From: an uncultured Candidatus Saccharibacteria bacterium
Lineage (GTDB): Bacteria > Patescibacteriota > Minisyncoccia > Portnoybacterales > UBA2143
Assembly: GCA_964413015.1 (NCBI GenBank)
Contig: CAYPQZ010000008.1
Location: 111,626-175,625 of the forward strand
Length of the DNA: 64,000 bases
Direction of reading: 5' to 3'
In this document: positions 1-64,000 of the stretch, piece after piece
How the letters are laid out: the number at the start of each line of letters is the position of its first letter
How positions within the stretch are numbered: position 1 is the first letter of the stretch
The notes under the pieces: generated by a model
What the model saw: the letters and a program-made list of their open reading frames with translations, nothing else
What the model was told of the DNA's origin: nothing
The model's database searches: none
Program-made: the position numbers and the translations under genes

Positions 1-202
1 TAGAAGCGATTTTACAATTGATTCCTATTCTTTGGCTGATGTTGACGACCGGGCTATTAGGAATTTAGTTCATGCTTCAGCTAGTCCTAAGGAAGCGGGA
101 AAAGAAATTAAAATCTGGTTTAAACCAAGCGAAATTATCAAATACCGGTTAATTTCAGAAGCCATATTATACGATGTTAATTTAGACGGCATTAAAGAAT
201 AA
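1..202 (+). CDS. 3' end of an unidentified protein (partial CDS entering the window)
   Basis: Open frame (phase 2) from the window edge to TAA at 200-202. No recognisable domain in the 66 aa seen. Confidence 0.35.
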   Translation, partial: RSDFTIDSYSLADVDDRAIRNLVHASASPKEAGKEIKIWFKPSEIIKYRLISEAILYDVNLDGIKE

Positions 203-402
203 TTTACTTGACAGAATTCTTTTAATTTGTAAGAATTAAACAAAAATGAATAAATTTTTATTCTCAGCTTTAATCGGTTTAGTTTACTTTACTGGCTTAG
301 AGCCCAGGCTTTTTTAAGTAATTAGCGTTAATCCATACTTAAAAAAGCTAACTCTCTGGTCAGTTTTTTATTAGGCCTTTAACAATTAATAAGGAGGAAA
401 AG

Positions 403-585
403 ATGGAAAAGGTTGTAGTAAGTTGTTATAACTGTGGAGAGAAAGTAGAAACGCTTTTTATCTACGGAGGCGAAAGCTCGGTAGTTGCATGTCGGTCTTG
501 TGGTTCGGTAAATGAAGTTTATCGTGGCAAAGACGGGCAACTAAAGACAACTTATGTACTTCAGACTCTTAAAGAAGCCTGGTAA
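403..585 (+). CDS. small zinc-ribbon protein (CxxC...CxxC)
   Basis: 60 aa with CYNCG...CRSCG. Strong SD AAGGAGG 6 nt upstream of the ATG. Confidence 0.55.
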   Translation: MEKVVVSCYNCGEKVETLFIYGGESSVVACRSCGSVNEVYRGKDGQLKTTYVLQTLKEAW

Positions 586-612
586 TTTAAATAGTTTAAA
601 AAGGGGGTACTG

Positions 613-801
613 ATGAAATGCGGAAATTGTAATAGTGATATTGATTTTAGATTGGTAGAGAAGAAGAAAATTAATATCAACGATATGAACCCGAGTTTTA
701 CTTTCTATTGTCCTCATTGTGGCGCGGAGAATCATGTCAAGTGCCGGCATAAGACGGGAAAAAAGAGAAGCGTAAAAATTTCACAACCTTCTTTTGCTTG
801 A
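613..801 (+). CDS. small zinc-ribbon protein (CxxC...CxxC)
   Basis: 62 aa with CGNCN...CPHCG. SD AAAGGGGG upstream. Tandem to the previous mini-protein. Confidence 0.5.
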   Translation: MKCGNCNSDIDFRLVEKKKININDMNPSFTFYCPHCGAENHVKCRHKTGKKRSVKISQPSFA

Positions 802-805
802 TTAA

Positions 806-855
806 TGCCTTGCTAAGCGAAACAAAAAAAACGCTTAGCAAGGCATTTTATTTTG
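806..855 (+). terminator. intrinsic terminator
   Basis: Perfect 15-bp inverted repeat ATGCCTTGCTAAGCG/CGCTTAGCAAGGCAT followed by a T-run. Confidence 0.7.
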
Positions 856-888
856 TTCGCCTTCGCATAAAGCTACGGCATAACAAGT

Positions 889-961
889 CGGGGCGACAGG
901 ATTTGAACCTGCGATCTTCGGACCCCCAGCCCGACGCCTTAAGCCGCTAGGCCACGCCCCG
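889..961 (-). tRNA. tRNA-Pro (GGG)
   Basis: Cloverleaf read on the minus strand. Acceptor CGGGGCG/CGCCCCG, anticodon loop CU-GGG-GG, T-loop GGTTCAAATCC. Confidence 0.85.
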
Positions 962-1040
962 TAGAAGAATTTCAAAAGATTTTTCGGAGAAAAATCAAAT
1001 GCGGAGCCATTTGAAATTTCTCTACGGGGCACGCCCCGTA

Positions 1041-1232
1041 TTATTTTTTGGTCTTGCTCATGGCTTTGATGCATTTGGCGCAAGCCTTAACTCTTTTGCC
1101 ATTAGAAAGACGAACCCATTGTAAATTGGGGTATTTCATTTTTTTGCTGGTTGGGTTATAATTACCACGGAGCTTCTTTCGGGTAACCGTTACCATCGAT
1201 TTTTTCCCGCAAATAGCGCATACTCTGCTCAT
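1041..1232 (-). CDS. rpmB: 50S ribosomal protein L28
   Basis: 63 aa starting MSRVCAICGK...; typical L28 N-terminus and size. Confidence 0.85.
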   Translation of the reverse strand: MSRVCAICGKKSMVTVTRKKLRGNYNPTSKKMKYPNLQWVRLSNGKRVKACAKCIKAMSKTKK

Positions 1233-1350
1233 AATAGTTTATACTTTATCATATTGTTTTCTATTTTTCAAGCAGTCTTAAGAGGACAGCCCTTGAAATT
1301 ATGCTCTTTGAGCATAAGGACGTCATTTCAAGGACTGTCCTTTGACGATT

Positions 1351-1971
1351 ATGGAGACTTTTATTATTTTAATTTTCCAATTGGCTGTTTTATTGATGTC
1401 GGTAGTCATTCATGAATTTTCTCATGGATGGACGGCTTATCAATTAGGCGACTCGACAGCTAAATATCAAGGGCGACTGACTCTTAACCCGATTAAACAT
1501 CTGGATTTTTTTGGCTCTTTGATTGTCCCTTTGGCAATCTTTATTTTTTCCGGTGGGCAGGCAATTTTCGGTTGGGCCAAACCGGTTCCTTTTAATCCGT
1601 ATAATCTGCGTGACCAAAAATACGGAATAGCTAAAGTGGCGGCGGCTGGGCCCGGGGCAAACATTCTTATAGCTTTAATTTTTGGTTTGACCCTACGTTT
1701 TTTACCGTCGCAGCTCTTGCTTTTCAGCGGACTAGTTCAGATTCTTAGCTTAATTGTTTTTCTGAATTTACTTTTGGCCGTTTTTAACCTAATCCCTTTG
1801 CCGCCCTTAGACGGTTCTAAGATACTTTTTGCATTCTTGCCCCGCTCTTTGGAAAGATTAAGATTGTTTCTGGAGCAATACGGGACTTTTATCTTAATTT
1901 TTTTCATTTTTTTCGCTTTTCAATGGATTTTGCCTCTGGTTTTTCTGATTTACCAGATTATTGTTGGTTGA
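1351..1971 (+). CDS. site-2 protease family (peptidase M50) membrane metalloprotease
   Basis: HEFSHG zinc motif in a TM helix and several TM segments. ATG at 1351; the ORF-track TTG at 1342 is an alternative start. Confidence 0.7.
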   Translation: METFIILIFQLAVLLMSVVIHEFSHGWTAYQLGDSTAKYQGRLTLNPIKHLDFFGSLIVPLAIFIFSGGQAIFGWAKPVPFNPYNLRDQKYGIAKVAAAGPGANILIALIFGLTLRFLPSQLLLFSGLVQILSLIVFLNLLLAVFNLIPLPPLDGSKILFAFLPRSLERLRLFLEQYGTFILIFFIFFAFQWILPLVFLIYQIIVG

Positions 1972-1974
1972 CGC

Positions 1975-2012
1975 AAAAATCCTTCCTTTAAAAGGAAGGA
2001 TTTTTGCTCTCA
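1975..2012 (+). terminator. intrinsic terminator
   Basis: AAAAATCCTTCCTTT/AAAGGAAGGATTTTT hairpin plus T-run. Confidence 0.6.
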
Positions 2013-2034
2013 GGCAGGGAATAATTGCCTTGCC

Positions 2035-3102
2035 TTATTTTCTTTCTTCTAATTTAACCGTAGTGGTTCCTATTTTGTCCTGTCTTAAAATTTTTATCTT
2101 GATTATATCTCCCGGTTTGCATTTATGAATTAGTTCCTGAAGAGGATTTTTATCAGTAACTTTGATTCCGTTAAATTCCAGAATAATGTCGTTTTCCATC
2201 AGGCCCGCTTTAGCGGCCGGGCTGTTAGGAACGACTGCTGAATCGCCTGCTTCTGGCTCGCGGATAATCAAAGCGCCGTGGTCAACCGGCAGACGGATAT
2301 TGAATCTTTGGGAGAATTCTTCCTGGGTAGCTTTGTTAATAATCAAATAACGGACTCCTAGAAATGGCTGGATAATCCGTCCGTGTTTTTTTAAATCCTC
2401 AATGTCCTTTTTAGCATTGTGGACGGGAATGGTAAAGCCGATGTTTTGGGCGCCCATAACGATGGCGACGTTGATTCCGATGACCTTGCCGTCCATATTG
2501 ACCAGCGGCCCTCCAGAATTTCCCGGATTAATAGCGGCGTCGGTCTGAATTAATCCTCTGAGTTCGGCTCTCTGGCCGGAAACTCCGTCGTGGGCAGTGA
2601 TAAAGCGGCTTAATCCTGAAACAACTCCGGTGGAAACAGTATTCGGGAAAACGCCCAAAGGATTACCGATAGCAATAACGCCTTCTCCCAGATCAACCTT
2701 ATCAGAATTCCCTAATTCCAAAAAAGGAAATTTTTTATTCTTAGCATCTTTCACTTTTATAATAGCAACGTCATTGACCGGATCGCGGGCTAAAATTTCC
2801 GCTTGGTATTCTTTTTCATCGGCGGTAACAATAGTGTAATCCACTTCAGGAGAAACGATTACGTGGCGGTTAGTCAAAATTACCCCTTCTGGAGAAACAA
2901 AAAAACCACTGCCACCGCCAATCTTAACTTTTTGTTTCCCTTCATGCCGGTACTGAGTTATCGGCGGGCCGTAAGGGCCGAGGAATTCATCAAATGGCTG
3001 AATGTGATATTTCCTTATCTTAGGCAAGTCTTTGCTGATGATAATGCTTACTACAGCCGGACTTACTTTTTTGACGATTTGGACAACGGGTGATTTTTGC
3101 AT
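2035..3102 (-). CDS. htrA: HtrA/DegP-family serine protease with PDZ domain
   Basis: GNSGGPLVN catalytic-Ser motif, trypsin-like core, C-terminal PDZ-like region. Confidence 0.85.
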   Translation of the reverse strand: MQKSPVVQIVKKVSPAVVSIIISKDLPKIRKYHIQPFDEFLGPYGPPITQYRHEGKQKVKIGGGSGFFVSPEGVILTNRHVIVSPEVDYTIVTADEKEYQAEILARDPVNDVAIIKVKDAKNKKFPFLELGNSDKVDLGEGVIAIGNPLGVFPNTVSTGVVSGLSRFITAHDGVSGQRAELRGLIQTDAAINPGNSGGPLVNMDGKVIGINVAIVMGAQNIGFTIPVHNAKKDIEDLKKHGRIIQPFLGVRYLIINKATQEEFSQRFNIRLPVDHGALIIREPEAGDSAVVPNSPAAKAGLMENDIILEFNGIKVTDKNPLQELIHKCKPGDIIKIKILRQDKIGTTTVKLEERK

Positions 3103-3190
3103 AATCCTATTTTTAATTTATCGATATTCCTAGTATATTCCATTGACTTGGTTTAGTCAATATTATAATATTAGAGAGTGTGGAAAACTT

Positions 3191-3262
3191 GCCCTCGTAG
3201 TTCAACGGATAGAACAGGGGCGTCCTAAGCCCTTGATGTGGGTTCGACTCCTACCGAGGGTA
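3191..3262 (+). tRNA. tRNA-Arg (CCT)
   Basis: Acceptor GCCCTCG/CGAGGGT (G1-U72), anticodon loop GU-CCT-AA, T-loop GGTTCGACTCC. Confidence 0.75.
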
Positions 3263-3364
3263 CATAATATTTATCCAAGAGCGAAGCGATTGGTAAATAA
3301 ATACTATATCCGTCTCAGGTGAACGCTGAATTTATTGGCAAAATCAAGATTTTGAATAAATTCG

Positions 3365-3438
3365 CGGGCCCATAGCGCAGTTGGTTAGCGCGTCTGTATG
3401 GCATACAGGAGGTCGAGGGTTCGAATCCCTCTGGGTCC
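3365..3438 (+). tRNA. tRNA-Ala (GGC)
   Basis: Acceptor GGGCCCA with G3:U70, anticodon loop AU-GGC-AU, T-loop GGTTCGAATCC. Confidence 0.8.
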
Positions 3439-3569
3439 ACATAATATTTATCCAAAATTTATTTTGGTTATAGATATTATGCCCGCCTCAAGAGGGCTGG
3501 AAGTAGATCTTGCCCGCCTCAGGCGAACGCTGAATTTATTAGCAAAATTAAAATTTTGAATAATTTTGC

Positions 3570-3644
3570 GCCGAGGTAGCTCAGGGGTAGAGCATTCGAC
3601 TGAAAATCGAAGTGTCGGCGGTTCGATTCCGCCCCTCGGCACCA
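3570..3644 (+). tRNA. tRNA-Phe (GAA)
   Basis: Acceptor GCCGAGG/CCTCGGC, anticodon loop CU-GAA-AA, encoded CCA. Confidence 0.85.
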
Positions 3645-3647
3645 AAA

Positions 3648-3719
3648 GCGGGAGTAGCTTAGTGGTAGAGCGTCTCGTTGCCAACGAGAAGATCGCGGGT
3701 TCGAACCCCGTCTCCCGCT
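3648..3719 (+). tRNA. tRNA-Gly (GCC)
   Basis: Acceptor GCGGGAG/CTCCCGC, anticodon loop UU-GCC-AA, T-loop GGTTCGAACCC. Confidence 0.85.
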
Positions 3720-3792
3720 CAAATTGTTATAAGTTAAATAGTCAGAAAACGGCTTATCCAAGCCATTTTTTAGTAAAAAAAGAGTAAAAATA

Positions 3793-3822
3793 CTTGACAA
3801 ATATGTCAAGCTATGATAGTAT
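3793..3822 (+). promoter_or_regulatory. sigma70-like promoter with overlapping palindrome
   Basis: TTGACA (3794-3799), 17 bp, TAGTAT (3817-3822). CTTGACAAATATGTCAAG is a perfect inverted repeat across the -35 (possible operator). Confidence 0.5.
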
Positions 3823-3917
3823 ATAGGGAATCCCTGAAAGGGGATTTTTAATTTGTTTGTTTTCTTGCCTTTGAATAGATAATTTTTTATCTGTTCAAAG
3901 AAGGAGCAAACAGGTTT

Positions 3918-4400
3918 ATGTATACTATCAGCAGCAAGTTTTCCGTTTCACTAGTCTTAGTTAGCTTATTTTCTAACATTGTTTTCCCTAAATATGGATT
4001 AACTGATAGCGATTTAGAAGAAATTGATTTAATGTCGGAAGATTCTTTGGCCACTGTCCAAGGACAGGCCTTGATTCAACCGGGTTTTCCGTATGTTCCT
4101 GAAGTGGTTGCCCAAAATTGGGTAACGATTACCGCTTATTCCAGTACGCCTGACCAGACCGACTCAACCCCTTTTATTACCGCTTCCGGGAAAACCGTTT
4201 GTGACGGAATCGTCGCTTGTAACTTTTTAAGCTTCGGGACCAAGGTTCGTTTCCCTGAATTGTACGGAGATAAAATTTTCGTGGTTGAAGACCGAATGGC
4301 TCTTCATAACAGTCATAAAATAGATATCTGGTTTTCGACTCGCTGGGAAGCAAAACAATTTGGAGTCAAGATAACTAAGGTTGAAGTATTAGGAACATAA
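3918..4400 (+). CDS. 3D-domain (MltA/YuiC-like) cell-wall binding/lytic protein
   Basis: Signal peptide and conserved D...D...D-containing 3D-domain-like core (ITAYSS...CDGIVAC...DRMALHNSHKIDIWF). Confidence 0.6.
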   Translation: MYTISSKFSVSLVLVSLFSNIVFPKYGLTDSDLEEIDLMSEDSLATVQGQALIQPGFPYVPEVVAQNWVTITAYSSTPDQTDSTPFITASGKTVCDGIVACNFLSFGTKVRFPELYGDKIFVVEDRMALHNSHKIDIWFSTRWEAKQFGVKITKVEVLGT

Positions 4401-4430
4401 AAACCCCCGATTTGAATCGGGGGTTTTTAT
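4401..4430 (+). terminator. intrinsic terminator
   Basis: AAACCCCCGATTTGAATCGGGGGTTTTT hairpin plus T-run. Confidence 0.75.
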
Positions 4431-4544
4431 GTTGGCGCACTGTATCAAAGATAGCTCAAACGCACATAAAAATTCGTAAAACAAAACATATAAAAAAAAT
4501 TGAGCCCCGAGTGGTTTTGCCACAAGGGGCTCAGTTAACAGCGG

Positions 4545-5051
4545 TCATCGCCTTAGCTCGCTACTCACTATGCGCTTGTACGCGAAGTAGGGTATGAGCT
4601 TGAAAATAAGTTCTCGTTTGTTCCATTGCTTGCGAGATCGAACTCGCTCCTGCTTGGAATCGGAGCAAAACCAGGAATCTTCCGGGTATTGCTCGATTTC
4701 CTCGCAAACGCGAACTTCAATTCTCGCTCCGACTTCGCGTACGGCCTGTTGGACATCACGAAGAGCGCGCCAAAGATGCGGCTTGGCAGCTACGACCCAC
4801 AACTCGGTGATTCTGTGACGCTTCGCCCACTGGACGGCTTCTCGGGCAATGCGCAGAGTTGACGGCGGGTTGCCCGGCTTTTCCTCAATATACTCCACTT
4901 GGATCCTCGGCTTGACCCGAATGTCAAGCTGGGTATACACCAGAGCATCGAGCTCACACGCCTTCTCCGAAGCGATTTCGGCGATACGCTGGTTGGACCG
5001 GATTGTCTCCGGTACTCCGAAAGCGAATGCAACAATACCTGTAGTTTTCAA
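4545..5051 (-). CDS. hypothetical protein, compositionally atypical (GC-rich); weak resemblance to DUF218/YdcF-like fold
   Basis: 168 aa, TTG start with AGGAGGT SD. Local GC is clearly above the roughly 35% background. VVAAKPHLWRAL resembles the DUF218 'LVTSxxHMxRA' motif (weak). Confidence 0.35.
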   Translation of the reverse strand: MKTTGIVAFAFGVPETIRSNQRIAEIASEKACELDALVYTQLDIRVKPRIQVEYIEEKPGNPPSTLRIAREAVQWAKRHRITELWVVAAKPHLWRALRDVQQAVREVGARIEVRVCEEIEQYPEDSWFCSDSKQERVRSRKQWNKRELIFKLIPYFAYKRIVSSELRR

Positions 5052-5257
5052 TTTTTACCTCCTGTATATAAAGTTGGAAAAGTACCGATTTTTGACTATC
5101 TAAAGTATAGCATATTTTTACCTTGTTGTAAAGGGTAACAAAAAATCAGCATTTCTGCTGTTCCTTAAACTTTTTGGTCGCCGAGTCCCGCACTAAAACA
5201 AGTTCAGTACGAGGCAAACTCCGCGAGGCGACCTCCAAATCGTTGACTTTTTCTCGG

Positions 5258-5343
5258 TGGTGCCGCGGGTGGGACTCGAACCCACATGGATAAAATCCAC
5301 ACGATTTTAAGTCGTGCGCGTAAACCAATTCCGCCACCGCGGC
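5258..5343 (-). tRNA. tRNA-Leu (TAA)
   Basis: Acceptor GCCGCGG, anticodon loop CU-TAA-AA, long variable arm, CCA encoded. Confidence 0.85.
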
Positions 5344-5350
5344 ATTCAAG

Positions 5351-5421
5351 AGGCCACGACCGGAGTCGAACCGGTTTAGACGGTTTTGCAGACCGTTGCC
5401 TTACCGTTTGGCTACGTGGCC
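5351..5421 (-). tRNA. tRNA-Cys (GCA)
   Basis: Acceptor GGCCACG/CGTGGCC, anticodon loop CU-GCA-AA, T-loop GGTTCGACTCC. Confidence 0.85.
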
Positions 5422-5453
5422 TTGTTCTGATTTTAACATTTTTTTGACAGAAT

Positions 5454-5789
5454 TCAATGTTTTTTAATTTGTCCTAAAATTTCTTCGATTCTTTGAGCTT
5501 TGATTTCTGTTTGGTCAATCTCAAATTGAATTTTAGGGACTATTTTCAAATATAATTTTTTATTCAGCTCCTGTTGAAGATGATAAATTTTTTTATGGAT
5601 TATTTCCAAAGCCAATTCTCCTTTGTCATTGGGAATAACGTTGATTTTAACCTTAGCATGAGACAAATCGGCCGAGGTCTCAACCTGATTAACAGTTACT
5701 AAAATATCTTCAAATCTAATTTCCCGTAGGATTAATTTGCTGATTTCCTGCCTAAGAAGCTCATTGATTCTTTCAATGCGTTGAGACAT
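5454..5789 (-). CDS. rbfA: ribosome-binding factor A
   Basis: 111 aa, RbfA-like KH fold sequence, directly downstream of infB as in the infB-rbfA operon. Confidence 0.8.
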   Translation of the reverse strand: MSQRIERINELLRQEISKLILREIRFEDILVTVNQVETSADLSHAKVKINVIPNDKGELALEIIHKKIYHLQQELNKKLYLKIVPKIQFEIDQTEIKAQRIEEILGQIKKH

Positions 5790-5791
5790 TA

Positions 5792-7330
5792 CTATATCTC
5801 CCTTTTTTCTCTTTTTTCTTCGTAAATTTCCAGCACATCACCCTTTTCAATCTTTTCGATGCCTTTAAATAAAATACCGCATTCTTGACCCTTGTTAACT
5901 TCTTCAATTTCCTTTTTATCCCTTTGAAGCTGAACTAACTTACCCTGCCCTATTTTTTTATCTGCCCCGCCTGCATCGCCTGGCGAAGCACTGCGGGTAG
6001 GCCGAATAATATCAATTAAGGTTCCTTGCTTAATTTGTCCTTTAATTACTTTCCCGCCTACAATTTGCCTGTCCTTTTCAGTTCGGAACAAAGCCATAAC
6101 CTTAAGCTGCCCGAGGATGTTTTTTGAAATTTCCGGCGTCAGTAATTTAGAAAGCAACTCTCTGACTCCTTGGATAAGTTCATAAATTATATCAAAAAGC
6201 AGCATTTTTACTTTTTTATGCTGGGCTAATTGACGGATAGTTAAACTGGCTTTTACGCGAAAGCCAATTATTTTTGCCTTGGAAGATTCAGCCAGTTTGA
6301 TATCTGATTCGTTAATGTCTCCGACTTCAGCTTTCAAAATCCTTAAAATGACTTCGTCCACAGGAATGCTTTTAAGCGAAGCTCTAATTGCTTCCAAGGA
6401 ACCTCGGACGTCGGATTTGAGGATAATATTAAGAATTTTTTTATCCGGTTCAAAAACGAAAACTTCTTTTTCTTCTTTTCTCTTAGCGGCTTTCCGCTCG
6501 GCTTTAACTCGGGCTAATTCCAAGCTTTCAAAAGTGTAGAATTTTTCTCCTACTTGAGGAACCTGATTAAAGCCGGTAACGATAGCCGGAGTTGAAGCAA
6601 GGGCCTTTTCAATCGGAGAAAACCGGAAATCTTCCATAGTTTTGATTTTTCCAATAGCCGAACCGGTGCCAATAATATCCTGATTGCTTAAAATTCCTTG
6701 CTTTACCAAAAGAGTTGCCGTGGCGCCTCTTTTGTTATTCTGGTGAGACTCAATAACCAACCCTGAAGCTGGCTGGGATAAATCGCCTTTCAATTCTTCC
6801 ATTTCGGCTACCAGAAGGATTATCTCTAAAAGCTCGTCAATCCCTTGCTTAGTTTTGGCCGATACGTTAATTGAAGGAATCTGGCCTCCCAATGATTCCA
6901 CGCTGAGATTGTTTTTAGACAATTCTTCTTTGACCCGTTCCGGCTGGGCTTCTTTCTTATCAATCTTATTTAAAGCGACAATTGCCGGCAAGCCGCTTTT
7001 TTTAATATGTTCAATAGCTTCTTTGGTTTGCGGTTTGACTCCTTCTTCGGCGGCCACTACCAGAACGGCGATATCGGCCACTTTGGCTCCCCGCGAACGC
7101 ATAGCCGAAAAGGCTTCATGCCCGGGAGTGTCAATGAAGGTGATTTTTTTGCCCTGATGTTCTACCTGATAGGCGCCGATATGTTGGGTAATCCCGCCTG
7201 ATTCCCGGGCGGTAATTTTCAAATCTTTAATCGCTTCCAGAATTGAAGACTTGCCGTGGTCGACGTGGCCTAAAATAACCACCACCGGTGGTCGTACCTG
7301 AATATTCTTTTGTTCCTTCTCTTCTGTCAT
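5792..7330 (-). CDS. infB: translation initiation factor IF-2 (short form)
   Basis: GHVDHGKSS, DTPGHEAF, NKIDK G-domain motifs. 512 aa without the N-terminal extension. Confidence 0.9.
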   Translation of the reverse strand: MTEEKEQKNIQVRPPVVVILGHVDHGKSSILEAIKDLKITARESGGITQHIGAYQVEHQGKKITFIDTPGHEAFSAMRSRGAKVADIAVLVVAAEEGVKPQTKEAIEHIKKSGLPAIVALNKIDKKEAQPERVKEELSKNNLSVESLGGQIPSINVSAKTKQGIDELLEIILLVAEMEELKGDLSQPASGLVIESHQNNKRGATATLLVKQGILSNQDIIGTGSAIGKIKTMEDFRFSPIEKALASTPAIVTGFNQVPQVGEKFYTFESLELARVKAERKAAKRKEEKEVFVFEPDKKILNIILKSDVRGSLEAIRASLKSIPVDEVILRILKAEVGDINESDIKLAESSKAKIIGFRVKASLTIRQLAQHKKVKMLLFDIIYELIQGVRELLSKLLTPEISKNILGQLKVMALFRTEKDRQIVGGKVIKGQIKQGTLIDIIRPTRSASPGDAGGADKKIGQGKLVQLQRDKKEIEEVNKGQECGILFKGIEKIEKGDVLEIYEEKREKREI

Positions 7331-7419
7331 GTATCGCTTAAATTAACATTTTTAACAGCTTTGGTCAAATTGAACTCCATAAAACCAATCGGTTTTTTTA
7401 ACCTTCAATTTTCTTGTAT

Positions 7420-7917
7420 TTATTTTCTGGTTTTTGCGCCGGCCTTTTTTAAGGCCTCTAATTCTTCTTTGGACAGGGGATATTTTGACTGACCGGATTC
7501 AATCGGCTTGCCGTAAATTCGGGTTCCTTCACGGGAGTATAAACTGGAAATAACCAGACCGTTCTTATGGGCATCCAGTAAAGCAATGGCAAAACTCTGA
7601 TTGCCGCCGGTGTCTTTAAAGGGATTGAATCGAACCAAGCCGATTTTTTGAATGCTCTGCCCGGCCATTTTTTTGAGGTTTTTTAATAATTTATCAAGCT
7701 CTTTAATATTTTGCTCTGCTTTCTTAAGATGCTTGATTTCTTCAAAAAGCACCTCTTCCAAATCAGTGGCCTTTTTACCGTTAAAGAAAGTTTTTAATCT
7801 CCTTTTTATGTTCCATAACCGCAGAGAGATAAAAATATTCCAGATCAAAAAGAGGAGGAGAATAAGCAGAAAGAGGTAAGTGATTTGATTGTTAATTAGA
7901 AAATTAGTGATATTCAT
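7420..7917 (-). CDS. DUF4446-family protein
   Basis: N-terminal TM and coiled coil, C-terminal GLVRFNPF...GNQSFAIALLD core. Start moved to ATG 7915-7917 because the longer ORF runs into a tRNA gene. Confidence 0.55.
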   Translation of the reverse strand: MNITNFLINNQITYLFLLILLLFLIWNIFISLRLWNIKRRLKTFFNGKKATDLEEVLFEEIKHLKKAEQNIKELDKLLKNLKKMAGQSIQKIGLVRFNPFKDTGGNQSFAIALLDAHKNGLVISSLYSREGTRIYGKPIESGQSKYPLSKEELEALKKAGAKTRK

Positions 7918-7940
7918 AGAAGATATGACCGCTTTCGCGC

Positions 7941-7986
7941 AGCTACTGGCGGACTTCGTCACGCCGTAGCCACGCTTCAGCGTGGC
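7941..7986 (-). repeat. tRNA-Ser-associated double-hairpin repeat (1 copy)
   Basis: AGCTACTGGCGGACTTCGTCACGCCGTAGCCACGCTTCAGCGTGGC. The same roughly 45-bp unit recurs at 49801-49886 and 50239-50328. Confidence 0.8.
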
Positions 7987-7991
7987 AAAGG

Positions 7992-8078
7992 CGGAGAGGG
8001 TGGGATTCGAACCCACGGTCATCCAAAGACGACAACGGTTTTCGAGACCGTCCCTTTCGTCCGCTCAGGCACCTCTCC
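7992..8078 (-). tRNA. tRNA-Ser (CGA)
   Basis: Acceptor GGAGAGG/CCTCTCC, anticodon loop CU-CGA-AA, long variable arm, T-loop GGTTCGAATCC. Confidence 0.85.
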
Positions 8079-8080
8079 CT

Positions 8081-8323
8081 TTATAATTCTAACTTCTTTT
8101 TTAATTGTCTTCTACCTTGAGATTTTTTATAAAAATTTTCTGTTTTTTGAGCTAATGTTTTTGTCTGGTATGCTTCGTAATAAATTAAATCCCATGGCCT
8201 GAAATTTCTTGTAGATTTTACTTTTCCGAAATTGTGTTCTTTAAGTCTTTTTTCTAGATTACTGGTGCTTCCTCTATACAATTTATTATTTTTTTGGTTT
8301 TTTAGAAGATAAAAATAATACAT
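8081..8323 (-). CDS. GIY-YIG nuclease family protein (YhbQ-like, stand-alone)
   Basis: 80 aa; YYFYLLKNQKNNKLYRGSTSNLEKRLKEH matches the GIY-YIG core (Y..Y....YxG...L..R...H). Ends 2 bp before the tRNA-Ser 5' end. Confidence 0.7.
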   Translation of the reverse strand: MYYFYLLKNQKNNKLYRGSTSNLEKRLKEHNFGKVKSTRNFRPWDLIYYEAYQTKTLAQKTENFYKKSQGRRQLKKKLEL

Positions 8324-8399
8324 GGTTTTTCCGCGACGTCTCCGCTTACGCGGAGCGCGCGGACCCGCTCACTTTGACTTTAGTCAAAGATGAAGCGGG

Positions 8400-8435
8400 C
8401 GAGACCGTCCCTTTCGTCCGCTCAGGCACCTCTCC
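8400..8435 (-). pseudogene. duplicated 5' half (nt 1-35) of tRNA-Ser(CGA)
   Basis: 36/36 identity with 8043-8078 (CGAGACCGTCCCTTTCGTCCGCTCAGGCACCTCTCC). The copy stops inside the anticodon. Two hairpins (8324-8396) follow it. Confidence 0.8.
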
Positions 8436-8452
8436 ATATGTATTTTTTGTTT

Positions 8453-8529
8453 TGGTGGGCGGTGAGGGATTCGAACCCCCGACCTTCTGGGTGTAGACCA
8501 GACGCTCTAACCAGCTGAGCTAACCGCCC
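8453..8529 (-). tRNA. tRNA-Val (TAC), unusual C33
   Basis: Acceptor GGGCGGT/ACCGCCC, anticodon stem TCTGG/CCAGA, loop UC-TAC-AC, CCA encoded. Confidence 0.7.
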
Positions 8530-8650
8530 TTACGAATTTTCTTCAAATTTGTAATTTGGCGAGAAGATTCAACATCCACTTCTGGCGGATAATATCATTA
8601 TCATACCGCTAATCTTTTGAAAAATCCAGTTTTCTTGCTATAATCTGGTT

Positions 8651-10036
8651 ATGTTCGGATTTTTGAGAAAGAAATATTTTGCCCGGCCTTTATCACAGGA
8701 TGCGGGAAGAAGCGACTTTGATCAGACTATAAAGATAGAAAAGAATTTTTGGGACCAGGTTAAAAAAGTTCACTTTATTGGGATCGGTGGAATCGGAGTG
8801 TCAGCGTTGGCCCAAATGGCTCTTTTGCTGGATAAGCAGGTAGTTGGGTCTGATTTATCGTTCGGGCCGGCCTTAAAGAAAATTAAAAAATTAGGCGGTC
8901 AAATTTTTATTGGCCATAGAGAATCGAATCTTAATAAAGACGCAGATATTGTTATTTATTCGCCTGCTGTTAAAAATGACAACTCTGAGTTAATTTTAGC
9001 GAGGAAATTGAATATTCCCGCTTACTCTTATCCTCAAGCGCTGGGCTTAATCTCAAAAGGTAAATACATGCTGGCGGTTTCCGGCGCTCACGGGAAAACT
9101 ACCACTACGGCCATGCTGGCTGAAATTATGATTGCCGAAAAAAAAGAACCTACGGTAGTAATTGGTTCTTTTTTAAACAAACAAAAAGGCAATTTTATTT
9201 TAGGCAAAAGCAAATACTTCATTGTTGAGGCCTGTGAATATCAAGAATCCTTTCTTAATCTTGAACCGGATGTTTTAATAATTACCAATATTGACAACGA
9301 CCATCTTGATTATTACGGGACAATTAAAAAAATTCAGAAGGCCTTTGCTAAATTAATTTCAAAGGTTCCTCGAGATGGATTTGTAGTTTGTAATCCTAAT
9401 GACGAAAAAGTTAAATCGGCCTTATCAATGGCCGACTGCAAAGCAAAAATAGTTGATTATTCAAAAGAAATATCGAATATTGAACTACTGGTTCCTGGCC
9501 GGCATAATATTCTGAATGCCCAAGCCGCTTTGGCGGCGGTTAAAGCAACGGGCGTTAAAGAAGAAAAAGCGCTAGGAGCGCTTAAAAAGTTTTCCGGGAC
9601 TTGGCGCCGTTTTGAATACAAAGGCAAAACTAAAAAAGGCGCTTTGGTTTATGATGATTACGCACATCACCCAACGGAAGTCAAAGCAACTTTAAAAACA
9701 GTTAGAGAAAAATTTCCCGATAAAGAAATTACGGTTGTTTTCCAGCCGCATTTATATTCCAGAACCAAATTTTTATTAGGTGATTTTGCTAAAAGTTTTA
9801 ATCAGGCTGACCGGGCAATTATTACTGACATTTACGCGGCTCGAGAAAAAGACGACGGAAGCATTCACGCTAGAGACTTAGCCGAAGGAATCAGTAAATT
9901 TAATGAGCGTGTTAGATATGTGTCAAGTTTTTCAGAGGTAAAAGAATATTTGAAAAACAAGTTGGGCAAAAACGGCGTTATTATCACTATGGGCGCCGGA
10001 GATGTTTACGAAATCGGCGAGGCGTTAATAAAATAA
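8651..10036 (+). CDS. murC: UDP-N-acetylmuramate--L-alanine ligase
   Basis: HFIGIGGIGVSALA N-terminal motif and GAHGKTTTTAM P-loop; Mur ligase architecture. TTGAAA-16-TATAAT promoter ends 8 nt before the ATG, so the mRNA is probably leaderless. Confidence 0.75.
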   Translation: MFGFLRKKYFARPLSQDAGRSDFDQTIKIEKNFWDQVKKVHFIGIGGIGVSALAQMALLLDKQVVGSDLSFGPALKKIKKLGGQIFIGHRESNLNKDADIVIYSPAVKNDNSELILARKLNIPAYSYPQALGLISKGKYMLAVSGAHGKTTTTAMLAEIMIAEKKEPTVVIGSFLNKQKGNFILGKSKYFIVEACEYQESFLNLEPDVLIITNIDNDHLDYYGTIKKIQKAFAKLISKVPRDGFVVCNPNDEKVKSALSMADCKAKIVDYSKEISNIELLVPGRHNILNAQAALAAVKATGVKEEKALGALKKFSGTWRRFEYKGKTKKGALVYDDYAHHPTEVKATLKTVREKFPDKEITVVFQPHLYSRTKFLLGDFAKSFNQADRAIITDIYAAREKDDGSIHARDLAEGISKFNERVRYVSSFSEVKEYLKNKLGKNGVIITMGAGDVYEIGEALIK

Positions 10037-10055
10037 ATAAAGTGGAAATCAAAAA

Positions 10056-10085
10056 AGGCATCCGAATGGATGCCTTTTTATTATG
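10056..10085 (+). terminator. intrinsic terminator
   Basis: AAAGGCATCCGAATGGATGCCTTTTT. Confidence 0.7.
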
Positions 10086-10121
10086 TTTTTGGGAAGAAGT
10101 ATTATTAAAGATTTGGTTTAG

Positions 10122-10204
10122 TGCCCAGGGCGGGACTCGAACCCGCACGTCCCGAAAGACATAGCTCCTCAAGCTACCGCGTATGCCAATTCCGCCACCT
10201 GGGC
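10122..10204 (-). tRNA. tRNA-Leu (GAG)
   Basis: Acceptor GCCCAGG/CCTGGGC, anticodon loop UU-GAG-GA, long variable arm. Confidence 0.8.
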
Positions 10205-10214
10205 TTTATTCCCT

Positions 10215-10589
10215 TTATTGCTTTTTAGTTTCAGTTTTTTGTTTAGGGGTGATTTCCTTAAGTCGAGCCTGTTTGGCTGATTTGTCTCGGATATAATAAA
10301 GTTTGGCTCGGCGGACTTTGTATTTTTTTACTACTTCTATATTTTCAATAAAAGGCGCGTGGATAGGGAAAATTCTTTCCACTCCGACTCCGGAAGCGAC
10401 TCTCCGAACAGTAATAGTCGCGTTAATTCCTTTGCCGTGTTTGCGAGCAATAACCAATCCTTCAAAGGATTGGATTCTTTGTTTGTCTTTTTCCTTTATC
10501 TTCTGATGAACCTTAACAACATAACCCGGCCTGATTTCAGGCAGGTCCTTTTTTAATTGTTTCTTATTAAATGAATCAAGTTTGTTCAT
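10215..10589 (-). CDS. rplS: 50S ribosomal protein L19
   Basis: 124 aa; the FEGLVIARKHGKGINATITVRR region is typical of L19. Confidence 0.85.
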   Translation of the reverse strand: MNKLDSFNKKQLKKDLPEIRPGYVVKVHQKIKEKDKQRIQSFEGLVIARKHGKGINATITVRRVASGVGVERIFPIHAPFIENIEVVKKYKVRRAKLYYIRDKSAKQARLKEITPKQKTETKKQ

Positions 10590-11263
10590 AATTCTTGAAG
10601 AATATTTTTTAATTCCTCTGGCAAATCCGATTTAAGCTCCATTATCTTACCATCAGGCGATTTAAATTTCAAGTAAGCGGCGTGGAGAAACTGCCTTTTT
10701 AAGCTATCCGGTTGCGGTTGCCTTTTAAATTTATATTGCTGGTCGCCGGCGATTGGATGGCCGATAGAAGCTAAATGGACTCTAATTTGATGAGTCCGGC
10801 CGGTTCTAATCTGAACTTCCAGCAGGGTATAGTCGGAAAATCTTTTTATAACCTTATATTCAGTCCAGGCCGGTTTAGCTTTTTCGTCTAACAAGACGCT
10901 TCTTTTTTTATAGTCTTTTTTAGAAAAGCTGATTGATTTGGTAATGGTTCCTTTTCCATCTTTCACTTGTCCGTGAACCAGAGCCAAGTATTTTTTTGTT
11001 ATTTTTCTTCCTTGAAACTGTTTTTTTAAATAATTGAAGGCGGAATTGTTTTTAGCTATAATCATTAAGCCGGAGGTATCTTTGTCTAAACGGTGGACAA
11101 TTCCCGGCCGCAAAGGGTCATCGCCGACATTTTTAATTTCCGGATAATAATCAAGCAGCCAATCAATCAAAGTATTTTTTTGACCTGCTTTAAGCGGATG
11201 AACCAATAAGCCAGCTGACTTATCAATAATCAGCTGGTCCTTGTCTTCAAAGATAATTTTCAT
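10586..11263 (-). CDS. RluA-family pseudouridine synthase
   Basis: HRLDKDTSGLMIIAKN catalytic motif. Start moved to MKIIFEDKD (ATG 11261-11263); the longer ORF-track N-terminus lies in a GC-rich, probably non-coding region. Confidence 0.7.
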   Translation of the reverse strand: MKIIFEDKDQLIIDKSAGLLVHPLKAGQKNTLIDWLLDYYPEIKNVGDDPLRPGIVHRLDKDTSGLMIIAKNNSAFNYLKKQFQGRKITKKYLALVHGQVKDGKGTITKSISFSKKDYKKRSVLLDEKAKPAWTEYKVIKRFSDYTLLEVQIRTGRTHQIRVHLASIGHPIAGDQQYKFKRQPQPDSLKRQFLHAAYLKFKSPDGKIMELKSDLPEELKNILQEL

Positions 11264-11524
11264 GTATATAGTTATTAATTTTAATGTACGGCGGCTCATC
11301 CGAAGTTTTTGGAGGCAAGTATTCTTGCTGACAAAAATTTTGGATAGCCGACTGTTGTGCGATGTGTCGCGTACCCGCGACCGAGCCAACAGACGGCGGA
11401 GCCGCCGCACATTGTACAAAAGGAAGTTACTGTGACATTTTGCGCAACATCAGGGTTATACAAGGGTGAGCGACCGCAAGGAGCGAAAGCGCAGCGTCCC
11501 CTTTAGCGTTGCCCGTAGTCCGCG
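11264..11524. ncRNA. candidate structured ncRNA (unclassified)
   Basis: About 260 bp with GC far above the local background, nested inverted repeats (GCCGACTGTTG...CAACAGACGGC; GTCGCGTACCCGCGAC; GGCGGAGCCGCC), and no credible ORF. Confidence 0.3.
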
Positions 11525-11875
11525 TTACTTTTTAGTCAAATTATTTTCAGGATTTTTATGATTATACTTCGCAAGAATTTCGGTCTTGACTAAATTGAAA
11601 GCTTCTTCAATATCCACACCAAGTTGATTGGCAAGACGACAAATTCCGAAAAACAAATCACCTACACCATCAACAAAAATTGCTTTATTTTCTTCCACAA
11701 ATTTTTTGCGTTCTTCTTCTGACTTATATCTCAAATGTTGAGACATTTCAATAAGTTCTTCATGTAAATGGTCAAACTTATCAACATTTGGAACATCTTT
11801 CCAATTATTTCGCTCAGCAAAAAATTTGAGCAATTTTTGAGCATCTTTTATTGTTGTGATTTGTTTTTCTTCCAT
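11525..11875 (-). CDS. MazG-like nucleotide pyrophosphohydrolase domain protein
   Basis: 116 aa with HEELIEMSQ...EEERKKFVEE...GDLFF helical EExxE-type motifs. Confidence 0.55.
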   Translation of the reverse strand: MEEKQITTIKDAQKLLKFFAERNNWKDVPNVDKFDHLHEELIEMSQHLRYKSEEERKKFVEENKAIFVDGVGDLFFGICRLANQLGVDIEEAFNLVKTEILAKYNHKNPENNLTKK

Positions 11876-12071
11876 ATGATTAAATAAAAATCCTGAACTT
11901 TATAAATTAATTGATTAAACGAACGGAGGGCAATGTCGTATAACTCGCTTTTATGCGAATTGAATAAGTAATATCAACATTTTATTGTATATTATACGAA
12001 CTTAATGTATGATTATAGCAAACTTACTAATAATCATTTACTAAATTTAGTTTAGCAACCTCCACAAAATT

Positions 12072-12884
12072 ATGCAAGAATATTTAGAGAAAGCAAAACA
12101 GGAATTAAGACTAAGAAATTACAGTTTTAAAACTATGAAAGCTTATCTGATTTGCTTGAGAGAGTATTTTAACTTTCAAAAAATAGATTTAGAGAGAATA
12201 GATGAAGAGAATATAAAAGAATTTTTACTGAATAAACAAAGTAAAAATTATTCTTCGCAAACAATTAATCTTTATCTAAGTGCAATAAAATTTTTCTACT
12301 ACAAAGTATTGAAAATTCCTCAGAAGATAAATTTAAAATTCGCCAAACGAAATAAAAAACTGCCGATTGTTCTATCAAGAGAAGAAATTAAAAACGTCAT
12401 TGACGTAATCAGAAATCCAAAACATAAATTAATAATCTCTTTGGCTTACGGCGCCGGATTAAGAATTAGCGAGGTCGTCAATTTAAAAGTAAAAGATATC
12501 AATTTAGAAGAATTAACTATTTATCTTAAAAACGCCAAAGGGAAAAAAGACAGAATTACTATTTTCCCAGAGAAAATCAAAAATAATCTTCAAAACTTAA
12601 TCGCTGATAAAAATTTAAACGACTATCTTTTTGAAAGTGAACGAGGCGGAAAATTAACTGAACGGACAACTCAAAAAGTTTTTAAAAACGCGCTCCGAGG
12701 AGCCGGTATTAAAAAAGACGCTACTTTTCATTCATTAAGACACAGCTTTGCGACGCATTTATTAGAGAATGGCGTTGATGTCAGATATGTGCAAGAACTT
12801 TTAGGTCATCAAAATATCAGAACAACCCAAATTTATACTCAAGTAACAAATCCAAAACTTAAAAATATTAAAAGCCCATTATGA
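12072..12884 (+). CDS. tyrosine site-specific recombinase (XerC/XerD/integrase family)
   Basis: C-terminal HSLRHSFATHLLENGVDVRYVQELLGHQNIRTTQIYTQV with the R..H.R..Y catalytic constellation. Lies about 200 bp from tRNA-Ala. Confidence 0.8.
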   Translation: MQEYLEKAKQELRLRNYSFKTMKAYLICLREYFNFQKIDLERIDEENIKEFLLNKQSKNYSSQTINLYLSAIKFFYYKVLKIPQKINLKFAKRNKKLPIVLSREEIKNVIDVIRNPKHKLIISLAYGAGLRISEVVNLKVKDINLEELTIYLKNAKGKKDRITIFPEKIKNNLQNLIADKNLNDYLFESERGGKLTERTTQKVFKNALRGAGIKKDATFHSLRHSFATHLLENGVDVRYVQELLGHQNIRTTQIYTQVTNPKLKNIKSPL

Positions 12885-13089
12885 TAAGTAAATTACAAGG
12901 TTACTTAGATGGTTTATAAAGACGGTACAAAAGATGTTGTAAAAAGTTTCAGCGAGCGGGTAAAAATTGGAGGGGTTCAAGGGGAGGAAAATTTTTGCCC
13001 GCGAGCCGTTAGCAAAATTGCAAAGAAATTTTGCGTCAATCAATCGGCGCCAGGATTTTGCTTAAAAGAGGTTCTGACATCGTTCAATA

Positions 13090-13166
13090 TGGTGGACCGT
13101 GGGAGATTCGAACTCCCGACCTCCGCATTGCAAATGCGGCGTTCTAGCCAACTGAACTAACGGCCC
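13090..13166 (-). tRNA. tRNA-Ala (TGC)
   Basis: Acceptor GGGCCGT with G3:U70, anticodon loop UU-TGC-AA, CCA encoded. Confidence 0.85.
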
Positions 13167-13276
13167 TTCATCTGATTAGGATACAATTTTCGCAGAGCGA
13201 AAATTTTTTGTTTCAACGGAGCTATTGACTATAGTATAACAGATTTTGACTTAAGAAGCAAGGAACGCTTGACAGG

Positions 13277-13293
13277 ATACCCCTCGGGGGTAT
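13277..13293 (+). promoter_or_regulatory. CsoR-type operator palindrome inside promoter
   Basis: ATACCCCTCGGGGGTAT, a perfect 8-1-8 palindrome, lies between TTGACA (13269-13274) and TATATT (-10). Confidence 0.6.
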
Positions 13294-13304
13294 ATATTAA
13301 AAAA

Positions 13305-13553
13305 ATGAAAAACAAAAAATTAATCAGACGCCTGAATATTGTTAAGGGCCAGATTGACGGACTGGCAAGAATTATGGAAAATGAAGAGGACTGCAGCAAG
13401 GTTTCAGAACAGTTTTACGCGATTAACAGCGCCTTAAAAAAAGTAATGGAGATATATTTTAAAGAGAATTTAACTTCTTGCTTAAGGTCGGTCAATTTAA
13501 AGAAGAAAAGAACAATTGACTTCTTGTTAAAAGAAATAATTAAAAATAAATAA
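13305..13553 (+). CDS. CsoR/RcnR-family (DUF156) metal/thiol-sensing transcriptional repressor
   Basis: LIRRLNIVKGQIDGLARIMENEEDCSKV...AINSALKKV is typical of the family. The sensing positions read x-C-L-C (His replaced by Leu). Confidence 0.7.
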   Translation: MKNKKLIRRLNIVKGQIDGLARIMENEEDCSKVSEQFYAINSALKKVMEIYFKENLTSCLRSVNLKKKRTIDFLLKEIIKNK

Positions 13554-13557
13554 ATCA

Positions 13558-14268
13558 ATGCTAGAATTAACCGATGAAAATTTTGAAGAAGCCATAAAAA
13601 AAGCGGACAAGCCGCTTTTAGTCGACTTTTGGGCTACCTGGTGCAGCCCTTGCCTGATTCTTTCACCGATTCTGGAGAAAATAGCCCAGGATTACAAATC
13701 AAAAATAGAAATAGCGAAAGTTAATGTTGATTCCGCCCCGACGGTCTCGCAGAAATTTGAAATACAGAATATCCCAACTGTGATTCTTTTTAACCAAACC
13801 GAACCGGTTGACGGTTTTGTCGGTGTCCGGCCGGAATCGCTGATTAAGGAATGGCTGGATAAAATTTTAGAAACGGTCGGTCAAGAGCAAGAACTAAAAA
13901 ACGGTGTGGAAACAGAGGAAAACAAAGAAGGAAGAAAGGAGGATCAGGTAAAATCCAAAAAGATGGAATCAAAAAAGGGAAAAAGCGAACCACAAGAAGA
14001 CGACGAGAGAAAAATCAGTCGGACAATCAAGTGGTATGAGGAATACGCTCAAAAGAATGGTTTAAAGCTGAATTCGGATGAGGAAATGGTCCGCGGCTTA
14101 ATTAAGGGGCTTTTAAAAAATGAAGACAAGCACGGAGCAAGATATTGCCCTTGCCGGAGAATTGCCGGAGACATTGAGGAAGACCGGCCCAAAATTTGTC
14201 CCTGTCAATGGCATCGGGAAGAAATTAAAAAAGATGGCCGCTGTTTTTGCGGACTTTTTGTAAAATGA
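13558..14268 (+). CDS. thioredoxin fused to a ferredoxin:thioredoxin-reductase catalytic-subunit-like domain
   Basis: N-terminal WCSPC thioredoxin, Lys/Glu-rich linker, C-terminal CPCRR...CPCQWHRE...GRCFCGLF (FTR beta CPC/CHC signature). Confidence 0.65.
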   Translation: MLELTDENFEEAIKKADKPLLVDFWATWCSPCLILSPILEKIAQDYKSKIEIAKVNVDSAPTVSQKFEIQNIPTVILFNQTEPVDGFVGVRPESLIKEWLDKILETVGQEQELKNGVETEENKEGRKEDQVKSKKMESKKGKSEPQEDDERKISRTIKWYEEYAQKNGLKLNSDEEMVRGLIKGLLKNEDKHGARYCPCRRIAGDIEEDRPKICPCQWHREEIKKDGRCFCGLFVK

Positions 14269-14774
14269 ATTTAATTTTTTCTTTTATCGTATCTTTAGTT
14301 TTTTATCTAGCATTGACTTTTGGCTCGGGGAGTATCTTATATTGGAGCAGAGAAGAGATTGTCTTAGGGGTCATTTTATCTGCTTTAACCGGAATAATAG
14401 CCCAGCGAATTTTTAAACCGCTCAAAATCGGGATAAGCCCGAAACTGTTAAATCCTTTAAGGTGGGTTTTATTTTTAGTATATCTGTTCGTCCCTTTCTT
14501 AATTAGCGTTGTCAAAGCCAATTTAGAAGTTGCTTACCGGATTATCACCAATCGAATAAAACCGGGCATTGTTAAAATATCGCCTGACCTGAAGACTGAT
14601 TTAGGTTTAACTTTGCTGGCTAATTCCATCACTCTGACGCCCGGGACATTGTCGGTCGATTTAGACCAAGAGAAAAATCTTTACGTTCATTGCCTCTGGG
14701 TTAAAGATAAAAAGCCCGGCGCCAAGCCATTGGCTTTTAAAGCCGCCAAGTGGATTAAAATAATCACTGAATAG
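14265..14774 (+). CDS. Mrp/Mnh antiporter subunit E-like (MbhA-like)
   Basis: ANSITLTPGTLSVD...LYVHCL MnhE signature. ATGA start/stop overlap with the upstream gene. Confidence 0.65.
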   Translation: MNLIFSFIVSLVFYLALTFGSGSILYWSREEIVLGVILSALTGIIAQRIFKPLKIGISPKLLNPLRWVLFLVYLFVPFLISVVKANLEVAYRIITNRIKPGIVKISPDLKTDLGLTLLANSITLTPGTLSVDLDQEKNLYVHCLWVKDKKPGAKPLAFKAAKWIKIITE

Positions 14775-14779
14775 TTTCA

Positions 14780-15019
14780 ATGTGGCAAATAATCGCTTTA
14801 ATCATTTCTGTTTTTATTATTATCGTCTTGATGAGAATTTCCCTAGTCAGGACGATTTTTGACAAATTGGTTATTCTAGACGTGGCTAACACTTTAGTTA
14901 TCACTTTACTGATAACGTTGGCAATTGCCTGGCAAGAGTTTTTTTTAATTGACGTGGCCATTGTTTACGCTTTTCTTTCTTTTGTAGGCTTAATCTATTT
15001 TGTTAAATACGTCCGATAA
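14780..15019 (+). CDS. Mrp subunit F-like small membrane protein
   Basis: 79 aa, 3 TM helices, follows the mrpE-like gene. Confidence 0.5.
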   Translation: MWQIIALIISVFIIIVLMRISLVRTIFDKLVILDVANTLVITLLITLAIAWQEFFLIDVAIVYAFLSFVGLIYFVKYVR

Positions 15020-15027
15020 AAACGCCT

Positions 15028-15354
15028 ATGTTTTTATTTTATTTCTTTATTGCCGTCAGTTTGATTTTTTTCGCCTTAAGTATTTTAGGCCTGTTCCGGC
15101 TACCCGATGTTTATACCAGATTGCATTGTTCCAGCTTGGCACTGACTTTTGGTTTTGTTTTTTTTGTTCTGTCTGTGGTGACTTATTTTTCAGCTGCGGT
15201 CGAAAGCAACTTTTCAGCGATTGTCCGCGTTTTTTTAGTCGCTTTAATTGTTCTGTTAGTCGGTCCGGTTTTATCGCACGCCATCGCCAAGGCCTCATAC
15301 GAAAGCGGAGCCAAGCCGCAAAAAGCGGAGAAAGGCAAATTTAACCAATTTTAA
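15028..15354 (+). CDS. Mrp subunit G-like
   Basis: RLPDVYTRLHCSS motif typical of MnhG. Confidence 0.6.
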   Translation: MFLFYFFIAVSLIFFALSILGLFRLPDVYTRLHCSSLALTFGFVFFVLSVVTYFSAAVESNFSAIVRVFLVALIVLLVGPVLSHAIAKASYESGAKPQKAEKGKFNQF

Positions 15355-15358
15355 TCAA

Positions 15359-15613
15359 ATGGTTTTCCCCTGGGAACAAATTATTCAGTTTTTAATTTTA
15401 AGCGCTATGGTTTTGTCGGCCTTTTTAGCGCTGAAAAGCAGAAATCTGTTCGCTTCAATCGCTTATTTGGCGGCGATGAGCTTAATGCTGGCCGCGGAAT
15501 TTTATTTACTGCGGGCGCCGGATGTGGCTATGGCCGAAGCGGCCGTAGGAGCGGGTTTGTCTTCGGCTATCTATCTGGCGGCTGTTTACCGCCTTAAACA
15601 GCTTAAAAAATAA
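15359..15613 (+). CDS. DUF4040/MbhD-like membrane subunit
   Basis: 84 aa hydrophobic; position and size as for MbhD. Confidence 0.4.
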   Translation: MVFPWEQIIQFLILSAMVLSAFLALKSRNLFASIAYLAAMSLMLAAEFYLLRAPDVAMAEAAVGAGLSSAIYLAAVYRLKQLKK

Positions 15614-15617
15614 TCTT

Positions 15618-15920
15618 ATGTTTGAGAAAAGCAGAAAATATAATTTTCAGAAAACCAAAATAACTGCTTTGGTGATTTTATTTATTTTTCTGCTCTTCAT
15701 TTTGTGGTCTCTTCATCCTTGCGGGCAGCCAAAAGCAACCAAGATGGATGACTATTTTCTCCGAAATGCTCAAGAGCAGACTGGCAGCAACAATGTTGTT
15801 ACCAGTATCATTTTTGATTATCGTGGACTAGATACTTTAGGCGAAGCGACTGTTTTATTCGCGGCTGCTATGGGAGTATTTTTTGTTTTTAATCCTAAGA
15901 AAAAATTGCCGTTAGATTGA
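15618..15920 (+). CDS. MnhB-related N-terminal domain protein (MbhE-like)
   Basis: VVTSIIFDYRGLDTLGE signature. Confidence 0.55.
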   Translation: MFEKSRKYNFQKTKITALVILFIFLLFILWSLHPCGQPKATKMDDYFLRNAQEQTGSNNVVTSIIFDYRGLDTLGEATVLFAAAMGVFFVFNPKKKLPLD

Positions 15921-15923
15921 ACT

Positions 15924-16364
15924 ATGACTAGAATAGTTAAAACAACCAGTTTAATAATTTTTGCTCCGATAGTTTTATTCGGCTTATATATTATTTCCCA
16001 TGGCCATTTGACTCCCGGTGGCGGATTCCAAGGAGGAGCGGTGGCGGCTTCAGCCATTGCGCTGGTCTGGGCGGTTTTTAGAAGCGAAACCAAATTCTCC
16101 GCCGGATTATTCTCGTTCTTGGAATCTTTAGGGTTGTTTCTCTTTATCTTGCTGGCTTTCGGCGGTCTGGCTAGGCAAACGTTTTTATCCAATTTTTTAG
16201 CCAATACGCCGGGCTTTTTCGGACAGACAATTAATTTCGGAGTTAATCCCGGCTTTTTAGCTAGTGGCGGAGTTATCCCTTTAATGAATCTGGCCATTGG
16301 CCTGGAGGTCTTTGCGGCCTTGTCGCTGGTGATTATATTAATAGCCGGGCAAAAACATGATTAG
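15924..16364 (+). CDS. MnhB-domain membrane subunit (MbhF-like)
   Basis: HGHLTPGGGFQGG signature. Confidence 0.6.
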   Translation: MTRIVKTTSLIIFAPIVLFGLYIISHGHLTPGGGFQGGAVAASAIALVWAVFRSETKFSAGLFSFLESLGLFLFILLAFGGLARQTFLSNFLANTPGFFGQTINFGVNPGFLASGGVIPLMNLAIGLEVFAALSLVIILIAGQKHD

Positions 16365-16665
16365 CTTTGTTTATCTATTCGCTTTCTTGCTCCTGGCGAT
16401 TGGAATTTCAGGAGCAGTTTTCAAGAAAAACCTGATTAAAGTGGCGATGTCCATTAATATTATTAGTAACGGAGTGAATTTATTTTTAATCAGTTTGGGG
16501 TATCGGACAGGAGGAGTGGCTCCAATTTTCACCAATGCGGTCGGTGTAGATATGGTCTTGCCGACTTCTCAAGCTTTGGTTCTAACTAGTATTGTCATTA
16601 ACCTGGCAGTAACCGCTTTTCTGGTTTCTTTGGCCGCTTTGCTTAGTCAGAAAAAGCATTCTTAA
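16357..16665 (+). CDS. MnhC/NuoK-like subunit
   Basis: 102 aa, 3 TM, NuoK-like. Confidence 0.6.
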   Translation: MISFVYLFAFLLLAIGISGAVFKKNLIKVAMSINIISNGVNLFLISLGYRTGGVAPIFTNAVGVDMVLPTSQALVLTSIVINLAVTAFLVSLAALLSQKKHS

Positions 16666-16668
16666 CTT

Positions 16669-18198
16669 ATGTCTCAAACCATCATTTTAACCATTGCTGT
16701 TTTCCTGTTGGGCGCTTTCCTTCTGCCAATTGCCGGCAAATTAGGCAGGAAAACTAAAGGGGGCTGGCTCGGCTTAATTTTAATTGCGGCTAATATTTTT
16801 GCTTTTTTCTTGTATTATGAGGTTTTAACAAAGGGGCCGATGGCTTACCGCGTGGGCGCCGAACTGCCTTTTTCGCCTTCTTCGTCGGGATTCCCTTTCA
16901 GGATTGTTTTAACCGGCGATGCTTTATCAGGTTTGTTGGCTTTTGTTTTTGTTTTAATATCTTCCTTGGCTTTGCTGTTTTCTTGGAAAAATTCAGAATT
17001 TCGGCCTAAGAGCCAAGAACATCAATATTCCTCTTCAACCGGTTTTTACGTCTGGGGGTTGTTGCTTGTCGCGGGCGCGCTTGGTTTTTTATTGGCCGGA
17101 GATTTTTTCACCTTATTTGTTTTTTATGAAATAAATTCTATCGCGGCAGCCGGCTTGATTTCCTTTTTTGGAAGGAGAAAAAATCTGAAATCAGCTTTTC
17201 ATTATTTGGCAGTTTTCTCCGTCGGTTCCTTATTTTTGCTTTTCGGAATTGGCCTTCTTTACAGCCAGTATGGTTTCTTGAATATGGCCGCGGTGGCCAA
17301 AAATCTTAATTTTTCCTTTTTGGACCAGATCGCTTTGGCTTTAATCATGGCCGCTTTGGCTTTAAAGGCAGGTTTTTTCCCCTTCTATTTTTGGAGACCC
17401 GGAACCTATCAATCTTCTCCTGCGCCGGCTCTGGTCTTGTTCATTGTTTCTTCGGCTTCAGCTGTTTACGCTCTCTTTAGAATTATTTTCAACGTTTTCG
17501 GTCCGAGTTTTAACCTGAGTTGGGTTTTAATCTTGTTTTCGGTTCTGTCAATTTTCGTCGGCGCTTTTCTGGCCTTGAAAGAAAACAATCTTAAAAGAGC
17601 CCTGGCTTATTTGGCTGTTTCAGAAGTGGGTTACATTTTTTTAGGAGTTTCTTCGGGATTGTCCAAGCCGGAAGCGGAATTCAGCCGTCAGGCGATTGAA
17701 GGAGGTCTATTCCATCTGGTCAACGACGTTTTAGATATGAGTTTGTTGTTTTTGCTGACCGGTCTTATTATTTATCTTGGTCGGAAAGAAAACGCTTTTG
17801 AGATACGCGGATTGGCTCGTCATCATCCCTGGCTGGCCGGAATTTTCCTTCTTGGCGTTCTGGCTGTGTCCGGTTTGCCGCCGTTAAATGGTTTCGCATC
17901 CAAGATGATGATTTATGAGTCAGTTTTTAAACTGAATCCCGCCTTGTCGGTTTTGGGTATTTTGGGCAGTATTCTGATTTTGGCGGTTTTGGTCAAAATC
18001 TTCGCTTCTGTCTTTCTTGGCTTTTCGCTAAATGCTTACCGAAAGACGCCTAAAACAGCCGCGGCGGTTATTCTGATTTTGGCGGTTAGCATGGTTTTAA
18101 TCGGGCTTTTCCCGAAAAAATTTATCGCTTCCTTTATTAACCCGGCCGCCGAATCCCTGATTTTGCCGTCGGTTTACGTAGGTAAAGTTATCAATTAA
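16669..18198 (+). CDS. MnhD/NuoN/NuoM-family antiporter-like subunit
   Basis: 509 aa, about 14 TM helices, proton-pumping-subunit family features. Confidence 0.7.
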   Translation: MSQTIILTIAVFLLGAFLLPIAGKLGRKTKGGWLGLILIAANIFAFFLYYEVLTKGPMAYRVGAELPFSPSSSGFPFRIVLTGDALSGLLAFVFVLISSLALLFSWKNSEFRPKSQEHQYSSSTGFYVWGLLLVAGALGFLLAGDFFTLFVFYEINSIAAAGLISFFGRRKNLKSAFHYLAVFSVGSLFLLFGIGLLYSQYGFLNMAAVAKNLNFSFLDQIALALIMAALALKAGFFPFYFWRPGTYQSSPAPALVLFIVSSASAVYALFRIIFNVFGPSFNLSWVLILFSVLSIFVGAFLALKENNLKRALAYLAVSEVGYIFLGVSSGLSKPEAEFSRQAIEGGLFHLVNDVLDMSLLFLLTGLIIYLGRKENAFEIRGLARHHPWLAGIFLLGVLAVSGLPPLNGFASKMMIYESVFKLNPALSVLGILGSILILAVLVKIFASVFLGFSLNAYRKTPKTAAAVILILAVSMVLIGLFPKKFIASFINPAAESLILPSVYVGKVIN

Positions 18199-18203
18199 AT
18201 CCT

Positions 18204-18506
18204 ATGGAATTAATTTGGCAGCCTAAAATTGCTTTGATTTCTTTTCTCCTAATATTTTCGGTCGTTTATCTTGTCTATTTGTTGGGCGAAAAAAAATATC
18301 AAAAAAAGACGTCCCAAACGACGACTTACTTTTCCGGCGGCCAGCCGCCAGAAAAAAACGAGCTGAAAAATTGCTATTGGGGATTTTTTGAAGATTTTAA
18401 AAAACTCTACAGATTTTTATTCCGGATTCAAAAAGAAAATGCCAATGACTATATTTTCATCTTTATTTTTGGCTTAGTCATATTCCTTCTAATTTTAAGT
18501 TTTTAG
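18204..18506 (+). CDS. hypothetical small membrane protein in the complex operon
   Basis: Two hydrophobic segments, no recognisable family; sits in the MbhI position. Confidence 0.35.
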   Translation: MELIWQPKIALISFLLIFSVVYLVYLLGEKKYQKKTSQTTTYFSGGQPPEKNELKNCYWGFFEDFKKLYRFLFRIQKENANDYIFIFIFGLVIFLLILSF

Positions 18507-18510
18507 AATT

Positions 18511-19494
18511 ATGACTGGATTAACCTTACAATTAACGATGATGGTGGTCTTAATTTTCGGTAGCGTCTTTTTAGGTCTGCTTTTGAAAGGGATTGACCGA
18601 ATTTTGTCGGCCCGAATGCAAAAAAGGGTCGGACCGCCTCTGCTTCAGCCATTTTATGATTTCAGAAAATTGATGGTTAAAGAAAGCATTGTGCCGAAAT
18701 ACGCCTCTAAGTGGATTTTCAGTTTGGCGCCTCTAGTTTCTTTAACGGTTTCTATTTTGATTTTGTTTTATCTTCCCATAGCCGGCGTTTCCGTTTTAAG
18801 CGGGGCCGGAGACCTGATTTTAATCATCTATCTCTTCATTTTCCCGGGTCTATGTTTGGCTTTGGGAGCTTTTGCTTCTAACTCGCCTTACGCCAATCTT
18901 GGCGGCCAGAGGTCAATTATTAATATGTTGGGGTACGAATTTCCTCTGGCTATTGTCTGTCTGGCCCCGGCTTGGATGCTTTACCAGAATGGTTTTTCAG
19001 CGCCTTTTTCTTTGACCGAAATTTACTCTGCTAATATCTGGAGCTTAGCCGGGCCGCTTGGAACAATCGGGCTTTTACTGGAGACGGTGGTTATCTTCAT
19101 TATCGTTTCTGCCGAAATTGCTAAAAGGCCTTTTGATCTTGGCGCGGCCGATTCAGAAATTGCCGGCGGTGTCTTATCAGAATATTCCGGCCGGAATTTA
19201 GCGATGTTTTATCTGGCTGAAGCGGTTAAAATAGTTGCAGTCGCCGCTTTATTCGTTTCTCTTTTCTTCCCATGGAGCGTTGTTGATTTATTCGGTTCAA
19301 ATCTACCTTTGCACGGTGCCGTTGCCTGGGCAGTTAACATCGGCTTCTATCTTCTGAAAATATTCCTGCTGGTTTTCATCGGTTTGACTTTAATCCGAAC
19401 CGCCGCTTCAAGGTTCAAAATTAGCCGTTTAACTAGAACATACTGGGGCTACATGGCTTTGTTGGCTGCTTTTGGATTTTTATTAATTTTATGA
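18511..19494 (+). CDS. NuoH/HycD/MbhM-like membrane subunit
   Basis: N-terminal R.GP...QP..D..KL..KE motif, 8 TM helices. Confidence 0.75.
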   Translation: MTGLTLQLTMMVVLIFGSVFLGLLLKGIDRILSARMQKRVGPPLLQPFYDFRKLMVKESIVPKYASKWIFSLAPLVSLTVSILILFYLPIAGVSVLSGAGDLILIIYLFIFPGLCLALGAFASNSPYANLGGQRSIINMLGYEFPLAIVCLAPAWMLYQNGFSAPFSLTEIYSANIWSLAGPLGTIGLLLETVVIFIIVSAEIAKRPFDLGAADSEIAGGVLSEYSGRNLAMFYLAEAVKIVAVAALFVSLFFPWSVVDLFGSNLPLHGAVAWAVNIGFYLLKIFLLVFIGLTLIRTAASRFKISRLTRTYWGYMALLAAFGFLLIL

Positions 19495-19922
19495 AGAATA
19501 GTCGAGAGAATAAAAAACTAAGAAAGATAACCCGCTCTATCTGGGTTTTTAACTGGTTTAATTCATGCGGTTTTATGGAAGTTTTGCCGATTGTGGGCAG
19601 TCGCTGGGATATGGAGCGGTTTGGCTTAATCCCGGTTGCTAGCCCGAGACAGGCCGATTGTTTGATTATTGCCGGCTATCAGACAATAAAATCAATCAAG
19701 AGGGCCAAAGTGATTTACGAACAAATGCCTGCTCCTAAACTGGTTATTGCCTTGGGTTCCTGTCCGGTGACTGGCGGAATGTATTGGGACTCCTATAATA
19801 CGATAAAGAAATTAGGGGATTATTTGCCGGTTGACTTATATATTCCCGGCTGTCCGCCGAGACCGGAGGCGATTTTTGACGGAATCTACAAATTAATTCA
19901 AAAAACGAAAGCAAAAAGATGA
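19491..19922 (+). CDS. NuoB/hydrogenase small-subunit-like (MbhJ-like), one cluster Cys missing
   Basis: GSCPVTGG and IPGCPPRP motifs present. The first motif reads SCGF where NuoB has CC, leaving only 3 of 4 Cys. Confidence 0.7.
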   Translation: MKNSRENKKLRKITRSIWVFNWFNSCGFMEVLPIVGSRWDMERFGLIPVASPRQADCLIIAGYQTIKSIKRAKVIYEQMPAPKLVIALGSCPVTGGMYWDSYNTIKKLGDYLPVDLYIPGCPPRPEAIFDGIYKLIQKTKAKR

Positions 19923-20404
19923 AAAATTTAATTTCTCAAATCCAGTCCAATTTTAAGGCCGACATTCTAAAAAAAGAAGAAAGGCAGTTTTGGCTGAAGA
20001 TTAGCCGAAGAGAATTGCCGGCGGTTTGTCTTTTCCTGAAAAAAAACGGATTTGATTTCTTTTCTTCTTTGTCAGCGGTGGACATGCCGGCAGAAAACAC
20101 CATAGAATTGATTTATCACCTTTGGAGCGAAAAAAGAAAAGCCGGTTTAAACCTCAAGACAAAAGTTGATAGAAAAAAACCGGTCATAAAATCAATTTCA
20201 GAAATTTATTTCCCGGCGCAAATCCAAGAAAGAGAAATTTGCGAACTCTTTGGCGTAGATTTTTTGAACAATCCGAACCTATCCGGTCTTTTCCTGGAAG
20301 ATTGGCCGGGACCGCCGCCTTTTTTAAAAGATTTTGACTGGCGGTCCTATGTTAGAGAAAAATTCTACGATCAGAAAAAACAAGATGAAAAAGGATATTT
20401 CTAA
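19919..20404 (+). CDS. NuoC/30-kDa-subunit-like (MbhK-like)
   Basis: LIYHLWSEKRKAGLNLK...ERE(I)CELFG conserved core. Confidence 0.65.
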   Translation: MKNLISQIQSNFKADILKKEERQFWLKISRRELPAVCLFLKKNGFDFFSSLSAVDMPAENTIELIYHLWSEKRKAGLNLKTKVDRKKPVIKSISEIYFPAQIQEREICELFGVDFLNNPNLSGLFLEDWPGPPPFLKDFDWRSYVREKFYDQKKQDEKGYF

Positions 20405-21494
20405 AGATTACCAAGAATTTTTATTCGGCCCTGCCCATCCCGGTTCGGGTAATTTTTCGATTAAGATAAAACTTGACGGCGAGAAAGTCGTCCAAGCCGA
20501 ATCAGATCCGGGATACCTGCATCGCGGTTTTGAGAAACTAATGGAATACCGGGACATTTGGCAGAACGCGGTCCTTTCAGATCGGATTTGCGTTTTTGAA
20601 CCACTGTCCTGGAATTTAATTTTCGCCGAAGCGGTGGAGAAACTTGCTGAAATTGAAGTTCCGGAAAGAGCGAAATATATCCGGGTCATTCTAACTGAAT
20701 TATCCCGGATTCAATCCCATCTAATCTGGTTTGGCTCATTTTCTCTGGCGGTCGGATTTGAAACCGGTTTTAAAATATATTTCGGCTACCGCGACTATAT
20801 CTTAGATATTTTTTCCGAGATTTGCGGCGGCCGGGTTTATCCGACTGGCTGTATCTGTCCCGGCGGAACAAGGCGGGACTTGCTTCAGGAAACCGAGAAA
20901 AAAATCCAGAGCGTCCTGGACAAAACGGAACAGGCAGTTGCTTATCTTGAAAAAGAAGACCCTGTTTTTCAGTCCAGAACCAAAGAGGTTGGAATCTTGA
21001 AAAAAGAAGATGCCATCAGATTAGGGGCAACCGGACAGGTTTTGAGGGCTTCAGGTGTTTCGTATGATGTGAGAAAAAGCAACCCTTACGAAGTATATCC
21101 GGCCGTAGATTTTGAAACGCCGATTTTAAAAGAAGGCGACGCTTATTCAAGATTTCGGTTAGGAGTTCTGGAGATAAAGGAGAGTCTGAAAATTATCAGG
21201 CAGCTGCTGGGAAAAATCCCACAAGGAAATTTTCTGAATGAAAAGATGAAAGTCAGCCAGTCGTTTATTCTGCCCAAGGGGGAAGTTTATTTAAGAACCG
21301 AGACCGCACGCGGAGAAGGGGGCATCTATCTTAAGGGCCAAGATAATGTTAATCCCGAACGGGTAAAAATTAAGAGTCCTTCTTTACCCCATTTAATTCC
21401 AATACTGGAATTCTTGCTAATTGGGGCGGAGGTAGCCGATATCCCGGTGATTTACTGGAGTTTAAACGGGTGTCCGGCCGATATGGACCGATAA
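20385..21494 (+). CDS. NuoD/[NiFe]-hydrogenase-large-subunit-like lacking NiFe-ligating cysteines (Ehr-like)
   Basis: FGPAHPGSG...DPGYLHRGFEKLMEY core. The N-terminal site reads DRICVFEP (CxxC lost) and the C-terminal site NGCPADMDR (only one Cys). Confidence 0.7.
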   Translation: MKKDISKDYQEFLFGPAHPGSGNFSIKIKLDGEKVVQAESDPGYLHRGFEKLMEYRDIWQNAVLSDRICVFEPLSWNLIFAEAVEKLAEIEVPERAKYIRVILTELSRIQSHLIWFGSFSLAVGFETGFKIYFGYRDYILDIFSEICGGRVYPTGCICPGGTRRDLLQETEKKIQSVLDKTEQAVAYLEKEDPVFQSRTKEVGILKKEDAIRLGATGQVLRASGVSYDVRKSNPYEVYPAVDFETPILKEGDAYSRFRLGVLEIKESLKIIRQLLGKIPQGNFLNEKMKVSQSFILPKGEVYLRTETARGEGGIYLKGQDNVNPERVKIKSPSLPHLIPILEFLLIGAEVADIPVIYWSLNGCPADMDR

Positions 21495-21498
21495 AAAT

Positions 21499-21879
21499 AT
21501 GAAGCTTAAAATTATCCCAAAATTAATTATTAACTTATTCAAAAGATTCTTAACCGTTAAATATCCGACAAAGTCGCTTTCGATTCCCGAGGGCTATCGT
21601 GGCATACCTAAGCTTCTCCGGCCGGAAAAATGCTTAGGTTGCGGCCGGTGCGCGAAAGCTTGTCCTAATAAAGCAATTGAAATGGTGGAGGTCAAACAAA
21701 AAGACGGCAGCATAAAAAAAGAACCCCGGATTGACCTTAACAAATGCTGTTTCTGCGGATTGTGCGAAGAAGCCTGCGCGTTTAAAGCGCTTTGCTTGAC
21801 CAAAGAGATCCCTTTAGCCGAAGAAAAAAAACCGGCCGATAATCTTTCAGCCGGTAAAGTTAAGTTGTCAGAGGATTAA
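21499..21879 (+). CDS. NuoI-like 2x[4Fe-4S] ferredoxin subunit
   Basis: CLGCGRCAKACP and CCFCGLCEEACA motifs. Confidence 0.75.
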   Translation: MKLKIIPKLIINLFKRFLTVKYPTKSLSIPEGYRGIPKLLRPEKCLGCGRCAKACPNKAIEMVEVKQKDGSIKKEPRIDLNKCCFCGLCEEACAFKALCLTKEIPLAEEKKPADNLSAGKVKLSED

Positions 21880-21910
21880 ATCTCTAATTCTCCCGCAATC
21901 AAGCGGGCCT

Positions 21911-21987
21911 TGGTGGGCAATGCAGGACTTGAACCTGCGACCTCCTGGATGTCGACCAGACGCTCTAACCAACTGAGCTAATTGCCC
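21911..21987 (-). tRNA. tRNA-Val (GAC), unusual C33
   Basis: Acceptor GGGCAAT, anticodon stem TCTGG/CCAGA, loop UC-GAC-AU, CCA encoded. Confidence 0.7.
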
Positions 21988-22086
21988 AAAATTATTCAAA
22001 ATCTTTAATTTTGTTTATAATTTTAGAGCCTGCCTTTGGCAGGCACTGATTTTTATATCCAAAACAAGTTTTGAACAAAAATCGTG

Positions 22087-22159
22087 TGGGCGTGCCAGGA
22101 TTCGAACCTGGGGCCTAGGCCTTATAAGGACCCCGCTCTAACCGCTGAGCTACACGCCC
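22087..22159 (-). tRNA. tRNA-Ile (TAT) (anticodon UAU, not CAT)
   Basis: Acceptor GGGCGTG/CACGCCC with A73, anticodon loop CU-TAT-AA, T-loop GGTTCGAATCC. Confidence 0.6.
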
Positions 22160-22273
22160 GCCTGTAACGCTTCGCGTAACGATGCAGGTGAACCCGCAAA
22201 GCTATACTGCTTATTGTCTGTATAAAAATATATTAACAAAAAACATTTGTCTAAGCAAGTCTTCTAAATAATT

Positions 22274-22300
22274 AAAAAAGGGGATATGCGCCATATCCCC
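22274..22300 (-). terminator. intrinsic terminator of ftsH
   Basis: GGGGATATGCGCCATATCCCC hairpin followed by a T-run on the minus strand. Confidence 0.7.
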
Positions 22301-22332
22301 ATGTCAATAAATTTATTTCTTTCTTACTTACA

Positions 22333-24156
22333 TTAGACCTTTTTTTTCATCAATCTTTCAAATTCTTTTCTCTCAACGGTTTCTTTTTTAATCAGCTGTT
22401 TGGCGATTAAATCCAGGCGCTTTCTTTTTTCAATTAATATTTTCTTGGCGGTTTTGTAAGCATTGTTGATCAATTTAGATATTTCTTTATCAATTTGGTT
22501 GGCAGTCTCTTCAGAATAATCCTTTTCAGCGGCGATTTCTCTGCCTAGAAAAATCATCTCTTCTTTGCCGCCAAAAGTTCTAGGCCCTAATTTTTCACTC
22601 ATCCCATATTTGGTTACTATCTGGCGGGATAATTCGGTCGCTTTCTGCAGGTCGTTGGAAGCTCCGGTGGTTAATTCTCCAAAAACTAATTTTTCGGCAA
22701 CGTGACCACCCAGAAGAATCGCCAACTCGTCTATGAATTCAGAGCGGCTATGCAAATGCCTGTCTTTTTCGGGGAACTTTATAGTATAGCCAGCTGCCGG
22801 TCCTCGGGCGATAATGGAAACCTTCTGGATTAGGTCAGCGTCAGGCATTGAGGCGGCTACCAAAGCGTGTCCAGCTTCGTGATAAGCGGTAATTTCTTTT
22901 TCTTTTTTGGATAAGATATGGCTTTTTCTTTCAGGCCCCAGCAGGACTTTCTCGATGCATTCGCGCAGTTCGTCTTGGCCGATTTTTTTCTTGTTTCTCC
23001 GGGCAGTTAGGATGGCTGCTTCATTGACTAGATTGGCCAAGTCGGCCCCAGAAAATCCGGGCGTCCTCTCAGCGATTTCTTTAAGATTAACATTCTCGTC
23101 CAAAGGCTTATTCAGTGCATGAATTTTAAGGACTCCTTTACGGTCCTCAATATCCGGTAGATTAAGAATAATTCGCCGGTCGAATCTGCCCGGTCTTAAT
23201 AGGGCTGGGTCAAGAACGTCCGGTCGGTTAGTGGCCGCCAGCAGGATTATTCCAGTATTTGGGTCAAAGCCGTCCATTTCAACCAGAATCTGGTTTAAGG
23301 TTTGTTCCCTTTCGTCATTGCCGCCGCCCAAGCCGGCTCCTCTTTGACGACCGATGGCATCCAGTTCATCTATGAAAATTAAACAGGGCGAGTGTTTTTT
23401 AGCTGTCTGGAATAAATCTCGAACCCGACTTGATCCAACTCCGACGAACATTTCAACAAATTCTGAACCGGAAACGCTGAAAAAAGGAACATTGGCTTCG
23501 GTGGCGATAGCCCGACCAAGTAAAGTTTTGCCGGTTCCCGGCGAACCGACTAACAAAACTCCTTTAGGGATTTTAGCTCCCAGGTCAACGAACTTTTTAG
23601 GATTTTTTAGAAAGTCAACTACTTCATGAAGCTCTTCCTTAGCTTCTTTGAGGCCGGCCACATCTTTAAAAGTCGCCCGGTCTTTTTTATCTTTAGGATT
23701 AATTAAACGGGCTCTTGAATGCCCAAAAGTCAAGGCCTGCATTTGGCCTCTTTTAGCTCCTCTGAACATAAACCAGAAGAAGAAGCCGATAATTAACAGA
23801 GGCAAGAGAAAGGGGAGGACAGTTCCGAGCCAAAAGGCGGCTTCGCTTTCTCCCTTTATTTCCAAATTGACAAGTTTAAGTTTTTCCGGGTCAACCCCAT
23901 AGTTTTTCAAAGATTCTGTTAATGAGGCCTCTTTTTCTTTGATGGCTATTTCTTGGTCTCCGCTTTTTAATTCAATCCCCAATTTCTCTCCTCTGATAGT
24001 AATGATTGAGACTTGCTCTTGATTTATCTGTTTAACTAACTGACTTAAAGAGATTTCTTGAGGTTTTTGTTCAGAGGCGCTGAATAAGGCAAAAAGTCCG
24101 GCAATCGTTAAGAAAGACAGGAAGACAATAAGTAGATTTTTTAGTAGAAATTTCAT
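22333..24156 (-). CDS. ftsH: ATP-dependent zinc metalloprotease FtsH
   Basis: AAA+ motifs GSPGTGKT and DEID, second region of homology, HEAGHA zinc site, N-terminal TM helices. Confidence 0.9.
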
Positions 24157-25253
24157 GTTGACAAAGAAAGAATAGCCCTTAAAGACATTTTATGCGCTTC
24201 TGGCGCTAGGGATAAAATCTCAAAGTCATAAGATTTGCCTATCTTAAGAACTTCTTCCATAATTTGGTTTTGCTTGGAAAATTCTGAGATGTGAGCTAAT
24301 CCATAAACGTTTTTATCAGTTTCAACAAAAGCGCCCAAACTGCCGAATTTAATTACCTTGCCTTTAATTTTCTGACCAATCTGGTATTTTTTCTCGATGC
24401 CTTCCCAAGGGTCTTTTTCTAAGGCCTTAAGAGAAAGCGAAACTTGTCCATTCTTGATATCAATAATTTTTGCTTTAATTTTTTCTTTTTCTTTAAGGAT
24501 TTTACTAGGGTGTCCAACCATCTGCCAAGAAAGCTCGGAAATGTGGATTAATCCTTCAATAGTGTCGTCAATCTTAATAAATGCCCCGAAATCGGTTAAA
24601 GAAACTACCGTTCCTTCAACCACGTCTCCGATTTGATACTTATTTAAATTTTCTTGAATCTCTTTTTCATGAGAGGCTTTTTCCGAGACTACCAGTTTTT
24701 CGTTTTTCTTATCAAGACTGATAATTTTAACTAACATCTTCTTACCGACAAATTTATTTAGCTCTTGAAGGATTTTGTTTTTATCTCCGTTCTCTATACG
24801 GGGATAATTTTGAGGAGAAAGCTGGGAAACTGGCAAGAAGCCGATTATCCCGTAGAGTTCAATAACCAATCCTCCCCGGTTGGCTTCAATAACCTTTACC
24901 TCAATCGTGCCGTTAGCCTTTTTTTGTTCTTCCAAATCAGCCCAGACCTTTTCAATGTTAGCATCTTTGAAAGAAAGCTCAACGTAACCGTCTTCATTTT
25001 CCGGGTCTAGAACCAAAGCGGAAATTTTTTGGCCGACTTTTAGATCTTTAAAAAGCGTTGAATTTTCTCTCAATTCGCCTCCGTAGATAATACCGGTTCC
25101 CAGCGAACCTAATTCTAAAATGAGCTCGTTTTTACTTATTTTAATAATCCGGCCTTCTATTAGATCTCCGGTCTGAGGCAGCCGCAGAGAGTTCTCTTCG
25201 CCGGTTAGCAAATTTTTCATAATTTTGTTTTCTTCTTTATTGTTTTTAGCCAT
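24153..25253 (-). CDS. S1 RNA-binding domain protein (ribosomal protein S1-like, 4 S1 repeats)
   Basis: Repeated S1-fold G.V.G.V..I...G.FV...... units. Confidence 0.65.
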   Translation of the reverse strand: MAKNNKEENKIMKNLLTGEENSLRLPQTGDLIEGRIIKISKNELILELGSLGTGIIYGGELRENSTLFKDLKVGQKISALVLDPENEDGYVELSFKDANIEKVWADLEEQKKANGTIEVKVIEANRGGLVIELYGIIGFLPVSQLSPQNYPRIENGDKNKILQELNKFVGKKMLVKIISLDKKNEKLVVSEKASHEKEIQENLNKYQIGDVVEGTVVSLTDFGAFIKIDDTIEGLIHISELSWQMVGHPSKILKEKEKIKAKIIDIKNGQVSLSLKALEKDPWEGIEKKYQIGQKIKGKVIKFGSLGAFVETDKNVYGLAHISEFSKQNQIMEEVLKIGKSYDFEILSLAPEAHKMSLRAILSLST

Positions 25254-25318
25254 GTACAGATTATATCCTAAGATTATTGGCTTGGCAAGAGAGGGCTGAT
25301 GTGATAAAATAAATTCAT

Positions 25319-25963
25319 ATGACGATATCTTGGTACGGCCACTCTTGTTTTAAGATAACCAATCAGGGCGGCCGCTTGACTATTATTACAGACCCTTTTG
25401 ATAAAAGCATTGGGTTGAACCCTCCTCGGGGGGCAGCTAATATTGTGGTTGTTTCTCATGAACATAGCGACCATAACAATGTAAAAGCCGTTAGCGGACA
25501 GCCCTTTATTGTTAATAATCCGGGAGAATATGATATTAAGGGGGTTAGGATTATCGGTTGCTCAAGTTTCCATGATAACAAACAGGGCGAAGAGAGGGGT
25601 CCAAATACAATCTATTTAATAAAGGTAGACAAAATTCGAATTTGCCATTTAGGGGATCTTGGCCAGGAGAAACTGACTGATAAACAATTAGAAACAATCG
25701 GCAACGTTGATATTTTAATGATTCCGGTTGGCGGCACCTATACGATTAATGCCCGGGAAGCTGCTAAAATAGCTAAACAGATTGAGCCGCGTCTAATTAT
25801 CCCGATGCATTACAAGATCCCGGAATTGAAAATTGAGCTGGCTGATTTAAGCGAATTTTTAAAAGAAATGGGCGTAGACAAAAAGATGCCCGTTGATAAA
25901 TTAACTCTTAAGAAAAAGGATTTAATCGGTAGAGAGATGGAAGTGGTGACAATGAAGCTTTAA
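25319..25963 (+). CDS. MBL-fold metallo-hydrolase
   Basis: HEHSDH motif, beta-lactamase-like fold. Confidence 0.7.
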   Translation: MTISWYGHSCFKITNQGGRLTIITDPFDKSIGLNPPRGAANIVVVSHEHSDHNNVKAVSGQPFIVNNPGEYDIKGVRIIGCSSFHDNKQGEERGPNTIYLIKVDKIRICHLGDLGQEKLTDKQLETIGNVDILMIPVGGTYTINAREAAKIAKQIEPRLIIPMHYKIPELKIELADLSEFLKEMGVDKKMPVDKLTLKKKDLIGREMEVVTMKL

Positions 25964-25980
25964 TCAATTGCGTAAACAAA

Positions 25981-26331
25981 ATGTCTTTTATAGATTTTAT
26001 CCAAAAAATCCAACGAAAACCCCGTTATGTCCGTATCCAAATACTCTGTTTGGCTGTTTTTGTTTGTATGGCTTTGATGATTACTTTTTGGGTTGTGTCT
26101 TTAAAAACCGACATTAAAGGCGAGATTTCAGAATCTTTAGAAGGAGCCAAAAAAGAAACCACATCTCTCAAAGAAGCTTTTAAGGCAAGTATCGGAGCTT
26201 TTTTTGAAGAGGACCTGGGAAAAGAATCAGAAGAAGAATTAGAAGATTGGCCGGATTATCAAATTGAACAGACTGAGCCAAAAGCTCAAAGACGAGATCT
26301 GAAACCGATGAAGCTTCCTTCAGGTAATTAA
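25981..26331 (+). CDS. hypothetical membrane-anchored acidic protein
   Basis: N-terminal TM then Glu-rich tail. Confidence 0.4.
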   Translation: MSFIDFIQKIQRKPRYVRIQILCLAVFVCMALMITFWVVSLKTDIKGEISESLEGAKKETTSLKEAFKASIGAFFEEDLGKESEEELEDWPDYQIEQTEPKAQRRDLKPMKLPSGN

Positions 26332-26337
26332 AATTTA

Positions 26338-28800
26338 ATGAGAAAAAAAGACGAAAAAAAAGAGAATAAAATAGAAGTTGGACAAATCAAAAAACGCTCG
26401 ATTACCGAAGAGATGAAAGATTCCTATTTGGATTATGCCATGAGCGTGATTGTGGCACGGGCTCTGCCCGATGTGCGCGATGGATTAAAACCGGTTCACC
26501 GTCGTATCCTTTACGCGATGTATCGAATGGGGCTAACCAGTTCGTCTAAATTTAGAAAATCGGCGACTATTGTCGGAGAGACCTTGGGTAAGTACCATCC
26601 TCACGGAGATGCGGCTGTCTATGAGTCAATGGTTAAAATGGCTCAGGATTTTCATACCAGGTATCCTTTGGTTCACGGACAGGGAAATTTTGGCTCTATG
26701 GATGGCGATAACGCAGCAGCTATGAGATATACGGAAGCGAAAATGCACCGGATTGCCGAAGAAATGCTCTTAGACATTGACAAAGAGACAGTTGATTGGA
26801 CAGATAATTATGACGGGACAAGAAAAGAGCCGGTTGTCCTGCCGGCTAAATTGCCCCAACTGCTTTTGAACGGATGTATGGGCATAGCGGTTGGCATGGC
26901 TACCAATATTCCGCCTCATAATCTGGGAGAAATAGTTGACGGGGTCATTTTTTTGATTGACAATCCCAAGTCCATGGTTCAGGACATCTTCAAATTCATT
27001 AAAGGTCCTGATTTTCCCACTGGTGGAGAAATCTACAATCGTCCGGGAATGATTCAGGCCTACAGCACCGGTCGAGGTCCGATTGTTAATCGGGCTAAAA
27101 CAGAAATTGTTGAAAGGAAAACGGGAAAATTCCAGATTGTTATTCACGAAATAACTTATGGAACGAATAAAGCTAATTTAATAACCAGAATAGCCGACTT
27201 AGTTAAAGACAAGAAGATACAGGGAGTTAAAGATGTTCGCGATGAGTCAGATAAAGAAGGCGTCAGAATAGCCATTGATCTGAAAAATGACGCGCAACCT
27301 CAGAAGATACTTAACCAGCTTTTCAAATTGACTGATTTGCAGAAAACCTTTCATTTGAATATGATTGCTTTGATTAACGGTCTTCAGCCTCAAGTTTTGT
27401 CTTTAAAGAATATTTTGGAGGAATATGTTAAACATCGCCGCGAAGTTGTTATCCGACGGGCTGAGTTTGAATTAAAACAGGCCAAAGCGAGGGTCCATAT
27501 TTTAGAAGGCCTGAACAAGGCGATTGACCATATTGACGCAGTCATTAAAACGATTAAAGAATCGGCTGATAAAGAAATTGCTCATAAAAACCTGGTTAAA
27601 AAGTTTAAGTTGACCGTTCTTCAGGCAGCTGCCATTTTAGAAATGCGCTTGCAGGCCTTGGCCGGCCTGGAAAGAAAGAAGATTAAAGATGAGCTAAAAG
27701 AGAAAAAGCAGCTGATTAAAGAACTGGGAATTTTGCTGAAAAGTCCTAGGAAAATTTTAGGGATAGTTAAGAAAGAGCTAAAAGAGACTAAGGAGAGATA
27801 CGCTGACGAGAGGAAGACCAAAGTTTACCGGCAGGCGGTTGGCCAGCTGACTGAAGAGGAATTAGTCTCCAAAGAAGAATGTGTTATTATTCTAACCATG
27901 GGCGGGTATATTAAGAGGGTCAACCCACAATCCTACCATACTCAGAAAAGAGGCGGCAAAGGAACAGTTGGCATCAAGCCCAGAGATGAAGACGTAGTTA
28001 GCTGGTTTTTATCTGCTTCAACCCATGATGATATTTTATTTTTCACTGACCAGGGACGAGTCTTTCGAGCTAAGGCCTATGAAATTCCGGAAACCGGCCG
28101 GACCGCCCGGGGACAGGCGATTGTCAACATTCTTCAACTAGGTCCCCAAGAAAAAATTAGCGCCATTCTGAATGTGGATAACCAGCAAAGCATGAAGTAT
28201 TTGGTAATGTCTACGGAAAATGGTATAATTAAGAGAACTAAAATTGAAGATTTTATTAATGTCAGGCGGTCCGGATTAATAGCTATTCGGTTGAATAAGG
28301 GAGATAAGCTAAAATGGGCTAAGCTAGCTTCTGGAAGAAGCGAAGTTATTTTGATAACTTCCAAAGGGCAAAGTATTCGTTTTAAAGAAAGTGATGTCAG
28401 GCCGATGTCCAGAGCAGCCGCCGGGGTAAAAGGCATTAATTTGAGGAAAAACGATAAATTAATCGGTATGGATGTTATTGAATCCGGCGATGAGAAAAAA
28501 GGGCTAAAAGTGCTGGTTATTACCAAGAATGGTTTTGGCAAAAGAACCTATTTAAAATATTACAAAATTCAAAAAAGGGGCGGTTTAGGAATTAAAACTG
28601 CCAAGCTTACTGAAAAAACAGGCGATATCGTGGCTAGCCGGATATTAAATAGGCAGGAAGACCTATTCGCTATTTCTCAAAAAGGACATGTGATTAGAAC
28701 CAACCTTAAAAATGTTTCCTGCTTAGGGAGAGCTACTCAAGGCGTCAGAATCATGAAAATGAGTCAGGGCGATGAAGTAGCCTCAATAGCATGTCTTTAA
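26338..28800 (+). CDS. gyrA: DNA gyrase subunit A
   Basis: [28 protein letters not shown] with active-site Tyr region; C-terminal beta-pinwheel repeats. Confidence 0.9.
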
Positions 28801-28803
28801 TTT

Positions 28804-29340
28804 ATGGCAGAGAATACTAATGGCTTTTTTAAACCAGAGGAAATTTTAAGCCAGTTGGATATACGTAATAATATGATAGTGGCTGATTTTGGCTGCGGCG
28901 GAGGATTTTTCAGCATTCCGGTGGCTAAATTGGTTAAACGTGGTCAGGTTTATGCTTTAGACGTGATTAAGGAAAATTTGGAAGCGGTTAGAAGCAAAGC
29001 TGAATTAGAAGGTATTGGCAATATTACAACAGTCCATTGCAATCTAGAAATTCTGGGTTCTTCTAAAATAAAAGACGATTCAGCGGATTTGGTCATTTTG
29101 CGAAATATTTTGTTCCAGTCCCAGAAAAAAGAAGAAGTTCTTAAGGAGGTAAAAAGGATTCTTAAAGATAATGGCCGAATGGTTATTATTGAGTGGCTTA
29201 AGGGCGCTTCTTTAGCTCCCGAAGAAGGATGGTTTGTTTCAAAGGACGAGCTTAGAAATTTAGTTAGTGGTCAGGGATTAGTTTTAGATAGAGAATTATC
29301 TCTTGATAACCAGCATTACGGAATGGTTTTTAAGAAATAG
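28804..29340 (+). CDS. class I SAM-dependent methyltransferase
   Basis: VADFGCGGGFFS motif I. Confidence 0.65.
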   Translation: MAENTNGFFKPEEILSQLDIRNNMIVADFGCGGGFFSIPVAKLVKRGQVYALDVIKENLEAVRSKAELEGIGNITTVHCNLEILGSSKIKDDSADLVILRNILFQSQKKEEVLKEVKRILKDNGRMVIIEWLKGASLAPEEGWFVSKDELRNLVSGQGLVLDRELSLDNQHYGMVFKK

Positions 29341-29365
29341 ATTAAGGACAGTTCTTGTATAAATC

Positions 29366-30661
29366 ATGCCTAAAATAAAATTTACCAAGCTTTACACTTT
29401 CGTTATTCCGGTTATTATTATTGGGCTGGCTTCTGTTATCCCGGGATGCAAGGAGAAACCAAAAGATGTAAAATTGGAATTCTGGGGAATTTTTGACGAT
29501 TCAGATATTTACAAATCATTAATTAACGATTTTAGCAGCCAATATCCGCACATTAAGATAAATTATCACAAAAGAGTCAGCTCATCTTATGAGAAAGATT
29601 TGCTTGAGGCTATGGCCACTAATCGTGGCCCGGACATTTTTATGCTTCACAACACTTGGCTGCCTAGGTATCAAAATAAGGTAATGGCTGCTCCGTCGGA
29701 GCTTATTACCCTCAAGCAATTTCAGGAAGATTTTGTTGATGTAGTTTATGAGGATTTTGTCTTAGATGATTATTACATCTGCGCTTTGCCTTTGGGAGTT
29801 GATACTTTGGCTCTTTATTACAATAAGGATATTTTTAATACCGATGGGATTGCTCGTCCTCCAGTCACCTGGGAAGAATTTTTAACTGATGTGGAAAAGC
29901 TCACTCTTGAGGATGAACGCGGAAACATTACTAGAGCGGGAGCCGCTTTAGGCACGGCCCGAAACATTAATCGTTCAACCGACATTCTTTCTCTTTTGAT
30001 GCTTCAGTCTGGGACTCCGGTAGTTAATGCAGATGAAAGCAAGGCAGTCTTCAATAATCCAATTAGGGCTGATTCTGGAGAGGAATTTTGTCCTGGCGAA
30101 AGAGCTTTGGAATTTTACACTGATTTTGCCAATCCCTTAAAATCAGTTTATACTTGGAATACCCGGATGCATTATTCTATTGATGCTTTTTATGAAGGAA
30201 AGGCGGCGATGATATTTAATTATGCCTACAATTTGCCGATTATCCGAGCAAAAGCGCCCTATTTAAATTTTGCGGTGGCGCCGATGCCGCAAATCAAAGG
30301 AGCGGACAAAAATGTTAATTACGCTAATTATTGGGGATTAACGGTTTCCCGCAATTCCGAGGTTCCTGTAGCCGCTTGGCAGTTTATCGTCTGGCTTTCT
30401 GAAAAAGAGAATATGAAGAAGTATTTAGAATTGACCGAAAGGCCAACTGCCAGACGCGATTTAGTTGACTGGCAGAGAGACGACCCTAGAATAGGGGTTT
30501 TTGCCGGGCAGGCTCTAACTGCTCATTCTTGGTACCAAGTGGATAACTCCAGCATTGAAACCGTTTTAGCGAATATGATAGAATCAGTAGTGCTGGGTGA
30601 ATCAACTATTAAAGACGCTGTTGGAAAAGCGGCCAAGCAAATAACTCTTTTGATGAAATAA
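29366..30661 (+). CDS. ABC-transporter extracellular solute-binding lipoprotein (SBP family 1)
   Basis: Lipobox ...VIPGC and a sugar-SBP-like fold sequence. No permease genes are adjacent. Confidence 0.55.
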   Translation: MPKIKFTKLYTFVIPVIIIGLASVIPGCKEKPKDVKLEFWGIFDDSDIYKSLINDFSSQYPHIKINYHKRVSSSYEKDLLEAMATNRGPDIFMLHNTWLPRYQNKVMAAPSELITLKQFQEDFVDVVYEDFVLDDYYICALPLGVDTLALYYNKDIFNTDGIARPPVTWEEFLTDVEKLTLEDERGNITRAGAALGTARNINRSTDILSLLMLQSGTPVVNADESKAVFNNPIRADSGEEFCPGERALEFYTDFANPLKSVYTWNTRMHYSIDAFYEGKAAMIFNYAYNLPIIRAKAPYLNFAVAPMPQIKGADKNVNYANYWGLTVSRNSEVPVAAWQFIVWLSEKENMKKYLELTERPTARRDLVDWQRDDPRIGVFAGQALTAHSWYQVDNSSIETVLANMIESVVLGESTIKDAVGKAAKQITLLMK

Positions 30662-30663
30662 GA

Positions 30664-31014
30664 ATGTATTTGATTAAAAACAAATTTATAAAGTTCGCTT
30701 GGTTATTTTTTATAGGATTAATTTTAGCGGTTCCGTTGTTTAACGCTTGGGCCGCTAATAGCAGCAATTTTAAAAACCCGCTTGATTCGGACAGTTTTAG
30801 TGAAATAGCCGAAAGCATTATAGAATGGATAGTTAATATCGGAGTGTTAATTGCCGTTATTATGATTATTTATTCCGGTATTTTATTTATGGCCTCTCGA
30901 GGCGATGACGAGAATATTACCAAGGCTAAAAAGGCTTTAATGTGGTCTTTAATCGGTTTAGCTATTTTATTGATAGGCAAAAGCTGGATTAGTATTATTG
31001 AAAGTTTGCTTTAA
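30664..31014 (+). CDS. small secreted two-helix membrane protein (VirB2/TrbC-pilin-like topology)
   Basis: Signal peptide, TM, charged loop ASRGDDENITKAKKA, second TM. Paralogous to the next gene. Confidence 0.4.
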   Translation: MYLIKNKFIKFAWLFFIGLILAVPLFNAWAANSSNFKNPLDSDSFSEIAESIIEWIVNIGVLIAVIMIIYSGILFMASRGDDENITKAKKALMWSLIGLAILLIGKSWISIIESLL

Positions 31015-31164
31015 ATACTTAAATAAAAATTGCAGCTCGTCTTTGCCATTTAAGCTTTGGCAAGGTAGGCCCGCCTTCGTTCCGGCTTGCGTCTGAGCTT
31101 CGGCGGACGCTAATTTTTATAGTTAAATTGAAAATTTAGATAAAAATTGCGAAAGGGGGTGAAA

Positions 31165-31524
31165 TTTGTGAAAAAAATTAAAGGAATCATATATTCTATA
31201 TCAGCAAGTTTGTTGGCCCTGCCGTTTGTTAGTGCCGCTCAACCCCCGTCGATTCCAAGAGGCGAAGGCTCGATTGAAAGTCTGTATGAAAAATTTATCG
31301 TTATAGTTCAATATATTTTTGGTATCGCCTTAGCTATAGGAATAATTTTGATAATTTGGGGAGGTGTTGGCTGGATGATGGCCGGAGGAGACGAAGAGAA
31401 AATTACTACTGCTCGCCGAAATTTACTATACGGGGTAATCGGGATAGCTATTATTATCGGAGTCTACGTAATAATTAATGCAGTTGCTAGCTTTCTTGGA
31501 CTTACCGTTGATCTCCCTTCCTAA
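31165..31524 (+). CDS. small secreted two-helix membrane protein, paralog of 30664-31014
   Basis: Same architecture (MAGGDEEKITTARRN loop). GTG start chosen after SD GGGGGTGA; the ORF-track TTG at 31147 would translate the SD. Confidence 0.4.
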   Translation, partial: FVKKIKGIIYSISASLLALPFVSAAQPPSIPRGEGSIESLYEKFIVIVQYIFGIALAIGIILIIWGGVGWMMAGGDEEKITTARRNLLYGVIGIAIIIGVYVIINAVASFLGLTVDLPS

Positions 31525-31546
31525 AGTTGGCTTTAGAATTATAAAT

Positions 31547-31586
31547 GAAAAAGCCAGGAACGCTTTTTGCGTTGCCTGGCTTTTAA
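31547..31586. terminator. bidirectional terminator
   Basis: CCAGGAACGC-TTTTT-GCGTTGCCTGG hairpin between convergent genes. Confidence 0.6.
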
Positions 31587-33235
31587 TTTTCTTCTGTCTG
31601 AAAAATTATTACTTCTGGATATTTCGGGGATTGGTAAACCTTTTTAAATAAAGGAGAATTTACTAATATTCCTTTAAGTATCTTGTGCGTTTTATTGCGA
31701 TTGTCTATAAAAATATACCGGCTTTGAAAATCGTCCTTAATAATTTGGTGTATTTTTTTTCCACGTTGAGAGATTTTTTCGGTATAAACTGAATTAGGGC
31801 ATTTTTTTATGTTTTGAGAGCAGATAATCCCTTGGTTGGTAATATTATGCCAAAGCCAGTAAAGCTTTTTATCATAAACATACATAAAAGTAGGGTCCAT
31901 ACCGACAATATATCTATTGTGGTGATTATAGAAAAACAATTGCGGGAAATTGTCCCAATTAGCATTGAAAACAATCGAGTTCTGCAGGGTGTTTTGTTTT
32001 AGCCATTCTCCTGCCCCTTTATATTTATCGAATGGATAAATGTTCTCTTCCATAGATTTAATTGCTTTAGTAATGTTGGCATAACTGAAGAAAATAATGA
32101 TTGAACCGAGCGCAACGAGAAAAAAATATTTCAGCCAGGACAAAAAGTAGTATTTTTTCTGGAATATCTTAATAAATTCAGCGATTATCCTTTTCCAGTA
32201 ATTGTCTCGAGAAAGGTATTTAAAGGTAAAAGCGGCAAAAAGGACGGTAAATGGAATCCAATATTCGAAAAAACGTTGGCTCATAAAAGTTAATATGCAG
32301 AAAAAGACTGATAGAGAAAAAGCGTAGATATAGATAATTGATAGTTTATTTTTCTTAATTCTTTTTTCTATGAAATTTATAATCATAGAAGCTATTCCTA
32401 TGCCGAAAAGATAAATCAGAACCAAATTATCTTTTACAGAAGCGCTGATCGGATGCATTTCAACGCCGATATTTAATTGAACGCCTTTGAGCTTATAAAA
32501 AATTACATAAAAATTTTGGATGAAAATAGTGTAAAAGTTTTGAGGAAAATCGGGACGAACGATTAACCCTATAAGAAGTCCTGCAAAAAGATAAGCTAGA
32601 ATTCTCCAGTCAAATTTTTTAGTTTTCCAATATTCTATCAGAACATAGATTAATCCAATTATCAGGATGAGCTGGGAAGCGGTATAGGTTAGAGTATAGA
32701 TTAATGACAACAAAAGAAGGTAAAAATATTTTTTATTAATAATTAAATAAAATCCCAAGATTAGAAATATAATAGACAAAAGGAACGCTCTTGAAAGGGT
32801 CACTCGGAAAATAAAATCACTTGAAGCGGCAAAAAGCAATAAGGTCCATATAAGGCTATATTTTATTTTGGATTTTTTTAAAATCCAATAGAACAAAGAA
32901 AAAATTAAAGCGGCTAAAAAAACAGCCGCTATTTTACTACCAGCAATTAAGTCTCCATAGGTAAAGGGTATTAGGAAAATATGATGGAAAAAAGAAAGGT
33001 CGGTTGGGAATTTATTTAATATAGTATATTCTCCTATGCTAAAATTATTTAATGTTTCTACTATGCCCAGAGACTGATAAAGATTAGCATATTTGATATG
33101 ATAATAAGCATCTGTTCCGGTTAGGTTCAGCGATGAGAATTGGATTAAAATAAAAGCCGTAAAGAATAGGAGAAAAACTAAAAAAAGGCGAATTGCCTTA
33201 GATTGTTTTATTGTTGAAAAAGCGGATAATCTCAT
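31583..33235 (-). CDS. polytopic membrane protein, probable GT-C-fold glycosyltransferase (ArnT/PMT-like)
   Basis: 550 aa, 10 or more TM helices in the N-terminal two thirds, then a soluble C-terminal domain. Confidence 0.4.
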   Translation of the reverse strand: MRLSAFSTIKQSKAIRLFLVFLLFFTAFILIQFSSLNLTGTDAYYHIKYANLYQSLGIVETLNNFSIGEYTILNKFPTDLSFFHHIFLIPFTYGDLIAGSKIAAVFLAALIFSLFYWILKKSKIKYSLIWTLLLFAASSDFIFRVTLSRAFLLSIIFLILGFYLIINKKYFYLLLLSLIYTLTYTASQLILIIGLIYVLIEYWKTKKFDWRILAYLFAGLLIGLIVRPDFPQNFYTIFIQNFYVIFYKLKGVQLNIGVEMHPISASVKDNLVLIYLFGIGIASMIINFIEKRIKKNKLSIIYIYAFSLSVFFCILTFMSQRFFEYWIPFTVLFAAFTFKYLSRDNYWKRIIAEFIKIFQKKYYFLSWLKYFFLVALGSIIIFFSYANITKAIKSMEENIYPFDKYKGAGEWLKQNTLQNSIVFNANWDNFPQLFFYNHHNRYIVGMDPTFMYVYDKKLYWLWHNITNQGIICSQNIKKCPNSVYTEKISQRGKKIHQIIKDDFQSRYIFIDNRNKTHKILKGILVNSPLFKKVYQSPKYPEVIIFQTEEN

Positions 33236-33296
33236 AATGTTGTATAAATTATAACAAAAAAGAGGCGGAGAAGCTAAAGCTTCCGCCTCTTGTTAG

Positions 33297-33818
33297 TTAA
33301 ATTATTTTAACCTTAACAGCGAAACTGCCAAAGTTGTCTTGTATCCAGTCCAACCTAAATCTCTGGCCGTCGTGGATGTCGTCATTGACAGTGAAGTAAA
33401 GTTTTCCGCTCCGAGAAGCAAGGAAACTTTTCCCCTTTCCCACAAAGAACCATGGGCCGCTGCCTATTTTAGCGCAGAGGGCCATAAACGGAGAGTTTGG
33501 GCCTAAAGGACGTTTTCTTCTAGCGTCCCAACACCATGGCCTCCCTTCTGGCCCCGTCCATCCGTAGGCCCCATCACTTTGATCTCTGCAACTGTTAACT
33601 TTCCCAGTAGCTTTAATCGAAATTTTTTGACCTTTTTCCATCCATATTCCAGAATCAAATTTCAGCGATTTTGCTGGAATCATTAATTCCGAATATCCGT
33701 CAAGATTTTGATTGATAGACGGTTTTTTAGGGAATTCTGACTTCCATAAAGGCACTATTAATAAACATGCTCCGATTAAAACTAGGAAACATTTCCATCC
33801 TTTAGACATTTTTTCCAT
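33297..33818 (-). CDS. secreted PA-IL/LecA-like lectin-domain protein
   Basis: Signal peptide. The C-terminal half aligns with the P. aeruginosa PA-IL motifs (ALCAKIGSG / FTVNDD...DNFGSFAVKV). Confidence 0.55.
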   Translation of the reverse strand: MEKMSKGWKCFLVLIGACLLIVPLWKSEFPKKPSINQNLDGYSELMIPAKSLKFDSGIWMEKGQKISIKATGKVNSCRDQSDGAYGWTGPEGRPWCWDARRKRPLGPNSPFMALCAKIGSGPWFFVGKGKSFLASRSGKLYFTVNDDIHDGQRFRLDWIQDNFGSFAVKVKII

Positions 33819-33821
33819 TCT

Positions 33822-34874
33822 CTACCTCCTTCTTAGCGCTTCGCCTATGCCCTTGCCAAAACCTTCAAGCCCTTGAATATCATGAATTTGTTTATTCACC
33901 TTTTTCCTTTCCGTCTGGACTATATCGCGAGCTTCTTGAAGAGAATATCCTATACCTTTAAGTTCTTTAATTCTTTTCCGAACATGTTCAAGTTCTGTTT
34001 TTTCCGCTTCTCGTTCTTTCTTTTCTTTTACGTCTTTTTCAGCGGCTTTTTCTAATTCAGTCCCTTCTTTTATAGATATGTCGCCAATATTGAGACGATT
34101 TAAGGTTATGCCTAATTGTGGAATAGATTGAATTCCATTCCCTCTTTGTATCTCTTTTACTTGATTTATCCTTATCCCAACCTCTTTTTCAATGTTTGCC
34201 TTGTCTTCTTTTTGTAGTATTTCGTCAACGCGTTTCCATTTTTTCCCCCATGTTCTCTCTTCACTTTTGGTTGGTGATATTTGTGGTTCGTTGAAATACT
34301 TAAAAAGAATAGTCGTTGGGACACGCGATGGAATTGGGTTTAATTCTTTACCGGCTACTGCTTTAATAAGTATTTCTACGGCTTCTTCCCGAGAGCCAAG
34401 CGCCTCTTCAAAAGTTTGGGGTCCTTCTTGATGATTCATTGCCCAAGCCCTAACTCTTTCTCGAACGATATCAGCCAGAATATTTTTTACTCCATTCTCG
34501 CCACCGCTATTGAGATAATTAATTAGATATTTTTCATGAGGCGTCCAAGTTAAACTAATAGGAATTTCTAATACGGCTAAATCAGGCGTCCTAACTGTTT
34601 CTGTCGGTAAATCCTGATTTTTCTTTGTTACATCAACAGGGATTACGTCGTAAAAAAAAGGAATTAAAAATCTCCATCCTTCTTTTTTAGTTTTATCCCT
34701 CCTTTGCCCTAGAATGGTAATTAGTCCAAGATGAGGCGGATCGGCTTTTATTTTTTTTAAACAAATAGCTAGTCCCAATATGCTTAACCCTAATGGAATG
34801 CAGCCCCAGACGTTCCATGCTAATAACCATAAAAATCCTAATCCCATCATTCCAAAGATAATTCCTGCTATCAT
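33822..34874 (-). CDS. SPFH/band-7 (stomatin/prohibitin-like) domain membrane protein
   Basis: N-terminal TM, SPFH-like core, long C-terminal coiled coil rich in Glu/Lys. Confidence 0.6.
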   Translation of the reverse strand: MIAGIIFGMMGLGFLWLLAWNVWGCIPLGLSILGLAICLKKIKADPPHLGLITILGQRRDKTKKEGWRFLIPFFYDVIPVDVTKKNQDLPTETVRTPDLAVLEIPISLTWTPHEKYLINYLNSGGENGVKNILADIVRERVRAWAMNHQEGPQTFEEALGSREEAVEILIKAVAGKELNPIPSRVPTTILFKYFNEPQISPTKSEERTWGKKWKRVDEILQKEDKANIEKEVGIRINQVKEIQRGNGIQSIPQLGITLNRLNIGDISIKEGTELEKAAEKDVKEKKEREAEKTELEHVRKRIKELKGIGYSLQEARDIVQTERKKVNKQIHDIQGLEGFGKGIGEALRRR

Positions 34875-35125
34875 GATTTTCCCTCCTTTTCAGTTATTAT
34901 TTTTTTAAGGAACTGGAATCCAAGTTCCTTTTTGCCTAAATTCCTTTACATATTATATACAATAAAAATAAAAATGTCAACCTCAAACCAGAGCAAAACT
35001 CAATTCAGGGCAAATAGTTGATTTATGCCCTAGATTTATTTATACTATGAATAGTTGAAATAAAATCTTGCCTTTGCGAATAACAAACTGTGCACGCCTT
35101 ATCACGCCGTGAGACAGGACGAAAG

Positions 35126-35208
35126 GCGGACGTGGCGGAACGGCAGACGCGTCAGGTTTAGGACCTGGTGGGGTAAAACCCGTGAGAGTTCAAATCTCTC
35201 CGTCCGCA
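35126..35208 (+). tRNA. tRNA-Leu (TAG)
   Basis: Acceptor GCGGACG/CGTCCGC, anticodon loop UU-TAG-GA, long variable arm. Confidence 0.85.
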
Positions 35209-35239
35209 CAGAATAAATAAAATTAAAAAAAGGCCGGTC

Positions 35240-35330
35240 AAAATTTAAGGAGTCGTCCTCTCCCTCCGGAGGCGGACAGGCGAGCGTGACCTTCCACCTT
35301 TGGCGTAAGATCACTATTCTCAATGACAAT
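35240..35330 (-). other. conserved ~90-nt non-coding element, copy A
   Basis: About 85% identical to 59521-59610 in the opposite orientation. Contains CTGTCCGCCTCCGGAGGGA and hairpins. Confidence 0.6.
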
Positions 35331-35401
35331 ATTTAAATTTTTAAAATTGTCTTCTTCGCAAACACAGCATCCAAAAGGACTGCCCTTTAAAGATTGAAAT
35401 C

Positions 35402-37105
35402 TTACTCGGGTTCCCCGTTGCCGGTTTGTGTTGGATACAAGTCGGGGGATTTGTAGTTGGAATAGAACTCCTGCTGGTCAATTAACTGGCCATCCTGATA
35501 AATTTCCTGATACAAGATGGTTTTCATAGAACCGTCTTTATTGCTTTCCAGAATGTAGGGTCCTTTAACTTTCGTCTCGCGGCCGTCATCAGTGCCGTAA
35601 AAGTTAAAAATCAGCTGATATCCCTGAAACTTGGTTTCAATCAATAAGTGGTTAGGAGTGTTGTTGATAAAACGGAGGTCGGGATGAGGTTCATAAATAG
35701 TTGCATCAAATCCTTGCGGATTGTAGTATTGGACAGGAAAAGCGTGAGGCGACCGTTCAGTAATCTTTAAGCCGCTCTTAACCGCGGCTCTGAAAAAAGT
35801 GGTTGAGACTTGACAAAGACCGCCTCCGTATTCAGGCAGGGTCTCGTTTTTTTTGATGACCAGTTCGGGCAAAAATCCCTGTTCGGCTCCACTGCCGCCT
35901 AAAAGATTATTAAAAGAAAATTCTTCTCCCGGATTAAGAATCAGGCCATTAAATTTAGCTGTTCCGATTTTAATATTGTGAATTCGGTTTTTAGGAGAAC
36001 CGTAAAAATTAGAAGCGCCCTGTCCAAGCAAAACATTAATTCCCAGACCGTTAGTTTGGTCAAGGGTAATCTTGGGCAAAAGCTTTTGAGCTGTAACGTA
36101 AGTTTTTTTAACTGGCGGTTTGGCTGTAATATTCTGAATTAACTGTTCCAGAGTTTTGTCTATGTCAATTCCGTAACCTTCTTGGTCCGGGACAAAAACA
36201 GTTGCCTGGTTGCCCTTAGTTTCTAATTGGGCGTCAATTGGGTAGCTGTTAATAGTTGAAGTTATTTCTACTAAATATTCTTTGATTCTTTTTTTGTCCA
36301 GGGAAACGCCTAGAATTTGATTATCGATTCCGTCTTTCGGAACCGGTTCAAATTTGAGCCAATCAACTAAAATTTTCTTGTCGATATTCCAAGCCCTTGT
36401 TTCTAGTATCAATTGATAGGGTCGTCCGGATAAAATCCTTTGAGCTTCTTCTTTAGCTGCGTCTACTTCGTCATTTTTAACGGTTGGTTCAATAAAAGAT
36501 ATCTCTAGATTAATCTGTTTATTGGATAGCGTATTGATTAATTCCGTTAAATCGGCTAAGAGCTTTTCCCGGTCAACCACTAGGCCGTTAGCTGAATCTT
36601 GGACTAAAAAATCATTGTTTGATTCATCAAAATATAAAGAGGCGTTTTTAACCGGTGTTTCAATATCTTTGAAAAGTTCTTGTGTTTGTTTTTGGAATTT
36701 CTCTTGGTTGACTGAGCAAATAGGCTTAAGGTCATAAAGACCGATCAATGCGGCCAATTGCTCTTTCGTATTAACGAAGAAATTATTCCCGCGACCAATT
36801 TGGTAAAGATTTTTAAGAGTAGTCGGTTCATCAGCTTGCAGCCCCAAATCATTTATTCTAGCTTTTAATTCATGGATTTCTGTTTGACTGGTAAAAACTA
36901 TTTCCTGCTGGTATAGGTTTTCCGTTTTATCTCTTAAAGCTTTTTGGGCAGCGAATATTTTCTGGCCGCCAAAATTAAAACCAGCCAATTTAACTCCCCA
37001 AGCAATTCTTTCTCCGTTGGCTATCTGTAGAGCTAGAATTAAGTATATCAGACAAATTAAAAAAATTAGGAGCGTTTTGGTTAATTGACTGGTGATTTTT
37101 ATCAT
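35402..37105 (-). CDS. VanW-family protein
   Basis: GGGLCQVSTTFFRAAVKSGLKITERSPHAFPVQYY...GFDATIY VanW core; N-terminal TM. Confidence 0.7.
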   Translation of the reverse strand: MIKITSQLTKTLLIFLICLIYLILALQIANGERIAWGVKLAGFNFGGQKIFAAQKALRDKTENLYQQEIVFTSQTEIHELKARINDLGLQADEPTTLKNLYQIGRGNNFFVNTKEQLAALIGLYDLKPICSVNQEKFQKQTQELFKDIETPVKNASLYFDESNNDFLVQDSANGLVVDREKLLADLTELINTLSNKQINLEISFIEPTVKNDEVDAAKEEAQRILSGRPYQLILETRAWNIDKKILVDWLKFEPVPKDGIDNQILGVSLDKKRIKEYLVEITSTINSYPIDAQLETKGNQATVFVPDQEGYGIDIDKTLEQLIQNITAKPPVKKTYVTAQKLLPKITLDQTNGLGINVLLGQGASNFYGSPKNRIHNIKIGTAKFNGLILNPGEEFSFNNLLGGSGAEQGFLPELVIKKNETLPEYGGGLCQVSTTFFRAAVKSGLKITERSPHAFPVQYYNPQGFDATIYEPHPDLRFINNTPNHLLIETKFQGYQLIFNFYGTDDGRETKVKGPYILESNKDGSMKTILYQEIYQDGQLIDQQEFYSNYKSPDLYPTQTGNGEPE

Positions 37106-37186
37106 TCATTTTATATTACCATAGCTGTGGATAACTGGCAATAAAAAAATCAGCCCTAGGGCTGATTTTTTCTTTTTGCAAAGAGC

Positions 37187-37759
37187 TTATTCGGTTTTTA
37201 TGGTTATCTTTTTAGTTTTAACTTTTTCAATTTTAGGAAGCCGGATTGTCAGAATGCCGTTTTTCATAGAGGCGTCTGATTGGTCTACTTCAACGTCAAC
37301 TGGCAGAATAACCGAACGGGAGAAAGGTCCCCAGTAGCATTCCTGATAATAGTAATCTTCCTCTTTTACCTCTTCGTCTTTTTCCCGATTGCCTTTAATA
37401 GTAATCATGTCATTCGTCATAGTTATATCAATATCTTCCGGTTTAACTCCGGCAATAGTTGATTTAATAACGACTTCGTTAGGTGTCTGATAGACGTCAA
37501 TTGTCAATTGGCCTTCTGATTCAGTCAACCATTCTTCTGATTCTTTAAATTCAGCCGGTTTTTCTTTTTTAGCTGGTTTTGGCGAAGCCGAGACTTTTTT
37601 AGCAGAATTTTCCATTTCTTCATTAAAAGACAATTTTGATTTTTCTTTTTTGTCAGGGGATTCAGTTTTAACCGGTTTGACCTTTTTTTGTTTCCCGGCG
37701 TCGTTGTCCGACCAGTTGGCGCCGGTTAGTTTTTCTAAAAACGATGGTTTTTTAGCCAT
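37187..37759 (-). CDS. Hsp20/alpha-crystallin family small heat-shock protein with Lys-rich N-terminal extension
   Basis: ACD core (IDVYQT...ILTIRLPK). Confidence 0.75.
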   Translation of the reverse strand: MAKKPSFLEKLTGANWSDNDAGKQKKVKPVKTESPDKKEKSKLSFNEEMENSAKKVSASPKPAKKEKPAEFKESEEWLTESEGQLTIDVYQTPNEVVIKSTIAGVKPEDIDITMTNDMITIKGNREKDEEVKEEDYYYQECYWGPFSRSVILPVDVEVDQSDASMKNGILTIRLPKIEKVKTKKITIKTE

Positions 37760-37765
37760 ATTAAT

Positions 37766-37796
37766 CTTGAAGCTTGAAGCTTGAAACTTGAAACTT
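37766..37796. repeat. 4 tandem heptamers CTTGAAG/CTTGAAA immediately upstream of hsp20 start
   Basis: CTTGAAGCTTGAAGCTTGAAACTTGAAACTT. Confidence 0.8.
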
Positions 37797-37832
37797 ATTC
37801 TTGTTTCAGGTTTATACTTTAGGTTCCAAGGT

Positions 37833-38576
37833 TTATTTTATACAAACAGATTGTTGTTTTTTAAGTTTTTTGAAAAAGAAAGAAACGAAAATTGCGGCGG
37901 AGAGAATAAGGAGAATGATGAGGAAATAGAAAATAGCATTTTGTCTTTCAGCGATAGTGATTATAAAATAATTATAGCAGGCGTGGAAAATAATAGCAAT
38001 GCTTAATCCGGAAAGAATTAGCAGTTTCTTTTTTTTGAGTTTCAAAAGGCCTAAAGCGATATAGTAACCGACAATGCCAGCTGCCAGAGCGTGGACGAAA
38101 GTAGCCCCTATAAATCGGAAGCCGATTATTGCCAGAGCTTCTGACATAAGCATTGAAGAAGACCTAAAAAGAATTAACAGATTCTCTACGGCAGCAAATC
38201 CCAAGCCGGTTATAATGCAGTATAACATGGCGTCAGTGGGTTCGTCAAATACTGAGTTTCTAAGGATTTTGATTTTAACCAGCGAATATTTTAAAGATTC
38301 TTCAACTAAGGCCGGAATTAAAGTGGCGGCTAGGATAATTCTGATTAGGCCGTTCTGGGGGATACCGGATAGGAAAGACGATATCTTAAAGTCCGGGTAA
38401 AGCAGCCAGATTAAAAATAATTCCAAGATAACGGCTATCGGAGCCAGTAGCATGCCATAGGCGAAGATTTTTAGTATCATCGAGTTAGGCTCTGGGTGTT
38501 TATCTTTTCTTAAATAAAAAACCAGCCAGATTAAACTAGGCAATAAACCAAGCAAAATGTAGAAAAGATATTGCAT
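37833..38576 (-). CDS. PrsW-family intramembrane metalloprotease
   Basis: EESLKY and GLGFAAVENLLY-type motifs, multi-TM. Confidence 0.65.
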   Translation of the reverse strand: MQYLFYILLGLLPSLIWLVFYLRKDKHPEPNSMILKIFAYGMLLAPIAVILELFLIWLLYPDFKISSFLSGIPQNGLIRIILAATLIPALVEESLKYSLVKIKILRNSVFDEPTDAMLYCIITGLGFAAVENLLILFRSSSMLMSEALAIIGFRFIGATFVHALAAGIVGYYIALGLLKLKKKKLLILSGLSIAIIFHACYNYFIITIAERQNAIFYFLIILLILSAAIFVSFFFKKLKKQQSVCIK

Positions 38577-38597
38577 GAAAAAGCTGCTTTTTAAGGG

Positions 38598-40706
38598 CTA
38601 TCCTTTAGGGACTTTAAGGACTGGCCAATCCTCAATCATTAAAAATTCTTTTTCTTTGAAGTTTAATTGTTGATAAATTGATTCAGTAACGAAAGGCATA
38701 AACGGATGGAGCAATTTCAGCGAATCCAGAAGAACTCGGGTCAGTATCCGTTGGGTCTGTTCGTTATTATGTTTTTTTGAGGCTTCTATGTATTTATCGC
38801 AGAAATCGTGCCAGAAAAAATCATAAAGGATGTGAGCCGCCTGTCCGAAACGGAAATTCTCCAAGTCAGCATTTATTTTTTTGGTGACTGTAGATAATTG
38901 CTTTAATATTAATTTATCCGCTGGCGTCAATTTGTTATAAAGTTTGACATTGAAAGTAGCGACATTGCCAGAGGCAAGGTCGCGCTCGAAAGGTCGAACC
39001 TTATGATCAACGGCGTTTAAAACAAATCGGCTAGCATTCCATATTTTATTAGCGAATTTTTTCCCCATCAGGATATTTTCTTCAGAAAAGTGGACATCCT
39101 GACTGCCTAATGATTGGTAGATAAGACCGAATCTGGTTGCATCGGCTCCGTATTGATCGACTAATTCTAAGGGGTCACGGCCCGTTCCTAGCGATTTACT
39201 CATCCGCTGGCCGCTTTTTGTCAGAATTGTCGCGTGGATAATTATGTCAGTAAAAGGTATTTTTTCAGTCAATTCCAGGCCGGAGAAAATCATTCGGGCA
39301 ACCCAGAGATTAATAATGTCCCGGGCGGTGCTTAGAATGTCGGTTGGATAAAATTCTCTCAAATCCCTGGTTTTTTCAGGCCAGCCCAGAGTGGCGAAAG
39401 GCCATAAGGCGGAAGAAAACCAAGTATCCAGCACATCAGTTTCTCCTTTGATAGGAATCTTATGTCCCCACCATATCTGGCGGGAAATACACCAGTCCTG
39501 GATATTCTTTAACCAATCGAAATATACTTTTTCCCATCGCTTGGGATGGAATTTAATTTTGCCGTCCTTAACCGCCTGGAGCGCTTTTTGGGCTAATTTG
39601 TCCATTTTCAAAAACCATTGTTTGCTGATTAACGGTTCAACGGCGTTATTGCAGCGATAACAACAGGGGATTTGATGAAAGTAGTCTTCTGTTTTTTTCA
39701 AAAGGCCTTGCTTTTCTAATTCCTGGACGACTTTTTCTCGCGCTTGCAAAATTGTTAAGTTTTCAAATTTTTTTCCGGACTGAGCAGTCATTTTCCCTTT
39801 TTCGCCGATTATCCGGATAAAGGGCAATTTGTGGCGTTGAGCCATTCCCGCATCAACTGGAGAATGTGCCGGAGTAACTTTAACTGCTCCGGTGCCAAAT
39901 TTCGGGTCAATCACTTTGTCGGCAATAATCGGGATTTCTCTATTAATCAGAGGTAAAATTACCTTTTGGCCGATTAGCTTTTTATATCTTTTGTCATTTG
40001 GGTGGACCGCTACGGCCGTGTCACCTAGCATTGTTTCCGGTCGGGTCGTCGCTACAGTTATATATCCCTTCCCTTTAAGCAAAGGATATTTCAGATACCA
40101 AAGATGGCTTTTTTCTTCTTTATATTCCAGCTCTAAATCAGACAAACTGGTCTGGCAGCGGGGACACCAATTAATCATTCTTTTTCCCTGATAAATCCAG
40201 CCTTTTTTATGGTAATGAAGAAAGGCCTGTTTGACCGCTTTTTGATAATTCGGACTCATGGTAAAAGCAGTTCGCGACCAGTCACAGGAACAGCCCAGTT
40301 TTTTTAATTGTAGCAGGATTAAATCGCCGTATTTTTTTCGCCATTTCCAGATTTTTCCCAGGAATTTTTCTCTTCCTAAGTCATAGCGGGTCAGCCCTTG
40401 TTTTTTTAAATCTTTTTCCACTACGTTTTGAGTGGCAATGCCGGCGTGGTCAGTCCCGGGCAGCCAAAGAGCCCTATATCCGGACATTCTTTTCCATCGA
40501 ATAAGGATGTCTTGAGTAAAGGCATTCAAGGCATGTCCCATATGCAGTTCGCCAGTAATATTAGGCGGGGGAATTACGATAGAATATTTCTTAGCTGTTT
40601 TTTTGACTGGCAGTTTATCGGGGTTAAAATAACCCGACTTTTCCCAAAGCCGGTAAATCTTTTTTTCGTTATCTTGAGGATTGTACGGTTTAGAAGATTG
40701 TTTCAT
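38598..40706 (-). CDS. valS: valyl-tRNA synthetase (short, no C-terminal coiled coil)
   Basis: PPPNITGELHMGHA (HIGH), KMSKSLGT (KMSKS), DTWFSSALWPFATLGWP. Confidence 0.8.
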   Translation of the reverse strand: MKQSSKPYNPQDNEKKIYRLWEKSGYFNPDKLPVKKTAKKYSIVIPPPNITGELHMGHALNAFTQDILIRWKRMSGYRALWLPGTDHAGIATQNVVEKDLKKQGLTRYDLGREKFLGKIWKWRKKYGDLILLQLKKLGCSCDWSRTAFTMSPNYQKAVKQAFLHYHKKGWIYQGKRMINWCPRCQTSLSDLELEYKEEKSHLWYLKYPLLKGKGYITVATTRPETMLGDTAVAVHPNDKRYKKLIGQKVILPLINREIPIIADKVIDPKFGTGAVKVTPAHSPVDAGMAQRHKLPFIRIIGEKGKMTAQSGKKFENLTILQAREKVVQELEKQGLLKKTEDYFHQIPCCYRCNNAVEPLISKQWFLKMDKLAQKALQAVKDGKIKFHPKRWEKVYFDWLKNIQDWCISRQIWWGHKIPIKGETDVLDTWFSSALWPFATLGWPEKTRDLREFYPTDILSTARDIINLWVARMIFSGLELTEKIPFTDIIIHATILTKSGQRMSKSLGTGRDPLELVDQYGADATRFGLIYQSLGSQDVHFSEENILMGKKFANKIWNASRFVLNAVDHKVRPFERDLASGNVATFNVKLYNKLTPADKLILKQLSTVTKKINADLENFRFGQAAHILYDFFWHDFCDKYIEASKKHNNEQTQRILTRVLLDSLKLLHPFMPFVTESIYQQLNFKEKEFLMIEDWPVLKVPKG

Positions 40707-40850
40707 TCTGTAAGCGCAGAAAACAATTTTTTTGAATCTTAGGTGTAGGCGTGCTGTTCTGCCGCAGGCAAAATAGGGCTAAGCGATTCAAAAAAATTTG
40801 TTTTCGGAGCTTAAGATACGTTATATCTTTTTATACCAGAAATTTTAGTT

Positions 40851-41915
40851 TTAAGCAATTAGTTTTAAGTTAGCATCGGCCTGGATTTTACGCCAGTTTT
40901 TTTTAGAAGCTGGCCTTTTTTTATGCCAGGCGGCCGCGGCAATCATAGCGGCATTGTCGGTACATAAATTTTTTGGCGGGACCAAAAAAATTAGCTTACT
41001 GTCTATAGCAGACAGCTTACTGCCGAATTGTTTGCGGAGTTCTTGGTTAGCGGCTACTCCGCCGGCCAGCATAACTGTTTTGACTTGATATTTTATAATC
41101 GCTTGAATGGTTTTGCTAACTAAAACGTCAATTACCGCTTGTTGGAATGAAGCCGACATATCAGAGATAAGAACAGTCCCCAAATCTTTTGGGGACTGTT
41201 CTTTATGTTTCCGGACTTCGTAAAGCACCGCTGTTTTCAGGCCGGAAAAAGAAAAATCAAAATCATTTGTTTTGAGCATTGGCCGGGGCAGTTCAAAAAA
41301 TTGAGGATTGCCCTTTCGGGCTTTTTGAGAAACAATGGGCCCGCCTGGATAGCCAAGATTTAACAGTTTGGCTACCTTATCAAAGGCCTCGCCAGCCGCA
41401 TCATCCCGAGTCTCTCCCAATAATTGATATTTCTCATGGCCTTTCATTAAAATTAACTGGGTATGTCCGCCTGAGACCACTAAACAGAGAATAGGAAATT
41501 TTGGTTTAGAAATTAGAAATTGGAAATTAGAAATTTCGCTAATTGGCTTTAGCCAATTAGCGTATATATGTCCTTCAATGTGGTTGATTCCAATAATCGG
41601 TTTTTGCCATTTATAAGCCAGGGCTTTGGCGAAATTAACCCCGACTAAAAGCGAAGGTATCAAACCGGGCCCAACGGTTACGGCAATTAAATCAATCTTA
41701 CGGCAGTGAGATTTTTCGAGCGCTTCTTTTAAAACCGGCTGAATATTTTTCAAATGTTCCCGGGCCGCTAAGTTAGGGACTATCCCGCCATAAGGAGCAT
41801 GCATTTTTATTTGCGAAGAAACTATGTTCGACAAAATCCAACAGCCTTTCCGGTTGCCTTCTATTAAAGCAATCCCTGTATCATCGCAAGATGTTTCAAT
41901 TCCCAGAATAATCAT
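40851..41915 (-). CDS. tsaD: tRNA N6-adenosine threonylcarbamoyltransferase
   Basis: ILGIETSCDDTGIALI N-terminus, Kae1/TsaD family. Confidence 0.85.
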   Translation of the reverse strand: MIILGIETSCDDTGIALIEGNRKGCWILSNIVSSQIKMHAPYGGIVPNLAAREHLKNIQPVLKEALEKSHCRKIDLIAVTVGPGLIPSLLVGVNFAKALAYKWQKPIIGINHIEGHIYANWLKPISEISNFQFLISKPKFPILCLVVSGGHTQLILMKGHEKYQLLGETRDDAAGEAFDKVAKLLNLGYPGGPIVSQKARKGNPQFFELPRPMLKTNDFDFSFSGLKTAVLYEVRKHKEQSPKDLGTVLISDMSASFQQAVIDVLVSKTIQAIIKYQVKTVMLAGGVAANQELRKQFGSKLSAIDSKLIFLVPPKNLCTDNAAMIAAAAWHKKRPASKKNWRKIQADANLKLIA

Positions 41916-42008
41916 GGTTATAAAGGACGGTCCTTTAATTGCTGTCCTTTAATTATCTTACAAGAAACATTGTTTTTTTTCAATTTTCCTGTTAAGATTC
42001 ATACGAAT

Positions 42009-42062
42009 GGCCCCATCGTCTAGCTGCCTCTTCGGCAGCCCACCGATGAGGTGGGTGGTTTT
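42009..42062 (+). pseudogene. duplicated 5' 15 nt of tRNA-Glu followed by two hairpins
   Basis: GGCCCCATCGTCTAG at 42009-42023 equals 42063-42077. Then CTGCCTCTTCGGCAG and CCCACCGATGAGGTGGG hairpins. Confidence 0.6.
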
Positions 42063-42134
42063 GGCCCCATCGTCTAGTGGTTAGGACACCAGGTTTTCAT
42101 CCTGGCAACAGGAGTTCGATTCTCCTTGGGGCTG
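42063..42134 (+). tRNA. tRNA-Glu (TTC)
   Basis: Anticodon loop UU-TTC-AU, T-loop AGTTCGATTCT. Confidence 0.8.
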
Positions 42135-42185
42135 CATGATGAATTGACAAAATAGCACGGATGTGCTATTTTGTTTTGAGAAAAT

Positions 42186-43892
42186 ATGAAAAACAGATTA
42201 TTGGCGACAATTTTGATTATTTGTTTGGGTGGCGGTTTTGGATTTTCTACAAAGGCTTTTCAAACAAAGGATACCTTCCCCAAAATCGCCGACTACTATT
42301 TACAGCCTTTAGTTCCGGAATCAATCTATGACGACCTGTCTAAATACGATTTGTTAATTTTGGACGTTGATGTTCAGACAATTGACCCGAATATATTTTC
42401 TTTAATAAAAGAAAGGAATCCCGGAGTTCAATTTCTCGCCTATATCCCTAGCCAGAGCGTCAACACCCAAGATTTAAGTTCCTGGGCGTGTTTTCGGAAT
42501 CTAGTTTATGATAAGGTGAGCGATAATGACTGGTGGCTCAGGGATAGCCAGGGAAATTTTATCAGCTTTTCGGATATTTGGCCGGATATTAAATTTGTTG
42601 ACCCTGGCCGGGGCTGGAACAACTATTTATCATCTTTGGCAGAAGAGAATGTTATTGAACGCGGCGTTTGGGATGGGATTTTCTACGATATGTTTTTTGC
42701 CAATTTAAGCTGGTTGAATAACGGAGACATTGATATAAACCGGGACGGTCAGACGGATAGCTCTGAAGAGATTAATAATTATTGGCAAATTTGGATGACT
42801 GACTTACTGGACCAGACCAAGTTAAAAATTGACGAATATCCTTTAGTGGCCAATGTTGATATAGCTGGCGAATACCAAAAGGAACTGAATGGTTTAATGA
42901 TGGAGAACTTTCCGGCTGAATGGCTGGGAGAAAACGGTTGGTCGGTTTTAATTGACCAGTATTTGAATGTTCTGCCTTTGAATAATCAACAGCCGCAGAT
43001 TTACGTCATTAACTCAAATACTGGCAATGCCGGTAAAATGGGAAGCTACCGGGAAATGCGCTTCGGCCTGGCCAGCGCCCTTTTAGGTGACGGCTATTAT
43101 TCCTTTGATTCAGGAGATCAGAATCACAGCCAAGTTTGGTTTTATGACGAATACGAGACCTATCTGGGCCGGGCTGTTTCTTCTGCCTATAATTTGCTTG
43201 ATAAAGATAATCAAGAAATTAAGCCGGGATTGTGGAGACGCAATTTTGAGCAAGGTATTGTTTTGGTTAATTCAACTGACCAGAAACAAGAATATTTTTT
43301 CGGCCGGGAGGAATTTATCAAAATAAATGGCCAGCAAGACAGGCGGGTTAATAACGGAATTAAGATTAATAGCATCAGCTTAGAATCAAAAGACGGGATT
43401 GTTTTGTTAAAAACAGTTGACCAGATCAGAAACAATTCTTTTTTAAATGGCAGCTTTGTTCGGGTTTTTAATCAGTGTGGTCAGCAGGTTAAAAACGGGT
43501 TTTTTTCTTTTAATGATAATTTTCCCGGCCAGTTGCTTCTCTTGAAAACTAAATTTGACGAAAAGGGCGATTCTGTGGTATTAGTTAATGAAACAGGGGG
43601 AATTGAGATTTATCAGAATGACGAGAAAACTAGAAATTTAACGCCTTATCGAGGGGGCGGAAACGGAATTTCTTTTGCTATCGGCGACGTTGACCAGGAC
43701 GGCCAACCGGAAATTATTACCGGTCCGGGTCCGGGCGGCGGTCCTCATATCAAGATATTCTCTTTAGACGGTCAGCTCGAAAGCGAATTTATGGCTTATG
43801 ACAGTAATTTTACAGGCGGAGTCAGGGTAATGTCCGACGATCTTGATAAGGACGGCCAAGACGAAATTTTAGCCGGAATAATTAATTTTTAA
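42186..43892 (+). CDS. secreted protein with C-terminal FG-GAP/VCBS-like repeats and N-terminal glycoside-hydrolase-like region
   Basis: Signal peptide. C-terminal DVDQDGQPEIITGPGPGGGPHIKIF / DLDKDGQDEILAG repeats. Confidence 0.45.
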   Translation: MKNRLLATILIICLGGGFGFSTKAFQTKDTFPKIADYYLQPLVPESIYDDLSKYDLLILDVDVQTIDPNIFSLIKERNPGVQFLAYIPSQSVNTQDLSSWACFRNLVYDKVSDNDWWLRDSQGNFISFSDIWPDIKFVDPGRGWNNYLSSLAEENVIERGVWDGIFYDMFFANLSWLNNGDIDINRDGQTDSSEEINNYWQIWMTDLLDQTKLKIDEYPLVANVDIAGEYQKELNGLMMENFPAEWLGENGWSVLIDQYLNVLPLNNQQPQIYVINSNTGNAGKMGSYREMRFGLASALLGDGYYSFDSGDQNHSQVWFYDEYETYLGRAVSSAYNLLDKDNQEIKPGLWRRNFEQGIVLVNSTDQKQEYFFGREEFIKINGQQDRRVNNGIKINSISLESKDGIVLLKTVDQIRNNSFLNGSFVRVFNQCGQQVKNGFFSFNDNFPGQLLLLKTKFDEKGDSVVLVNETGGIEIYQNDEKTRNLTPYRGGGNGISFAIGDVDQDGQPEIITGPGPGGGPHIKIFSLDGQLESEFMAYDSNFTGGVRVMSDDLDKDGQDEILAGIINF

Positions 43893-43894
43893 TT

Positions 43895-44626
43895 ATGGAT
43901 GATAAAAAAACAAATAAAAGAATAAATTATAAGGCCTGGTTGGTTATTCTAACCGTTACGGCCTTGGCTTTTACCAATGCCTTAATTTCAGTTCGCCATT
44001 GGGAGCTAAATCAAGAAGTTAACTTGCTTTCCAGCAGCATCAGCAGTATTGTCGCTTATCATGGAGAGAAAGCTGTTCAAGGGGAAGAAGACGACTCAAC
44101 CGATAAAGACGACGGAGAACAAAAAAATAATCAACCGGAAGAAGCGCCTAAGACTGTTTTAGAAATTAAATCAGGCGGATATTATTACAGTTCGCAGGGA
44201 GACCAGTTGGGAATTGGCCCTTTGCCTCCTGAAGTTGATATTCAGACAAACTACTGGGTTTTCTGGGAAATAGATTCAGCTGAAGGAGTTAGAGATATTG
44301 AGATAACCGGCGAGTTGCCGGATAAAGTTGTTTGGACAAACAAAAAAACCGTTACTGCTGGAAGTTTGCATTTTGGAGAAGTTGGCCGTCGGGTGGTCTG
44401 GTTAAATAACGAGATTGACTTAAAGAGTCCTTGTAAAGTTGGTTTTGAGATAGGCCTGATTCCTAGAGGAAACGATATTGGCAAGACTATGGATTTGCTG
44501 ACAGATATTGAATATCAGGCAATAAGTAGATATACTGGAGAAAAAATTAGCGGGAGCCTAGATAAAATTACTACCAATTTGAAATTTGATGATTTGGCTT
44601 CAGGCAAAGGTGAAGTTGTCCAGTAA
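43895..44626 (+). CDS. hypothetical membrane-anchored protein
   Basis: One N-terminal TM, no recognisable domain. Confidence 0.4.
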   Translation: MDDKKTNKRINYKAWLVILTVTALAFTNALISVRHWELNQEVNLLSSSISSIVAYHGEKAVQGEEDDSTDKDDGEQKNNQPEEAPKTVLEIKSGGYYYSSQGDQLGIGPLPPEVDIQTNYWVFWEIDSAEGVRDIEITGELPDKVVWTNKKTVTAGSLHFGEVGRRVVWLNNEIDLKSPCKVGFEIGLIPRGNDIGKTMDLLTDIEYQAISRYTGEKISGSLDKITTNLKFDDLASGKGEVVQ

Positions 44627-44767
44627 TTTTTTTATGCCCCGTAGAGAAACTTTGACCCATTCGCCAAGGGCGAATAATAATCATGCGGGGATATATAATT
44701 GTAGAATAAACTAAGAATATTAAGAACTTTGATTTTTTAAATTAATGTCAAAGTTCTTCTACGGGGC

Positions 44768-46354
44768 ATGCTTCCAAAAGATAAATATTATTTAAAAGTA
44801 AGTAAGGCGGATGATTTGAAAAGCCCGAGAGAGAAATATCTCTACCGGGCTTTTGAAATCCTACCGGGCTTTTTAGCTTGGTTGACTCTTTTGAGCGTTA
44901 TTTTCCTATCCTGGCTTCAGCCAATTTGGGTAGCTTTTTTTATTATTGCTTTTGACGTTTATTGGCTGCTTAAGACAATTTATCTTTCTTTGCATTTAAG
45001 ATTCAGTTATAACCGGATGAAAAAACAAGTTCAGGACGACTGGCTGAGTAAGCTGAAATCCCTTAAACATAAAGATTGGCGTAAGATTTACCATCTAGTT
45101 ATTCTTCCTTTTTACAAAGAGGACATTGAATCAATCAGGACAACCTTTCAGGCAATAGTTAATTCTGATTATCCTAAAGACAGGGTCATGATTGTTTTAG
45201 CTGCCGAGGAACGGGCCGGCCAACTGGCTAAAAAACTCTCCCAAAAAATTAAAAAGGAATTCAGCGATAAGTTCTACAAGTTTGTTGTCACGGTTCATCC
45301 TAAAGACATTGTCGGCGAATTAGCCGGCAAAGGGGCTAATTCTACCTGGGCGGCCAGACGGTTCAAAAAACAGGTTATTGATCCTTTAAAAATTCCTTAT
45401 CAGAATATTGTTGTTTCCTGCTTTGATATTGATACCCAGATTTTCCCGAAATATTTTTCCTGCCTAACTTATTATTATTTAACAACCGATAATCCGACTA
45501 GAACCAGTTATCAGCCGGTTCCGGTTTACAACAACAATATTTGGCAGACGCCGTGCATCTCTCGGGTAGTGGGCACTTCCGGAACTTTCTGGCAGATGAT
45601 TCAACAGCAAAGGCCGGAACGCCTTTCCACTTTTTCCTCCCAAGCGCTTAGCTTTAAAACCTTGGTTAGAGTAGATTTCTGGCCGGTAAATATGGTTTCT
45701 GAAGATTCGCGGATATTCTGGCAAAATCTGCTTTTTTACCAGGGAGATTATAAGGCAGTCCCTTTATATTATCCGGTTTCTATGGATGCCAACCTGGCAC
45801 CTAATTTTATGAAGACAGCTATTAATGTTTACAAACAGCAAAGACGCTGGGGTTGGGGAGCTGAGAATATCCCCTTTTTACTTTTTGGGTTTTACAAAGA
45901 TAAAAAAATATCTTGGAGAAAAAAATTTCACTGGACATGGGTTCAGCTGGAAGGTTTTTGGTCATGGGCAACTAACGCTTTGCTGATTTTTCTTCTGGGC
46001 TGGCTGCCTTTATTTTTAGGCGGCCAGAAATTCAACGTTACCCTTTTGTCATATAACCTGCCTCGAATAACTAGAATTTTGATGACTTTGGCAATGGTCG
46101 GCTTGGTCGGTTCAGCTATTTACAGCACTCTACTTTTACCCAAGCACCCTAAAAAATATTCTTTGATTAAAAAGGCTTCAAAATATCTGGGCATGGTTAT
46201 CCAGTGGATTCTAGTGCCTTTTACAATTCTTGCCTTCGGAGCCCTCCCCGGTCTGGAAGCCCAAACCCGTCTGATGCTGGGCAAATATATGGGGTTTTGG
46301 GTTACTCCGAAGAAAGGTGAGTTTTCTACGGGGCGGATCACGAAGAAGAAATGA
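44768..46354 (+). CDS. processive family-2 glycosyltransferase (cellulose/hyaluronan-synthase-like) with C-terminal TM domain
   Basis: D, DxD (FDID) and QRRW (KQQRRWGWGAEN) motifs; multiple TM helices. Confidence 0.65.
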   Translation: MLPKDKYYLKVSKADDLKSPREKYLYRAFEILPGFLAWLTLLSVIFLSWLQPIWVAFFIIAFDVYWLLKTIYLSLHLRFSYNRMKKQVQDDWLSKLKSLKHKDWRKIYHLVILPFYKEDIESIRTTFQAIVNSDYPKDRVMIVLAAEERAGQLAKKLSQKIKKEFSDKFYKFVVTVHPKDIVGELAGKGANSTWAARRFKKQVIDPLKIPYQNIVVSCFDIDTQIFPKYFSCLTYYYLTTDNPTRTSYQPVPVYNNNIWQTPCISRVVGTSGTFWQMIQQQRPERLSTFSSQALSFKTLVRVDFWPVNMVSEDSRIFWQNLLFYQGDYKAVPLYYPVSMDANLAPNFMKTAINVYKQQRRWGWGAENIPFLLFGFYKDKKISWRKKFHWTWVQLEGFWSWATNALLIFLLGWLPLFLGGQKFNVTLLSYNLPRITRILMTLAMVGLVGSAIYSTLLLPKHPKKYSLIKKASKYLGMVIQWILVPFTILAFGALPGLEAQTRLMLGKYMGFWVTPKKGEFSTGRITKKK

Positions 46355-46437
46355 AAAAAGCCGAGAATAAAAGTTTTTCGTTATTTATTCCCGGCTAATG
46401 GCAGGACTCAACAGTTTTTTCTGTTTTATCTCATTGC

Positions 46438-46833
46438 CTAATGAGCGAGCTCTCGAGAAAAGGGCCTCACTCGACCATTAGACAAGGAGTTTTTACATTC
46501 TACGCAGTATCTGGTCCAGGGGACCAGTTGCAGGCGTCCCAAAGGAATTTGACCGCCGCAATTTTCACAAATTCCGTAAGTACCTTTTTTGGCTTTCTCT
46601 ATTGCTCCGTCAATTCTCTCAAGGCATTTTGTCAAATTGCCTAACCTATTTCCGTTAATACTTGGAGTAACGGAATCAGCTATGCGATCTTTAGCGCTCG
46701 TTCTTCTTGCGTTTGAGCTGATTTCTTCTCTGAAATTAGTTCGAGTCTTGTTGAATTCCAGGAAGAATTCATTTCTTTTGCCTTCTAACATTTTTATTAT
46801 TCTTGCTTTTGTCTGTTCATCAATCTTTTCCAT
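46438..46833 (-). CDS. DksA/TraR-family C4 zinc-finger protein
   Basis: CENCGGQIPLGRLQLVPWTRYCVEC C4 finger, coiled-coil N-terminus. Confidence 0.7.
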   Translation of the reverse strand: MEKIDEQTKARIIKMLEGKRNEFFLEFNKTRTNFREEISSNARRTSAKDRIADSVTPSINGNRLGNLTKCLERIDGAIEKAKKGTYGICENCGGQIPLGRLQLVPWTRYCVECKNSLSNGRVRPFSRELAH

Positions 46834-46942
46834 TTGTCCCCCCTATTTAAATGTTAAATACCTGCCTTTTGTTGTTATTTTAATTAGAGGATTGTATTTT
46901 GTCAAGTAAACTTGCTCCAATGCATAAAGGACTGTCCTTTAA

Positions 46943-49081
46943 TTACTCCAAATGAATTGTCTTTTGGAAATTGTCCAGTTTATTCTTCAAGAGAGGATTA
47001 GAAAGGTTTTCCCCCAGAACCTTTTTAGCCGCCTGGCGGCTTTTTTGAATTAACTCTAAGTCATCCAAAGAAGCCATAATTAGGTCCGGTAGACCCCATT
47101 GCTGAGCGCCGATAAAATTTCCCGGTCCGCGTATTTTTAAATCCTTTTCGGCTAACTCAAATCCGTCCTTGGCTTTAAGGATAGCTTTTAGCCGCTGATG
47201 GGTCTTTTTAGCTGACGAATCGGTGAAAAGGAAACAATGGGACTGGTCTTTCCCTCGGCCAATCCGACCGCGAAATTGATGAAGCTGGGCTAGTCCGAAA
47301 CGGTCAGCTCCTTCAATAAGCATAATGGTTGCATTAGGAATATCCACCCCTACCTCAACTACCGAGGTGGAAACTAAAACATCTATTTTACCATCCTTGA
47401 ATTTTTTCATAATTTCTTCTTTCTCTTTCGGCTTAAGCTTTCCGTGCAGCATAGCTATTTTAAACTTCGGAAAAATCTTCTTTGAAAGTTTCTCATATTC
47501 TTCTGTTACGGCCCTTACATCCGTCCATTCGTCTTTTTTAGTTTTTAATTTTGAGTTGTAATTTTGGCTTTTGGCTTTTGGCTTTTGAGTTTCGATTCTG
47601 GGGCAAATCACAAAGGCCTGTTTTTTTTGTTGGATTTGTTTCTTAATGAAATTATATGCTTTTTGACGGTCGTCTGGCGCGACTATTTGAGTAATGATTT
47701 TTTGTCTGCCTTTAGGCAATTCCTTAATTAAGGAAATATCCAGGTCTCCGTAAACAGTTAAGGCCAAGGTGCGAGGAATCGGAGTGGCGGTCATTGATAA
47801 AAAATGGGGCTGATGAATATTTTTTTGCAGAGCGGCTCTTTGAAGGACTCCAAAACGATGCTGTTCGTCAATAATGGTTAGACAGAGGTTTTTAAAATTT
47901 AAATCTTCCTGTAGCAAGGCATGGGTTCCGATAGCGATATCTATTTTCCCTTGACTAATTTGTTTTTTCAGCTGGATTTTAGGGATTGTTCTTCTTTTTG
48001 AAGAATAATCACTAAGGGTAGACTCTGTCCTAGTTAGTAGGGCGATTTTTACGCCGGATTTTTTAAGTAAGTTCTTAAAGGTCTGAAAGTGTTGCTTGGC
48101 CAGAATTTCTGTAGGAGCCATCAGAGCGGTTTGATGCCCGGCTTTAGCTGTTTCCAAAGCAACCATTACAGCGACAACGGTTTTGCCTGAGCCGACATCA
48201 CCATTAAGCAGACGGTTCATTGGTTTGTCTTGGGCTAAATCCTGAAAAATTTCCCAGGCGGCTAATTTCTGGCTGTTGGTTAGTTTAAAAGGAAGATTTT
48301 TAACAAAAGATTTAATGAGCTTCTGATTGAAGGGAATTGGTTGCGCCTTTTCCTGGCTTAGTTTCTGTTTTTGTTGAAGAAACATTAACTGCATTAAAAA
48401 AAGCTCGTCAAAAGACAATCTTTGGCGGGCTTTTCTGGCTAATAAAAGATTATCGGGGAAATGAATTTGCTTGATTGCTTGGCCAAGGTTCATTAAGGAA
48501 AAGTTCTTTTTAATTTGCTCCGGTAAAAAATCGACGAATTGAGAGCTTAAAGGCAGAAGCGGCTTGATTAAATAGCGGAGATACCGGGAGCTTAAACCGG
48601 TGGTTTCCGGATAAACTGGAGTCAACCGGCCAGTATGTGTGAATTGAGAACTGTCCACATTTTTAGTGACAGTCCCTACTATCTCATATGCCGGATTAGA
48701 AAGAACCAAGGTTCCTCTGGCAGAACTTAATTTGCCTGAAAAATTAATTAACCTATTTTTCTTGAGCGTTTCGGTTAAATAGGGCTGGTTGAACCAAACA
48801 GCTTTAATAACGCCGCTGTCGTCTTTAATCAGAGCCTCGGTTAAAACCATCCTTTTCCGGAAAATCCGGGCATTCTCTATTTCAGCAATTTTCCCCTGAA
48901 TGGTCGCCGGCTGGCCCTTTTTCAACTGGCTAATTGGTAGAATCTGGCTGAAGTCTTCATAGCGGTGGGGAAAATGAAAAAAAAGGTCCTTAATTGTCTT
49001 AATGCCAAGCTTATGAAGCTTTTTCAAATAAACAGGACCTACTTTCTTAATTTGTTCAATTTTAGTTAGCAGGGATAACAT
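46943..49081 (-). CDS. recG: ATP-dependent DNA helicase RecG
   Basis: N-terminal wedge, GDVGSGKT Walker A, DEQHRFGV motif II, 712 aa. Confidence 0.85.
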   Translation of the reverse strand: MLSLLTKIEQIKKVGPVYLKKLHKLGIKTIKDLFFHFPHRYEDFSQILPISQLKKGQPATIQGKIAEIENARIFRKRMVLTEALIKDDSGVIKAVWFNQPYLTETLKKNRLINFSGKLSSARGTLVLSNPAYEIVGTVTKNVDSSQFTHTGRLTPVYPETTGLSSRYLRYLIKPLLPLSSQFVDFLPEQIKKNFSLMNLGQAIKQIHFPDNLLLARKARQRLSFDELFLMQLMFLQQKQKLSQEKAQPIPFNQKLIKSFVKNLPFKLTNSQKLAAWEIFQDLAQDKPMNRLLNGDVGSGKTVVAVMVALETAKAGHQTALMAPTEILAKQHFQTFKNLLKKSGVKIALLTRTESTLSDYSSKRRTIPKIQLKKQISQGKIDIAIGTHALLQEDLNFKNLCLTIIDEQHRFGVLQRAALQKNIHQPHFLSMTATPIPRTLALTVYGDLDISLIKELPKGRQKIITQIVAPDDRQKAYNFIKKQIQQKKQAFVICPRIETQKPKAKSQNYNSKLKTKKDEWTDVRAVTEEYEKLSKKIFPKFKIAMLHGKLKPKEKEEIMKKFKDGKIDVLVSTSVVEVGVDIPNATIMLIEGADRFGLAQLHQFRGRIGRGKDQSHCFLFTDSSAKKTHQRLKAILKAKDGFELAEKDLKIRGPGNFIGAQQWGLPDLIMASLDDLELIQKSRQAAKKVLGENLSNPLLKNKLDNFQKTIHLE

Positions 49082-49152
49082 TAAATATTGACCCCGTTAT
49101 CCGACAGGGCATAATATTTGTTAGCCAAATTAAAATTTGGATAAATATTATG

Positions 49153-49226
49153 CGTCCTCGGCAGGACTTGAACCTGCGACCTCTTCCTCCGCAAGGAAGC
49201 GCTCTATCCAACTGAGCCACGAGGAC
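49153..49226 (-). tRNA. tRNA-Arg (GCG)
   Basis: Anticodon stem CTTCC/GGAAG, loop UU-GCG-GA. Confidence 0.65.
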
Positions 49227-49793
49227 TTAAAATTTCAAACTGCGGGCTAAATTGTCAATCAGGGATTCTTTATGTTTTCTTTCAGGCAGGTATTTAAGTA
49301 AAAGCCTTCTTACTTCAACCGGGTTTTCTTCGCCTAAAGGGATTTTAATGTAGGGCATAATTGTTTTCTGACTGCGGATGCTTAATTCTCTGATTAACGG
49401 CGGTTCATAAAAAACCCAGAAAGACCTTAAGCTGTCAAAAGTGTAGAAAGTTTTGTTAATTTTAATTCCTTTAGGAGTGATTGTTAAGTTAAGGGTATTC
49501 GGTCTTTTAAAAGCAAAAGCGGTTACGGAAAAACAGCTTAAGATAATTAGAAAGGCAAAAATGAAATTCTTGCTAAAAATGGCCCAGATGAACAATCCGG
49601 TGGCAATCACTCCGATAGTAATAAACCAAGATTTGCTTTTTTTGTAATATTCAAATTCCGGAGCCGTCCATTCAAGGCGATCCTTTTTTCTTTCAGTTTC
49701 CTTTTTCGTTTCAGCTTTTCCCTCAACGTTTTTGGTATCACGTTCAGTCGGATTCATTTGTTTTTCTTTTAAATTTAAAACATTCTCAGTCAT
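49227..49793 (-). CDS. hypothetical membrane protein
   Basis: Lys/Glu-rich N-terminus, two TM helices, no family match recognised. Confidence 0.4.
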   Translation of the reverse strand: MTENVLNLKEKQMNPTERDTKNVEGKAETKKETERKKDRLEWTAPEFEYYKKSKSWFITIGVIATGLFIWAIFSKNFIFAFLIILSCFSVTAFAFKRPNTLNLTITPKGIKINKTFYTFDSLRSFWVFYEPPLIRELSIRSQKTIMPYIKIPLGEENPVEVRRLLLKYLPERKHKESLIDNLARSLKF

Positions 49794-49800
49794 ATTTTTA

Positions 49801-49886
49801 ACTGGCGGACTTCGTCACGCCGTAGCCACGCTTCAGCGTAGCTACTGGCGGATTTCGTCACGCCGTAGCCACGCTTCAGCGTGGCG
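49801..49886 (-). repeat. tRNA-Ser-associated double-hairpin repeat (2 tandem copies, first truncated)
   Basis: Same unit as 7941-7986. Confidence 0.8.
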
Positions 49887-49890
49887 AAGG

Positions 49891-49976
49891 CGGAGAGGGT
49901 GGGATTCGAACCCACGGTCGCCTAAGGCGACAGCAGTTTTCAAGACTGCCCGATTAAACCGCTCTCGCACCTCTCC
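49891..49976 (-). tRNA. tRNA-Ser (TGA)
   Basis: Acceptor GGAGAGG, anticodon loop CU-TGA-AA, long variable arm. Confidence 0.85.
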
Positions 49977-49983
49977 AAGAGGA

Positions 49984-50223
49984 TTACAATAAATGTTTTT
50001 TAATAAATGCTCTACTTGAACCGGATTTAAGATATTTTTCGAATTCGTATGCTTTGTATTTATCTTCAGTCGCAAAATAAAAGTTTAGCTTTGCTGGCAA
50101 ACGATTTACTGTTGCTGCTGCATGTCCTTTTTGATGTCGTTGAATTCTATCATTCAAGTCGTCAGTACAGCCTACATAATAGCCATCTTTGCATTTTAAG
50201 CTATAAACGTAATACATAAACAC
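49984..50223 (-). CDS. GIY-YIG nuclease family protein (YhbQ-like), paralog of 8081-8323
   Basis: MFMYYVYSLKCKDGYYVGCTDDLNDRIQRHQ has the GIY-YIG core. Ends 7 bp before the tRNA-Ser(TGA) 5' end. Confidence 0.7.
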   Translation of the reverse strand: MFMYYVYSLKCKDGYYVGCTDDLNDRIQRHQKGHAAATVNRLPAKLNFYFATEDKYKAYEFEKYLKSGSSRAFIKKHLL

Positions 50224-50238
50224 GTACCCGCTTTTGCG

Positions 50239-50328
50239 TAGCTACTGGCGGACTTCGTCACGCCGTAACCACGCTTCAGCGTAGCTACTGGCGGACTTCG
50301 TCACGCCGTAGCCACGCTTCAGCGTGGC
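50239..50328 (-). repeat. tRNA-Ser-associated double-hairpin repeat (2 tandem copies)
   Basis: Two 45-bp units, one with G to A in the loop. Confidence 0.8.
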
Positions 50329-50333
50329 GAAGG

Positions 50334-50418
50334 CGGAGAGGGAGGGATTCGAACCCTCGGTACCCGAAAGTACAACACCTTAGCAGGGTGCCCCATTCGA
50401 CCGCTCTGGCACCTCTCC
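50334..50418 (-). tRNA. tRNA-Ser (GCT)
   Basis: Acceptor GGAGAGG, anticodon loop CU-GCT-AA, long variable arm. Confidence 0.8.
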
Positions 50419-50456
50419 GTATTTTTACTTTAACATCTTGCTATTTAACAGTCAAT

Positions 50457-51119
50457 TTATCTCCTGGCAATGACTAATCCCCAGATTTCTTTGGGCTTGA
50501 GGGGTTTTAGGACTCGAGCGCATTCTCCCAAGGTGGCTCCGGTGGTGGCAATGTCGTCAATAAGAATAGCCGTAAAAGGACGTAATTTTAAGGACTGTCC
50601 TTTATTTAACATAAAGGCGTTTTTGATATTCTGCTTTCTTTGCCGAGCATTTTGGATTTGAGCCTGCGGCAAATTATATTTTTTCCGGACAATCAAGTTA
50701 TTAACAATTGGAATATTTAATTGCCGGCTAATTTCAAGAGCCAACAATTCTGATTGATTAAAGCCCCGCCAACGCAATCGTTTTTTGTGCAAGGGAACCG
50801 GAATTAGAATAGAATTCCTTTGAATAATGAAATCAGAAAGGACATTTATCCTTTGGACTAGGAGACATCCTAGCGGTTCAGCTAAATCTTTAATAAAGTC
50901 ATACTTGTAATTATGAATAGCTTTTTTAATCAGCGGATGAGCGTAATAGCTGGCCGCAACTAGACCGGTTAAGCCGCTTCCGGAGTTTAATTTTAAAGGC
51001 GGTTTTTTACTTAACGGGATTTGGCTAAAGCAAGTCGGGCAAATAAACTCTCGGTGAGTTTCTTTGCCGCAGCCAAGGCAGTAGACAGGGAAAAGTAAAT
51101 TGATTAAGAGATTTATCAT
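50457..51119 (-). CDS. comF: ComF-family protein (zinc finger + phosphoribosyltransferase domain)
   Basis: N-terminal CLGCG...CPTC, C-terminal ILIDDIATTGATL PRTase motif. Confidence 0.75.
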   Translation of the reverse strand: MINLLINLLFPVYCLGCGKETHREFICPTCFSQIPLSKKPPLKLNSGSGLTGLVAASYYAHPLIKKAIHNYKYDFIKDLAEPLGCLLVQRINVLSDFIIQRNSILIPVPLHKKRLRWRGFNQSELLALEISRQLNIPIVNNLIVRKKYNLPQAQIQNARQRKQNIKNAFMLNKGQSLKLRPFTAILIDDIATTGATLGECARVLKPLKPKEIWGLVIARR

Positions 51120-51213
51120 ATAGATAAAGATATCATAAAAGGCTGGTTGTGGATATCTTTTTTTTGAATCGTTTGTTAAATGTGATATACTTTTTAAGAC
51201 AGTAAGAACGATA

Positions 51214-52287
51214 ATGTTTTTATTTAAAAAAAAACCAAAGAATTCTTTAGGTATTGATATCGGCGCTTCAGCAATTAAATTTGTTGAGTTGGAAAAAAAA
51301 GATGGAAGGCACGTATTGAAAAATTATGCGATTTATTCTCTAAAGGAATATTTGAAGAAAAGCAACTATCAGGTTGGATTAAGCTCTCTTAAGATTACTA
51401 ATCAAGAGATTGCCGAGATAATCAAAAGAACGATTAAAAAAGCAAATATTGTTTCCAACTCTCTCTGTTTATCTGTCCCGGTTTATTCCAGTTTTTCTAC
51501 GGTAATTGATTTTCCTGATATGCCCGAAAAAGAAATTGCTTCAGCAGTTTCTTTTGAAGCTAAAAAATATATTCCGGTTCCGGTATCTGAAGTAATTTTG
51601 GACTGGAGTATTGTTGGTAATGTTGGTAAAACGTCGGACGGTAAATCCGTCCAGCAAATTCTGTTAGTGGCGGTTCCTAAAGACCTTGTTAATGGGTATA
51701 ATCAAATAGTTCGTTTAAGTGGTTTAAAACTTAAGGCCATAGAAGAAGAAGCTTTCAGTTTGAGCCGCGCCTTAATCGGCAACGATAAAAGTGTAGCGGT
51801 TATGATTGATTCAGGCGCCCGCTCTCTGAATGTCAGTATTGTTGATAACGGCTATATAAAAAATATACATAATCTGGAAATGGGTGGCGTAAAATTGAAC
51901 AAAATCATTGCTAGCCAAATGAACATTGATTTGGAAAAAGCCGAGGCATTGAAAAAGAAATTACCAGATAGCGAATTAGCCAACGGGCATTATCCTCGTC
52001 TCAGAGGCGTCATTCATTCCAGTCTAGAAGTTGTGGTTGCAGAAATTAAGAAAATTATTGATTCTTATCAGGAAAAATACGACCGGAAGGTAGAAAAATG
52101 CATTTTGGTTGGAGGAGGCGTTAGATTGTTTGAATTTGTTGATTTTTTGTCCAAGAGATTGAACGTTGATGTTTCTTTAGGCGATCCTTTTGCACGGATA
52201 GTTTATCCTTCTTTATTAAAACCGGCATTAAAAGAATTAGGTCCATCTCTGGCCGTTGCTACGGGATTGGCTATGAGGGAAAATTAA
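51214..52287 (+). CDS. pilM: type IV pilus assembly protein PilM
   Basis: Actin-like ATPase fold, GIDIGASAIKFV N-terminus. Confidence 0.75.
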   Translation: MFLFKKKPKNSLGIDIGASAIKFVELEKKDGRHVLKNYAIYSLKEYLKKSNYQVGLSSLKITNQEIAEIIKRTIKKANIVSNSLCLSVPVYSSFSTVIDFPDMPEKEIASAVSFEAKKYIPVPVSEVILDWSIVGNVGKTSDGKSVQQILLVAVPKDLVNGYNQIVRLSGLKLKAIEEEAFSLSRALIGNDKSVAVMIDSGARSLNVSIVDNGYIKNIHNLEMGGVKLNKIIASQMNIDLEKAEALKKKLPDSELANGHYPRLRGVIHSSLEVVVAEIKKIIDSYQEKYDRKVEKCILVGGGVRLFEFVDFLSKRLNVDVSLGDPFARIVYPSLLKPALKELGPSLAVATGLAMREN

Positions 52288-52296
52288 AATTTTATT

Positions 52297-52881
52297 ATGG
52301 ATATAAAATTGATGCCAAGTAAATATAGCAGAGAGCAAGGTGGTTCTGAAACAGAATCAACGGCGACTGTTAATAAAAAACTATCTTCTAAATCAGGCGT
52401 TTGTCTTGGTTTTTCTTTAATTATTTTAACAGCTGTTCTGCTGGTCTGTTTTGGAATCTGGGGTTACCAAAACAATTTGTCTAAAGAAAAAGAGAAGTTG
52501 GCGGAAGAGATAGAACAATTACAGAGCCAGAGGGACTTAAATTTGGAATCCAAGCTTGTGAACCTAAAGAAGGGCATAGAAAACTTTAAGAAGCTTATTA
52601 ACAAACACATCTATTTTTCTAATATTTTGCGCATGTTTGAAGAATTAACCCTGCCTCAAGTAGCTATTTCAGGTTTAAGCATAGATTTGTCCGAAAACAG
52701 CGTAAGCTTGAGAATAGATTCGGTTAATTACGAAACCTTAGCGAAGCAGATAGTTACTTTTGAGGAAGACGTTCGTATAAAAGAATTGGATACTTCCGGA
52801 GTTAATATGGATTCAGCTGGCTCGGTCGGCTCTAGTTTAGGAATAAAATTAGAACCTGATTTTTTGTATAAACATGAATAA
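52297..52881 (+). CDS. PilN-like pilus assembly protein
   Basis: Single TM plus coiled coil, follows pilM. Confidence 0.5.
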   Translation: MDIKLMPSKYSREQGGSETESTATVNKKLSSKSGVCLGFSLIILTAVLLVCFGIWGYQNNLSKEKEKLAEEIEQLQSQRDLNLESKLVNLKKGIENFKKLINKHIYFSNILRMFEELTLPQVAISGLSIDLSENSVSLRIDSVNYETLAKQIVTFEEDVRIKELDTSGVNMDSAGSVGSSLGIKLEPDFLYKHE

Positions 52882-53455
52882 AAAAATTATAGCCAGTTTA
52901 ATTATTTTAGCTGCCAGCTTGGCACTGGGGTACTTTTTTATTCCCTCTCATTGGTCTTCGGTTGAAGCTCTCCGGACGGAATTGTCCCAAAAAAAACAAA
53001 CCCTAAACGAGCTTAATGAACTTTTAGAAAAAATTAGTCAAATTGAAGGGGAGTACCAAAATATATCCGATGAAGCGCAAAAGATATTCTTAAGCTTGCC
53101 GGCTAAAAGAGATATTCCCTATTTATTAGTCCATTTTGAAAACTTGGCTTCCAGCAACGGGTTGTTGCTTGAGTCAATAAATTTCGGGCAGCTTGGCAAA
53201 AACGAACAGCAGACGGCGCAACAGACAAAAATTCAATCGGCGAATATCCTTTCTAATCTGCCCTGCTTTACGGCGGATTTAAATATGACCGGCTCTTACG
53301 AGGCTTTTAAGAATTATTTAGCCGCTTTGGAAAAGAGCGCTCGGTTGATGGATGTTAAATCTGCCAGCTTTGCCATTTACGACCGAAGCAACCTTTCTGC
53401 CGGTTTAGGGATTTTTAATTTTAATTTATCATTGAATGTATACTACCTTGATTAA
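52874..53455 (+). CDS. PilO-like pilus assembly protein
   Basis: Single TM plus coiled coil, overlaps the pilN-like stop. Confidence 0.5.
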   Translation: MNKKIIASLIILAASLALGYFFIPSHWSSVEALRTELSQKKQTLNELNELLEKISQIEGEYQNISDEAQKIFLSLPAKRDIPYLLVHFENLASSNGLLLESINFGQLGKNEQQTAQQTKIQSANILSNLPCFTADLNMTGSYEAFKNYLAALEKSARLMDVKSASFAIYDRSNLSAGLGIFNFNLSLNVYYLD

Positions 53456-53457
53456 TT

Positions 53458-53790
53458 ATGTTTGAAAATTCGAACAAAAAACAAAATCTTGTTTTGCCTC
53501 AGGAGAAAAAACAGCGTCAATTGATGTTAGTCTTAGCTGTTATGATTTTGGCCATTATAGTTATTTTATTTTTCTATTTCAAACCTTTTGCGTCTAAGCA
53601 ACAGGTAACAACTGAAGAGAATTATTTTCCTGCTGCTCAGAAACAGCTTTTAAAAGAAGTCCTGGTTGATGAAATAGATTTTGACATTAGTTTTTTAAAA
53701 AAATCATTTTTCCAGTCACTGAAAGTCTACGGGGAGTGGCCTTTAAAGATTGGACAGAAAGGCCGGGCGAATCCGTTTTTGCCATATTAA
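53458..53790 (+). CDS. small membrane protein (possible PilP-like)
   Basis: One TM; position in the operon. Confidence 0.35.
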   Translation: MFENSNKKQNLVLPQEKKQRQLMLVLAVMILAIIVILFFYFKPFASKQQVTTEENYFPAAQKQLLKEVLVDEIDFDISFLKKSFFQSLKVYGEWPLKIGQKGRANPFLPY

Positions 53791-53795
53791 GTTCA

Positions 53796-55418
53796 ATGAA
53801 TAATTTAAAAAAAACAGAGAAGAATAATCTCAAAAAAAAACCCGAAAACTCAAAATATCCTTTTATAGACTTAAGTAATAAAGAAATTCCAGTAGAGATT
53901 TTAAAGGAAATTCCTGAAGAAGCAGCCACTTTTTACAAGTTTGTTCCGATAAACAGGAAAGGCAATATTCTTGAGTTGGGAATGGTTGATCCGGAAGATC
54001 TTAAAGCTAAGGAAGCTATGAGGTTTATTACCAGGCGTAGCGGATTGGAGCCAAAGATATTCGCCGTTGACATGGTTGGATTAAGGAATGTCATTAAGCA
54101 GTACCGGACCCTTCACGGAGAAGTTAAAAAAGCGCTTAAAGAACTGCAGGGAGAATTGGAAACAGAAACCAAGGCCGAATCGTCCAAAGAGAAAATTAAA
54201 GATATCGCTAAAAAAATTACTGCAGACGCGCCGATAACTAAAATAGTGGCTGTTATTTTAAGACATGCGGTGGAAGGCCAGGCTTCGGATATTCACATAG
54301 AACCGGTGGAAGACAGGGTTAAAGTCCGTTTCAGGATCGACGGTATTCTTTATACCAGTATTTTTTTGCCAAAAGATATTCAGTCAGCCATTGTCTCTCG
54401 GATAAAAATACTTACCAGTTTAAAAATTGACGAAACCAGAGTACCTCAAGATGGTCGTTTTTCGACGACTATCCTTAACAAAAAGATTGATTTCCGGGTT
54501 TCCTCTTTCCCTAATGTTAACGGAGAAAAAGTCGCCTTAAGAGTTCTTGATCCGACTACTGGACTCAAGCCTTTTAGCGAATTAGGCCTGCAGGATTACA
54601 ATCTGAAAACTTTAGAAAAAGCGATTCAGCAGCCTTTTGGCATGATTCTAATAAGCGGGCCGACCGGTTCTGGAAAATCAACCACTCTTTACAGTATTTT
54701 ACAGAAATTAGACCGAGAAGAAGTTAATGTTATTAGTTTGGAGGATCCGGTTGAATACCATATTGGCAATGTAAATCAGTCCCAAATTAGGCCGGAAATC
54801 GGCTATACTTTTGCTTCGGGACTACGGCATATTTTAAGGCAGGATCCGGACATAATTATGGTTGGCGAGATTAGAGATGAAGAGACCGCGAATTTATCTA
54901 TTCATGCCGCTTTAACCGGACATGTTTTTCTTTCTACCTTGCATACTAATAACGCTATTGGAGTTGTCCCTCGTCTGGCGGATATGGGAATTAGCCCTTT
55001 TCTTTTGCCTTCTTCCTTAAATTTGGCTATTGCGCAGAGATTAGTTAGACGGCTTTGCCCTCATTGCCGTAAAGAAGTTGCGGCTTCGCCTCAAATAACC
55101 GAAGCGATTGGAAAAGAATTAACTGCCTTGAATCCAATCCACAGAAAGGCGTTCCCTTGGGAAAAACCCTATAAGATTTATAAATCAGCCGGCTGTAAGT
55201 TTTGCGCTAAAAAGGGTACCAAGGGCAGAATTGCTCTTTTTGAAATGCTGACCATGACCCCTCAATTAGAGAAGATTATAAACGAAGGGCCGAGTGAAGC
55301 GAAGATAAAAGAAGAAGCTGATCGGCAGGGAATGATTACCATGAAGCAGGATGGAATTAATAAAGTGCTTCAAGGAGTTATTTCTTTTGAAGAAATGCTG
55401 AGGGCGGTTGAGAATTAA
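53796..55418 (+). CDS. pilB: type IV pilus assembly ATPase PilB/GspE family
   Basis: GPTGSGKSTTL Walker A, Asp/His boxes, tetracysteine CPHC...C..C. Start at ATG 53796 (the ORF-track start overlaps the upstream gene). Confidence 0.85.
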   Translation: MNNLKKTEKNNLKKKPENSKYPFIDLSNKEIPVEILKEIPEEAATFYKFVPINRKGNILELGMVDPEDLKAKEAMRFITRRSGLEPKIFAVDMVGLRNVIKQYRTLHGEVKKALKELQGELETETKAESSKEKIKDIAKKITADAPITKIVAVILRHAVEGQASDIHIEPVEDRVKVRFRIDGILYTSIFLPKDIQSAIVSRIKILTSLKIDETRVPQDGRFSTTILNKKIDFRVSSFPNVNGEKVALRVLDPTTGLKPFSELGLQDYNLKTLEKAIQQPFGMILISGPTGSGKSTTLYSILQKLDREEVNVISLEDPVEYHIGNVNQSQIRPEIGYTFASGLRHILRQDPDIIMVGEIRDEETANLSIHAALTGHVFLSTLHTNNAIGVVPRLADMGISPFLLPSSLNLAIAQRLVRRLCPHCRKEVAASPQITEAIGKELTALNPIHRKAFPWEKPYKIYKSAGCKFCAKKGTKGRIALFEMLTMTPQLEKIINEGPSEAKIKEEADRQGMITMKQDGINKVLQGVISFEEMLRAVEN

Positions 55419-55430
55419 TAATGAGTAAAA

Positions 55431-55907
55431 ATGAAAATTAAGCACAAAAGATTTACCTCGCACCTTTTAAGAATAGGCGCGGGGCGCCAAAAAAATAAAG
55501 AATTCTTGAAGAGTGCGGGGTTTACTTTAAGAGAGCTTTTAGTGGTGGTGGCTATAATTGGTCTCTTAGTGGCGATATCTACAATCAGTGTGGCAAAAAT
55601 TAAAACTAGAAAACAGGATGTCCATCGGGTGAGCGACATAAAATCCATTCAGGAAGCGCTGGCTATGTATCATAACGACTTCCAATTATATCCGATTTAC
55701 GATGGCTATATTACGGGAAGTGACTATATGTCAAATGAATTAATAAGTAATGGTGCAATTCGGCAGGTTCCGACTGATCCGGTAAATCTAGGCGATTATC
55801 AGTATTATTATCAATCTGTTGATGGCTCCGATTATTTAATAGAATATCATTTAGAAACAGATTCAATCGAAGGCAAATCACAGGGATTAAATACCTCTAT
55901 TCCATAA
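55431..55907 (+). CDS. type IV pilin-like protein (long leader)
   Basis: G|FTLRELLVVVAIIGLL class III signal. Confidence 0.65.
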   Translation: MKIKHKRFTSHLLRIGAGRQKNKEFLKSAGFTLRELLVVVAIIGLLVAISTISVAKIKTRKQDVHRVSDIKSIQEALAMYHNDFQLYPIYDGYITGSDYMSNELISNGAIRQVPTDPVNLGDYQYYYQSVDGSDYLIEYHLETDSIEGKSQGLNTSIP

Positions 55908-55993
55908 TTTGATTACGAAACACGAAGAATTACCAAAATACGAAAAACGACAATTCGTATATTAGTATAAAATTCGTAATTCGTAGAGAAATC

Positions 55994-56380
55994 ATGAAAA
56001 AAATTCTAATTATTGAAGACGATTCGTTCCTTAGCGAGATGTATTTGTCAAAATTTAATCAGAGCAATTTTCAAGCGGAAGTTGCCGCTGACGGCAAGGA
56101 AGGGCTGAATAAAGTTAAATCATTCAGGCCTGATTTGATTCTTCTAGACATTGTTTTGCCTAAAATGGACGGATTCGAAGTTCTTAAAGAAATAAAAAAC
56201 GATTCAGAATTGAAGAAAATTCCAGTTGTCCTTTTAACTAATCTTGGTCAGAAAAGCGAGGTTGAAAAAGGGCTGTCTTTAGGCGCCGAAGAATATATTA
56301 TTAAAGCTCATTTTACTCCCAGCGCTGTTGTTGAAAGGTCTAAAGAAATTATTAATAAGCAAATAACTAAGAATGAATAA
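55994..56380 (+). CDS. CheY-like response-regulator receiver protein (PilH-like)
   Basis: DD...D...K receiver residues; no output domain. Confidence 0.7.
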   Translation: MKKILIIEDDSFLSEMYLSKFNQSNFQAEVAADGKEGLNKVKSFRPDLILLDIVLPKMDGFEVLKEIKNDSELKKIPVVLLTNLGQKSEVEKGLSLGAEEYIIKAHFTPSAVVERSKEIINKQITKNE

Positions 56381-57449
56381 CGAAAATTACCAAAAACAGC
56401 TTGAAGAAATTTTAGAATTAGCCATAAAAAGGGACGCTAGCGATGTACATTTATCAGTTGGCAAGCCGCCTGTTTTCAGAATTAATGGAGAATTAATCTC
56501 TTTTAAGGGAAAGGCGGTTTTGTCTAAAGAAGATACTCAAGGATTGGCTTTCACGATTCTTACTGAAGAAAAAAAAGATAAGTTTCTTAGCCAAAAGGAT
56601 ATTGATTTATCTTTCACCTTTCAAAAAAAAGCACGTTTCAGGGTCAATGTTTACATGCAGTTAGGGAAAATCAGTATTGCCTTACGCTTGATTCATGGTA
56701 AAATCAGGACTATTGAAGAACTAAAATTACCCGCTATTTCCTATGAGATTGCTAGAGCTCCTCAAGGATTCTTTTTAGTAGTTGGACCTTCCGGACAAGG
56801 GAAATCTACCGCTTTAGCGGCTTTAGTTAATGAAATCAATCATACTCGCTGTGATCACATTGTTACTATCGAAGACCCAGTAGAGTATTTATTTAAGGAA
56901 GACAAATGTATTATTGATCAACGGGAAGTCGGCGAGGATGTCCAAGATTTTCACCGAGGCCTGCGCGAGGTTTTCCGGCAGGACCCGGATGTAATTATGA
57001 TTGGCGAAATGCGCGACCAGGAAACAATTAGCAGCGCAGTGACCGCGGCTGAAACCGGACATTTGGTTTTGACAACCTTGCATACCAATACGGTCTCGCA
57101 GACAATTGACCGAATCATTGACAGCTTTCCGCCGCATCAACAAAACCAGATAAGAATGCAATTGTCATCGACAATTTTAGGAATTTTTTCACGCCGATTA
57201 ATCCCTAGTCCTAAAGAAGGAATGATTAATGCGGTTGAATTGATGATTGCCAATTCAGCTATTAGGAACCTGATTAGAGAAGGGAAAACCCATCAGATAG
57301 ATATGATTATTGAAACCAGCTCGGAAGAAGGAATGATTTCTTTGAATCGTTCTCTAGTTGATTTGGTCAATCAGGGAATGATTTCTTTGGAAAACGCCGA
57401 GCTGCATTCAACCAACCTTTCGGAATTGAGAATGTTGTTAAAGAAATAA
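56373..57449 (+). CDS. pilT: twitching-motility/retraction ATPase PilT
   Basis: GPSGQGKST Walker A, PilT family length and motifs. Confidence 0.8.
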   Translation: MNNENYQKQLEEILELAIKRDASDVHLSVGKPPVFRINGELISFKGKAVLSKEDTQGLAFTILTEEKKDKFLSQKDIDLSFTFQKKARFRVNVYMQLGKISIALRLIHGKIRTIEELKLPAISYEIARAPQGFFLVVGPSGQGKSTALAALVNEINHTRCDHIVTIEDPVEYLFKEDKCIIDQREVGEDVQDFHRGLREVFRQDPDVIMIGEMRDQETISSAVTAAETGHLVLTTLHTNTVSQTIDRIIDSFPPHQQNQIRMQLSSTILGIFSRRLIPSPKEGMINAVELMIANSAIRNLIREGKTHQIDMIIETSSEEGMISLNRSLVDLVNQGMISLENAELHSTNLSELRMLLKK

Positions 57450-57458
57450 ATTTGACAT

Positions 57459-58664
57459 ATGAAATTTAATTATTTAGTCAGAACCAAAGATGGAGAATTG
57501 CAGAGTGGAGAAGTTAAGGCGATTGATAAAGAAGTAGCTATAAAAACTCTGCAAAATAATGATTTGATAGTTATTAAGCTTCAGCCAAATCATAAGATTT
57601 CTCTTTTGGCAAAGGATATCAGCATCTTTAATCGAATTAAGCGGAAAGAAATATTTGTTTTTTTCCGGCAACTGTCTATTTTGGTAGAGGCAAACATTCC
57701 TTTAGTTCATGCCTTAAAATCTTTGGGTCAGCAGGTAAAAAGCCCCTATTTTGAGGAAATTATTTTTGATATAGCCAATAATGTAGACGGAGGCATGTCT
57801 CTGTCCCAGTCTATGTCAAAATACCCCAAAGTATTTTCTAATTTTTCCATAAACTTAATAAAGTCAGGCGAAGTCAGCGGGCGGCTTCAGGAAACACTAA
57901 ATTATTTGGCCGATTATTTGGAAAAAGAATATGAACTTATTTCAAAGATAAGAGGGGCGATGGCATATCCGGCTTTTATTCTAAGCGCTTTCTTGATAAT
58001 AGGGGTTCTAGTTATGATTATGGTTATTCCCAATTTAACGGACATTTTGCTTGAAAGCGGTCAAGATTTACCATGGACGACTAAAGTGGTTATTGCGGTC
58101 AGCGGATTTATAAGCAGTTTTTGGTGGGTCGTTCTGTTGTTATTAATCATCGGTTTTTTCTGCTTTTCTAGATATAAGAAAACCGAACGTGGAAAGGAAT
58201 ATTGGGATAGGATTAAATTAAGAATCCCTGTTTTCGGGGAACTTCTTCAGAAAATGTATTTAGCCCGTCTGGCTAACAATTTGAGCGCCTTGACAAAAGG
58301 CGGGGTTTCGATTATTCAAAGCTTGAGTATTTCCGGACATGTAGTCAATAATGCAGTTTTTCAGAAAATTCTTTTTCAAGCCAGAGATAAGGTAAAAACA
58401 GGTAAAAATATTAGTTCAGTTTTTGAAAAACATAAAGAATTTCCTCCCTTGTTTTGCCAAATGATTAAAACTGGGGAAAAAACCGGAAAGTTGGACGCTC
58501 TTTTGGAAAAATTAAGCAATTTTTACACCAAAGAAGTGGATAATGTAGTTAATAGCTTGAGCCAGTTAATTGAACCCTTGTTAATAGTTGTTTTGGGCGT
58601 CGGCATTGGGATTTTGGTTATGGCCGTTTTTATGCCGATATATAATCTGACCGGGAGTTTTTAA
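57459..58664 (+). CDS. pilC: type IV pilus platform protein PilC (T2SS F family)
   Basis: Two GspF repeats, three TM helices. Confidence 0.8.
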   Translation: MKFNYLVRTKDGELQSGEVKAIDKEVAIKTLQNNDLIVIKLQPNHKISLLAKDISIFNRIKRKEIFVFFRQLSILVEANIPLVHALKSLGQQVKSPYFEEIIFDIANNVDGGMSLSQSMSKYPKVFSNFSINLIKSGEVSGRLQETLNYLADYLEKEYELISKIRGAMAYPAFILSAFLIIGVLVMIMVIPNLTDILLESGQDLPWTTKVVIAVSGFISSFWWVVLLLLIIGFFCFSRYKKTERGKEYWDRIKLRIPVFGELLQKMYLARLANNLSALTKGGVSIIQSLSISGHVVNNAVFQKILFQARDKVKTGKNISSVFEKHKEFPPLFCQMIKTGEKTGKLDALLEKLSNFYTKEVDNVVNSLSQLIEPLLIVVLGVGIGILVMAVFMPIYNLTGSF

Positions 58665-58911
58665 ATAATAAAAATATAGGTTTTGGGAATATATTACAAT
58701 GACAATATAGGGATTGGTTATTCAGGAACTGATATAAGTAATCAATGAGGAGATTGTTCCTGGGGGATGTTCAAGGTGTTAATAGATGGAGAATACCTTC
58801 TTGAGCCAGTAGATTGACGGTTTTGTACTAGGATGTTTCTACAACGACCCTGCTTATTGTTTGAAATCATAAAGGTCGGGAATAAAAATAATAAAAATTG
58901 CGCGAAAGGGG

Positions 58912-59400
58912 GTGAAAAAAATGTTAAAGATTTTTAGCGCCAGAAAAGGTGAAAAAGGTTTTACCTTAATTGAGCTTTTAGTGGTTATGGCCATTATTGG
59001 AATTTTGGCAACCATTGTTTTAGTTTCCTTAAACACGGCCAGGCAAAAAGCCCGTGATACTCGTCGCATCAGCGATTTAAGGCAGGTCGCTTTAGCTTTG
59101 GAAATGTATTATGATGATAATGGCGGTTATCCGTCTGATACTACTGCCAGCGATGATGACTGGGCGGTTTTAGAAACAGAGCTGGAAGCGTCTCCTGTTT
59201 ACATGACTTCAGTTCCGTCTGACCCGGGCAGTAATACTTATGTTTATCATCCGAGTGGGACAACGGACAATGGTGCAACTGATTATGTCTTAGGAGCAAC
59301 TTTAGAGAATACAGATAATAAAGCTCTTGATGATGCTTATGACGGTACCGCTAATGGATTAGATTGTTCCGATTCAGGGCTTTACTGTATAATGCCTTAA
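58912..59400 (+). CDS. pilA: type IV major pilin
   Basis: KG|FTLIELLVVMAIIGIL prepilin signal, Ser/Thr/Asp-rich C-terminus. SD GGGGGTGA. Confidence 0.8.
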   Translation: MKKMLKIFSARKGEKGFTLIELLVVMAIIGILATIVLVSLNTARQKARDTRRISDLRQVALALEMYYDDNGGYPSDTTASDDDWAVLETELEASPVYMTSVPSDPGSNTYVYHPSGTTDNGATDYVLGATLENTDNKALDDAYDGTANGLDCSDSGLYCIMP

Positions 59401-59404
59401 TTTT

Positions 59405-59485
59405 TAGTTAAATAACCTGGTAATCGGGAAGCTTAGCAGGACCGGATGTTTTCTGCTAAGCTTGAGATTATCAGGTTATTTGTGT
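59405..59485 (+). terminator. long imperfect hairpin after pilA
   Basis: About 30-bp stem AAATAACCTGGTAATCGGGAAGCTTAGCAGG / CTGCTAAGCTTGAGATTATCAGGTTATTT. Confidence 0.5.
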
Positions 59486-59520
59486 AAAAGAGCCAAAAGG
59501 CGATTTTTAAAAATTTAAGG

Positions 59521-59610
59521 ATTGTCATTGAGAGTAGTGACCTTCCGCCGAAGGCGGAAAGTTACGCTCACCTGTCCGCCTCCGGAGGGAAAAGACGATT
59601 CTTAAATTTT
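59521..59610 (+). other. conserved ~90-nt non-coding element, copy B
   Basis: See copy A (35240-35330). Confidence 0.6.
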
Positions 59611-59694
59611 GACAAGCTTCCATGATAAGAACAGTCTTTAAAATGACGCCCTTGTGCTCAAGGGACATCATTTTAAGGACTGTCCTTTAATGAC

Positions 59695-60486
59695 ATGTTT
59701 ATTTATCTTTTCATCTTTTTATTTGGCCTGATGATCGGCAGTTTCCTGAATGTAGTTATTTACCGTTTAGAAACCAAAGAGTCAATCATTAAAGGCCGCT
59801 CTCATTGTTTAGAATGTGGCGTTGTTTTGAAGTGGTATGATAATATTCCGTTATTAAGTTTTATTTTTCTGCGCGGCCGCTGTCGTTTCTGCGGGCAGAA
59901 AATAAGCTGGCAGTACCCTATAGTCGAAATAGCGACTGCTTCGTTATTTCTTCTAATTTTTAATTTTAAATTTTTAATTTTTAAACAGTTTTTAATTTTT
60001 AATTTTATAGACTTAATTTATCTCTGGTTTATTGCATCGGTTTTGATAATTATTTTTGCTTATGACTTAAAGCATTATATTATTCCTGACAAGATTGTTT
60101 ACCCAGCCATTGTCGTATCTGGTATTTGGTATTTAGTATCTGGCATTCTTATACGAAATACGAAATACGAGTTACGAGATACTATTCTGGGTGCCGTTTT
60201 GACTGCTCTGTTTTTTTTCCTGATAGTCCTTATTACTAAAGGCAAAGGTATGGGCTTGGGTGATGTTAAGCTGGCTTTCTTAATGGGTTTAGCGCTGGGC
60301 TGGCCCAGTATTTTAATCGCCCTGTTTTTATCTTTTATGAGCGGAGCGATTGTTGGCATAGGATTGATAGCGGTTGGCAAAAAAGGCCTGAAATCGCAAA
60401 TTCCCTTTGGTCCGTTTCTATCAGCTAGCGCAATCTTTGTTCTGGTTTTTAAAGACTATTTGACAATGTTTTTAGATAAAATATAA
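59695..60486 (+). CDS. pilD: prepilin peptidase (A24 family) PilD
   Basis: N-terminal CLEC...C..C zinc finger, DLKHYIIPD and GLGDVK catalytic Asp motifs. Confidence 0.8.
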   Translation: MFIYLFIFLFGLMIGSFLNVVIYRLETKESIIKGRSHCLECGVVLKWYDNIPLLSFIFLRGRCRFCGQKISWQYPIVEIATASLFLLIFNFKFLIFKQFLIFNFIDLIYLWFIASVLIIIFAYDLKHYIIPDKIVYPAIVVSGIWYLVSGILIRNTKYELRDTILGAVLTALFFFLIVLITKGKGMGLGDVKLAFLMGLALGWPSILIALFLSFMSGAIVGIGLIAVGKKGLKSQIPFGPFLSASAIFVLVFKDYLTMFLDKI

Positions 60487-60513
60487 TATTAATAAGAAAG
60501 GAGGATTAAGTTT

Positions 60514-60963
60514 ATGAATAAAAAATTGTCTATTCCAATTTTTTTAATATTGCTTATTTTAATAATAGCCGCGGCTAATTATTGCTATTATTTTATTTAC
60601 CAAAAAGCAGAAGTTAATCAGGATTCAGAGAATCAGGATAATCAAGAAGGAATAATAGATGAGCAGGAAAACGCCCAAGAACCAGCCAGTAATTTTTTAG
60701 AAGGCGTTTTTCAAAAACAGGAGGATAATTTTGCTTATGTTATTCCAAAAGACGAGGAGGATGCTGAAAAAATTAAATTAACCGAAGAAACTGTTTTTTC
60801 AGAAGTAATCTTTTCCAGCCAACTGGAAGTCATTGAGGAAAAAGAAATTGATCGGTCCGTTATTAAAGAAGGAAATCCAATTGTGGTCTTTTTCTCTAGT
60901 GATGATACGACCGAAGACAAAATAGCTTTAGCCCTTAAACGAATAATTGTAGAAAATGAATAA
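60514..60963 (+). CDS. hypothetical acidic membrane-anchored protein
   Basis: N-terminal TM, Glu/Asp/Gln-rich. Confidence 0.35.
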   Translation: MNKKLSIPIFLILLILIIAAANYCYYFIYQKAEVNQDSENQDNQEGIIDEQENAQEPASNFLEGVFQKQEDNFAYVIPKDEEDAEKIKLTEETVFSEVIFSSQLEVIEEKEIDRSVIKEGNPIVVFFSSDDTTEDKIALALKRIIVENE

Positions 60964-61354
60964 TAATGGAATAAAATTCTCTTTAAACCTCGAAGCCTAC
61001 CCTTTGGAGGCAATCTACGGGGCGGCCTATGTTTTTATTGACAAGGCATATTTGTTTTTAGATAATCCTTCTTCTAAAAAAATTGAAGTATTCCTAAAAA
61101 GCAAAACCCAAAAAAGCAAAAAACAATTAGAGAATTTAAAAGGAGAGTTTTTGAACGAACTTTTGAATTATACTCTAAGAGTTAATTTAAATAAGCGCAA
61201 CCGGAAGATAAGGGAATACATTGTTAATCAAGCTTTGTTTTCAGCCGTTAAACAGGAAGAGATTAAACAGGAAGATAAATTGGGGTATCAGGACGACCCC
61301 TTAGGTATTGCAGTTCCTTGGGAAGAGAAATATGGAAAGAAAAATTCTGATTAA
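60956..61354 (+). CDS. hypothetical protein (possible accessory of the His-Xaa-Ser locus)
   Basis: 132 aa, no motif recognised. Overlaps its neighbours in an operon-like arrangement. Confidence 0.3.
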   Translation: MNNNGIKFSLNLEAYPLEAIYGAAYVFIDKAYLFLDNPSSKKIEVFLKSKTQKSKKQLENLKGEFLNELLNYTLRVNLNKRNRKIREYIVNQALFSAVKQEEIKQEDKLGYQDDPLGIAVPWEEKYGKKNSD

Positions 61355-61547
61355 TTTCAATAAAAAAATATATCCTCTCAGGGCAGTAAAATTAGCCATA
61401 AAAGAATATCGAAACTTGGCTAATTTTAGTTTGAGACAAAAAGGAAATTATATAATAGTAGAATTAAAAGATATTGACAAAGATGTTGTAGAAATAATCA
61501 AGGATGAATTTTGCAATTATGTCCTCTTTAAATCTAAACAAAGTTAA
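61308..61547 (+). CDS. small hypothetical protein (possible HxsD-like accessory)
   Basis: 79 aa, overlaps the start of the radical-SAM gene. Confidence 0.3.
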   Translation: MQFLGKRNMERKILINFNKKIYPLRAVKLAIKEYRNLANFSLRQKGNYIIVELKDIDKDVVEIIKDEFCNYVLFKSKQS

Positions 61548-62979
61548 ATACAATCAGCTTGGGTTTTTCCGTTTTAAGAAATTTAAGAATAAATATCTTT
61601 TAACTAACGATATTGGTGATTACATATTCTTGAAAGAAAAAGAATTTGATAATTTTTTAACTGGCAATTTAGAAAAAGACAAAGAGCCGTATCTATCTTT
61701 AAAAGAAAAAAACTTTCTGAAAGATGAAATAGATTTGACTGGAATGATAGAAAAATATCGTTCTAAAAAAGCTTTTCTTTTTGACGGGCCCAGTTTGCAT
61801 ATTGTGGTTGTCACTTTAAGATGCAATCATCGATGCGTTTATTGCCATGCCAGCGCTCAGGATATGGATAGGAAGGATTTGGATATGGGGCAGGATATAG
61901 CCAAGCAGGTAGTTGAGAAAATTTTTCAAACCCCCAGCCCTTTTGTGGCCATCGAATTTCAGGGCGGCGAGCCCTTAATCAATTGGCCAGTGGTTAAGTT
62001 AATTATTGAACAGGCACAGAAGAGAAACAAACAAGCTAAAAAAGATTTGCAGATTCGTTTGGTCTCCAATTTTGATTTTATGACCGAGGAAAAGTTTGAA
62101 TATTTGCTTGATAAAAAGGTGAGTTTATGTGTTTCTCTAGATGGTCCGGAAGAATTGCACAACAGAAATCGACCGATTAGGGACTCTATAAAAGGATATA
62201 GTAATTACAAGAATATAGCTAAGTGGGTTAGGAAATTTAATAAGCTTTATTCGCAGCTAAAGAAGAAAGGCTATATTTATAGAATTGCCGGTCGAGTAAC
62301 TATTAGTCGTTATTCTTTGCCTAAAGCTGAAGAAATTGTTGACCAGTATCTTAAATTAGGTTTTGACAGCTTTTATTTGCATCATCTTAATCCTTTTGGT
62401 TTTTCTAAGGAAAGCCAAAAAAAAATTGGCTATTCTGCTGAAGAATATATCAATTTCTACAAAAAAGCCCTTAATTATGTTATCCAGCTGAATCTTAAAG
62501 GCAAAAAATTCAAAGAAAGGATGGCTTTAACTTTTTTAACCAAGATTTTAACTGAAACTGACCCTAATCATTTAGATTACCGGTCGCCTTGCGGAGCCGG
62601 TATCGGCCAATTGGCTTACAATTACAACGGAGATGTTTATACCTGCGACGAAGGAAGAATGTTAAGCATGATGGGAGATGAAAGTTTCCGCTTGGGCAAT
62701 ATTAAAAAAAACAGCTATCAGGAAATAGTTGCCAATCCGATTGTCCGGACCCTGGCCACCGCTTCTTGCTTGGAAGATGTTCCTGGATGCAGTGATTGCG
62801 TTTACAAACCATATTGCGGAGTTTGTCCTATTTACAATTATTTCTCCCAAGGAAATATTTTTGGTCAAGCTCCTAATAACCAAAGGTGTCAAATAAATAA
62901 GGCCATTTTGGATTTTTTATTTGAAAAACTAGAAGATCCTAAAATCAGAACAATCTTGGAAACTTGGCCTAAGAAATAG
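61504..62979 (+). CDS. radical SAM / SPASM-domain peptide maturase (His-Xaa-Ser system HxsB/HxsC-like)
   Basis: CNHRCVYCHA (CxxxCxxC) and a C-terminal Cys-rich SPASM region CDEG...CSDCVYKPYCGVCP. Directly upstream of the His-Gly-Ser repeat peptide. Confidence 0.7.
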   Translation: MNFAIMSSLNLNKVKYNQLGFFRFKKFKNKYLLTNDIGDYIFLKEKEFDNFLTGNLEKDKEPYLSLKEKNFLKDEIDLTGMIEKYRSKKAFLFDGPSLHIVVVTLRCNHRCVYCHASAQDMDRKDLDMGQDIAKQVVEKIFQTPSPFVAIEFQGGEPLINWPVVKLIIEQAQKRNKQAKKDLQIRLVSNFDFMTEEKFEYLLDKKVSLCVSLDGPEELHNRNRPIRDSIKGYSNYKNIAKWVRKFNKLYSQLKKKGYIYRIAGRVTISRYSLPKAEEIVDQYLKLGFDSFYLHHLNPFGFSKESQKKIGYSAEEYINFYKKALNYVIQLNLKGKKFKERMALTFLTKILTETDPNHLDYRSPCGAGIGQLAYNYNGDVYTCDEGRMLSMMGDESFRLGNIKKNSYQEIVANPIVRTLATASCLEDVPGCSDCVYKPYCGVCPIYNYFSQGNIFGQAPNNQRCQINKAILDFLFEKLEDPKIRTILETWPKK

Positions 62980-63040
62980 ATTTGAGTTATCCACAAATAA
63001 AGATTAAATTAATCGTTAAAAATTGCTATAATAAAGACAA

Positions 63041-63496
63041 ATGATTAAGAATAAGTTGCCTCAGGTCAAAAAAGACATTAAGGCCTTTTTAACTAGCGAA
63101 GAAGGCAGGATTAATAAAAAGAAAGTGGCTAAAATCGCTATGACTGTTTTAGCTTTGGGGATTGGTTTGGCCGGAGCAATGAAGCCGGATCCAAGTTCAG
63201 CTGCTTGTTCTCACGCTTCTCATGGCTCTCACAGCTCCCATAGTTCCCATGGCTCCCATGGCTCTCATGGTTCCCATGGTTCCCATGGCTCCCATGGCTC
63301 TCATAGTTCTCATAGCTCTCATAGTTCCCATGGCTCTCATGGCTCCCATGGTTCCCATGGTTCCCATGGTTCCCATGGCTCCCATGGCTCCCATGGTTCC
63401 CATGGTTCCCATGGTTCCCATAGTTCCCATGGCTCCCATGGTTCCCATGGCTCCCATGGTTCCCATAGCTCCCATAGCTCCCATAGCTCTTATTAA
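63041..63496 (+). CDS. His-Xaa-Ser repeat precursor peptide (leader + ~30x S-H-G/S)
   Basis: N-terminal leader with one hydrophobic stretch, then SHGSHGSHSSH... to the stop. Confidence 0.7.
   Translation: MIKNKLPQVKKDIKAFLTSEEGRINKKKVAKIAMTVLALGIGLAGAMKPDPSSAACSHASHGSHSSHSSHGSHGSHGSHGSHGSHGSHSSHSSHSSHGSHGSHGSHGSHGSHGSHGSHGSHGSHGSHSSHGSHGSHGSHGSHSSHSSHSSY
63214..63493 (+). repeat. tandem 9-bp repeat (TCCCATGGY/TCYCATAGY) x ~31
   Basis: Direct nonamer array encoding the SHG/SHS repeats. Confidence 0.9.
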
Positions 63497-63508
63497 ATTT
63501 GTAATATG

Positions 63509-64000
63509 AGTTTGAATAAAAAAATACTATTTTCAACAATTATTATAATTATTTTTATAGTTGCCATATTTGTGGGAGCATTTTTTTATCTGCCTGAAGA
63601 GCAAATTCCATCAGATATTTCTCAGAAAACAGATAAGGAAAAATGCTTAGAAGATGTGGCTCAAATGACCGACCAAGAATTAATTAACGAAGTCAAGAAT
63701 TTAAAAGATCCATATGGAGAAACGGGTATTGTTGGCAGCGATGGCATTCCCAAAGATAGAATGTCCTGGGCCCAAAATCAAATGTCTCGATATCTAATTT
63801 GCAAATTGAGGATTAATTCTAATAATGAAGATGTTTATAATAGAGCAAAAAAGTTTATCGATGAATCAGGCTTTGAAGAAGAATACGAAGACAATAAACA
63901 GATTTATTTGTCCAAACTGGAAAGAGCGCGTTCTGTTCCTGTAGAAAACTCTTTTAATATACAGCTGGCCCTAGGCGATTTAGATGAAATCTGTCCCAAT
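63509..64000 (+). CDS. hypothetical membrane-anchored protein (5' part, runs off the window)
   Basis: ATG at 63509, N-terminal TM, open frame to the window end. It is absent from the ORF track only because no stop is seen. Confidence 0.45.

Follow-up and report, generated by a model that had tools for sequence, protein, structure and literature searches.

The window, a stretch of 64,000 nucleotides, harbours on its forward strand a single 16-gene operon at 13305-21879, which begins upstream of the 14 genes of a membrane pump (Table 1). These 14 co-directional ORFs fill 14265-21879, with junctions that overlap or span no more than 9 nt; all of them are intact here and in at least six diverged genomes. 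Pfam assigns them, in order, to MNHE, MrpF, MnhG, MbhD, MbhE, MnhB, Oxidored_q2 (MrpC/NuoK), Proton_antipo_M (509 aa), a 100-aa protein with no Pfam match, NADHdh (NuoH), Oxidored_q6 (NuoB), Complex1_30kDa (NuoC), Complex1_49kDa (NuoD) and a 2x[4Fe-4S] Fer4 protein (NuoI). ORFs and Pfam families thus confirm the 14-gene Mrp/Mbh-type complex, and its gene order, that a sequence-only reading of this DNA had described. The host is a small-genome, CPR/Parcubacteria-like bacterium.

Table 1. Promoter and genes of the operon, with coordinates in the window and best family or structure matches
Feature	Position	Strand	Matches and motifs
Promoter with embedded palindrome (predicted operator)	13269..13298	+	-35 TTGACA 13269-13274; -10 TATATT 13293-13298; 18-nt spacer
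Palindrome ATACCCC-TCG-GGGGTAT	13277-13293	+	inside the promoter's 18-nt spacer
CstR-like (CsoR-family, x-C-x-C) predicted repressor, 82 aa	13305..13553	+	Pfam Trns_repr_metal 1.4e-17
Thioredoxin (WCSPC) fused to ferredoxin:thioredoxin reductase catalytic domain (Trx-FTRc)	13558..14268	+	Pfam Thioredoxin 7e-30, FeThRed_B 9e-24
Subunit A, MrpE/MbhA-like	14265..14774	+	Pfam MNHE 4e-33; PDB: MbhA 108 bits, MbsA 68 bits
Subunit B, MrpF/MbhB-like	14780..15019	+	Pfam MrpF_PhaF; MbhB 42.5 bits, MbsB 36.2 bits
Subunit C, MrpG/MbhC-like	15028..15354	+	Pfam PhaG_MnhG_YufB; MbhC 56.8 bits, MbsC 40.6 bits
Subunit D, MbhD-like	15359..15613	+	Pfam MbhD 3.7e-18; MbhD 61.4 bits, MbsD 54.5 bits
Subunit E, MbhE-like	15618..15920	+	Pfam MbhE 2.2e-12; MbhE 46.7 bits
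Subunit F, MnhB/MbhF-like	15924..16364	+	Pfam MnhB 3.7e-23; MbhF 70.6 bits
Subunit G, MrpC/NuoK-like	16357..16665	+	Pfam Oxidored_q2; MbhG 63.9 bits, MbsG 61.0 bits
Subunit H, sole antiporter-like (MrpD/NuoN)	16669..18198	+	Pfam Proton_antipo_M 6e-43; PDB: MbhH 4.8e-72 (247 bits), MbsH 4.9e-38, MbsH' 1.5e-23
Subunit I, MbhI-like	18204..18506	+	NCBIfam MbhI NF053600, E 2.9e-16 (below equivalog cut-off); full-length match to 6cfw_I weak, E 0.084
Subunit M, NuoH-like membrane anchor	18511..19494	+	Pfam NADHdh 5e-62; PDB: MbhM 1.3e-52, MbsM 2.5e-33
Subunit J, NuoB/MbsJ-like, cluster Cys C26/C91/C121 only	19491..19922	+	PDB: MbsJ 3.2e-44, MbhJ 1.6e-33
Subunit K, NuoC-like	19919..20404	+	Pfam Complex1_30kDa 6e-27; best MBH/MBS match MbsK, 56 bits
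Subunit L, NuoD/MbsL-like	20385..21494	+	PDB: MbsL 1.3e-82, Nqo4 1.8e-64, MbhL 6e-47, HycE 9e-34
Subunit N, NuoI-like, two CxxCxxCxxxC motifs	21499..21879	+	Pfam Fer4/Fer4_7; NuoI 61 bits, HycF 55.5 bits, MbsN 50.4 bits

In the PDB search, the large subunit L scored 281 bits against MbsL, 164 against MbhL and 120 against HycE. Its motifs DRICVFEP and NGCPADMDR carry C69 and C363, and an explicit alignment places C69/E72/C363/D366 on the NiFe ligands C241/C244/C531/C534 of E. coli HycE; no intact CxxC pair is found, and the site reads C/E/C/D instead. The NiFe ligands of P. furiosus MbhL are C68/C71/C374/C377 (PMC11228991), whereas P. furiosus MbsL has the same C/E/C/D as L, at C85/E88/C385/D388. 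The sequence-only reading was right about the motifs, but two of the four Cys remain, and the replacements of the other two are acidic residues that are invariant, like the whole site, across 122 homologs of 59-100% identity. A third Cys, C158, is also invariant in these 122 sequences; MbsL lacks it and has Ile173 at this position.

The complex is extremely unlikely to work as a group-4 [NiFe] hydrogenase or as a complex-I relative that reduces quinone. L does give a marginal match to the N-terminal part of Pfam NiFeSe_Hases (30.5 bits), its NCBIfam NuoD score of 363.6 is just over the cut-off of 360, and some of its homologs are listed in databases as 'nickel-dependent hydrogenase large subunit' or 'NADH-quinone oxidoreductase subunit D'. 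Such an identity is already disfavoured by the Glu and Asp at the NiFe site, by the lack of hyp, hydrogenase or hycI genes in the window and in the DNA flanking the complex in CPR relatives, by the absence of the Nqo4 quinone ligands H38 and Y87 (a deletion and V70, respectively, in L), and by an operon in which Pfam finds one antiporter-like subunit only and no NuoEFG-type input module. The earlier statement that this is not a hydrogenase is therefore upheld.

The small subunit J scored 154 bits against MbsJ and 119 against MbhJ. It aligns with MbsJ without gaps, C26 (in the motif NSCGF), C91 and C121 falling on C28, C93 and C123, and its W..E segment has 12 residues as in MbsJ, whereas that of MBH-type J has 15. 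Both the motif WxFNWFNSCGFxE and, strictly, the three-Cys pattern are kept in six related loci. In the structure of MBS, the sulfur-reducing ferredoxin:polysulfide reductase of archaea, three Cys hold the proximal [4Fe-4S] cluster, and polysulfide is reduced at its free Fe; the fourth Cys of MbsJ, C25, is not a ligand, and C25 and MbsL C85/C385 are dispensable for the reduction of DMTS (PMC7684303). The residues of J show, at sequence level, a proximal cluster that would likewise be held by three Cys only, with one Fe free. J had been described as having lost Fe-S ligands; SCGF is indeed present, but three of the four cluster positions are kept, and this is not a defect, given that exactly these three hold the cluster in MBS. 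As the pattern is strictly conserved in the 122 L homologs and in J of the six related loci, the cysteine pattern of J and L is, judged by this conservation, a selected state and not erosion.

The remaining head subunits agree, in that the PDB search recovered MbsK and MbsN for K and N whereas MbhK and MbhN were not recovered at E<=1e-8. N, with Cys at 45, 48, 51, 55, 83/84, 86, 89 and 93, is presumed to be the entry point of ferredoxin, and the earlier proposal of an Mrp-type, probably ion-translocating complex fed through this NuoI-like subunit is supported. Several loci carry the MBS-like head and a genuine CxxC hydrogenase head in tandem, which marks the former as a functional module of its own.

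The region 13269-13298 is the best promoter-like match in 12800-22400 (11/12), and its palindrome is found a single time in the window, where 0.12 copies are expected. The layout TTGACA-nnA-TACCCC-N5-GGGGTA-TATAyT is also found upstream of the CstR-like gene in three related loci (L001, L010 and L011), and a JKLN-only locus (L070) has a TACCCT-N3-AGGGTA-TAAT site about 35 nt upstream of J. The CstR-like gene starts at the ATG at 13305 and not at the earlier TTG (13269). The best solved match of its product is 7MQ1, the persulfide sensor CstR of S. pneumoniae (PMC8643695); C30/N55/C59, numbered from the ATG, coincide with C30/N55/C59 of SpCstR, the Cu-ligand His is missing, and the 82-aa orthologs in L010 and L011 retain both Cys. 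This repressor probably binds the palindrome in the promoter, and the operon is probably induced by reactive sulfur, an inducer that we infer. Regulators of the x-C-x-C CstR-like type can also answer to other thiol oxidants.

We propose, with a probability of roughly 0.6, that the complex uses ferredoxin to reduce S-S bonds (sulfane sulfur) and couples this reaction to ion pumping. The substrate had previously been called unknown, which is too pessimistic, since L and J are far closer to MBS than to MBH and the operon includes a homolog of the CstR persulfide sensor with its predicted operator. By homology, the two [4Fe-4S] clusters of N would take up electrons from reduced ferredoxin and hand them on to the proximal [4Fe-4S] cluster of J, whose free Fe, if it behaves as in MBS, would bind and reductively cleave the S-S bond of polysulfide or of an organic or protein-bound per-/polysulfide. 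The structures of MBH and MBS suggest that conformational changes in loops of L, M and I may link the redox step to H+ pumping and Na+/H+ exchange in the membrane arm. The CstR-type dithiol repressor, encoded first, would leave the promoter palindrome on encountering reactive sulfur species. Trx-FTRc would keep thiols reduced at the expense of the same ferredoxin pool, and may convert persulfides and short polysulfide products into H2S. The net outcome would be a ferredoxin sink and an ion gradient for a fermentative CPR bacterium with no hydrogenase at the locus.

The earlier remark that the window holds no other respiratory genes overlooked Trx-FTRc, whose stop codon overlaps the start of gene A, the first gene of the pump, at 14265; the two are translationally coupled. 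The FTR domain has the motifs CPC-x14-CPC-x12-CFC; both domains are present in all of the best 120 homologs, and the three CxC motifs have the same spacing in 119 of these. A thioredoxin system is kept beside the same M-J-K-L-N complex in five of six scorable loci, besides L001/L010 and the window. Its reductase comes in two non-homologous forms, FTRc (L004/5, L011, L042) or a TrxR-like flavoprotein (L001/L010, L006/L021, L081), and L001/L010 and L006/L021 have a small ferredoxin too. HdrABC, DsrE/TusA or Trx adjoin JKLN-only relatives in 11 of 14 scorable loci. These associations, together with three invariant L cysteines of no explained role, of which C158 is clade-specific, would also fit an energy-converting ferredoxin:thioredoxin (disulfide or protein-persulfide) reductase, in which the acceptor is a protein thiol system and not free polysulfide: C69, C158 and C363 would form a thiol relay from the three-Cys cluster to partners of the Trx, TusA or DsrE type. 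We regard this as unlikely, given that each Trx already has a dedicated reductase in its operon, FTRc or the flavoprotein, so that a second one is unneeded. Moreover, Nealsonbacteria and Humimicrobiaceae have the fusion at sites without such a complex, and the shared operon may therefore reflect common regulation and not a common pathway, a point that also weighs against the main proposal. The equivalent L cysteines of MBS are dispensable for the model substrate, and a protein substrate would have difficulty in reaching the catalytic chamber of MBS and MBH, a hydrophobic pocket that lies buried (PMC7684303).

The related complexes Ech and Rnf are reversible, and the operon couples the pump to a ferredoxin consumer, Trx-FTRc. 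If the pump ran in reverse, an ion gradient made by ATP hydrolysis would power the uphill transfer of electrons from sulfide or thiols to ferredoxin, and FTR and other ferredoxin-dependent enzymes would be supplied with low-potential electrons. Such reverse running is very unlikely, as a 2-oxoacid:ferredoxin oxidoreductase adjoining the L004 operon suggests that ferredoxin is reduced by fermentation, the CstR-type regulator points to oxidised sulfur species as inducers, and these accept electrons rather than donate them, and there is no evidence of reversal for MBS.

Transfer of the substrate from MBS by homology is nonetheless uncertain, because L shares just 40% identity with P. furiosus MbsL, 34% with NuoCD and 29% with HycE, J is almost as close to NdhK (50%) as to MbsJ (52%), and the clade is a separate one. 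It was once suggested that Mbx is a ferredoxin:NADP+ oxidoreductase (PMC6349859), an earlier study assigned the large subunits of CPR to an Ehr subclade and gave no substrate (PMC7304191), and no thiol partner is found in 5 of 25 scorable loci, those of the tandem-head type. The complex might then be an ion-translocating module whose partner is unrelated to sulfur, for instance NAD(P)+ or a soluble acceptor, with Trx and the CstR-like protein as incidental neighbours. This is improbable, considering that the operon encodes no NAD(P)-, flavin- or molybdopterin-binding subunit by Pfam, that the ligand signature of J and L is exactly that of MBS, the sole biochemically solved non-hydrogenase member, and that the regulator, the operator and neighbouring thiol enzymes turn up repeatedly in different lineages. 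Further points against the proposed S-S reductase are the invariance of C158 and that of C/E/C/D in spite of its dispensability for DMTS in MBS, which both suggest chemistry beyond the MBS model. If the proposal is correct, it suggests that these CPR bacteria conserve energy by reducing sulfur-sulfur bonds.

The Ehr genes of CPR were reported in 2020, and the label applied earlier to this complex agrees with that study (PMC7304191); the literature searched gave no earlier account of the MBS signature, the chimera, the regulator or the thioredoxin link. In support of the proposed sulfur reduction, mbxA of T. maritima is induced by S0 (PMC9431562). Judged from its subunit sequences, the complex is a chimera rather than a plain Mbx: its J-K-L-N head is MBS-like, and its membrane arm (A-I and M) is MBH-like. 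The Mbh/Mbx layout had been recognised earlier, with the MBH-type arm unremarked. That the arm and M, which form part of the substrate chamber, are MBH-like counts against the proposed reaction, and the chamber opening of MBH was described as narrower than that of MBS (PMC7684303). E and F are separate genes here and in MBH, and one chain (6u8y_E) in MBS. A separate subunit I, with two predicted TM segments and 61-67% identity across CPR relatives, is present here and absent from MBS, whereas the M gene is placed ahead of J, as in mbx/mbs operons.

The pump genes form a series of 14 co-directional open reading frames, with junctions that span at most 9 nt or overlap. The products of the first seven match the Pfam families MNHE, MrpF, MnhG, MbhD, MbhE, MnhB and Oxidored_q2, in this order, and those of the following seven match Proton_antipo_M (509 aa), no family (a 100-aa protein), NADHdh, Oxidored_q6, Complex1_30kDa, Complex1_49kDa and a two-cluster Fer4; they are referred to here as subunits A-I, M, J, K, L and N. 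The 100-aa protein is MbhI according to NCBIfam (NF053600, E 2.9e-16) and gives a weak full-length alignment with chain I of the Pyrococcus furiosus [NiFe] hydrogenase MBH (6cfw_I, E 0.084). The 14-gene Mrp/Mbh-type layout claimed by the sequence-only reading is thus borne out by open reading frames, Pfam and NCBIfam, and the motifs that it quoted are found as described, with C69 in DRICVFEP and C363 in NGCPADMDR of the large subunit L, and C26 in NSCGF of the small subunit J.

Coordinates of the features discussed, in the window or in the related locus named
Feature	Sequence	Positions	Strand	Remark
Tyrosine recombinase (Phage_integrase)	window	12072-12884	+	directly upstream of operon
Listed ORF	window	12909-13160	+	almost certainly no gene; antisense over tRNA-Ala
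tRNA-Ala	window	13090-13166	-	directly upstream of operon
Promoter-like site	window	13269-13298		TTGACA-18 nt-TATATT, 11/12
Perfect palindrome	window	13277-13293		ATACCCC-TCG-GGGGTAT, in promoter spacer
Operon	window	13305-21879	+	16 genes
CstR-like repressor gene	window	13305-13553	+	
Trx-FTRc gene	window	13558-14268	+	
Pump genes	window	14265-21879	+	14 genes
Listed ORF	window	15000-15344	+	almost certainly no gene; out-of-frame or opposite-strand overlap with subunit genes C-F
Listed ORF	window	15818-16297	-	almost certainly no gene; out-of-frame or opposite-strand overlap with subunit genes C-F
Codon of L Cys158	window	20856-20858	+	
tRNA-Val	window	21911-21987	-	directly downstream of operon
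tRNA-Ile	window	22086-22159	-	anticodon UAU (tat); follows tRNA-Val
GyrA gene	window	26338-28800		820 aa
T4SS-pilin-like genes	window	31147-31524		
Type IV pilus cluster	window	51214-60486		PilM, PilO-like, PilB- and PilT-type ATPases, PilC, prepilin peptidase
TrxR-like flavoprotein	L006	2488-3426		
TrxR-like flavoprotein	L010	2315-3253		
TrxR-like flavoprotein	L008	1194-2129		
Fe-S assembly-type genes inserted between L and N	L004	11135-13220		Fer4/Nitro_FeMo-Co, CbiA/ParA ATPase, FeS_assembly_P
CsoR-family regulator	L070	40-336	-	x-C-x-C; divergent from a 976-aa molybdopterin oxidoreductase-like gene
TACCCT-N3-AGGGTA-TAAT site	L070	377-391		
TACCCT-N3-AGGGTA-TAAT site	L070	5156-5170		

A search of solved structures in the PDB placed the NuoD-like subunit L closest to MbsL of the P. 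furiosus sulfane-sulfur reductase MBS, formerly Mbx (6U8Y, E 1.3e-82), followed by T. thermophilus Nqo4 (1.8e-64, 222 bits), MbhL (6e-47) and HycE (9e-34, 120 bits). An explicit alignment took in E. coli HycE and NuoCD together with MbsL; MbsL and MbsJ entered the comparison only with the stretches aligned in the PDB search, and the comparison with MBH at residue level was made via E. coli HycE, the published MbhL numbering and the MBH-type J and L of metagenomic tandem loci. The four NiFe ligands, C68, C71, C374 and C377 in MbhL (PMC11228991), are C241, C244, C531 and C534 in HycE. The same columns hold C69, E72, C363 and D366 in window L, C85, E88, C385 and D388 in P. furiosus MbsL (C85 and C385 numbered as in PMC7684303) and E, G, V and D in NuoCD. 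Window L therefore keeps only the first Cys of each CxxC pair, as MBS does, and reads RICVFE and NGCPAD instead of the RxCGxC and DPCxxC of group 4 [NiFe] hydrogenases. Window L also lacks the quinone ligands of complex I, since Nqo4 H38 aligns with a deletion and Y87 with V70. These ligand tests contradict both a true hydrogenase and a quinone reductase, and we regard either identity as hardly credible. Even so, 'NADH-quinone oxidoreductase subunit B/C/D/H/I' and 'nickel-dependent hydrogenase' are the names that pipelines give to such proteins. Subunit L barely clears the NCBIfam model NF004739 ('NADH-quinone oxidoreductase subunit D'; 363.6 against a cut-off of 360), and the JGI and NCBI names of its homologs read alike. 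Metabolic reconstructions from MAGs may consequently infer complex I or H2 metabolism wrongly and overlook a role in sulfur cycling.

The NuoB-like subunit J was also closest to its MBS counterpart (E 3.2e-44 for MbsJ, 1.6e-33 for MbhJ), and the alignment with MbsJ, which runs without gaps, places C26, C91 and C121 on MbsJ C28, C93 and C123, with F23 where MbsJ has the non-ligand C25. In MBS, the proximal [4Fe-4S] cluster is ligated by three Cys only, C25 being too distant to act as a ligand, and both the C25A mutant and the MbsL C85A/C385A mutant are active; polysulfide is cleaved at the unligated Fe, and relative to MBH the J loop lacks three residues (PMC7684303). The segment from a conserved Trp to a conserved Glu of J is 12 residues long in the window and in MbsJ, versus 15 in the MBH-type J of metagenomic tandem loci, one of which (L085) reads SCNGCDIE. 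Neither the four-Cys proximal cluster of group 4 [NiFe] hydrogenases (CxxC...C...C) nor the tandem CC of NuoB is found in window J, which has C26, C91 and C121 only and SCGF at the site of the tandem pair. J of each of six related loci contains W[VI]FNWFNSCGF.E and has three Cys only. At the level of sequence, then, J has the three-Cys ligand pattern of the proximal cluster and the short loop that characterise MBS.

Among 5.8 billion proteins searched, L has more than 5,500 homologs at E<=1e-20, with source names that include MAGs of Patescibacteria, Atribacterota, Thermoplasmata, Thermococci and Synergistetes. Conservation was scored in a set of 122 sequences, namely the best 120 of these homologs (59-100% identity), one more cluster member and window L itself. 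E72, C363 and D366 are invariant in this set, and C69 is present in 121 of the 122 sequences. Pseudogenisation as the cause of the missing Cys is rejected in view of this invariance in homologs, of genes that are intact in at least six diverged genomes, and of operons in which a true hydrogenase head accompanies the Cys-poor one. The Cys pattern is an MBS signature under selection, not decay.

A third Cys, C158, lies in the motif [YF][IL]CPGG[VL]RRD and is conserved in 121/122 L sequences; its position is occupied by Ile173 in P. furiosus MbsL, Leu in HycE and Arg in NuoCD. C158 falls six residues past the position of Nqo4 His169, which we take to be a contact of cluster N2. Two other Cys of window L, C147 and C156, are present in only 3/122 sequences. 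Our model cannot explain C158, nor the conservation of the C/E/C/D pattern, which MBS does not need for DMTS reduction.

The membrane arm tells a different story from the catalytic head. Subunit-by-subunit bit scores show that the arm and its NuoH-like anchor M are MBH-like or about equal in every scored subunit.

Bit scores of the window subunits against their MBH and MBS counterparts in the PDB search
Subunit	MBH	MBS	Remark
A	108	68	
B	42	36	
C	57	41	
D	61	55	
G	64	61	
H	247	135	H' of MBS, 87
I	16.6		no counterpart in MBS
M	182	119	
J	119	154	
K		56	MBH below E 1e-8 cut-off
L	164	281	
N		50	MBH below E 1e-8 cut-off

E and F are separate genes in the window as in MBH, and one chain in MBS. 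The complete MBH-type arm is present, comprising A-I with a single MrpD-like H and MbhI, whereas the MBS arm, with H and H', no separate I and 13 subunits in all, is not matched by a complex with one Proton_antipo_M gene, MbhI and 14 genes. The gene order is H-I-M-J-K-L-N, with M ahead of the head genes, and mbx/mbs operons also encode M before J. The MBS structure paper depicts MBH as having lost its MrpA homolog, and MBS as having retained all Mrp homologs with an altered head (PMC7684303). The window complex is a chimera of a reduced arm and a changed head that neither solved structure matches, and the MbhI homolog of its arm supplies loop 1. Since the head agrees with MBS and the arm does not, it is better supported that the complex works like MBS than that it is an MBS.

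The operon begins with a CsoR-family gene directly ahead of the thioredoxin fusion Trx-FTRc. The best promoter-like site in 12800-22400 lies immediately before it, and because this match starts at 13269, the listed TTG start codon is the -35 box and the repressor has 82 aa, like its orthologs. Its best PDB match is CstR of S. pneumoniae (7MQ1), which is a persulfide sensor (PMC8643695). With the ATG at 13305 as its start, the protein agrees in residue and number with C30, N55 and C59 of SpCstR. The Cu-ligand His is missing, so that the motif is the x-C-x-C of candidate RSSH sensors. The sequence motif of a CstR is thus present (x-C-x-C at W-X-Y-Z, two Cys, no His ligand, CsoR fold); in the orthologs, too, both Cys are conserved, and position Y is N or D.

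The palindrome in the promoter spacer has one match in the window against 0.12 expected, and palindromes of this type are typical of CsoR-family operators. It is a putative operator of the repressor, conserved across loci. The core TACCC-N5-GGGTA occurs in only 4/97 loci; three of these (L001, L010 and L011) have the same TTGACA/operator/TATAyT layout upstream of a CstR-like gene, and the fourth, the non-CPR locus L070, which has J-K-L-N only, carries the core twice, once beside a divergent x-C-x-C CsoR-family gene. The other L070 copy precedes the start codon of J by about 35 nt. CstR-type sensors bind an operator that overlaps the promoter and dissociate from it when per- or polysulfide crosslinks them; from its motif and operator, the window repressor may be expected to be released by reactive sulfur.

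In Trx-FTRc, a thioredoxin (WCSPC; Pfam Thioredoxin 7e-30) is joined with the ferredoxin:thioredoxin reductase catalytic domain (Pfam FeThRed_B 9e-24); the stop codon of the gene and the ATG of subunit A overlap. The six Cys of the FTRc motif CPC...CPC...CHC are present as CPC-x14-CPC-x12-CFC, a spacing shared by 119/120 fusion homologs, and the catalytic His is absent; Phe takes its place in 62 of these 120. At least 480 homologs of the fusion were found. Those in a Nealsonbacteria genome and a Humimicrobiaceae MAG lie among UDG and Fe-S assembly genes, away from any such complex, which rules out a dedicated or obligate partner. We therefore regard Trx-FTRc, in a weaker sense, as a recurrently recruited neighbour of the complex.

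Relatives with L of 69-77% identity have the same 14 genes in the same order, and every one that could be scored has a thioredoxin system directly upstream. This is a Trx-FTRc fusion in L004 and L005, a CstR-like gene followed by the fusion in L011, a thioredoxin with a 312-aa TrxR-like flavoprotein and a 50-aa ferredoxin in L006 and L021, and a CstR-like gene with thioredoxin, TrxR-like flavoprotein and small ferredoxin in L001 and L010. The thioredoxin is kept while the type of reductase is swapped, which argues for a functional or regulatory link. In the flavoproteins, the NADPH motif HRRxxxR is degenerate (YHRDKLR or YHGNKLR), which suggests dependence on ferredoxin; they may be ferredoxin-dependent flavin thioredoxin reductases. 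A small ferredoxin gene follows the flavoprotein gene in two of three cases (L006 and L010). In L004, a 2-oxoacid:ferredoxin oxidoreductase (POR alpha/gamma, beta and delta) is encoded a few genes downstream of the complex.

A search of genome contigs with a single L protein yielded one useful relative, L001, labelled as a Candidatus Saccharibacteria MAG; L002 and L003 were set aside as ordinary Nuo-like complexes of 30% identity. A scan of metagenomes with the clade alignment added 80 loci, which were annotated by tblastn with the earlier loci. Among 25 non-redundant loci whose flanks reach 8 kb or more upstream and 3 kb or more downstream, where kinship among loci inflates the counts and a tblastn survey with our own queries (E<=1e-6, >=50% coverage) misses divergent partners, a thioredoxin system was found in the flank of 5/6 loci of the membrane type A..I-M-J-K-L-N (including L042 and L081, of about 60% identity), a thiol or sulfur partner in 0/5 of the tandem-head type, and a partner (HdrA/B/C-like, DsrE/TusA, Trx or TrxR-like) in 11/14 of those with J-K-L-N only.

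Tandem loci (L066, L067, L073, L085, L087, L089 and L096) encode one Mrp-type arm (A-I) and an MBS-type J-K-L-N-M, then a second I-J-L-M-N. Where this second head was read in sequence (L066, L073, L085 and L087), its J reads SCNGCDIE and its L, which is extended at the C-terminus, R[VI]CGIC, so that it is a genuine MBH-type hydrogenase head. These loci encode two-headed or alternative-head complexes in one gene cluster and, with both types in the same cluster, the heads are distinct functional modules. The closest non-CPR relatives (about 60% identity) have J-K-L-N only and no membrane genes nearby. Such loci (L012, L015, L016, L034, L037, L049, L053, L055, L061, L077, L088, L092, L097 and others) neighbour HdrA(MvhD-fused)/HdrC/HdrB-like genes or DsrE-TusA, and a CPR relative, L008/L009, is also of this form. 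Such gene content points to the catalytic module in a soluble form that would partner disulfide or sulfur-relay enzymes. The MBS-type head appears to be portable, since it is found attached to an MBH-type arm, paired with a true hydrogenase head in tandem loci, or as a stand-alone J-K-L-N.

These neighbourhoods, like the otherwise puzzling C158, would fit a protein-thiol acceptor, in which the complex acts as an energy-converting ferredoxin:thioredoxin or persulfide reductase with the cysteines of L as a relay. However, each thioredoxin already has a reductase of its own and the catalytic pocket is buried in MBS, and we consider such an acceptor improbable. It is a similarly doubtful proposal that a minimal sulfur respiration of CPR/Patescibacteria has as its terminal enzyme a new class of energy-converting ferredoxin:S-S oxidoreductase, with an MBS-type three-Cys cluster and an MBH-type single-pump arm, which would take protein persulfide or disulfide from Trx or, in the soluble J-K-L-N relatives, from TusA/DsrE/Hdr via C69/C158/C363. 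If this were true, thiol/persulfide redox turnover would be coupled directly to ion pumping.

The remainder of the window holds housekeeping genes typical of CPR (IF-2, RbfA, Mur ligase, L19, FtsH, S1, GyrA, LeuRS, TsaD and RecG), and 18 tRNA genes in 64 kb. The tRNA-Ile with anticodon UAU is an uncommon bacterial way to read AUA. Pilus genes are present as well and are typical of CPR episymbionts. GyrA is 84% identical to a protein of a 'Parcubacteria group bacterium' and 74% to one of 'Candidatus Portnoybacteria'; several close homologs in CPR genomes are 1230-1350 aa long and contain an intein/LAGLIDADG region (PF14890, PF14528), and the window GyrA has no intein. No hyp, hydrogenase, cytochrome, quinone-related or POR genes were found within the 64-kb window, and hyp/hycI maturation genes are absent from it and from the 10-kb flanks of the CPR relatives. 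The integrase and the tRNA genes on both sides of the operon could point to an integrase-borne island. The operon occupies the same chromosomal place in the syntenic L010, without an integrase, and in L006 it lies across L19 and a pseudouridine synthase, on the other side. The cassette seems to have moved locally.

MBS is a polysulfide/DMTS reductase that depends on ferredoxin and loses this activity when ferricyanide converts its proximal cluster. The findings together make it probable that the window complex acts as a ferredoxin-driven S-S reductase coupled to ion pumping; its substrate, direction of operation, ion coupling and inducer are proposed here from homology and gene context. Fermentative oxidation of 2-oxoacids would reduce ferredoxin, which would dock on the NuoI-like subunit N, and from there electrons would reach the three-Cys cluster of J by way of the two clusters of N. 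This J cluster would then bind, at its open Fe, polysulfide, or an organic or protein per- or polysulfide, and cleave its S-S bond. Loops of L, M and I would relay the redox change to the single-pump Mrp arm and drive export of H+ and/or Na+. The energy available per 2e- is 41 kJ/mol for MBS and 12 for MBH (PMC7684303). A single pump would tap less of an MBS-type energy yield and could suit lower substrate activities at moderate temperature. MBS itself releases no H2S, and short polysulfides decay abiotically in the hot cytoplasm (PMC7684303); in a mesophile, a co-expressed thioredoxin system could carry out that step and shield thiols, and the CstR-like repressor would switch on the operon when reactive sulfur species appear. 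Operation in reverse, making reduced ferredoxin, is possible in principle, but nothing specific speaks for it, and it seems very unlikely.

The bare finding is not new. Jaffe 2020 had described a large subunit of CPR bacteria, termed 'Ehr', that is monophyletic, related to group 4 and Cys-less and that 'likely cannot interact with H2' (PMC7304191). In the part of that text considered here, MBS, the three-Cys cluster, the type of arm, the regulator and thioredoxin are unmentioned (the word 'thioredoxin' occurs 0 times). The window complex belongs to Ehr in that its NuoD and NuoB homologs are group-4-related and lack the NiFe ligands, and that it has Mrp-type subunits and is not complex I. Ehr is an umbrella term, descriptive in kind, under which Mbx falls as well (PMC6349859), so membership is uninformative about the substrate. 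A generic Ehr complex with a non-sulfur substrate might be argued from L, which is only 40% identical to P. furiosus MbsL, but this would account for neither the ligand signature, nor the regulator, nor the neighbours, and the operon has no gene for an NAD(P), flavin or Mo subunit; we hold it to be unlikely.

A literature search for Mbx/MBS in CPR, Patescibacteria or Saccharibacteria returned nothing relevant, and one for NuoBCDI together with heterodisulfide reductase led to complex-I papers on other matters. In the literature searched, we found no account of an MBS catalytic signature in CPR Ehr proteins, of an MBH-arm/MBS-head chimera, of a CstR-type regulator with a conserved operator, of recurrent thioredoxin, Hdr or DsrE-TusA neighbourhoods, of tandem MBS-type and hydrogenase heads, or of the family-specific third Cys. 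CPR/Patescibacteria are usually described as lacking respiratory chains. For energy conservation in these bacteria the operon is a testable candidate, in which ferredoxin from fermentation would be used for S-S reduction at a bare Fe to drive an ion pump. The catalytic principle of MBS would thereby reach beyond hyperthermophilic archaea and Thermotoga into a family that is large and widely distributed. Seen directly in sequence are the architecture of the system, its ligand pattern and the conservation of this pattern, the operon structure, the operator and the neighbourhood statistics.

The CPR-specific large subunits described by Jaffe 2020 (PMC7304191) very probably belong to the same clade as window L. 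The CstRs of S. aureus, E. faecalis and S. pneumoniae share with the window repressor the CsoR fold, the x-C-x-C motif, an Asn in place of the Cu-ligand His and a GC-rich palindromic operator overlapping the promoter, putative in the window. Known CstRs control genes for sulfide oxidation and detoxification (cst operon, sqr, persulfide dioxygenase, rhodanese), whereas the putative regulon in the window is a reductive energy-converting complex with a thioredoxin system. Compared with FTRc, the window form shares the three CxC motifs and differs in being fused to its thioredoxin, in lacking a variable subunit and in having Phe for the His of CHC. T. maritima MBX, a 13-subunit MBS homolog whose mbxA is induced 4.4-fold by S0 (PMC9431562), is, going by its description, like the window complex a bacterial ferredoxin-linked candidate sulfur reductase. 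MBH resembles the window complex in its 14 subunits, its single MrpD-like pump and its MbhI, and provides the best match for the arm (A-D, H, I and M), but it has CxxC pairs in L, a four-Cys cluster in J, M encoded after L, and maturation genes, of which none were found in the window or in the 10-kb flanks of the CPR relatives. Among solved structures, MBS matches L, J and K best; it shares the C/E/C/D and three-Cys patterns, the shortened J loop, an N of the 2x[4Fe-4S] ferredoxin type, the missing quinone ligands and the order of M before J-K-L-N. It differs in having both H and H' where the window has one antiporter-like subunit, with a separate MbhI-like protein standing in for TMH15-16 of MbsH', and 13 genes instead of 14 with E and F apart; A-D, H and M of the window score higher against MBH, and G about equal. 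Moreover, window J lacks the non-ligand Cys of MbsJ and window L has the additional, nearly invariant C158, and where MBS is regulated by SurR, the window operon has a CstR-like repressor in a CPR host that looks mesophilic.

Follow-up and report, generated by a model that had tools for sequence, protein, structure and literature searches.

Bacterial genomes carry several kinds of short repeat built on inverted sequences. These include the REP/BIME palindromes (and REPINs) of the Proteobacteria, which lie at gene junctions or after stop codons and go with RAYT transposases; the Rickettsia palindromic elements (RPEs), which are palindromic repeats of a reduced genome; and MITEs, small non-autonomous elements that are non-coding and under ~600 bp in length. 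Among the last group, the Correia elements of Neisseria measure ~100-155 bp and have a TA target-site duplication, and the ERIC elements of enterobacteria and the RUP and BOX elements of pneumococci are of comparable design. Structured leader RNAs, such as riboswitches and attenuators, offer a further comparison. The genomes of Patescibacteria (CPR) are small and streamlined, and limited full-text searching turned up no account of REP- or MITE-like repeats in them.

In a 64,000-nucleotide stretch (hereafter, the window) of a patescibacterial genome, of Parcubacteria type to judge by its protein relatives, a preliminary description had reported two copies of a conserved element, of ~90 nt and ~85% identity. 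Both copies lie where that description placed them: the window contains exactly two occurrences of each of two 20-mers (Table 1), with 0 matches for either in 100 dinucleotide-preserving shuffles. The length had been underestimated: alignment gives ~112 nt per copy, at 87% identity and with a single 1-nt indel. A third full copy (copy C) was found in window flanks taken from conspecific metagenome contigs; these flanks, of ~10 kb and ~15 kb beyond the window, held no other full copy, giving three full copies in the ~89 kb of genome sampled, mutually 85-89% identical. Copy B was identical among conspecific contigs L001-L004 and L041. Every site was filled in all of the conspecific contigs that covered it (4-9 per site, from several samples), so no presence/absence polymorphism was seen.

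Table 1. Positions of the element, its parts, associated palindromic units and neighbouring genes (window coordinates, except for copy C)
Feature	Position	Strand	Remarks
Copy A	35235-35346	-	Spacer between VanW-like stop and tRNA-Leu; 119.3 bits with model R1
Copy A P1	35325-35341 with 35240-35257	-	
Copy A P2	35282-35319	-	
Copy A 3' block	35258-35281	-	
Copy B	59505-59615	+	Between pilA hairpin and pilD; 135.1 bits with R1
Copy B P1 5' strand	59510-59526	+	AAAAUUUAAGGAUUGUC
Copy B P1 3' strand	59594-59610	+	GACGAUUCUUAAAUUUU
Copy B P2 hairpin	59532-59569	+	GAGU.GUGAC.UUCCGCC-GAA-GGCGGAA.GUUAC-GCUC
Copy B 3' block	59570-59593	+	ACCUGUCCGCCUCCGGAGGGAAAA, containing palindrome CCUCCGGAGG
Copy C	L043 14530-14640; also L054 11336-11446	- (L043)	Full copy, ~1.4 kb past the window's left edge
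Copy D	38930-39010	+	Degenerate; antisense inside valS (38598-40706, -); 30.9 bits with R1, E ~6e-5 (rough)
20-mer CCTGTCCGCCTCCGGAGGGA	35261-35280; 59571-59590	-; +	
20-mer ATTGTCATTGAGARTAGTGA	35311-35330; 59521-59540	-; +	
Module 2	59623-59692	+	70 nt, hairpin ~22 bp, 3' arm ends in PAL; 3 nt before pilD start
PAL-like unit TTAAAGGGCAGTCCTT	35375-35390	-	12 nt past VanW stop, 28 nt upstream of copy A
PAL unit TTCAAGGACTGTCCTTTGA	1327-1345		Upstream module-2-like hairpin; just upstream of M50 peptidase gene
PAL-like unit	38590-38608		Overlaps valS stop codon; ~14 nt upstream of PrsW gene start (38576, -)
PAL unit	41920-41938		5 nt upstream of tsaD start codon (41915, -)
Degenerate PAL unit	41934-41952		Second unit at tsaD
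PAL unit	46924-46942		Directly after recG stop (46943), upstream of dksA-like gene
PAL unit	50587-50605		Inside comFC ORF (50457-51119, -); syntenic with PAL-hairpin-PAL of L007 (1232-1291)
VanW-like ORF	35402-37105	-	Pfam VanW + PG_binding_4; stop at 35402, 54 nt upstream of copy A
tRNA-Leu(tag)	35126-35209		Convergent with VanW-like gene; copy A fills the intervening spacer
pilA	58912-59400		Followed by long hairpin, then copy B
pilD	59695-60486		Downstream of copy B and module 2

The element is real, repeated and non-coding. No conserved ORF was found on either strand, in agreement with what had first been noted for both copies, and on either strand the 1-nt indel throws the 3' end out of frame. 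A sense frame does run without a stop through copies A, B and C (...FKNLRIVIESSDLPPKAESYAHLSASGGKRRFLNF...) and might be taken for a small protein-coding gene, but copies B and C lack any ATG, GTG or TTG with which that frame could begin, copy A has only an internal GTG near the end of the frame (~18 aa), and there is no ribosome-binding site. Approximately 9-10 of the 12 substitutions between copies A and B are non-synonymous, the indel alters the C terminus, and a 48-aa ORF called by JGI on the opposite strand of copy B (in L001) is conserved in neither A nor C. On the basis of the missing starts, the non-synonymous changes and the indel, we rejected the small-protein hypothesis, whose probability we place close to nil.

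Copy A adjoins tRNA-Leu, as the preliminary description had it, but does not belong to the 3' region of the VanW-like gene, since that ORF has already stopped. Downstream of copy A lies only the tRNA gene in antisense, with neither a terminator nor the second module described below, which tells against the attenuator that had been among the functions first proposed. A run of seven uridines (U7) follows this copy. The placement of copy B between the pilA hairpin and pilD was borne out. Copy C has comEC-N (DUF4131 + Competence) on one side and a separate comEC-C (Lactamase_B) on the other, and is oriented like both; it begins within the last codons of comEC-N, the stop codon of which falls inside the first bases of the copy. 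All full copies (3/3) are co-oriented with upstream or flanking genes. DNA-uptake genes (pilD and comEC-C) follow two of the three.

Folded on one strand, the element forms a long, AT-rich closing stem (P1), a 17-bp hairpin (P2) and a conserved 3' block (CCUGUCCGCCUCCGGAGGGA). P1 is a 17-bp imperfect terminal inverted repeat in which 94% of cells are paired, and P2 is interrupted, preceded by AUUGA and with GUAG at its base; GTAG stands directly 5' of P2 in copies A, B and C and in the degenerate copy D (AGUAG followed by UGAC). The 24-nt 3' block, ACCUGUCCGCCUCCGGAGGGARAA, includes the 10-nt palindrome CCUCCGGAGG. Stability is strand-specific, with the sense fold 8-10 kcal/mol stabler than the antisense (copy B: -46.0 kcal/mol, z = -6.6, on the + strand versus -35.8 on the complement; copy A: -33.9 kcal/mol, z = -2.4, on the - strand versus -26.0) and with 7 G.U positions compared to 4 A.C positions. 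Because the UCCGCC of the 3' block duplicates the 5' strand of P2, the 3' strand of P2 (GGCGGA) is able to pair with the 3' block instead, an alternative open to every copy and, in copy C, the fold of lowest energy. With P1 kept, the alternative is 5-11 kcal/mol weaker than P1 plus P2 in all copies (enforced-pair energies, which are approximate), leaving a balanced two-state RNA switch unsupported.

The preliminary description had also read several pair-preserving differences in a stem as a sign of selection on RNA structure. These differences proved to be one-sided (G-C to G-U, or A.G to C-G) and not compensatory double changes. Among copies A, B and C, both sides changed in 0 of 34 pairs, 4 pairs vary one-sidedly (G-C to G-U type) and 6 lose pairing in some copy, so the argument for selection on structure finds no support in these copies. 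Variable columns account for ~18% of junctions and loops compared to 20% of stems in the alignment of the three. When the two D copies (described below) were added, 6 double-sided pairs were counted, compared with 2.7 in shuffles (11/500) and 0-1 in slid controls, a result that is at most suggestive, since D codes for protein and the model itself shaped the alignment.

The arms of P1 connect the element to a second, shorter repeat. PAL, a near-perfect 19-bp palindrome (TTTAAGGACTGTCCTTTAA; TTTAAGGACNGTCCTTTAA as scanned), recurs at gene junctions of this genome: at up to 2 mismatches, there are 11 matches in the window (6 sites, most of them on both strands) where 0.09 would be expected, and additional sites appear at 3 mismatches. 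PAL typically follows a stop codon (VanW-like, valS and recG genes) or lies ~5-16 nt from a start (M50, prsW, tsaD and pilD genes), and is found once inside comFC. Among the loci of relatives that were examined, only L007 has PAL, at the syntenic comFC position. The left P1 arm of copy B (TTTAAGGATTGTC) matches the left PAL 13-mer with 1 mismatch and the right arm (GACGATTCTTAAA) matches the right 13-mer with 3; mismatches number 1-3 in copies B and C and 3 and 4 in copy A. Given arms that correspond to two PAL halves, the element looks like a PAL split at its dyad by ~68 nt of cargo, the two halves forming the closing stem P1 and the cargo supplying P2 and the 3' block. PAL as a mark of a competence regulon was considered and rejected, its neighbours including the tsaD, recG, dksA-like, M50 and prsW genes.

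Palindromes of this kind could also serve as DNA-level sites, with a dimeric protein (a transcription factor, an Xer-like or other recombinase, or a restriction-modification enzyme) recognising CCTCCGGAGG and/or PAL. The near-perfect dyad of PAL, 5-16 nt from several start codons, would suit such a protein, as would the tRNA gene beside copy A, and the 10-bp palindrome survives in copy C through a double change from CCGG to CTAG that preserves the dyad (CCUCCGGAGG to CCUCUAGAGG). Selection for a DNA dyad or for an RNA duplex might account for that change, but a CG-to-TA double change is also expected from two-strand deamination of methylated CCGG. Furthermore, the G.U pairs make a strand-specific structure that a duplex DNA site does not need, ~110 nt far exceeds the size of a binding site, and a tRNA gene adjoins just one copy out of three, a count that also weakens the att-like site first suggested. 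A DNA-level site is, in our estimation, very improbable.

Behind both copy B and copy C stands a further repeat, module 2, which includes a terminator-like stem and ends ~37 nt before the comEC-C start at copy C. The two occurrences of module 2 are 100% identical, whereas the element parts preceding them show 12 differences over 107 positions and are joined to the module by unrelated linkers (7-10 nt), pointing to a modular, mosaic layout in which the modules have separate histories. A degenerate PAL abuts copy C on its 5' side, and at copies B and C alike a degenerate PAL comes first, the element in its PAL frame second, and module 2, made up of a half-PAL, a hairpin and a PAL, last.

Such a layout directly upstream of pilD and comEC-C invites comparison with riboswitch and attenuator leaders, with which the element shares a three-way junction closed by P1, a possible alternative pairing (of the 1:2 / 2:3 type) and the location of two copies in 5' leaders. 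The corresponding hypothesis is a cis-regulatory RNA cassette in which the three-way junction would act as a sensor and module 2 as an expression platform controlling both genes, the long hairpin of module 2 having a 3' arm with an AAGGA/UCCUU hairpin immediately before the start codon. The identical module at both loci (3 nt or ~37 nt from the start), its terminator-like stem, the GGCGGA-UCCGCC pairing available to all copies and the minimum in copy C, and the favoured sense-strand fold are all consistent with this; unlike such leaders, however, the element is not conserved across relatives (it is missing upstream of pilD and comEC-C in all of those examined), has no Rfam family and exhibits no covariation or compensatory change among the full copies. 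In addition, copy A stands upstream of no gene and has no module 2, the junctions and loops are conserved no better than the stems, and the alternative fold is the less stable one by the margin given above. We therefore consider both the cassette and the proposed role of its module 2 hairpin unlikely. Likewise unlikely is a mobile version, in which a palindrome-framed sensor or processing domain and a hairpin masking the ribosome-binding region would have been recruited twice, independently, before pilD and comEC-C of an episymbiotic patescibacterium, coupling competence-gene expression to a signal.

In relatives (70-81% protein identity), none of the three orthologous sites contains the element. 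In L007, L008 and L011 (PilD 66-70% identical), the pilA hairpin is kept and pilD follows ~15 nt later, with neither element nor module 2; the pilA-pilD spacer is 295 nt here compared to ~88 nt in these relatives, and the extra ~205 nt corresponds exactly to copy B plus module 2. In relative L047/L048, comEC-N and comEC-C share an 11-nt overlap; here they are ~210 nt apart, with copy C and module 2 between them. Copy C as the cause of the comEC split was rejected, the division into N and C parts being ancestral in the clade. The interval between VanW and tRNA-Leu in relative L050 contains a PAP2 gene and no element, and no copy of the A/B/C type was found in ~150 kb of relatives' DNA. In relatives, the junctions occupied by full copies (pilA to pilD, comEC-N to comEC-C, and VanW to tRNA-Leu) are short or overlapping, and an apparently older, degenerate copy lies in frame in valS.

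That degenerate copy (copy D) came from a search with a covariance model (R1) built from copies A, B and C, and nhmmer also flagged the site (E = 1 × 10-3). Copy D has P1, J1/2 (the AUUGARAGUAG junction) and P2, is missing the 3' block, and folds at z = -5.0. A D-like feature occurs at the orthologous position in the closest relative (L050-L052, ValRS 81% identical), where it scores 25.7 bits. The match in the window spans 81 nt, or 27 codons, and codes for part of a 27-aa ValRS linker after NASRFVL; this linker is also 27 aa in the 81%-identical relative, compared with 13-17 aa of unrelated sequence in most relatives at 72-77% identity, and a few relatives in that range have longer linkers of other sequence. 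These lengths and positions are indirect evidence that fits an old in-frame insertion into valS, as copy D would then represent.

Searches for known RNAs were negative: across the whole window at gathering thresholds, only tRNAs passed in Rfam 15, and nothing credible appeared over copies A and B at E values up to 10, leaving both copies with no assigned family. The hammerhead, twister, TPP, yybP-ykoY, glycine, ZTP, c-di-GMP and SRP RNAs were dismissed, as motif order or topology did not fit by eye and no model hit was obtained. A family of trans-acting small RNAs, that is, paralogous ~110-nt RNAs made from their own promoters, would account for several intergenic copies with strong structure on one strand, and the single-stranded CCUCC/GGAGG block could pair with ribosome-binding sites; the U7 run after copy A would also fit. 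However, no sigma-70-like promoter was recognised near copies A and B (promoter rules for Patescibacteria are poorly known), no canonical terminator abuts either of them, copy C has its start within the final codons of comEC-N, and the element is missing from relatives, which together make this explanation improbable. Of the interpretation offered in the preliminary description, a repeated, non-coding element was upheld, and its structure is strong and strand-specific, but the extra copies, empty sites, PAL-half arms and shared module 2 point more to a palindromic repeat family than to a dedicated small RNA or riboswitch.

Beyond these genomes, pattern scans of metagenome, species-representative genome and viral collections revealed no full-length homologue, and blastn against phage and plasmid collections gave no match. 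A metagenome scan with TTGAGARTAGN{30,60}CCGCCTCCGGAGG returned one hit and viral contigs another, both of them the same unrelated phage coding sequence, and viral scans with an 18-mer (CTGTCCGCCTCCGGAGGG) and with the 5' block produced chance coding hits. The 18-mer had 26 hits among genomes, mostly chance matches in GC-rich coding sequence; the similarity extended past the pattern only in L018 (Candidatus Ryanbacteria) and perhaps in L023 and L024, and when six 18-mer loci were scanned with Rfam, the only finds were an L10 leader and a tRNA at other positions of L018. In L018 (MHNR01000027.1), at 2700-2760, 25 nt are identical to the 3' block (GCTCGCCTGTCCGCCTCCGGAGGGA), with TTGAGCGAAGTG upstream, in an intergenic position after a tRNA gene; the region folds no better than shuffles and scores 14.8 bits with R1. 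A young selfish repeat does not explain this identical stretch.

Taken together, we favour, with moderate confidence, the interpretation that the element is a lineage-specific, non-coding, hairpin-forming repeat, set in a mosaic of palindromic units in the manner of REP/BIME, MITE, ERIC and Correia sequences, and that it is passively transcribed. It is multi-copy and non-coding, has inverted-repeat ends, is lineage-specific at three loci, is built on a dispersed palindrome and forms a mosaic with a second module. A dedicated signalling function is less likely, nothing here shows a new regulatory RNA, and the kind of repeat is a familiar one. Some observations run against a repeat: only three full copies have been found so far, the strand asymmetry hints at an RNA-level role, all three copies share the orientation of their neighbours, and two of them precede DNA-uptake genes. 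The uniformly filled sites of conspecific contigs, the lack of a definable target-site duplication or matching transposase in the ~89 kb, and the 25-nt identity in L018 count on the same side.

Kinship with particular families is a separate matter; membership in the REP/BIME, MITE/Correia/ERIC or RPE families is not established, and we found no sequence similarity to them. The likeness to REP/BIME lies in short imperfect palindromes at junctions and after stops, mosaics with specific linkers (PAL, element and module 2), GTAG immediately 5' of the P2 hairpin, and presumed co-transcription with flanking genes; the differences are that no RAYT gene was seen in the ~89 kb of sequence available, few copies were seen, the host belongs to the Patescibacteria and has a reduced genome, and a 68-nt structured cargo sits inside a split palindrome in place of two inverted REPs. 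With the MITEs (Correia, ERIC and RUP/BOX), the element shares its ~110-nt length, lack of coding capacity, terminal inverted repeats giving a long transcript hairpin, intergenic insertion, presence or absence between related lineages and an expected effect on mRNA stability or processing. In contrast to MITEs, it has no cognate IS, outward promoter or target-site duplication that we could find: copies A, B and C have no common direct repeat around them (AT-rich, PAL-like flanks blur the boundaries), and the ~89 kb yielded no transposase gene whose ends match, the only recombinase seen there being an Xer-like integrase, accompanied by small GIY-YIG ORFs. RPEs provide a parallel for a palindromic repeat in a reduced genome and for copy D, apparently in frame in a variable valS linker and retained in the closest relative, but the evidence for copy D is indirect (covariance-model scores of 26-31 bits, and a linker that exceeds those of other relatives by 10-14 aa), and most copies here are intergenic.

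If the element is a repeat of this type, it may have spread through a trans-acting transposase or recombinase recognising the hairpin or the PAL ends, or through recombination between PAL units. Since full copies point in the same direction as the upstream gene, passive transcription would make them part of a 3' UTR or of intercistronic RNA. The transcript would be expected to fold into a stable, Y-shaped structure, which is likely to affect how stable mRNA 3' ends are and to uncouple expression between the cistrons on either side.

Should recent expansion of such a repeat at gene junctions, and perhaps in frame into valS, be the correct interpretation, selfish or semi-selfish hairpin repeats would persist even in streamlined Patescibacteria genomes, including between formerly overlapping DNA-uptake cistrons. 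The element changes operon spacing at the pilA-pilD and comEC loci and may mislead annotation, as in the 48-aa ORF called by JGI across copy B. If, on the other hand, the element and module 2 are regulatory, they would offer a lead on competence control in organisms that are beyond present genetic manipulation.

The 19-bp palindrome PAL (TTTAAGGACNGTCCTTTAA), whose halves form the closing stem P1 of the hairpin-forming element, also recurs at gene junctions in the window. Allowing up to 2 mismatches, 11 matches were found in the window (0.09 expected), corresponding to 6 sites, most of them matched on both strands. At four genes (M50 peptidase, prsW, tsaD and pilD), PAL is followed within about 5-16 nt by a start codon, with its AAGGA half ~15 nt upstream of that codon. 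As RNA, the UCCUU of PAL would base-pair with the Shine-Dalgarno-like AAGGA. The palindrome could be a signal in translation or structure, an operator bound by a protein, or a repeat unit like REP.

PAL also ends a second repeat, module 2, a long hairpin of 70 nt. The module 2 copies downstream of element copies B (pilA-pilD spacer) and C (on the conspecific contig L043) are 100% identical, while the adjoining elements differ by 11%, which suggests recent independent insertion or gene conversion of module 2 beside the element.

Positions of PAL sites and module 2 copies
Feature	Sequence	Positions	Strand
PAL site	window	1327-1345	
PAL site	window	35375-35390	
PAL site	window	38590-38608	
PAL site	window	41920-41938	
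PAL site	window	46924-46942	
PAL site	window	50587-50605	
PAL site	window	59672-59690	
Module 2 after copy B	window	59623-59692	
Module 2 after copy C	L043	14452-14521	-
Module 2-related copy	window	1275-1345	

The PAL unit at 50587-50605 lies inside the comFC reading frame (ORF 50457-51119, minus strand), directly 5' of the phosphoribosyltransferase (PRTase) ILIDD motif; at the matching comFC position, a relative's locus carries a PAL-hairpin-PAL arrangement, apparently in frame (L007 1232-1291). Downstream of pilA, a long hairpin (window 59413-59484) is kept at orthologous sites in three relatives with 66-70% PilD identity (L007, L008 and L011), both of its arms differing at several positions among them; it probably sets the pilA:pilD ratio, as an attenuator or a stabiliser.

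Beyond these relatives, a 25-nt stretch that matches the 3' block of the element exactly (GCTCGCCTGTCCGCCTCCGGAGGGA) occurs in an intergenic region of Candidatus Ryanbacteria (MHNR01000027.1; L018 2700-2760), flanked by a tRNA and an ORF for a 93-aa membrane protein, with a TATAAT-like box 5' and a terminator-like hairpin 3'; loci from Zixibacteria (L024) and WOR-3 (L023) share shorter extensions (CGCC...GGGAACC).

Other repeats include a 9-nt-period tandem array of ~40 units (window 63171-63534) within overlapping ORFs (63041-63496 and others), which probably encodes a low-complexity repeat protein, and 46-nt segments flanking tRNA genes (window 8043-8088, 8400-8445 and about 49941 and 50383). 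Two tandem GIY-YIG ORFs of 80 aa lie near such tRNA-flanking repeats (L043 4423-5022), and a GIY-YIG ORF is also present in the relative's locus L011; repeats and ORFs may together represent homing-endonuclease-like mobile units near tRNAs.

The valS coding sequence (38598-40706) holds an element-like hairpin in antisense (window 38930-39010), with a counterpart in a relative (L050 2920-3009). Many homologues of 870-900 aa have a C-terminal coiled-coil and, past residue ~419, a zinc-finger or insertion segment; ValRS in this clade, at ~700 aa, has neither. Its linker spans 27 aa in the window versus 13-17 aa of unrelated sequence in most relatives, and in a few others this point is occupied by long inserts of other sequence, such as ...IASDPPAGGERGNPERIPRDCFGLRPRND...; the linker may be a hotspot of in-frame repeat insertions.

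Follow-up and report, generated by a model that had tools for sequence, protein, structure and literature searches.

The stretch of DNA analysed here, 64,000 nucleotides in all (the window), carries on its minus strand a compact locus comprised of tRNA-Ser(GCT), two 43-nt repeats, a GIY-YIG ORF of 77 aa (f1), a gap of 7 nt, as the first-pass annotation had it (49977–49983), tRNA-Ser(TGA), and two further repeats (Table 1). The ARAGORN tRNA calls and the PF01541 match of the ORF bear out the earlier placement of a GIY-YIG gene between these two tRNA genes. The 79 aa previously given for the protein are obtained if the ORF is read from a GTG (49984–50223), but the conserved start is an ATG at 50217, which gives 77 aa. 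All three tRNA-Ser genes of the window, viz., these two and a distant tRNA-Ser(CGA), begin with GGAGAGG, as had been noted. The 3' end of tRNA-Ser(GCT) reads ...CTCCGCC, and CCA is not encoded. Upstream of the unit, site prediction placed a promoter-like site only ahead of tRNA-Ser(GCT), and it returned neither promoter-like nor terminator-like sites between this tRNA gene and the f1 ORF.

The repeat unit, CCACGCTGAAGCGTGGCTACGGCGTGACGAAGTCCGCCAGTAG, recurs with a period of 43 nt, and five copies are found in the 64 kb at up to three mismatches (50285–50327, 50242–50284, 49842–49884, 49799–49841, and 7943–7985) against 0.00 expected by chance; all of them come directly after a tRNA-Ser. The first-pass annotation had described tandem 45-bp double-hairpin repeats common to all three tRNA-Ser genes: the tandem arrangement and the shared repeat hold, with a single unit behind tRNA-Ser(CGA), but the unit is 43 nt long and a nested rod is favored over the double hairpin. 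The first array folds as a single long rod (-69.3 kcal/mol, z=-6.6) and scores 74.8 bits against a covariance model of the rod on the minus strand versus 39.5 bits on the plus strand; the minimum-free-energy fold of the rod behind tRNA-Ser(CGA) is again the nested rod. An unfiltered run of the covariance model over the 64-kb window gave strong matches only at the three tRNA-Ser places (80, 75, and 68 bits) and one weak match (19 bits) behind tRNA-Pro, with no rods found away from tRNAs.

Table 1. Features of the two GIY-YIG loci and of a related tRNA-Glu site in the window
Feature	Coordinates	Strand	Remarks
Single rod behind tRNA-Ser(CGA)	7921..7989	-	TTTG, 43-nt unit 7943-7985, closing half unit; 80 bits
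tRNA-Ser(CGA), intact	7990..8078	-	2 nt past f2 stop codon
f2, 80-aa GIY-YIG gene	8081..8323	-	PF01541 E=1e-17, 64 bits (cut-off 22.6); ends 2 nt before tRNA-Ser(CGA)
Partial tRNA-Ser(CGA) copy with hairpins	8324..8435	-	tRNA nt 1-36 at 8400-8435; GC-rich hairpins 8364-8399 and 8331-8362; AAAACC at 8324-8329 resumes tRNA text
ORF-less relative of the f2 layout	42009..42062	+	Copy of tRNA-Glu nt 1-15, double GC hairpin, TGGTT (tRNA nt 16-20), then intact tRNA-Glu 42063-42135
188-aa membrane ORF	49227-49793		ATG 5 nt after second rod array
Second rod array	49799..49888	-	TTCG and two 43-nt units; 68.2 bits; no nuclease gene behind
tRNA-Ser(TGA)	49889..49976	-	ARAGORN; Rfam tRNA 55 bits; begins 7 nt past f1 stop codon
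f1, stand-alone GIY-YIG (Slx1/UPF0213-type) gene, 77 aa	49984..50217	-	PF01541 E=8e-13
First rod array	50226..50331	-	TTCG linker 50328-50331; unit 1 50285-50327; unit 2 50242-50284; terminal half unit CTACGCAAAAGCGGGT 50226-50241
tRNA-Ser(GCT)	50332..50418	-	ARAGORN; Rfam tRNA 55 bits
Promoter-like site TTGACT-17-TAAAGT	50427..50455	-	Ends 8 nt before tRNA-Ser(GCT); consensus match only

The covariation check suggested for the hairpin units gave a clear outcome: in an alignment of 115 rods, 94.4% of the cells of the nested rod are paired, with a covariation score of 0.306 that none of 500 shuffles reached. An alternative of three local hairpins attains 85.7% pairing and a covariation of 0.200, with the third hairpin pairing in only 65%, and we accordingly rejected two or three independent local hairpins as the conserved fold. 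Minimum-free-energy folds reproduce the nested rod, and G·U pairs outnumber A·C on the tRNA-sense strand (83–91 versus 16–23). The conserved element is a nested hairpin of ~60 nt, backed by covariation, on the tRNA-sense strand; its apical hairpin, with a loop of 3 nt, is invariant in sequence, and the stems covary. The hexamer on the 3' strand of the rod equals the 3' end of the preceding tRNA (UCCGCC for Ser, and CCCGCC in 5/5 Trp loci), and CCGCC|TTCG precedes every rod, including those distant from tRNAs. The rods occur in tandem arrays of 2–5 units, followed by either another rod or ATG-proximal A-rich sequence, and no flanking target-site duplications were found. Rods lacking f1 are paired as well as those with it (18.6 versus 18.95 of 20 pairs), and no decay of such rods was seen.

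Several known identities for the rod were considered and set aside. On the window, only tRNA passes threshold in Rfam 15 and the rods match nothing down to E=10; across 18 related loci they likewise match nothing at gathering thresholds. Rfam also finds no RNA genes ahead of rods that lack a tRNA. The sites of these tRNA-less rods have in common just ...CCGCC|TTCG, often with an A-rich run, and on the opposite strand would read as a hairpin with a T-run behind it. For a possible viral origin, IMG/VR was scanned with an 18-nt apical pattern; the 120 hits were all chance matches within GC-rich phage coding sequence, with one low-GC hit (L094). The TIGR-Tas guide-RNA arrays known from CPR also differ, since the neighbor here is a GIY-YIG protein rather than a Nop-domain Tas and the rods have no variable spacer; the TIGR-Tas paper makes no mention of GIY-YIG. 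We regard the rod as a new and well-supported structured element: it spans ~60 nt, its apical hairpin does not vary, and it has no counterpart among Rfam families.

The recurrence of this arrangement was gauged from 80 GTDB loci collected by the f1 protein alone, without reference to rod or tRNA, and from 120 metagenomic loci collected through the rod alone, without reference to f1. A co-oriented tRNA-Ser lies 67–420 nt upstream of f1 in 57/80 of the former, with tRNA-Trp (5), tRNA-Glu (1), or tRNA-Asp (1) in others; the remainder are mostly contig ends or have a ...CCGCC|TTCG rod anyway. Among the metagenomic rods, 64/120 begin directly after tRNA-Ser and 15 more within 250 nt of it (79/120), and f1 follows within 250 nt in 61/120, about half being without it. 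In all, 205 f1 loci were confirmed in 185,579 species genomes, with four MAGs having two copies each. The order tRNA-Ser, TTCG, rod, f1 recurs in hundreds of CPR/Patescibacteria from many lineages, and the earlier contention of a recurrent, dedicated arrangement rather than a chance one is strongly supported by these counts. The survey of relatives proposed there upholds the tie to tRNA-Ser but not the order as drawn, with the nuclease gene immediately 5' of the tRNA: this is true of the window (7 nt and 2 nt) and as a rule of the second family described below, but for f1 the rule is tRNA-Ser, rod, f1, a tRNA-Ser directly downstream being confined to a minority of loci. The arrangement was not described in the literature searched on GIY-YIG proteins with tRNA-Ser, CPR, or RNA motifs, which covered few subscription journals.

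GC-rich hairpins are common behind tRNA genes, and one might read the repeats as an intrinsic terminator of tRNA-Ser with the nuclease gene adjoining by chance. We hold this to be highly improbable, given that no T-run follows the rods, that terminator-like sites number 0 in 49600–50600, that both the rod–f1 link and the tRNA-Ser link come from samples picked without reference to the linked partner, and that the repeat pattern has a chance expectation of 0.00.

The f1 protein matches PF01541 over residues 1–67 (49 bits against a cut-off of 22.6), and 909 homologs are found at 73–86% identity. Across 25 diverse members Y3, Y5, Y14, G16, R24, R27, and H28 never vary, at least 90% keep E60, and by analogy this Tyr/Arg/Glu set is predicted to form the catalytic residues of the GIY-YIG domain; there is no invariant Asn after E60 in this alignment. 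The sole match in a PDB sequence search is 1ZG2 (E=2e-7), and an AF2 model (pLDDT 90.6) ranks in Foldseek closest to 1ZG2, then to Slx1 (7CQ3, 6SEI; TM 0.62–0.66), and only thereafter to I-TevI. Sequence and model together place f1 in the prokaryotic Slx1-like/UPF0213 cluster (YhbQ, BH0048), in line with its earlier description as one of two divergent YhbQ-like paralogs. As judged from the Pfam match and the model, the catalytic domain takes up the whole of the 77-aa protein, and a DNA-binding module like that of I-TevI or SegB is absent. Neither the homing-endonuclease models of NCBIfam, PHROGs, and PADLOC nor the anti-phage defense models of PADLOC match f1. A dN/dS of ~0.08, with dS saturated, shows strong purifying selection, and 55/63 copies are intact while 4/63 are clearly degenerate.

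The position of f1 differs among syntenic loci. In the closest relative, L311 (PilM 78% and RecG 74% identical to the window at the amino-acid level), tRNA-Ser(GCT) and tRNA-Ser(TGA) are separated by 80 nt, and both f1 and the rod after tRNA-Ser(GCT) are absent. The same site is occupied by f1 in the window and in L003, and by a gene of the second family in L331 at exactly the position of f1 in the window, and f1 lies behind the tRNA-Ser pair in L059. At homologous sites of related genomes f1 is polymorphic for presence and absence. The window and L311 share 88% identity in tRNA-Ser(TGA), matching the relatedness of the hosts, but only 56% in tRNA-Ser(GCT), for which the f1-positive L003, a more distant relative, reaches 93%. 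Between the window and L003 the dS of f1 is 0.73, although over only 77 codons, versus 1.5, 2.0, and saturation for flanking genes, and the identity of f1 does not follow that of host genes (rho about 0, n=17); these comparisons are all of short sequences. The block of tRNA-Ser(GCT), rod, and f1 looks to have been horizontally replaced. Fragments of tRNA 3' ends lie downstream of f1 in five loci (L045, L046, L066, L217, L029), and foreign 3' fragments of tRNA-Ser lie ahead of the rod in three others (L079, L019, L033). Hosts that share only about 33% identity in ComF have the succession GCT, rod, f1, TGA in common. A specialization of f1 sublineages by tRNA was considered and dropped: identity within a tRNA type is about that between types, with 76 aa holding little signal. 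Overall, f1 is selectively maintained yet sporadic.

Selective maintenance could point to a host function in tRNA-Ser biogenesis, with f1 either joined to the rod in a ribonucleoprotein or acting on it as an enzyme on its substrate. It might, for example, remove 3' trailers, exert quality control, or regulate the tRNA-Ser operon, and descent would be mainly vertical within a conserved block of ComF, tRNA-Ser, tRNA-Ser, orf188, tRNA-Arg, and RecG. The structure of the rod on the RNA-sense strand, an apical sequence as invariant as a protein-binding site, the agreement of its hexamer with the tRNA 3' end, strong purifying selection with few pseudogenes, and the sandwiched order in very divergent hosts would all fit. 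However, the closest relative keeps the tRNA pair without f1, the confirmed loci are few among the species genomes surveyed, the isoacceptor ahead of f1 varies with tRNA-Trp, Asp, Glu, or no tRNA at some sites, some f1 copies are degenerate, and the partial tRNA duplications are marks of DNA rearrangement rather than of RNA processing. To our knowledge, all biochemically characterized GIY-YIG nucleases act on DNA. A TrmH fusion within the same GIY-YIG cluster has been taken to hint at RNA metabolism (PMC1564403). Taken together, we consider a host function unlikely, and the tRNA-Ser processing or quality-control role floated in the first-pass annotation is the least supported of its three candidates.

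The second GIY-YIG gene of the window belongs to a separate, faster-evolving family (f2) that is 33% identical to f1. Its only matches to homing-endonuclease models are N-terminal and sub-threshold: TIGR01453 (25.8 bits; cut-off 56), phrog_7168, and the PADLOC HEase model PDLC03701. Members of this family are positioned in front of tRNAs, and ahead of them lies an incomplete copy of the 5' part of that tRNA; the layout of a partial copy with a GC hairpin in a tRNA loop, the f2 gene, and the intact tRNA is found at no fewer than 12 other loci (i.e., at least 12). In the window the partial tRNA-Ser(CGA) copy (repeat family D4) is 91% identical to the intact gene over 46 nt at a spacing of 357, and the region between 8324 and 8435 folds at -57.6 kcal/mol (z=-5.2). 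The ORF-less version at tRNA-Glu has an exact 16-nt direct repeat at a spacing of 54, and further GC hairpins sit exactly in the D-, anticodon-, or T-loops of tRNA pseudo-copies.

REPtrons (REP with RAYT) and the folded single strands of integron attC sites combine short imperfect palindromes of conserved structure and bulges with one dedicated enzyme gene, and RAYT transposases are thought to mobilize REP sequences in trans. The rods share the palindrome, the conserved structure with bulges, and the dedicated enzyme gene with these systems, but a Y1 (HUH) transposase or integrase is absent and a GIY-YIG protein takes its place. By extension, the rod might itself be a small mobile hairpin, entering behind CCGCC in the form of single-stranded DNA or by microhomology, with f1 as the structure-specific nuclease mobilizing rods in trans. 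Such a reading gains from the roughly half of rods that lack an adjoining f1 and are equally well formed, the tandem arrays, the CCGCC|TTCG ahead of every rod even off tRNAs, the bulged hairpin with a fixed apical sequence, the similarity of f1 to the structure-specific nuclease Slx1, and the precise location of other GC hairpins in the loops of tRNA pseudo-copies; G·T wobbles would probably be tolerated in folded single-stranded DNA too. Nevertheless, the rods are not dispersed, being restricted in the 64 kb to the three tRNA-Ser genes and the weak instance at tRNA-Pro, they lack flanking target-site duplications, and we know of no GIY-YIG transposase. We therefore view this alternative as rather unlikely, and the REP-like role proposed earlier is weakened by the restriction of rods to positions behind tRNAs.

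GIY-YIG ORFs that are mobile together with double-hairpin or GC-cluster elements are found in fungal mitochondria, e.g., the Allomyces atp6 insertion. Those cassettes likewise place GC-rich hairpins in an AT-rich genome, and bring a replacement piece of the target while leaving the displaced fragment, to which the f2 layout and the 3' fragments behind f1 are similar; they differ in being organellar with protein-coding targets, in contrast to the situation here, where the hosts are bacteria, free-living or episymbiotic, the targets are tRNA genes, and the hairpin is a conserved, covarying one of RNA type. Tyrosine-integrase islands and prophages also insert at tRNA genes, which are reconstituted in the process, with part of the tRNA duplicated as a direct repeat, but the f1 and f2 cassettes have no integrase, the whole insert measures 300–450 bp, and the partial copies of f2 are of the 5' part of the tRNA and end in tRNA loops. 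A closer parallel is SegB of T-even phages, a free-standing homing endonuclease of the GIY-YIG type that is enriched beside tRNA genes, cuts inside them at RAWTSGAAC, and drives segmental amplification; its overexpression is toxic as wild type but not as a C-terminally truncated variant (PMC13096335). On our own reading, RAWTSGAAC reverse-complements to GTTCSAWTY, the sequence of the T-loop. Like f1, SegB is an intron-less nuclease gene amid tRNA genes, and its co-conversion and tandem segmental amplification by tRNAs find parallels in the tandem rods, the partial tRNA copies, and the breakpoints at GGTTCG|AATCC. However, SegB comes from phages, extends C-terminally beyond the catalytic domain, shows no isotype preference, and lacks a conserved structured element ahead of it, whereas f1 is a cellular protein of 77 aa from the Slx1/UPF0213 cluster and mostly tied to tRNA-Ser.

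Among the three roles put forward in the first-pass annotation, the homing cassette fits best because of the presence/absence and positional polymorphism at the syntenic locus, the partial tRNA duplications, the degenerate copies, and the apparent co-replacement of the neighboring tRNA. With a confidence slightly better than even, we propose from these sequence patterns that f1 and the rod constitute a compact selfish cassette of the homing type behind the tRNA-Ser 3' end (...CCGCC), nearest to phage SegB. Such a cassette, having no promoter of its own, would be transcribed by read-through from the tRNA promoter, and 3' processing of the tRNA would free an mRNA with the rod as its 5' end, where the rod may shield the message or act as a binding or regulatory site. 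The nuclease would then break DNA at or near cassette-less tRNA genes, and repair would copy the cassette from an occupied locus, homology being provided by conserved tRNA sequence and, where the cassette is sandwiched as in the window, by the tRNA-Ser genes on both sides. This repair may co-convert the tRNA and rod, leaving ORF-less rods and partial tRNA copies as footprints. The f2 family would follow the same strategy from the 5' side of tRNAs. The tRNA gene would in effect be used as landing pad, promoter, and recombination handle.

Several observations sit less easily with such homing. At 77 aa, f1 lacks a separate DNA-binding domain. Its low dN/dS at saturated dS, its mostly intact copies, and the sandwiched order in hosts with divergent ComF would be produced equally by a vertically inherited host function, and the sound pairing of f1-less rods implies that the rod may live independently. 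Occupied alleles retain an intact tRNA and an intact rod, and therefore self-immunity is not obvious. The best sequence and fold match, UPF0213/YhbQ/BH0048 (1ZG2), has the same size as f1 and no extra domain, and the conserved C-terminal Asn is absent in f1 as in UPF0213 as described; that cluster is, however, described as mainly vertically inherited, with a predicted DNA-repair role, and as distinct from the homing-endonuclease lineage (PMC1564403, a 2006 GIY-YIG survey), and the literature searched reports for it neither a fixed place behind tRNA-Ser nor a conserved upstream rod. As to how so small a nuclease might find its target, one speculative option is that the rod rather than a protein domain supplies recognition, with f1 working with the structured RNA or the folded sense-strand DNA and hexamer pairing or microhomology to ...CCGCC directing the 300–450-bp cassette; this we think distinctly unlikely.

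If the homing-type interpretation is correct, CPR/Patescibacteria harbor at their tRNA genes a family of selfish cassettes of very small size. These would account for incomplete tRNA copies, unusual trailers, and breaks in assembly at tRNA-Ser loci, and a tRNA gene could be replaced horizontally along with its cassette. Homing-type behavior would then extend to the minimal Slx1/UPF0213 branch of the GIY-YIG superfamily, a widespread family. The succession of tRNA-Ser, TTCG-rod, and a 77-aa ORF offers an annotation rule for flagging such loci, and the rod together with an f1 short enough for synthesis provides a concrete hypothesis of binding and cleavage. Should the rod direct targeting, bacteria would have no smaller autonomous mobile unit known to be guided by nucleic acid, and the system, with f2, would amount to a 'spliceless intron' strategy in which the tRNA is rebuilt by a replacement part that the cassette carries.

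The window holds a mini GIY-YIG cassette that resides at tRNA genes and includes a new structured element, a real and recurrent arrangement that has apparently not been described previously. In it, tRNA-Ser(GCT) is followed by a TTCG linker, a nested hairpin element of about 60 nt (the rod), and the stand-alone GIY-YIG ORF f1, ahead of tRNA-Ser(TGA), with every part on the minus strand. The first-pass annotation had captured this layout at 49795-50420, with small corrections: the repeat unit is 43 nt rather than 45 bp, and the ORF, whose domain assignment (PF01541, E=8e-13) and 7-bp gap to the next tRNA hold, is 77 rather than 79 aa from its conserved start.

Features of the f1 locus in the window
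Feature	Coordinates	Strand	Remark
Promoter-like site TTGACT-17-TAAAGT	50455..50427	minus	
tRNA-Ser(GCT)	50418..50332	minus	
Linker TTCG		minus	directly behind tRNA-Ser(GCT)
Two tandem 43-nt units	50327..50285, 50284..50242	minus	
Closing half unit CTACGCAAAAGCGGGT		minus	behind second 43-nt unit, then 8 nt to f1
f1 ORF	49984..50217	minus	ATG at 50217, 77 aa; 7 nt gap to tRNA-Ser(TGA)
tRNA-Ser(TGA)	49976..49889	minus	
TTCG and two further units	49884..49799	minus	behind tRNA-Ser(TGA)
orf188 (188-aa membrane protein)		minus	ATG 5 nt past second rod array

The 43-nt unit occurs five times in the 64 kb (0.00 expected), each copy behind a tRNA-Ser, in agreement with the repeat originally noted behind all three tRNA-Ser genes; a looser apical pattern recovers the same five sites, and the rod covariance model, run without filters, scores the three tRNA-Ser trailers at 80, 75, and 68 bits. 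The rod is absent behind all other 15 tRNA genes of the window, bar a weak match directly behind tRNA-Pro(GGG) (GCCGTAGCTTTATGCGAAGGC, 849-891, minus; 18.8 bits, E=0.002), which is similar to the short 'GACGTAGCTTTAGCGAAGTC' hairpins of many related spacers. A single unit follows the third gene, tRNA-Ser(CGA); in front of this gene lies an ORF of a second GIY-YIG family, f2 (80 aa, 33% identical to f1), which stops 2 nt before the tRNA start. The tRNA-Ser genes of the window encode ...GCC followed by T, with no CCA.

A second tRNA-trailer element, unrelated to the rod, is an AT-rich palindrome starting ATAATATTTATCCAAA (3264-3279 and 3441-3456, plus; 49136-49151, minus), found directly behind tRNA-Arg(CCT), tRNA-Ala(GGC), and tRNA-Arg(GCG); its motif also fills the spacer between both tRNA-Ser genes of the f1-free related locus L311 (4466-4545). 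The window further contains the palindrome AAGGACNGTCCTT(TA) at six places (1328, 35375, 41921, 46925, 50588, and 59673; 11 strand matches vs 0.03 expected), with several copies close to gene ends, an extended tandem array with a 9-bp repeat (63171-63534, at least 26 shifted copies), and an ARAGORN-predicted tRNA-Ile (22086-22159, minus) with the anticodon TAT, which is uncommon in bacteria.

An alignment of 25 diverse f1 members averages 82% identity per column; Y3, Y5, Y14, G16, R24, R27, and H28 do not vary, and E60 is almost invariant. Its sole PDB sequence match is 1ZG2 (UPF0213 protein BH0048), and its AlphaFold model (pLDDT 90.6) matches 1ZG2, then the Slx1 nuclease domain, then the I-TevI catalytic domain. 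Given the sequence match and the structural matches to 1ZG2 and Slx1, f1 belongs in the stand-alone Slx1-like cluster, described as a minimal, mostly vertically inherited GIY-YIG form apart from the homing-endonuclease lineage (2006 superfamily survey, PMC1564403). Searches of NCBIfam, PHROGs, and PADLOC returned no match to f1, and 1.84 billion cluster representatives yielded 152 at E<=1e-10 and 2213 at E<=1e-3, the best 150 grading in identity from 75% to about 45%. The gene is under strong selection (median dN/dS 0.08, with dS saturated in about three quarters of pairs).

We detected 909 homologues of f1. The best 120 match all 77 residues at 73-86% identity and come under the labels Patescibacteria, Paceibacterota, or Moranbacteria, many of them on very short contigs, as expected of assemblies breaking at repeats. 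With one genome taken per GTDB species, a set not restricted to CPR, 205 f1 loci were confirmed among 185,579 genomes, a sporadic distribution. The best 80 of these 205, read in detail, show the arrangement to recur: 57 have a co-oriented tRNA-Ser (anticodons GCT, TGA, GGA, CGA, plus ACT calls), typically ending 67-140 nt before the ATG, and others have tRNA-Trp (5), tRNA-Glu (1), or tRNA-Asp (1), while 10 of the remaining 16 reach a contig end within about 450 nt. Among these 80, a tRNA-Ser also lies about 10 nt downstream only in the window's clade, L025, and L028. The conserved link of f1 is therefore tRNA-Ser, spacer, nuclease; the proposed nuclease/tRNA-Ser/hairpin trio recurs, in a different order, and the placement of two GIY-YIG genes immediately 5' of tRNA-Ser, correct for the window (gaps of 7 and 2 nt), does not extend to f1 generally. 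The spacer always begins with TTCG after ...CCGCC and contains the repeat element of the window. In L036 (1326-1414), L053 (1329-1417), L068 (1309-1397), L216, and L234, the tRNA-Ser has the anticodon loop UU-ACU-AA, with A at the wobble position vs the usual GCU, and a rod and then f1 behind it.

A rod-only sample of 120 loci, obtained by scanning metagenome contigs with a 27-nt element pattern, avoids protein-based selection bias. Here 64 rods start directly behind tRNA-Ser, 15 more within 250 nt, and one behind tRNA-Asp; f1 follows within 250 nt in 61 loci, and 20 have neither tRNA nor f1 by the rod. The CCGCC/TTCG junction precedes even rods lacking a tRNA. In one class of these (L214, L220, L288, L064, and L078), the opposite strand of the text before the junction (GGTTCAAAGTTCCGGNCATCGTCCCCGCC) reads as conserved coding sequence (...DDVRKFEPKTWLKF...), and the rod may overlap the start of a convergent gene.

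An alignment of 115 distinct rods has the order X1, 4-nt loop, X1', CTWC, GGCG-U-GAC-NNA-GUC-CGCC, A, GWAG, X2, GAAR, X2'. With X1 paired to X2', and X1' plus CTWC to GWAG plus X2, 94.4% of cells are paired and 280 are changed on both sides, giving a covariation score of 0.306 that 0/500 shuffles reach; shifted registers are only about 30-36% paired. The separate hairpins originally envisaged were rejected as the conserved fold, three local hairpins being poorer in both pairing (85.7%, the third merely 65%) and covariation (0.200). Covariation and strict conservation, posed as alternatives, both occur in different parts: the nested helices show double changes (CG/GC/UA at columns 10-69, UA/CG at 11-68, GC/UA/AU at 22-58, UA/CG/AU at 23-57, AU/GC at 24-56, and apical GAC/GUC to GAU/AUC), and the GGCG...CGCC core and most of the apical hairpin are without variation. 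Covariation also links the two sides of a 4x4 internal loop, with the combinations UGAA/GAAA, AGUA/GAAG, and CGAA/GAAG; purine-rich internal-loop pairs of this kind are often protein-binding in RNA. Non-Watson-Crick cells favor G·U (83-91) over A·C (16-23), and in the window the model reaches 68-80 bits for the tRNA strand vs 37-44 for the other; the fold is therefore that of the transcript, or of single-stranded DNA from the sense strand. Folding of individual sequences returns the same rod (z -3.8 to -6.6), and no Rfam family matches it. On its 3' side, the apical hairpin carries a hexamer identical to the 3' end of the preceding tRNA, UCCGCC at Ser loci and CCCGCC, with its pairing partner changed accordingly, at 5/5 Trp loci; hence, pairing between the hairpin's 5' strand and the 3' end of the tRNA would also be possible, or the common hexamer could provide microhomology for insertion.

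A block of PilM, ComF, the tRNA-Ser pair, orf188, tRNA-Arg(GCG), and RecG (46943-52287 in the window) is kept in many of the retrieved loci (e.g., L311, L003, L059, L282, L321, and L028), with protein identities as low as about 30%, and thus anchors cassette occupancy at one locus comparable across lineages. The window has GCT, two rods, f1, TGA, two rods, and orf188; its closest relative, L311 (PilM 78%, orf188 75%, RecG 74%), has GCT, 80 nt of unrelated AT-rich palindrome, TGA, one rod, and orf188, without f1; the more distant L003 (PilM 61%, orf188 64%) has GCT, one rod, f1, and TGA, with no rod thereafter; L059 has GCT, 14 nt, TGA, rod, f1, and orf188; L282 lacks f1; and in L331 the site between GCT and TGA is occupied by an f2 gene. 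The tRNA-Ser(GCT) of the window is 93% identical to that of L003 vs only 56% to that of L311, whereas tRNA-Ser(TGA) tracks host relatedness (88% and 83% for L311 and L003). As the rod unit is also identical to that of L003, and the dS of f1 between the two (0.73, over only 77 codons) is below that of PilM (1.5), orf188 (2.0), and ComF (saturated), we read the tRNA-Ser(GCT), rod, and f1 as probably replaced whole by exchange between lineages. More generally, f1 identity follows neither host-gene identity nor tRNA type, four MAGs carry two copies each, and 55/63 complete copies in the rod-selected sample are intact, with four clearly broken. In the L003 lineage (L003 3484-4023), genes for a RelB/ParE toxin-antitoxin pair and for a glutamate dehydrogenase are inserted between tRNA-Ser(TGA) and the orf188 homologue, at the site of the window's second rod array.

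Partial tRNA copies accompany both families. Pieces of the upstream tRNA's 3' end lie downstream of f1 in L045 (nt 69-86), L046 (70-84), L066, L217, and L029. In L079/L080, L019, and L033, an intact tRNA-Ser is separated from the rod by 3' fragments of another tRNA-Ser. The f2 family (41 matches) is far more variable than f1, but its layout is constant: part of the following tRNA, copied from the 5' end, one or two GC-rich hairpins inserted precisely within a loop of that copy (nt 14-21 of the D-loop, nt 35-36 of the anticodon loop, or behind GGTTCG of the T-loop), 4-14 nt of resumed tRNA text, the ATG and ORF, and the intact tRNA. It is found in the window (8435..8324), L031, L046, L074, L249, L254, L258, L272, L312, L329, and L333, at tRNA-Glu in L220 and tRNA-Arg in L335, and without the ORF in L019 and before tRNA-Glu in the window (42009-42062). 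In this last stretch (42009-42135, plus), duplicated nt 1-15 of tRNA-Glu are followed by a double GC-rich hairpin and TGGTT, directly ahead of the intact tRNA-Glu(TTC). Similar double hairpins (e.g., CCCCAGCATTCGCGGGG + CGCCCGGCGCATGCCGGGCG), with covarying stems in unrelated lineages, interrupt the T-loop of tRNA-Ser pseudo-copies immediately behind GGTTCG (L003 3355-3400; L074 and L254 upstream of f2; L019 1375-1420; L331 about 1090-1190). Since target-gene sequence flanks the f2-type cassette on both sides, homologous repair could transfer it to any tRNA gene of similar sequence, regardless of what surrounds that gene.

Co-orientation, the sense-strand fold, sporadic and positionally variable presence, and partial tRNA duplications together lead us to lean, if only slightly, toward a free-standing GIY-YIG homing-type element at tRNA genes. 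There is neither room nor signal for a separate f1 promoter between tRNA and ORF, and transcription from the tRNA promoter would continue through the rod and ORF. RNase Z acts on CCA-less tRNA precursors in other bacteria, and an RNase Z-type cleavage behind the discriminator would free an f1 mRNA starting a few nt before the very stable rod; stable structure near an mRNA start is a known protection of 5' ends. The invariant, nearly palindromic apex would be a likely binding site, as RNA or DNA, for the f1 protein, which may break tRNA genes, with repair from an occupied locus spreading the rod alone (short conversion tract) or the rod with the ORF. Several points do not fit homing: the 77-aa f1 is without a recognition module and its cluster is not that of classical homing enzymes, textbook homing cycles show weaker selection and more frequent pseudogenes, both candidate targets stay intact in occupied alleles, and rods are equally well formed with and without f1. 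For these reasons, the other roles first suggested are also possible, namely a host role of f1 and the rod in tRNA-Ser biogenesis, or a REP-like system with the rod itself as the mobile unit. For the homing-type reading, the closest experimental precedent of a nuclease tied to tRNA genes is the tRNA-associated SegB of T-even phages, which cuts inside tRNA genes and generates tandem amplifications (PMC13096335); we read its cleavage motif as apparently the reverse complement of T-loop text.
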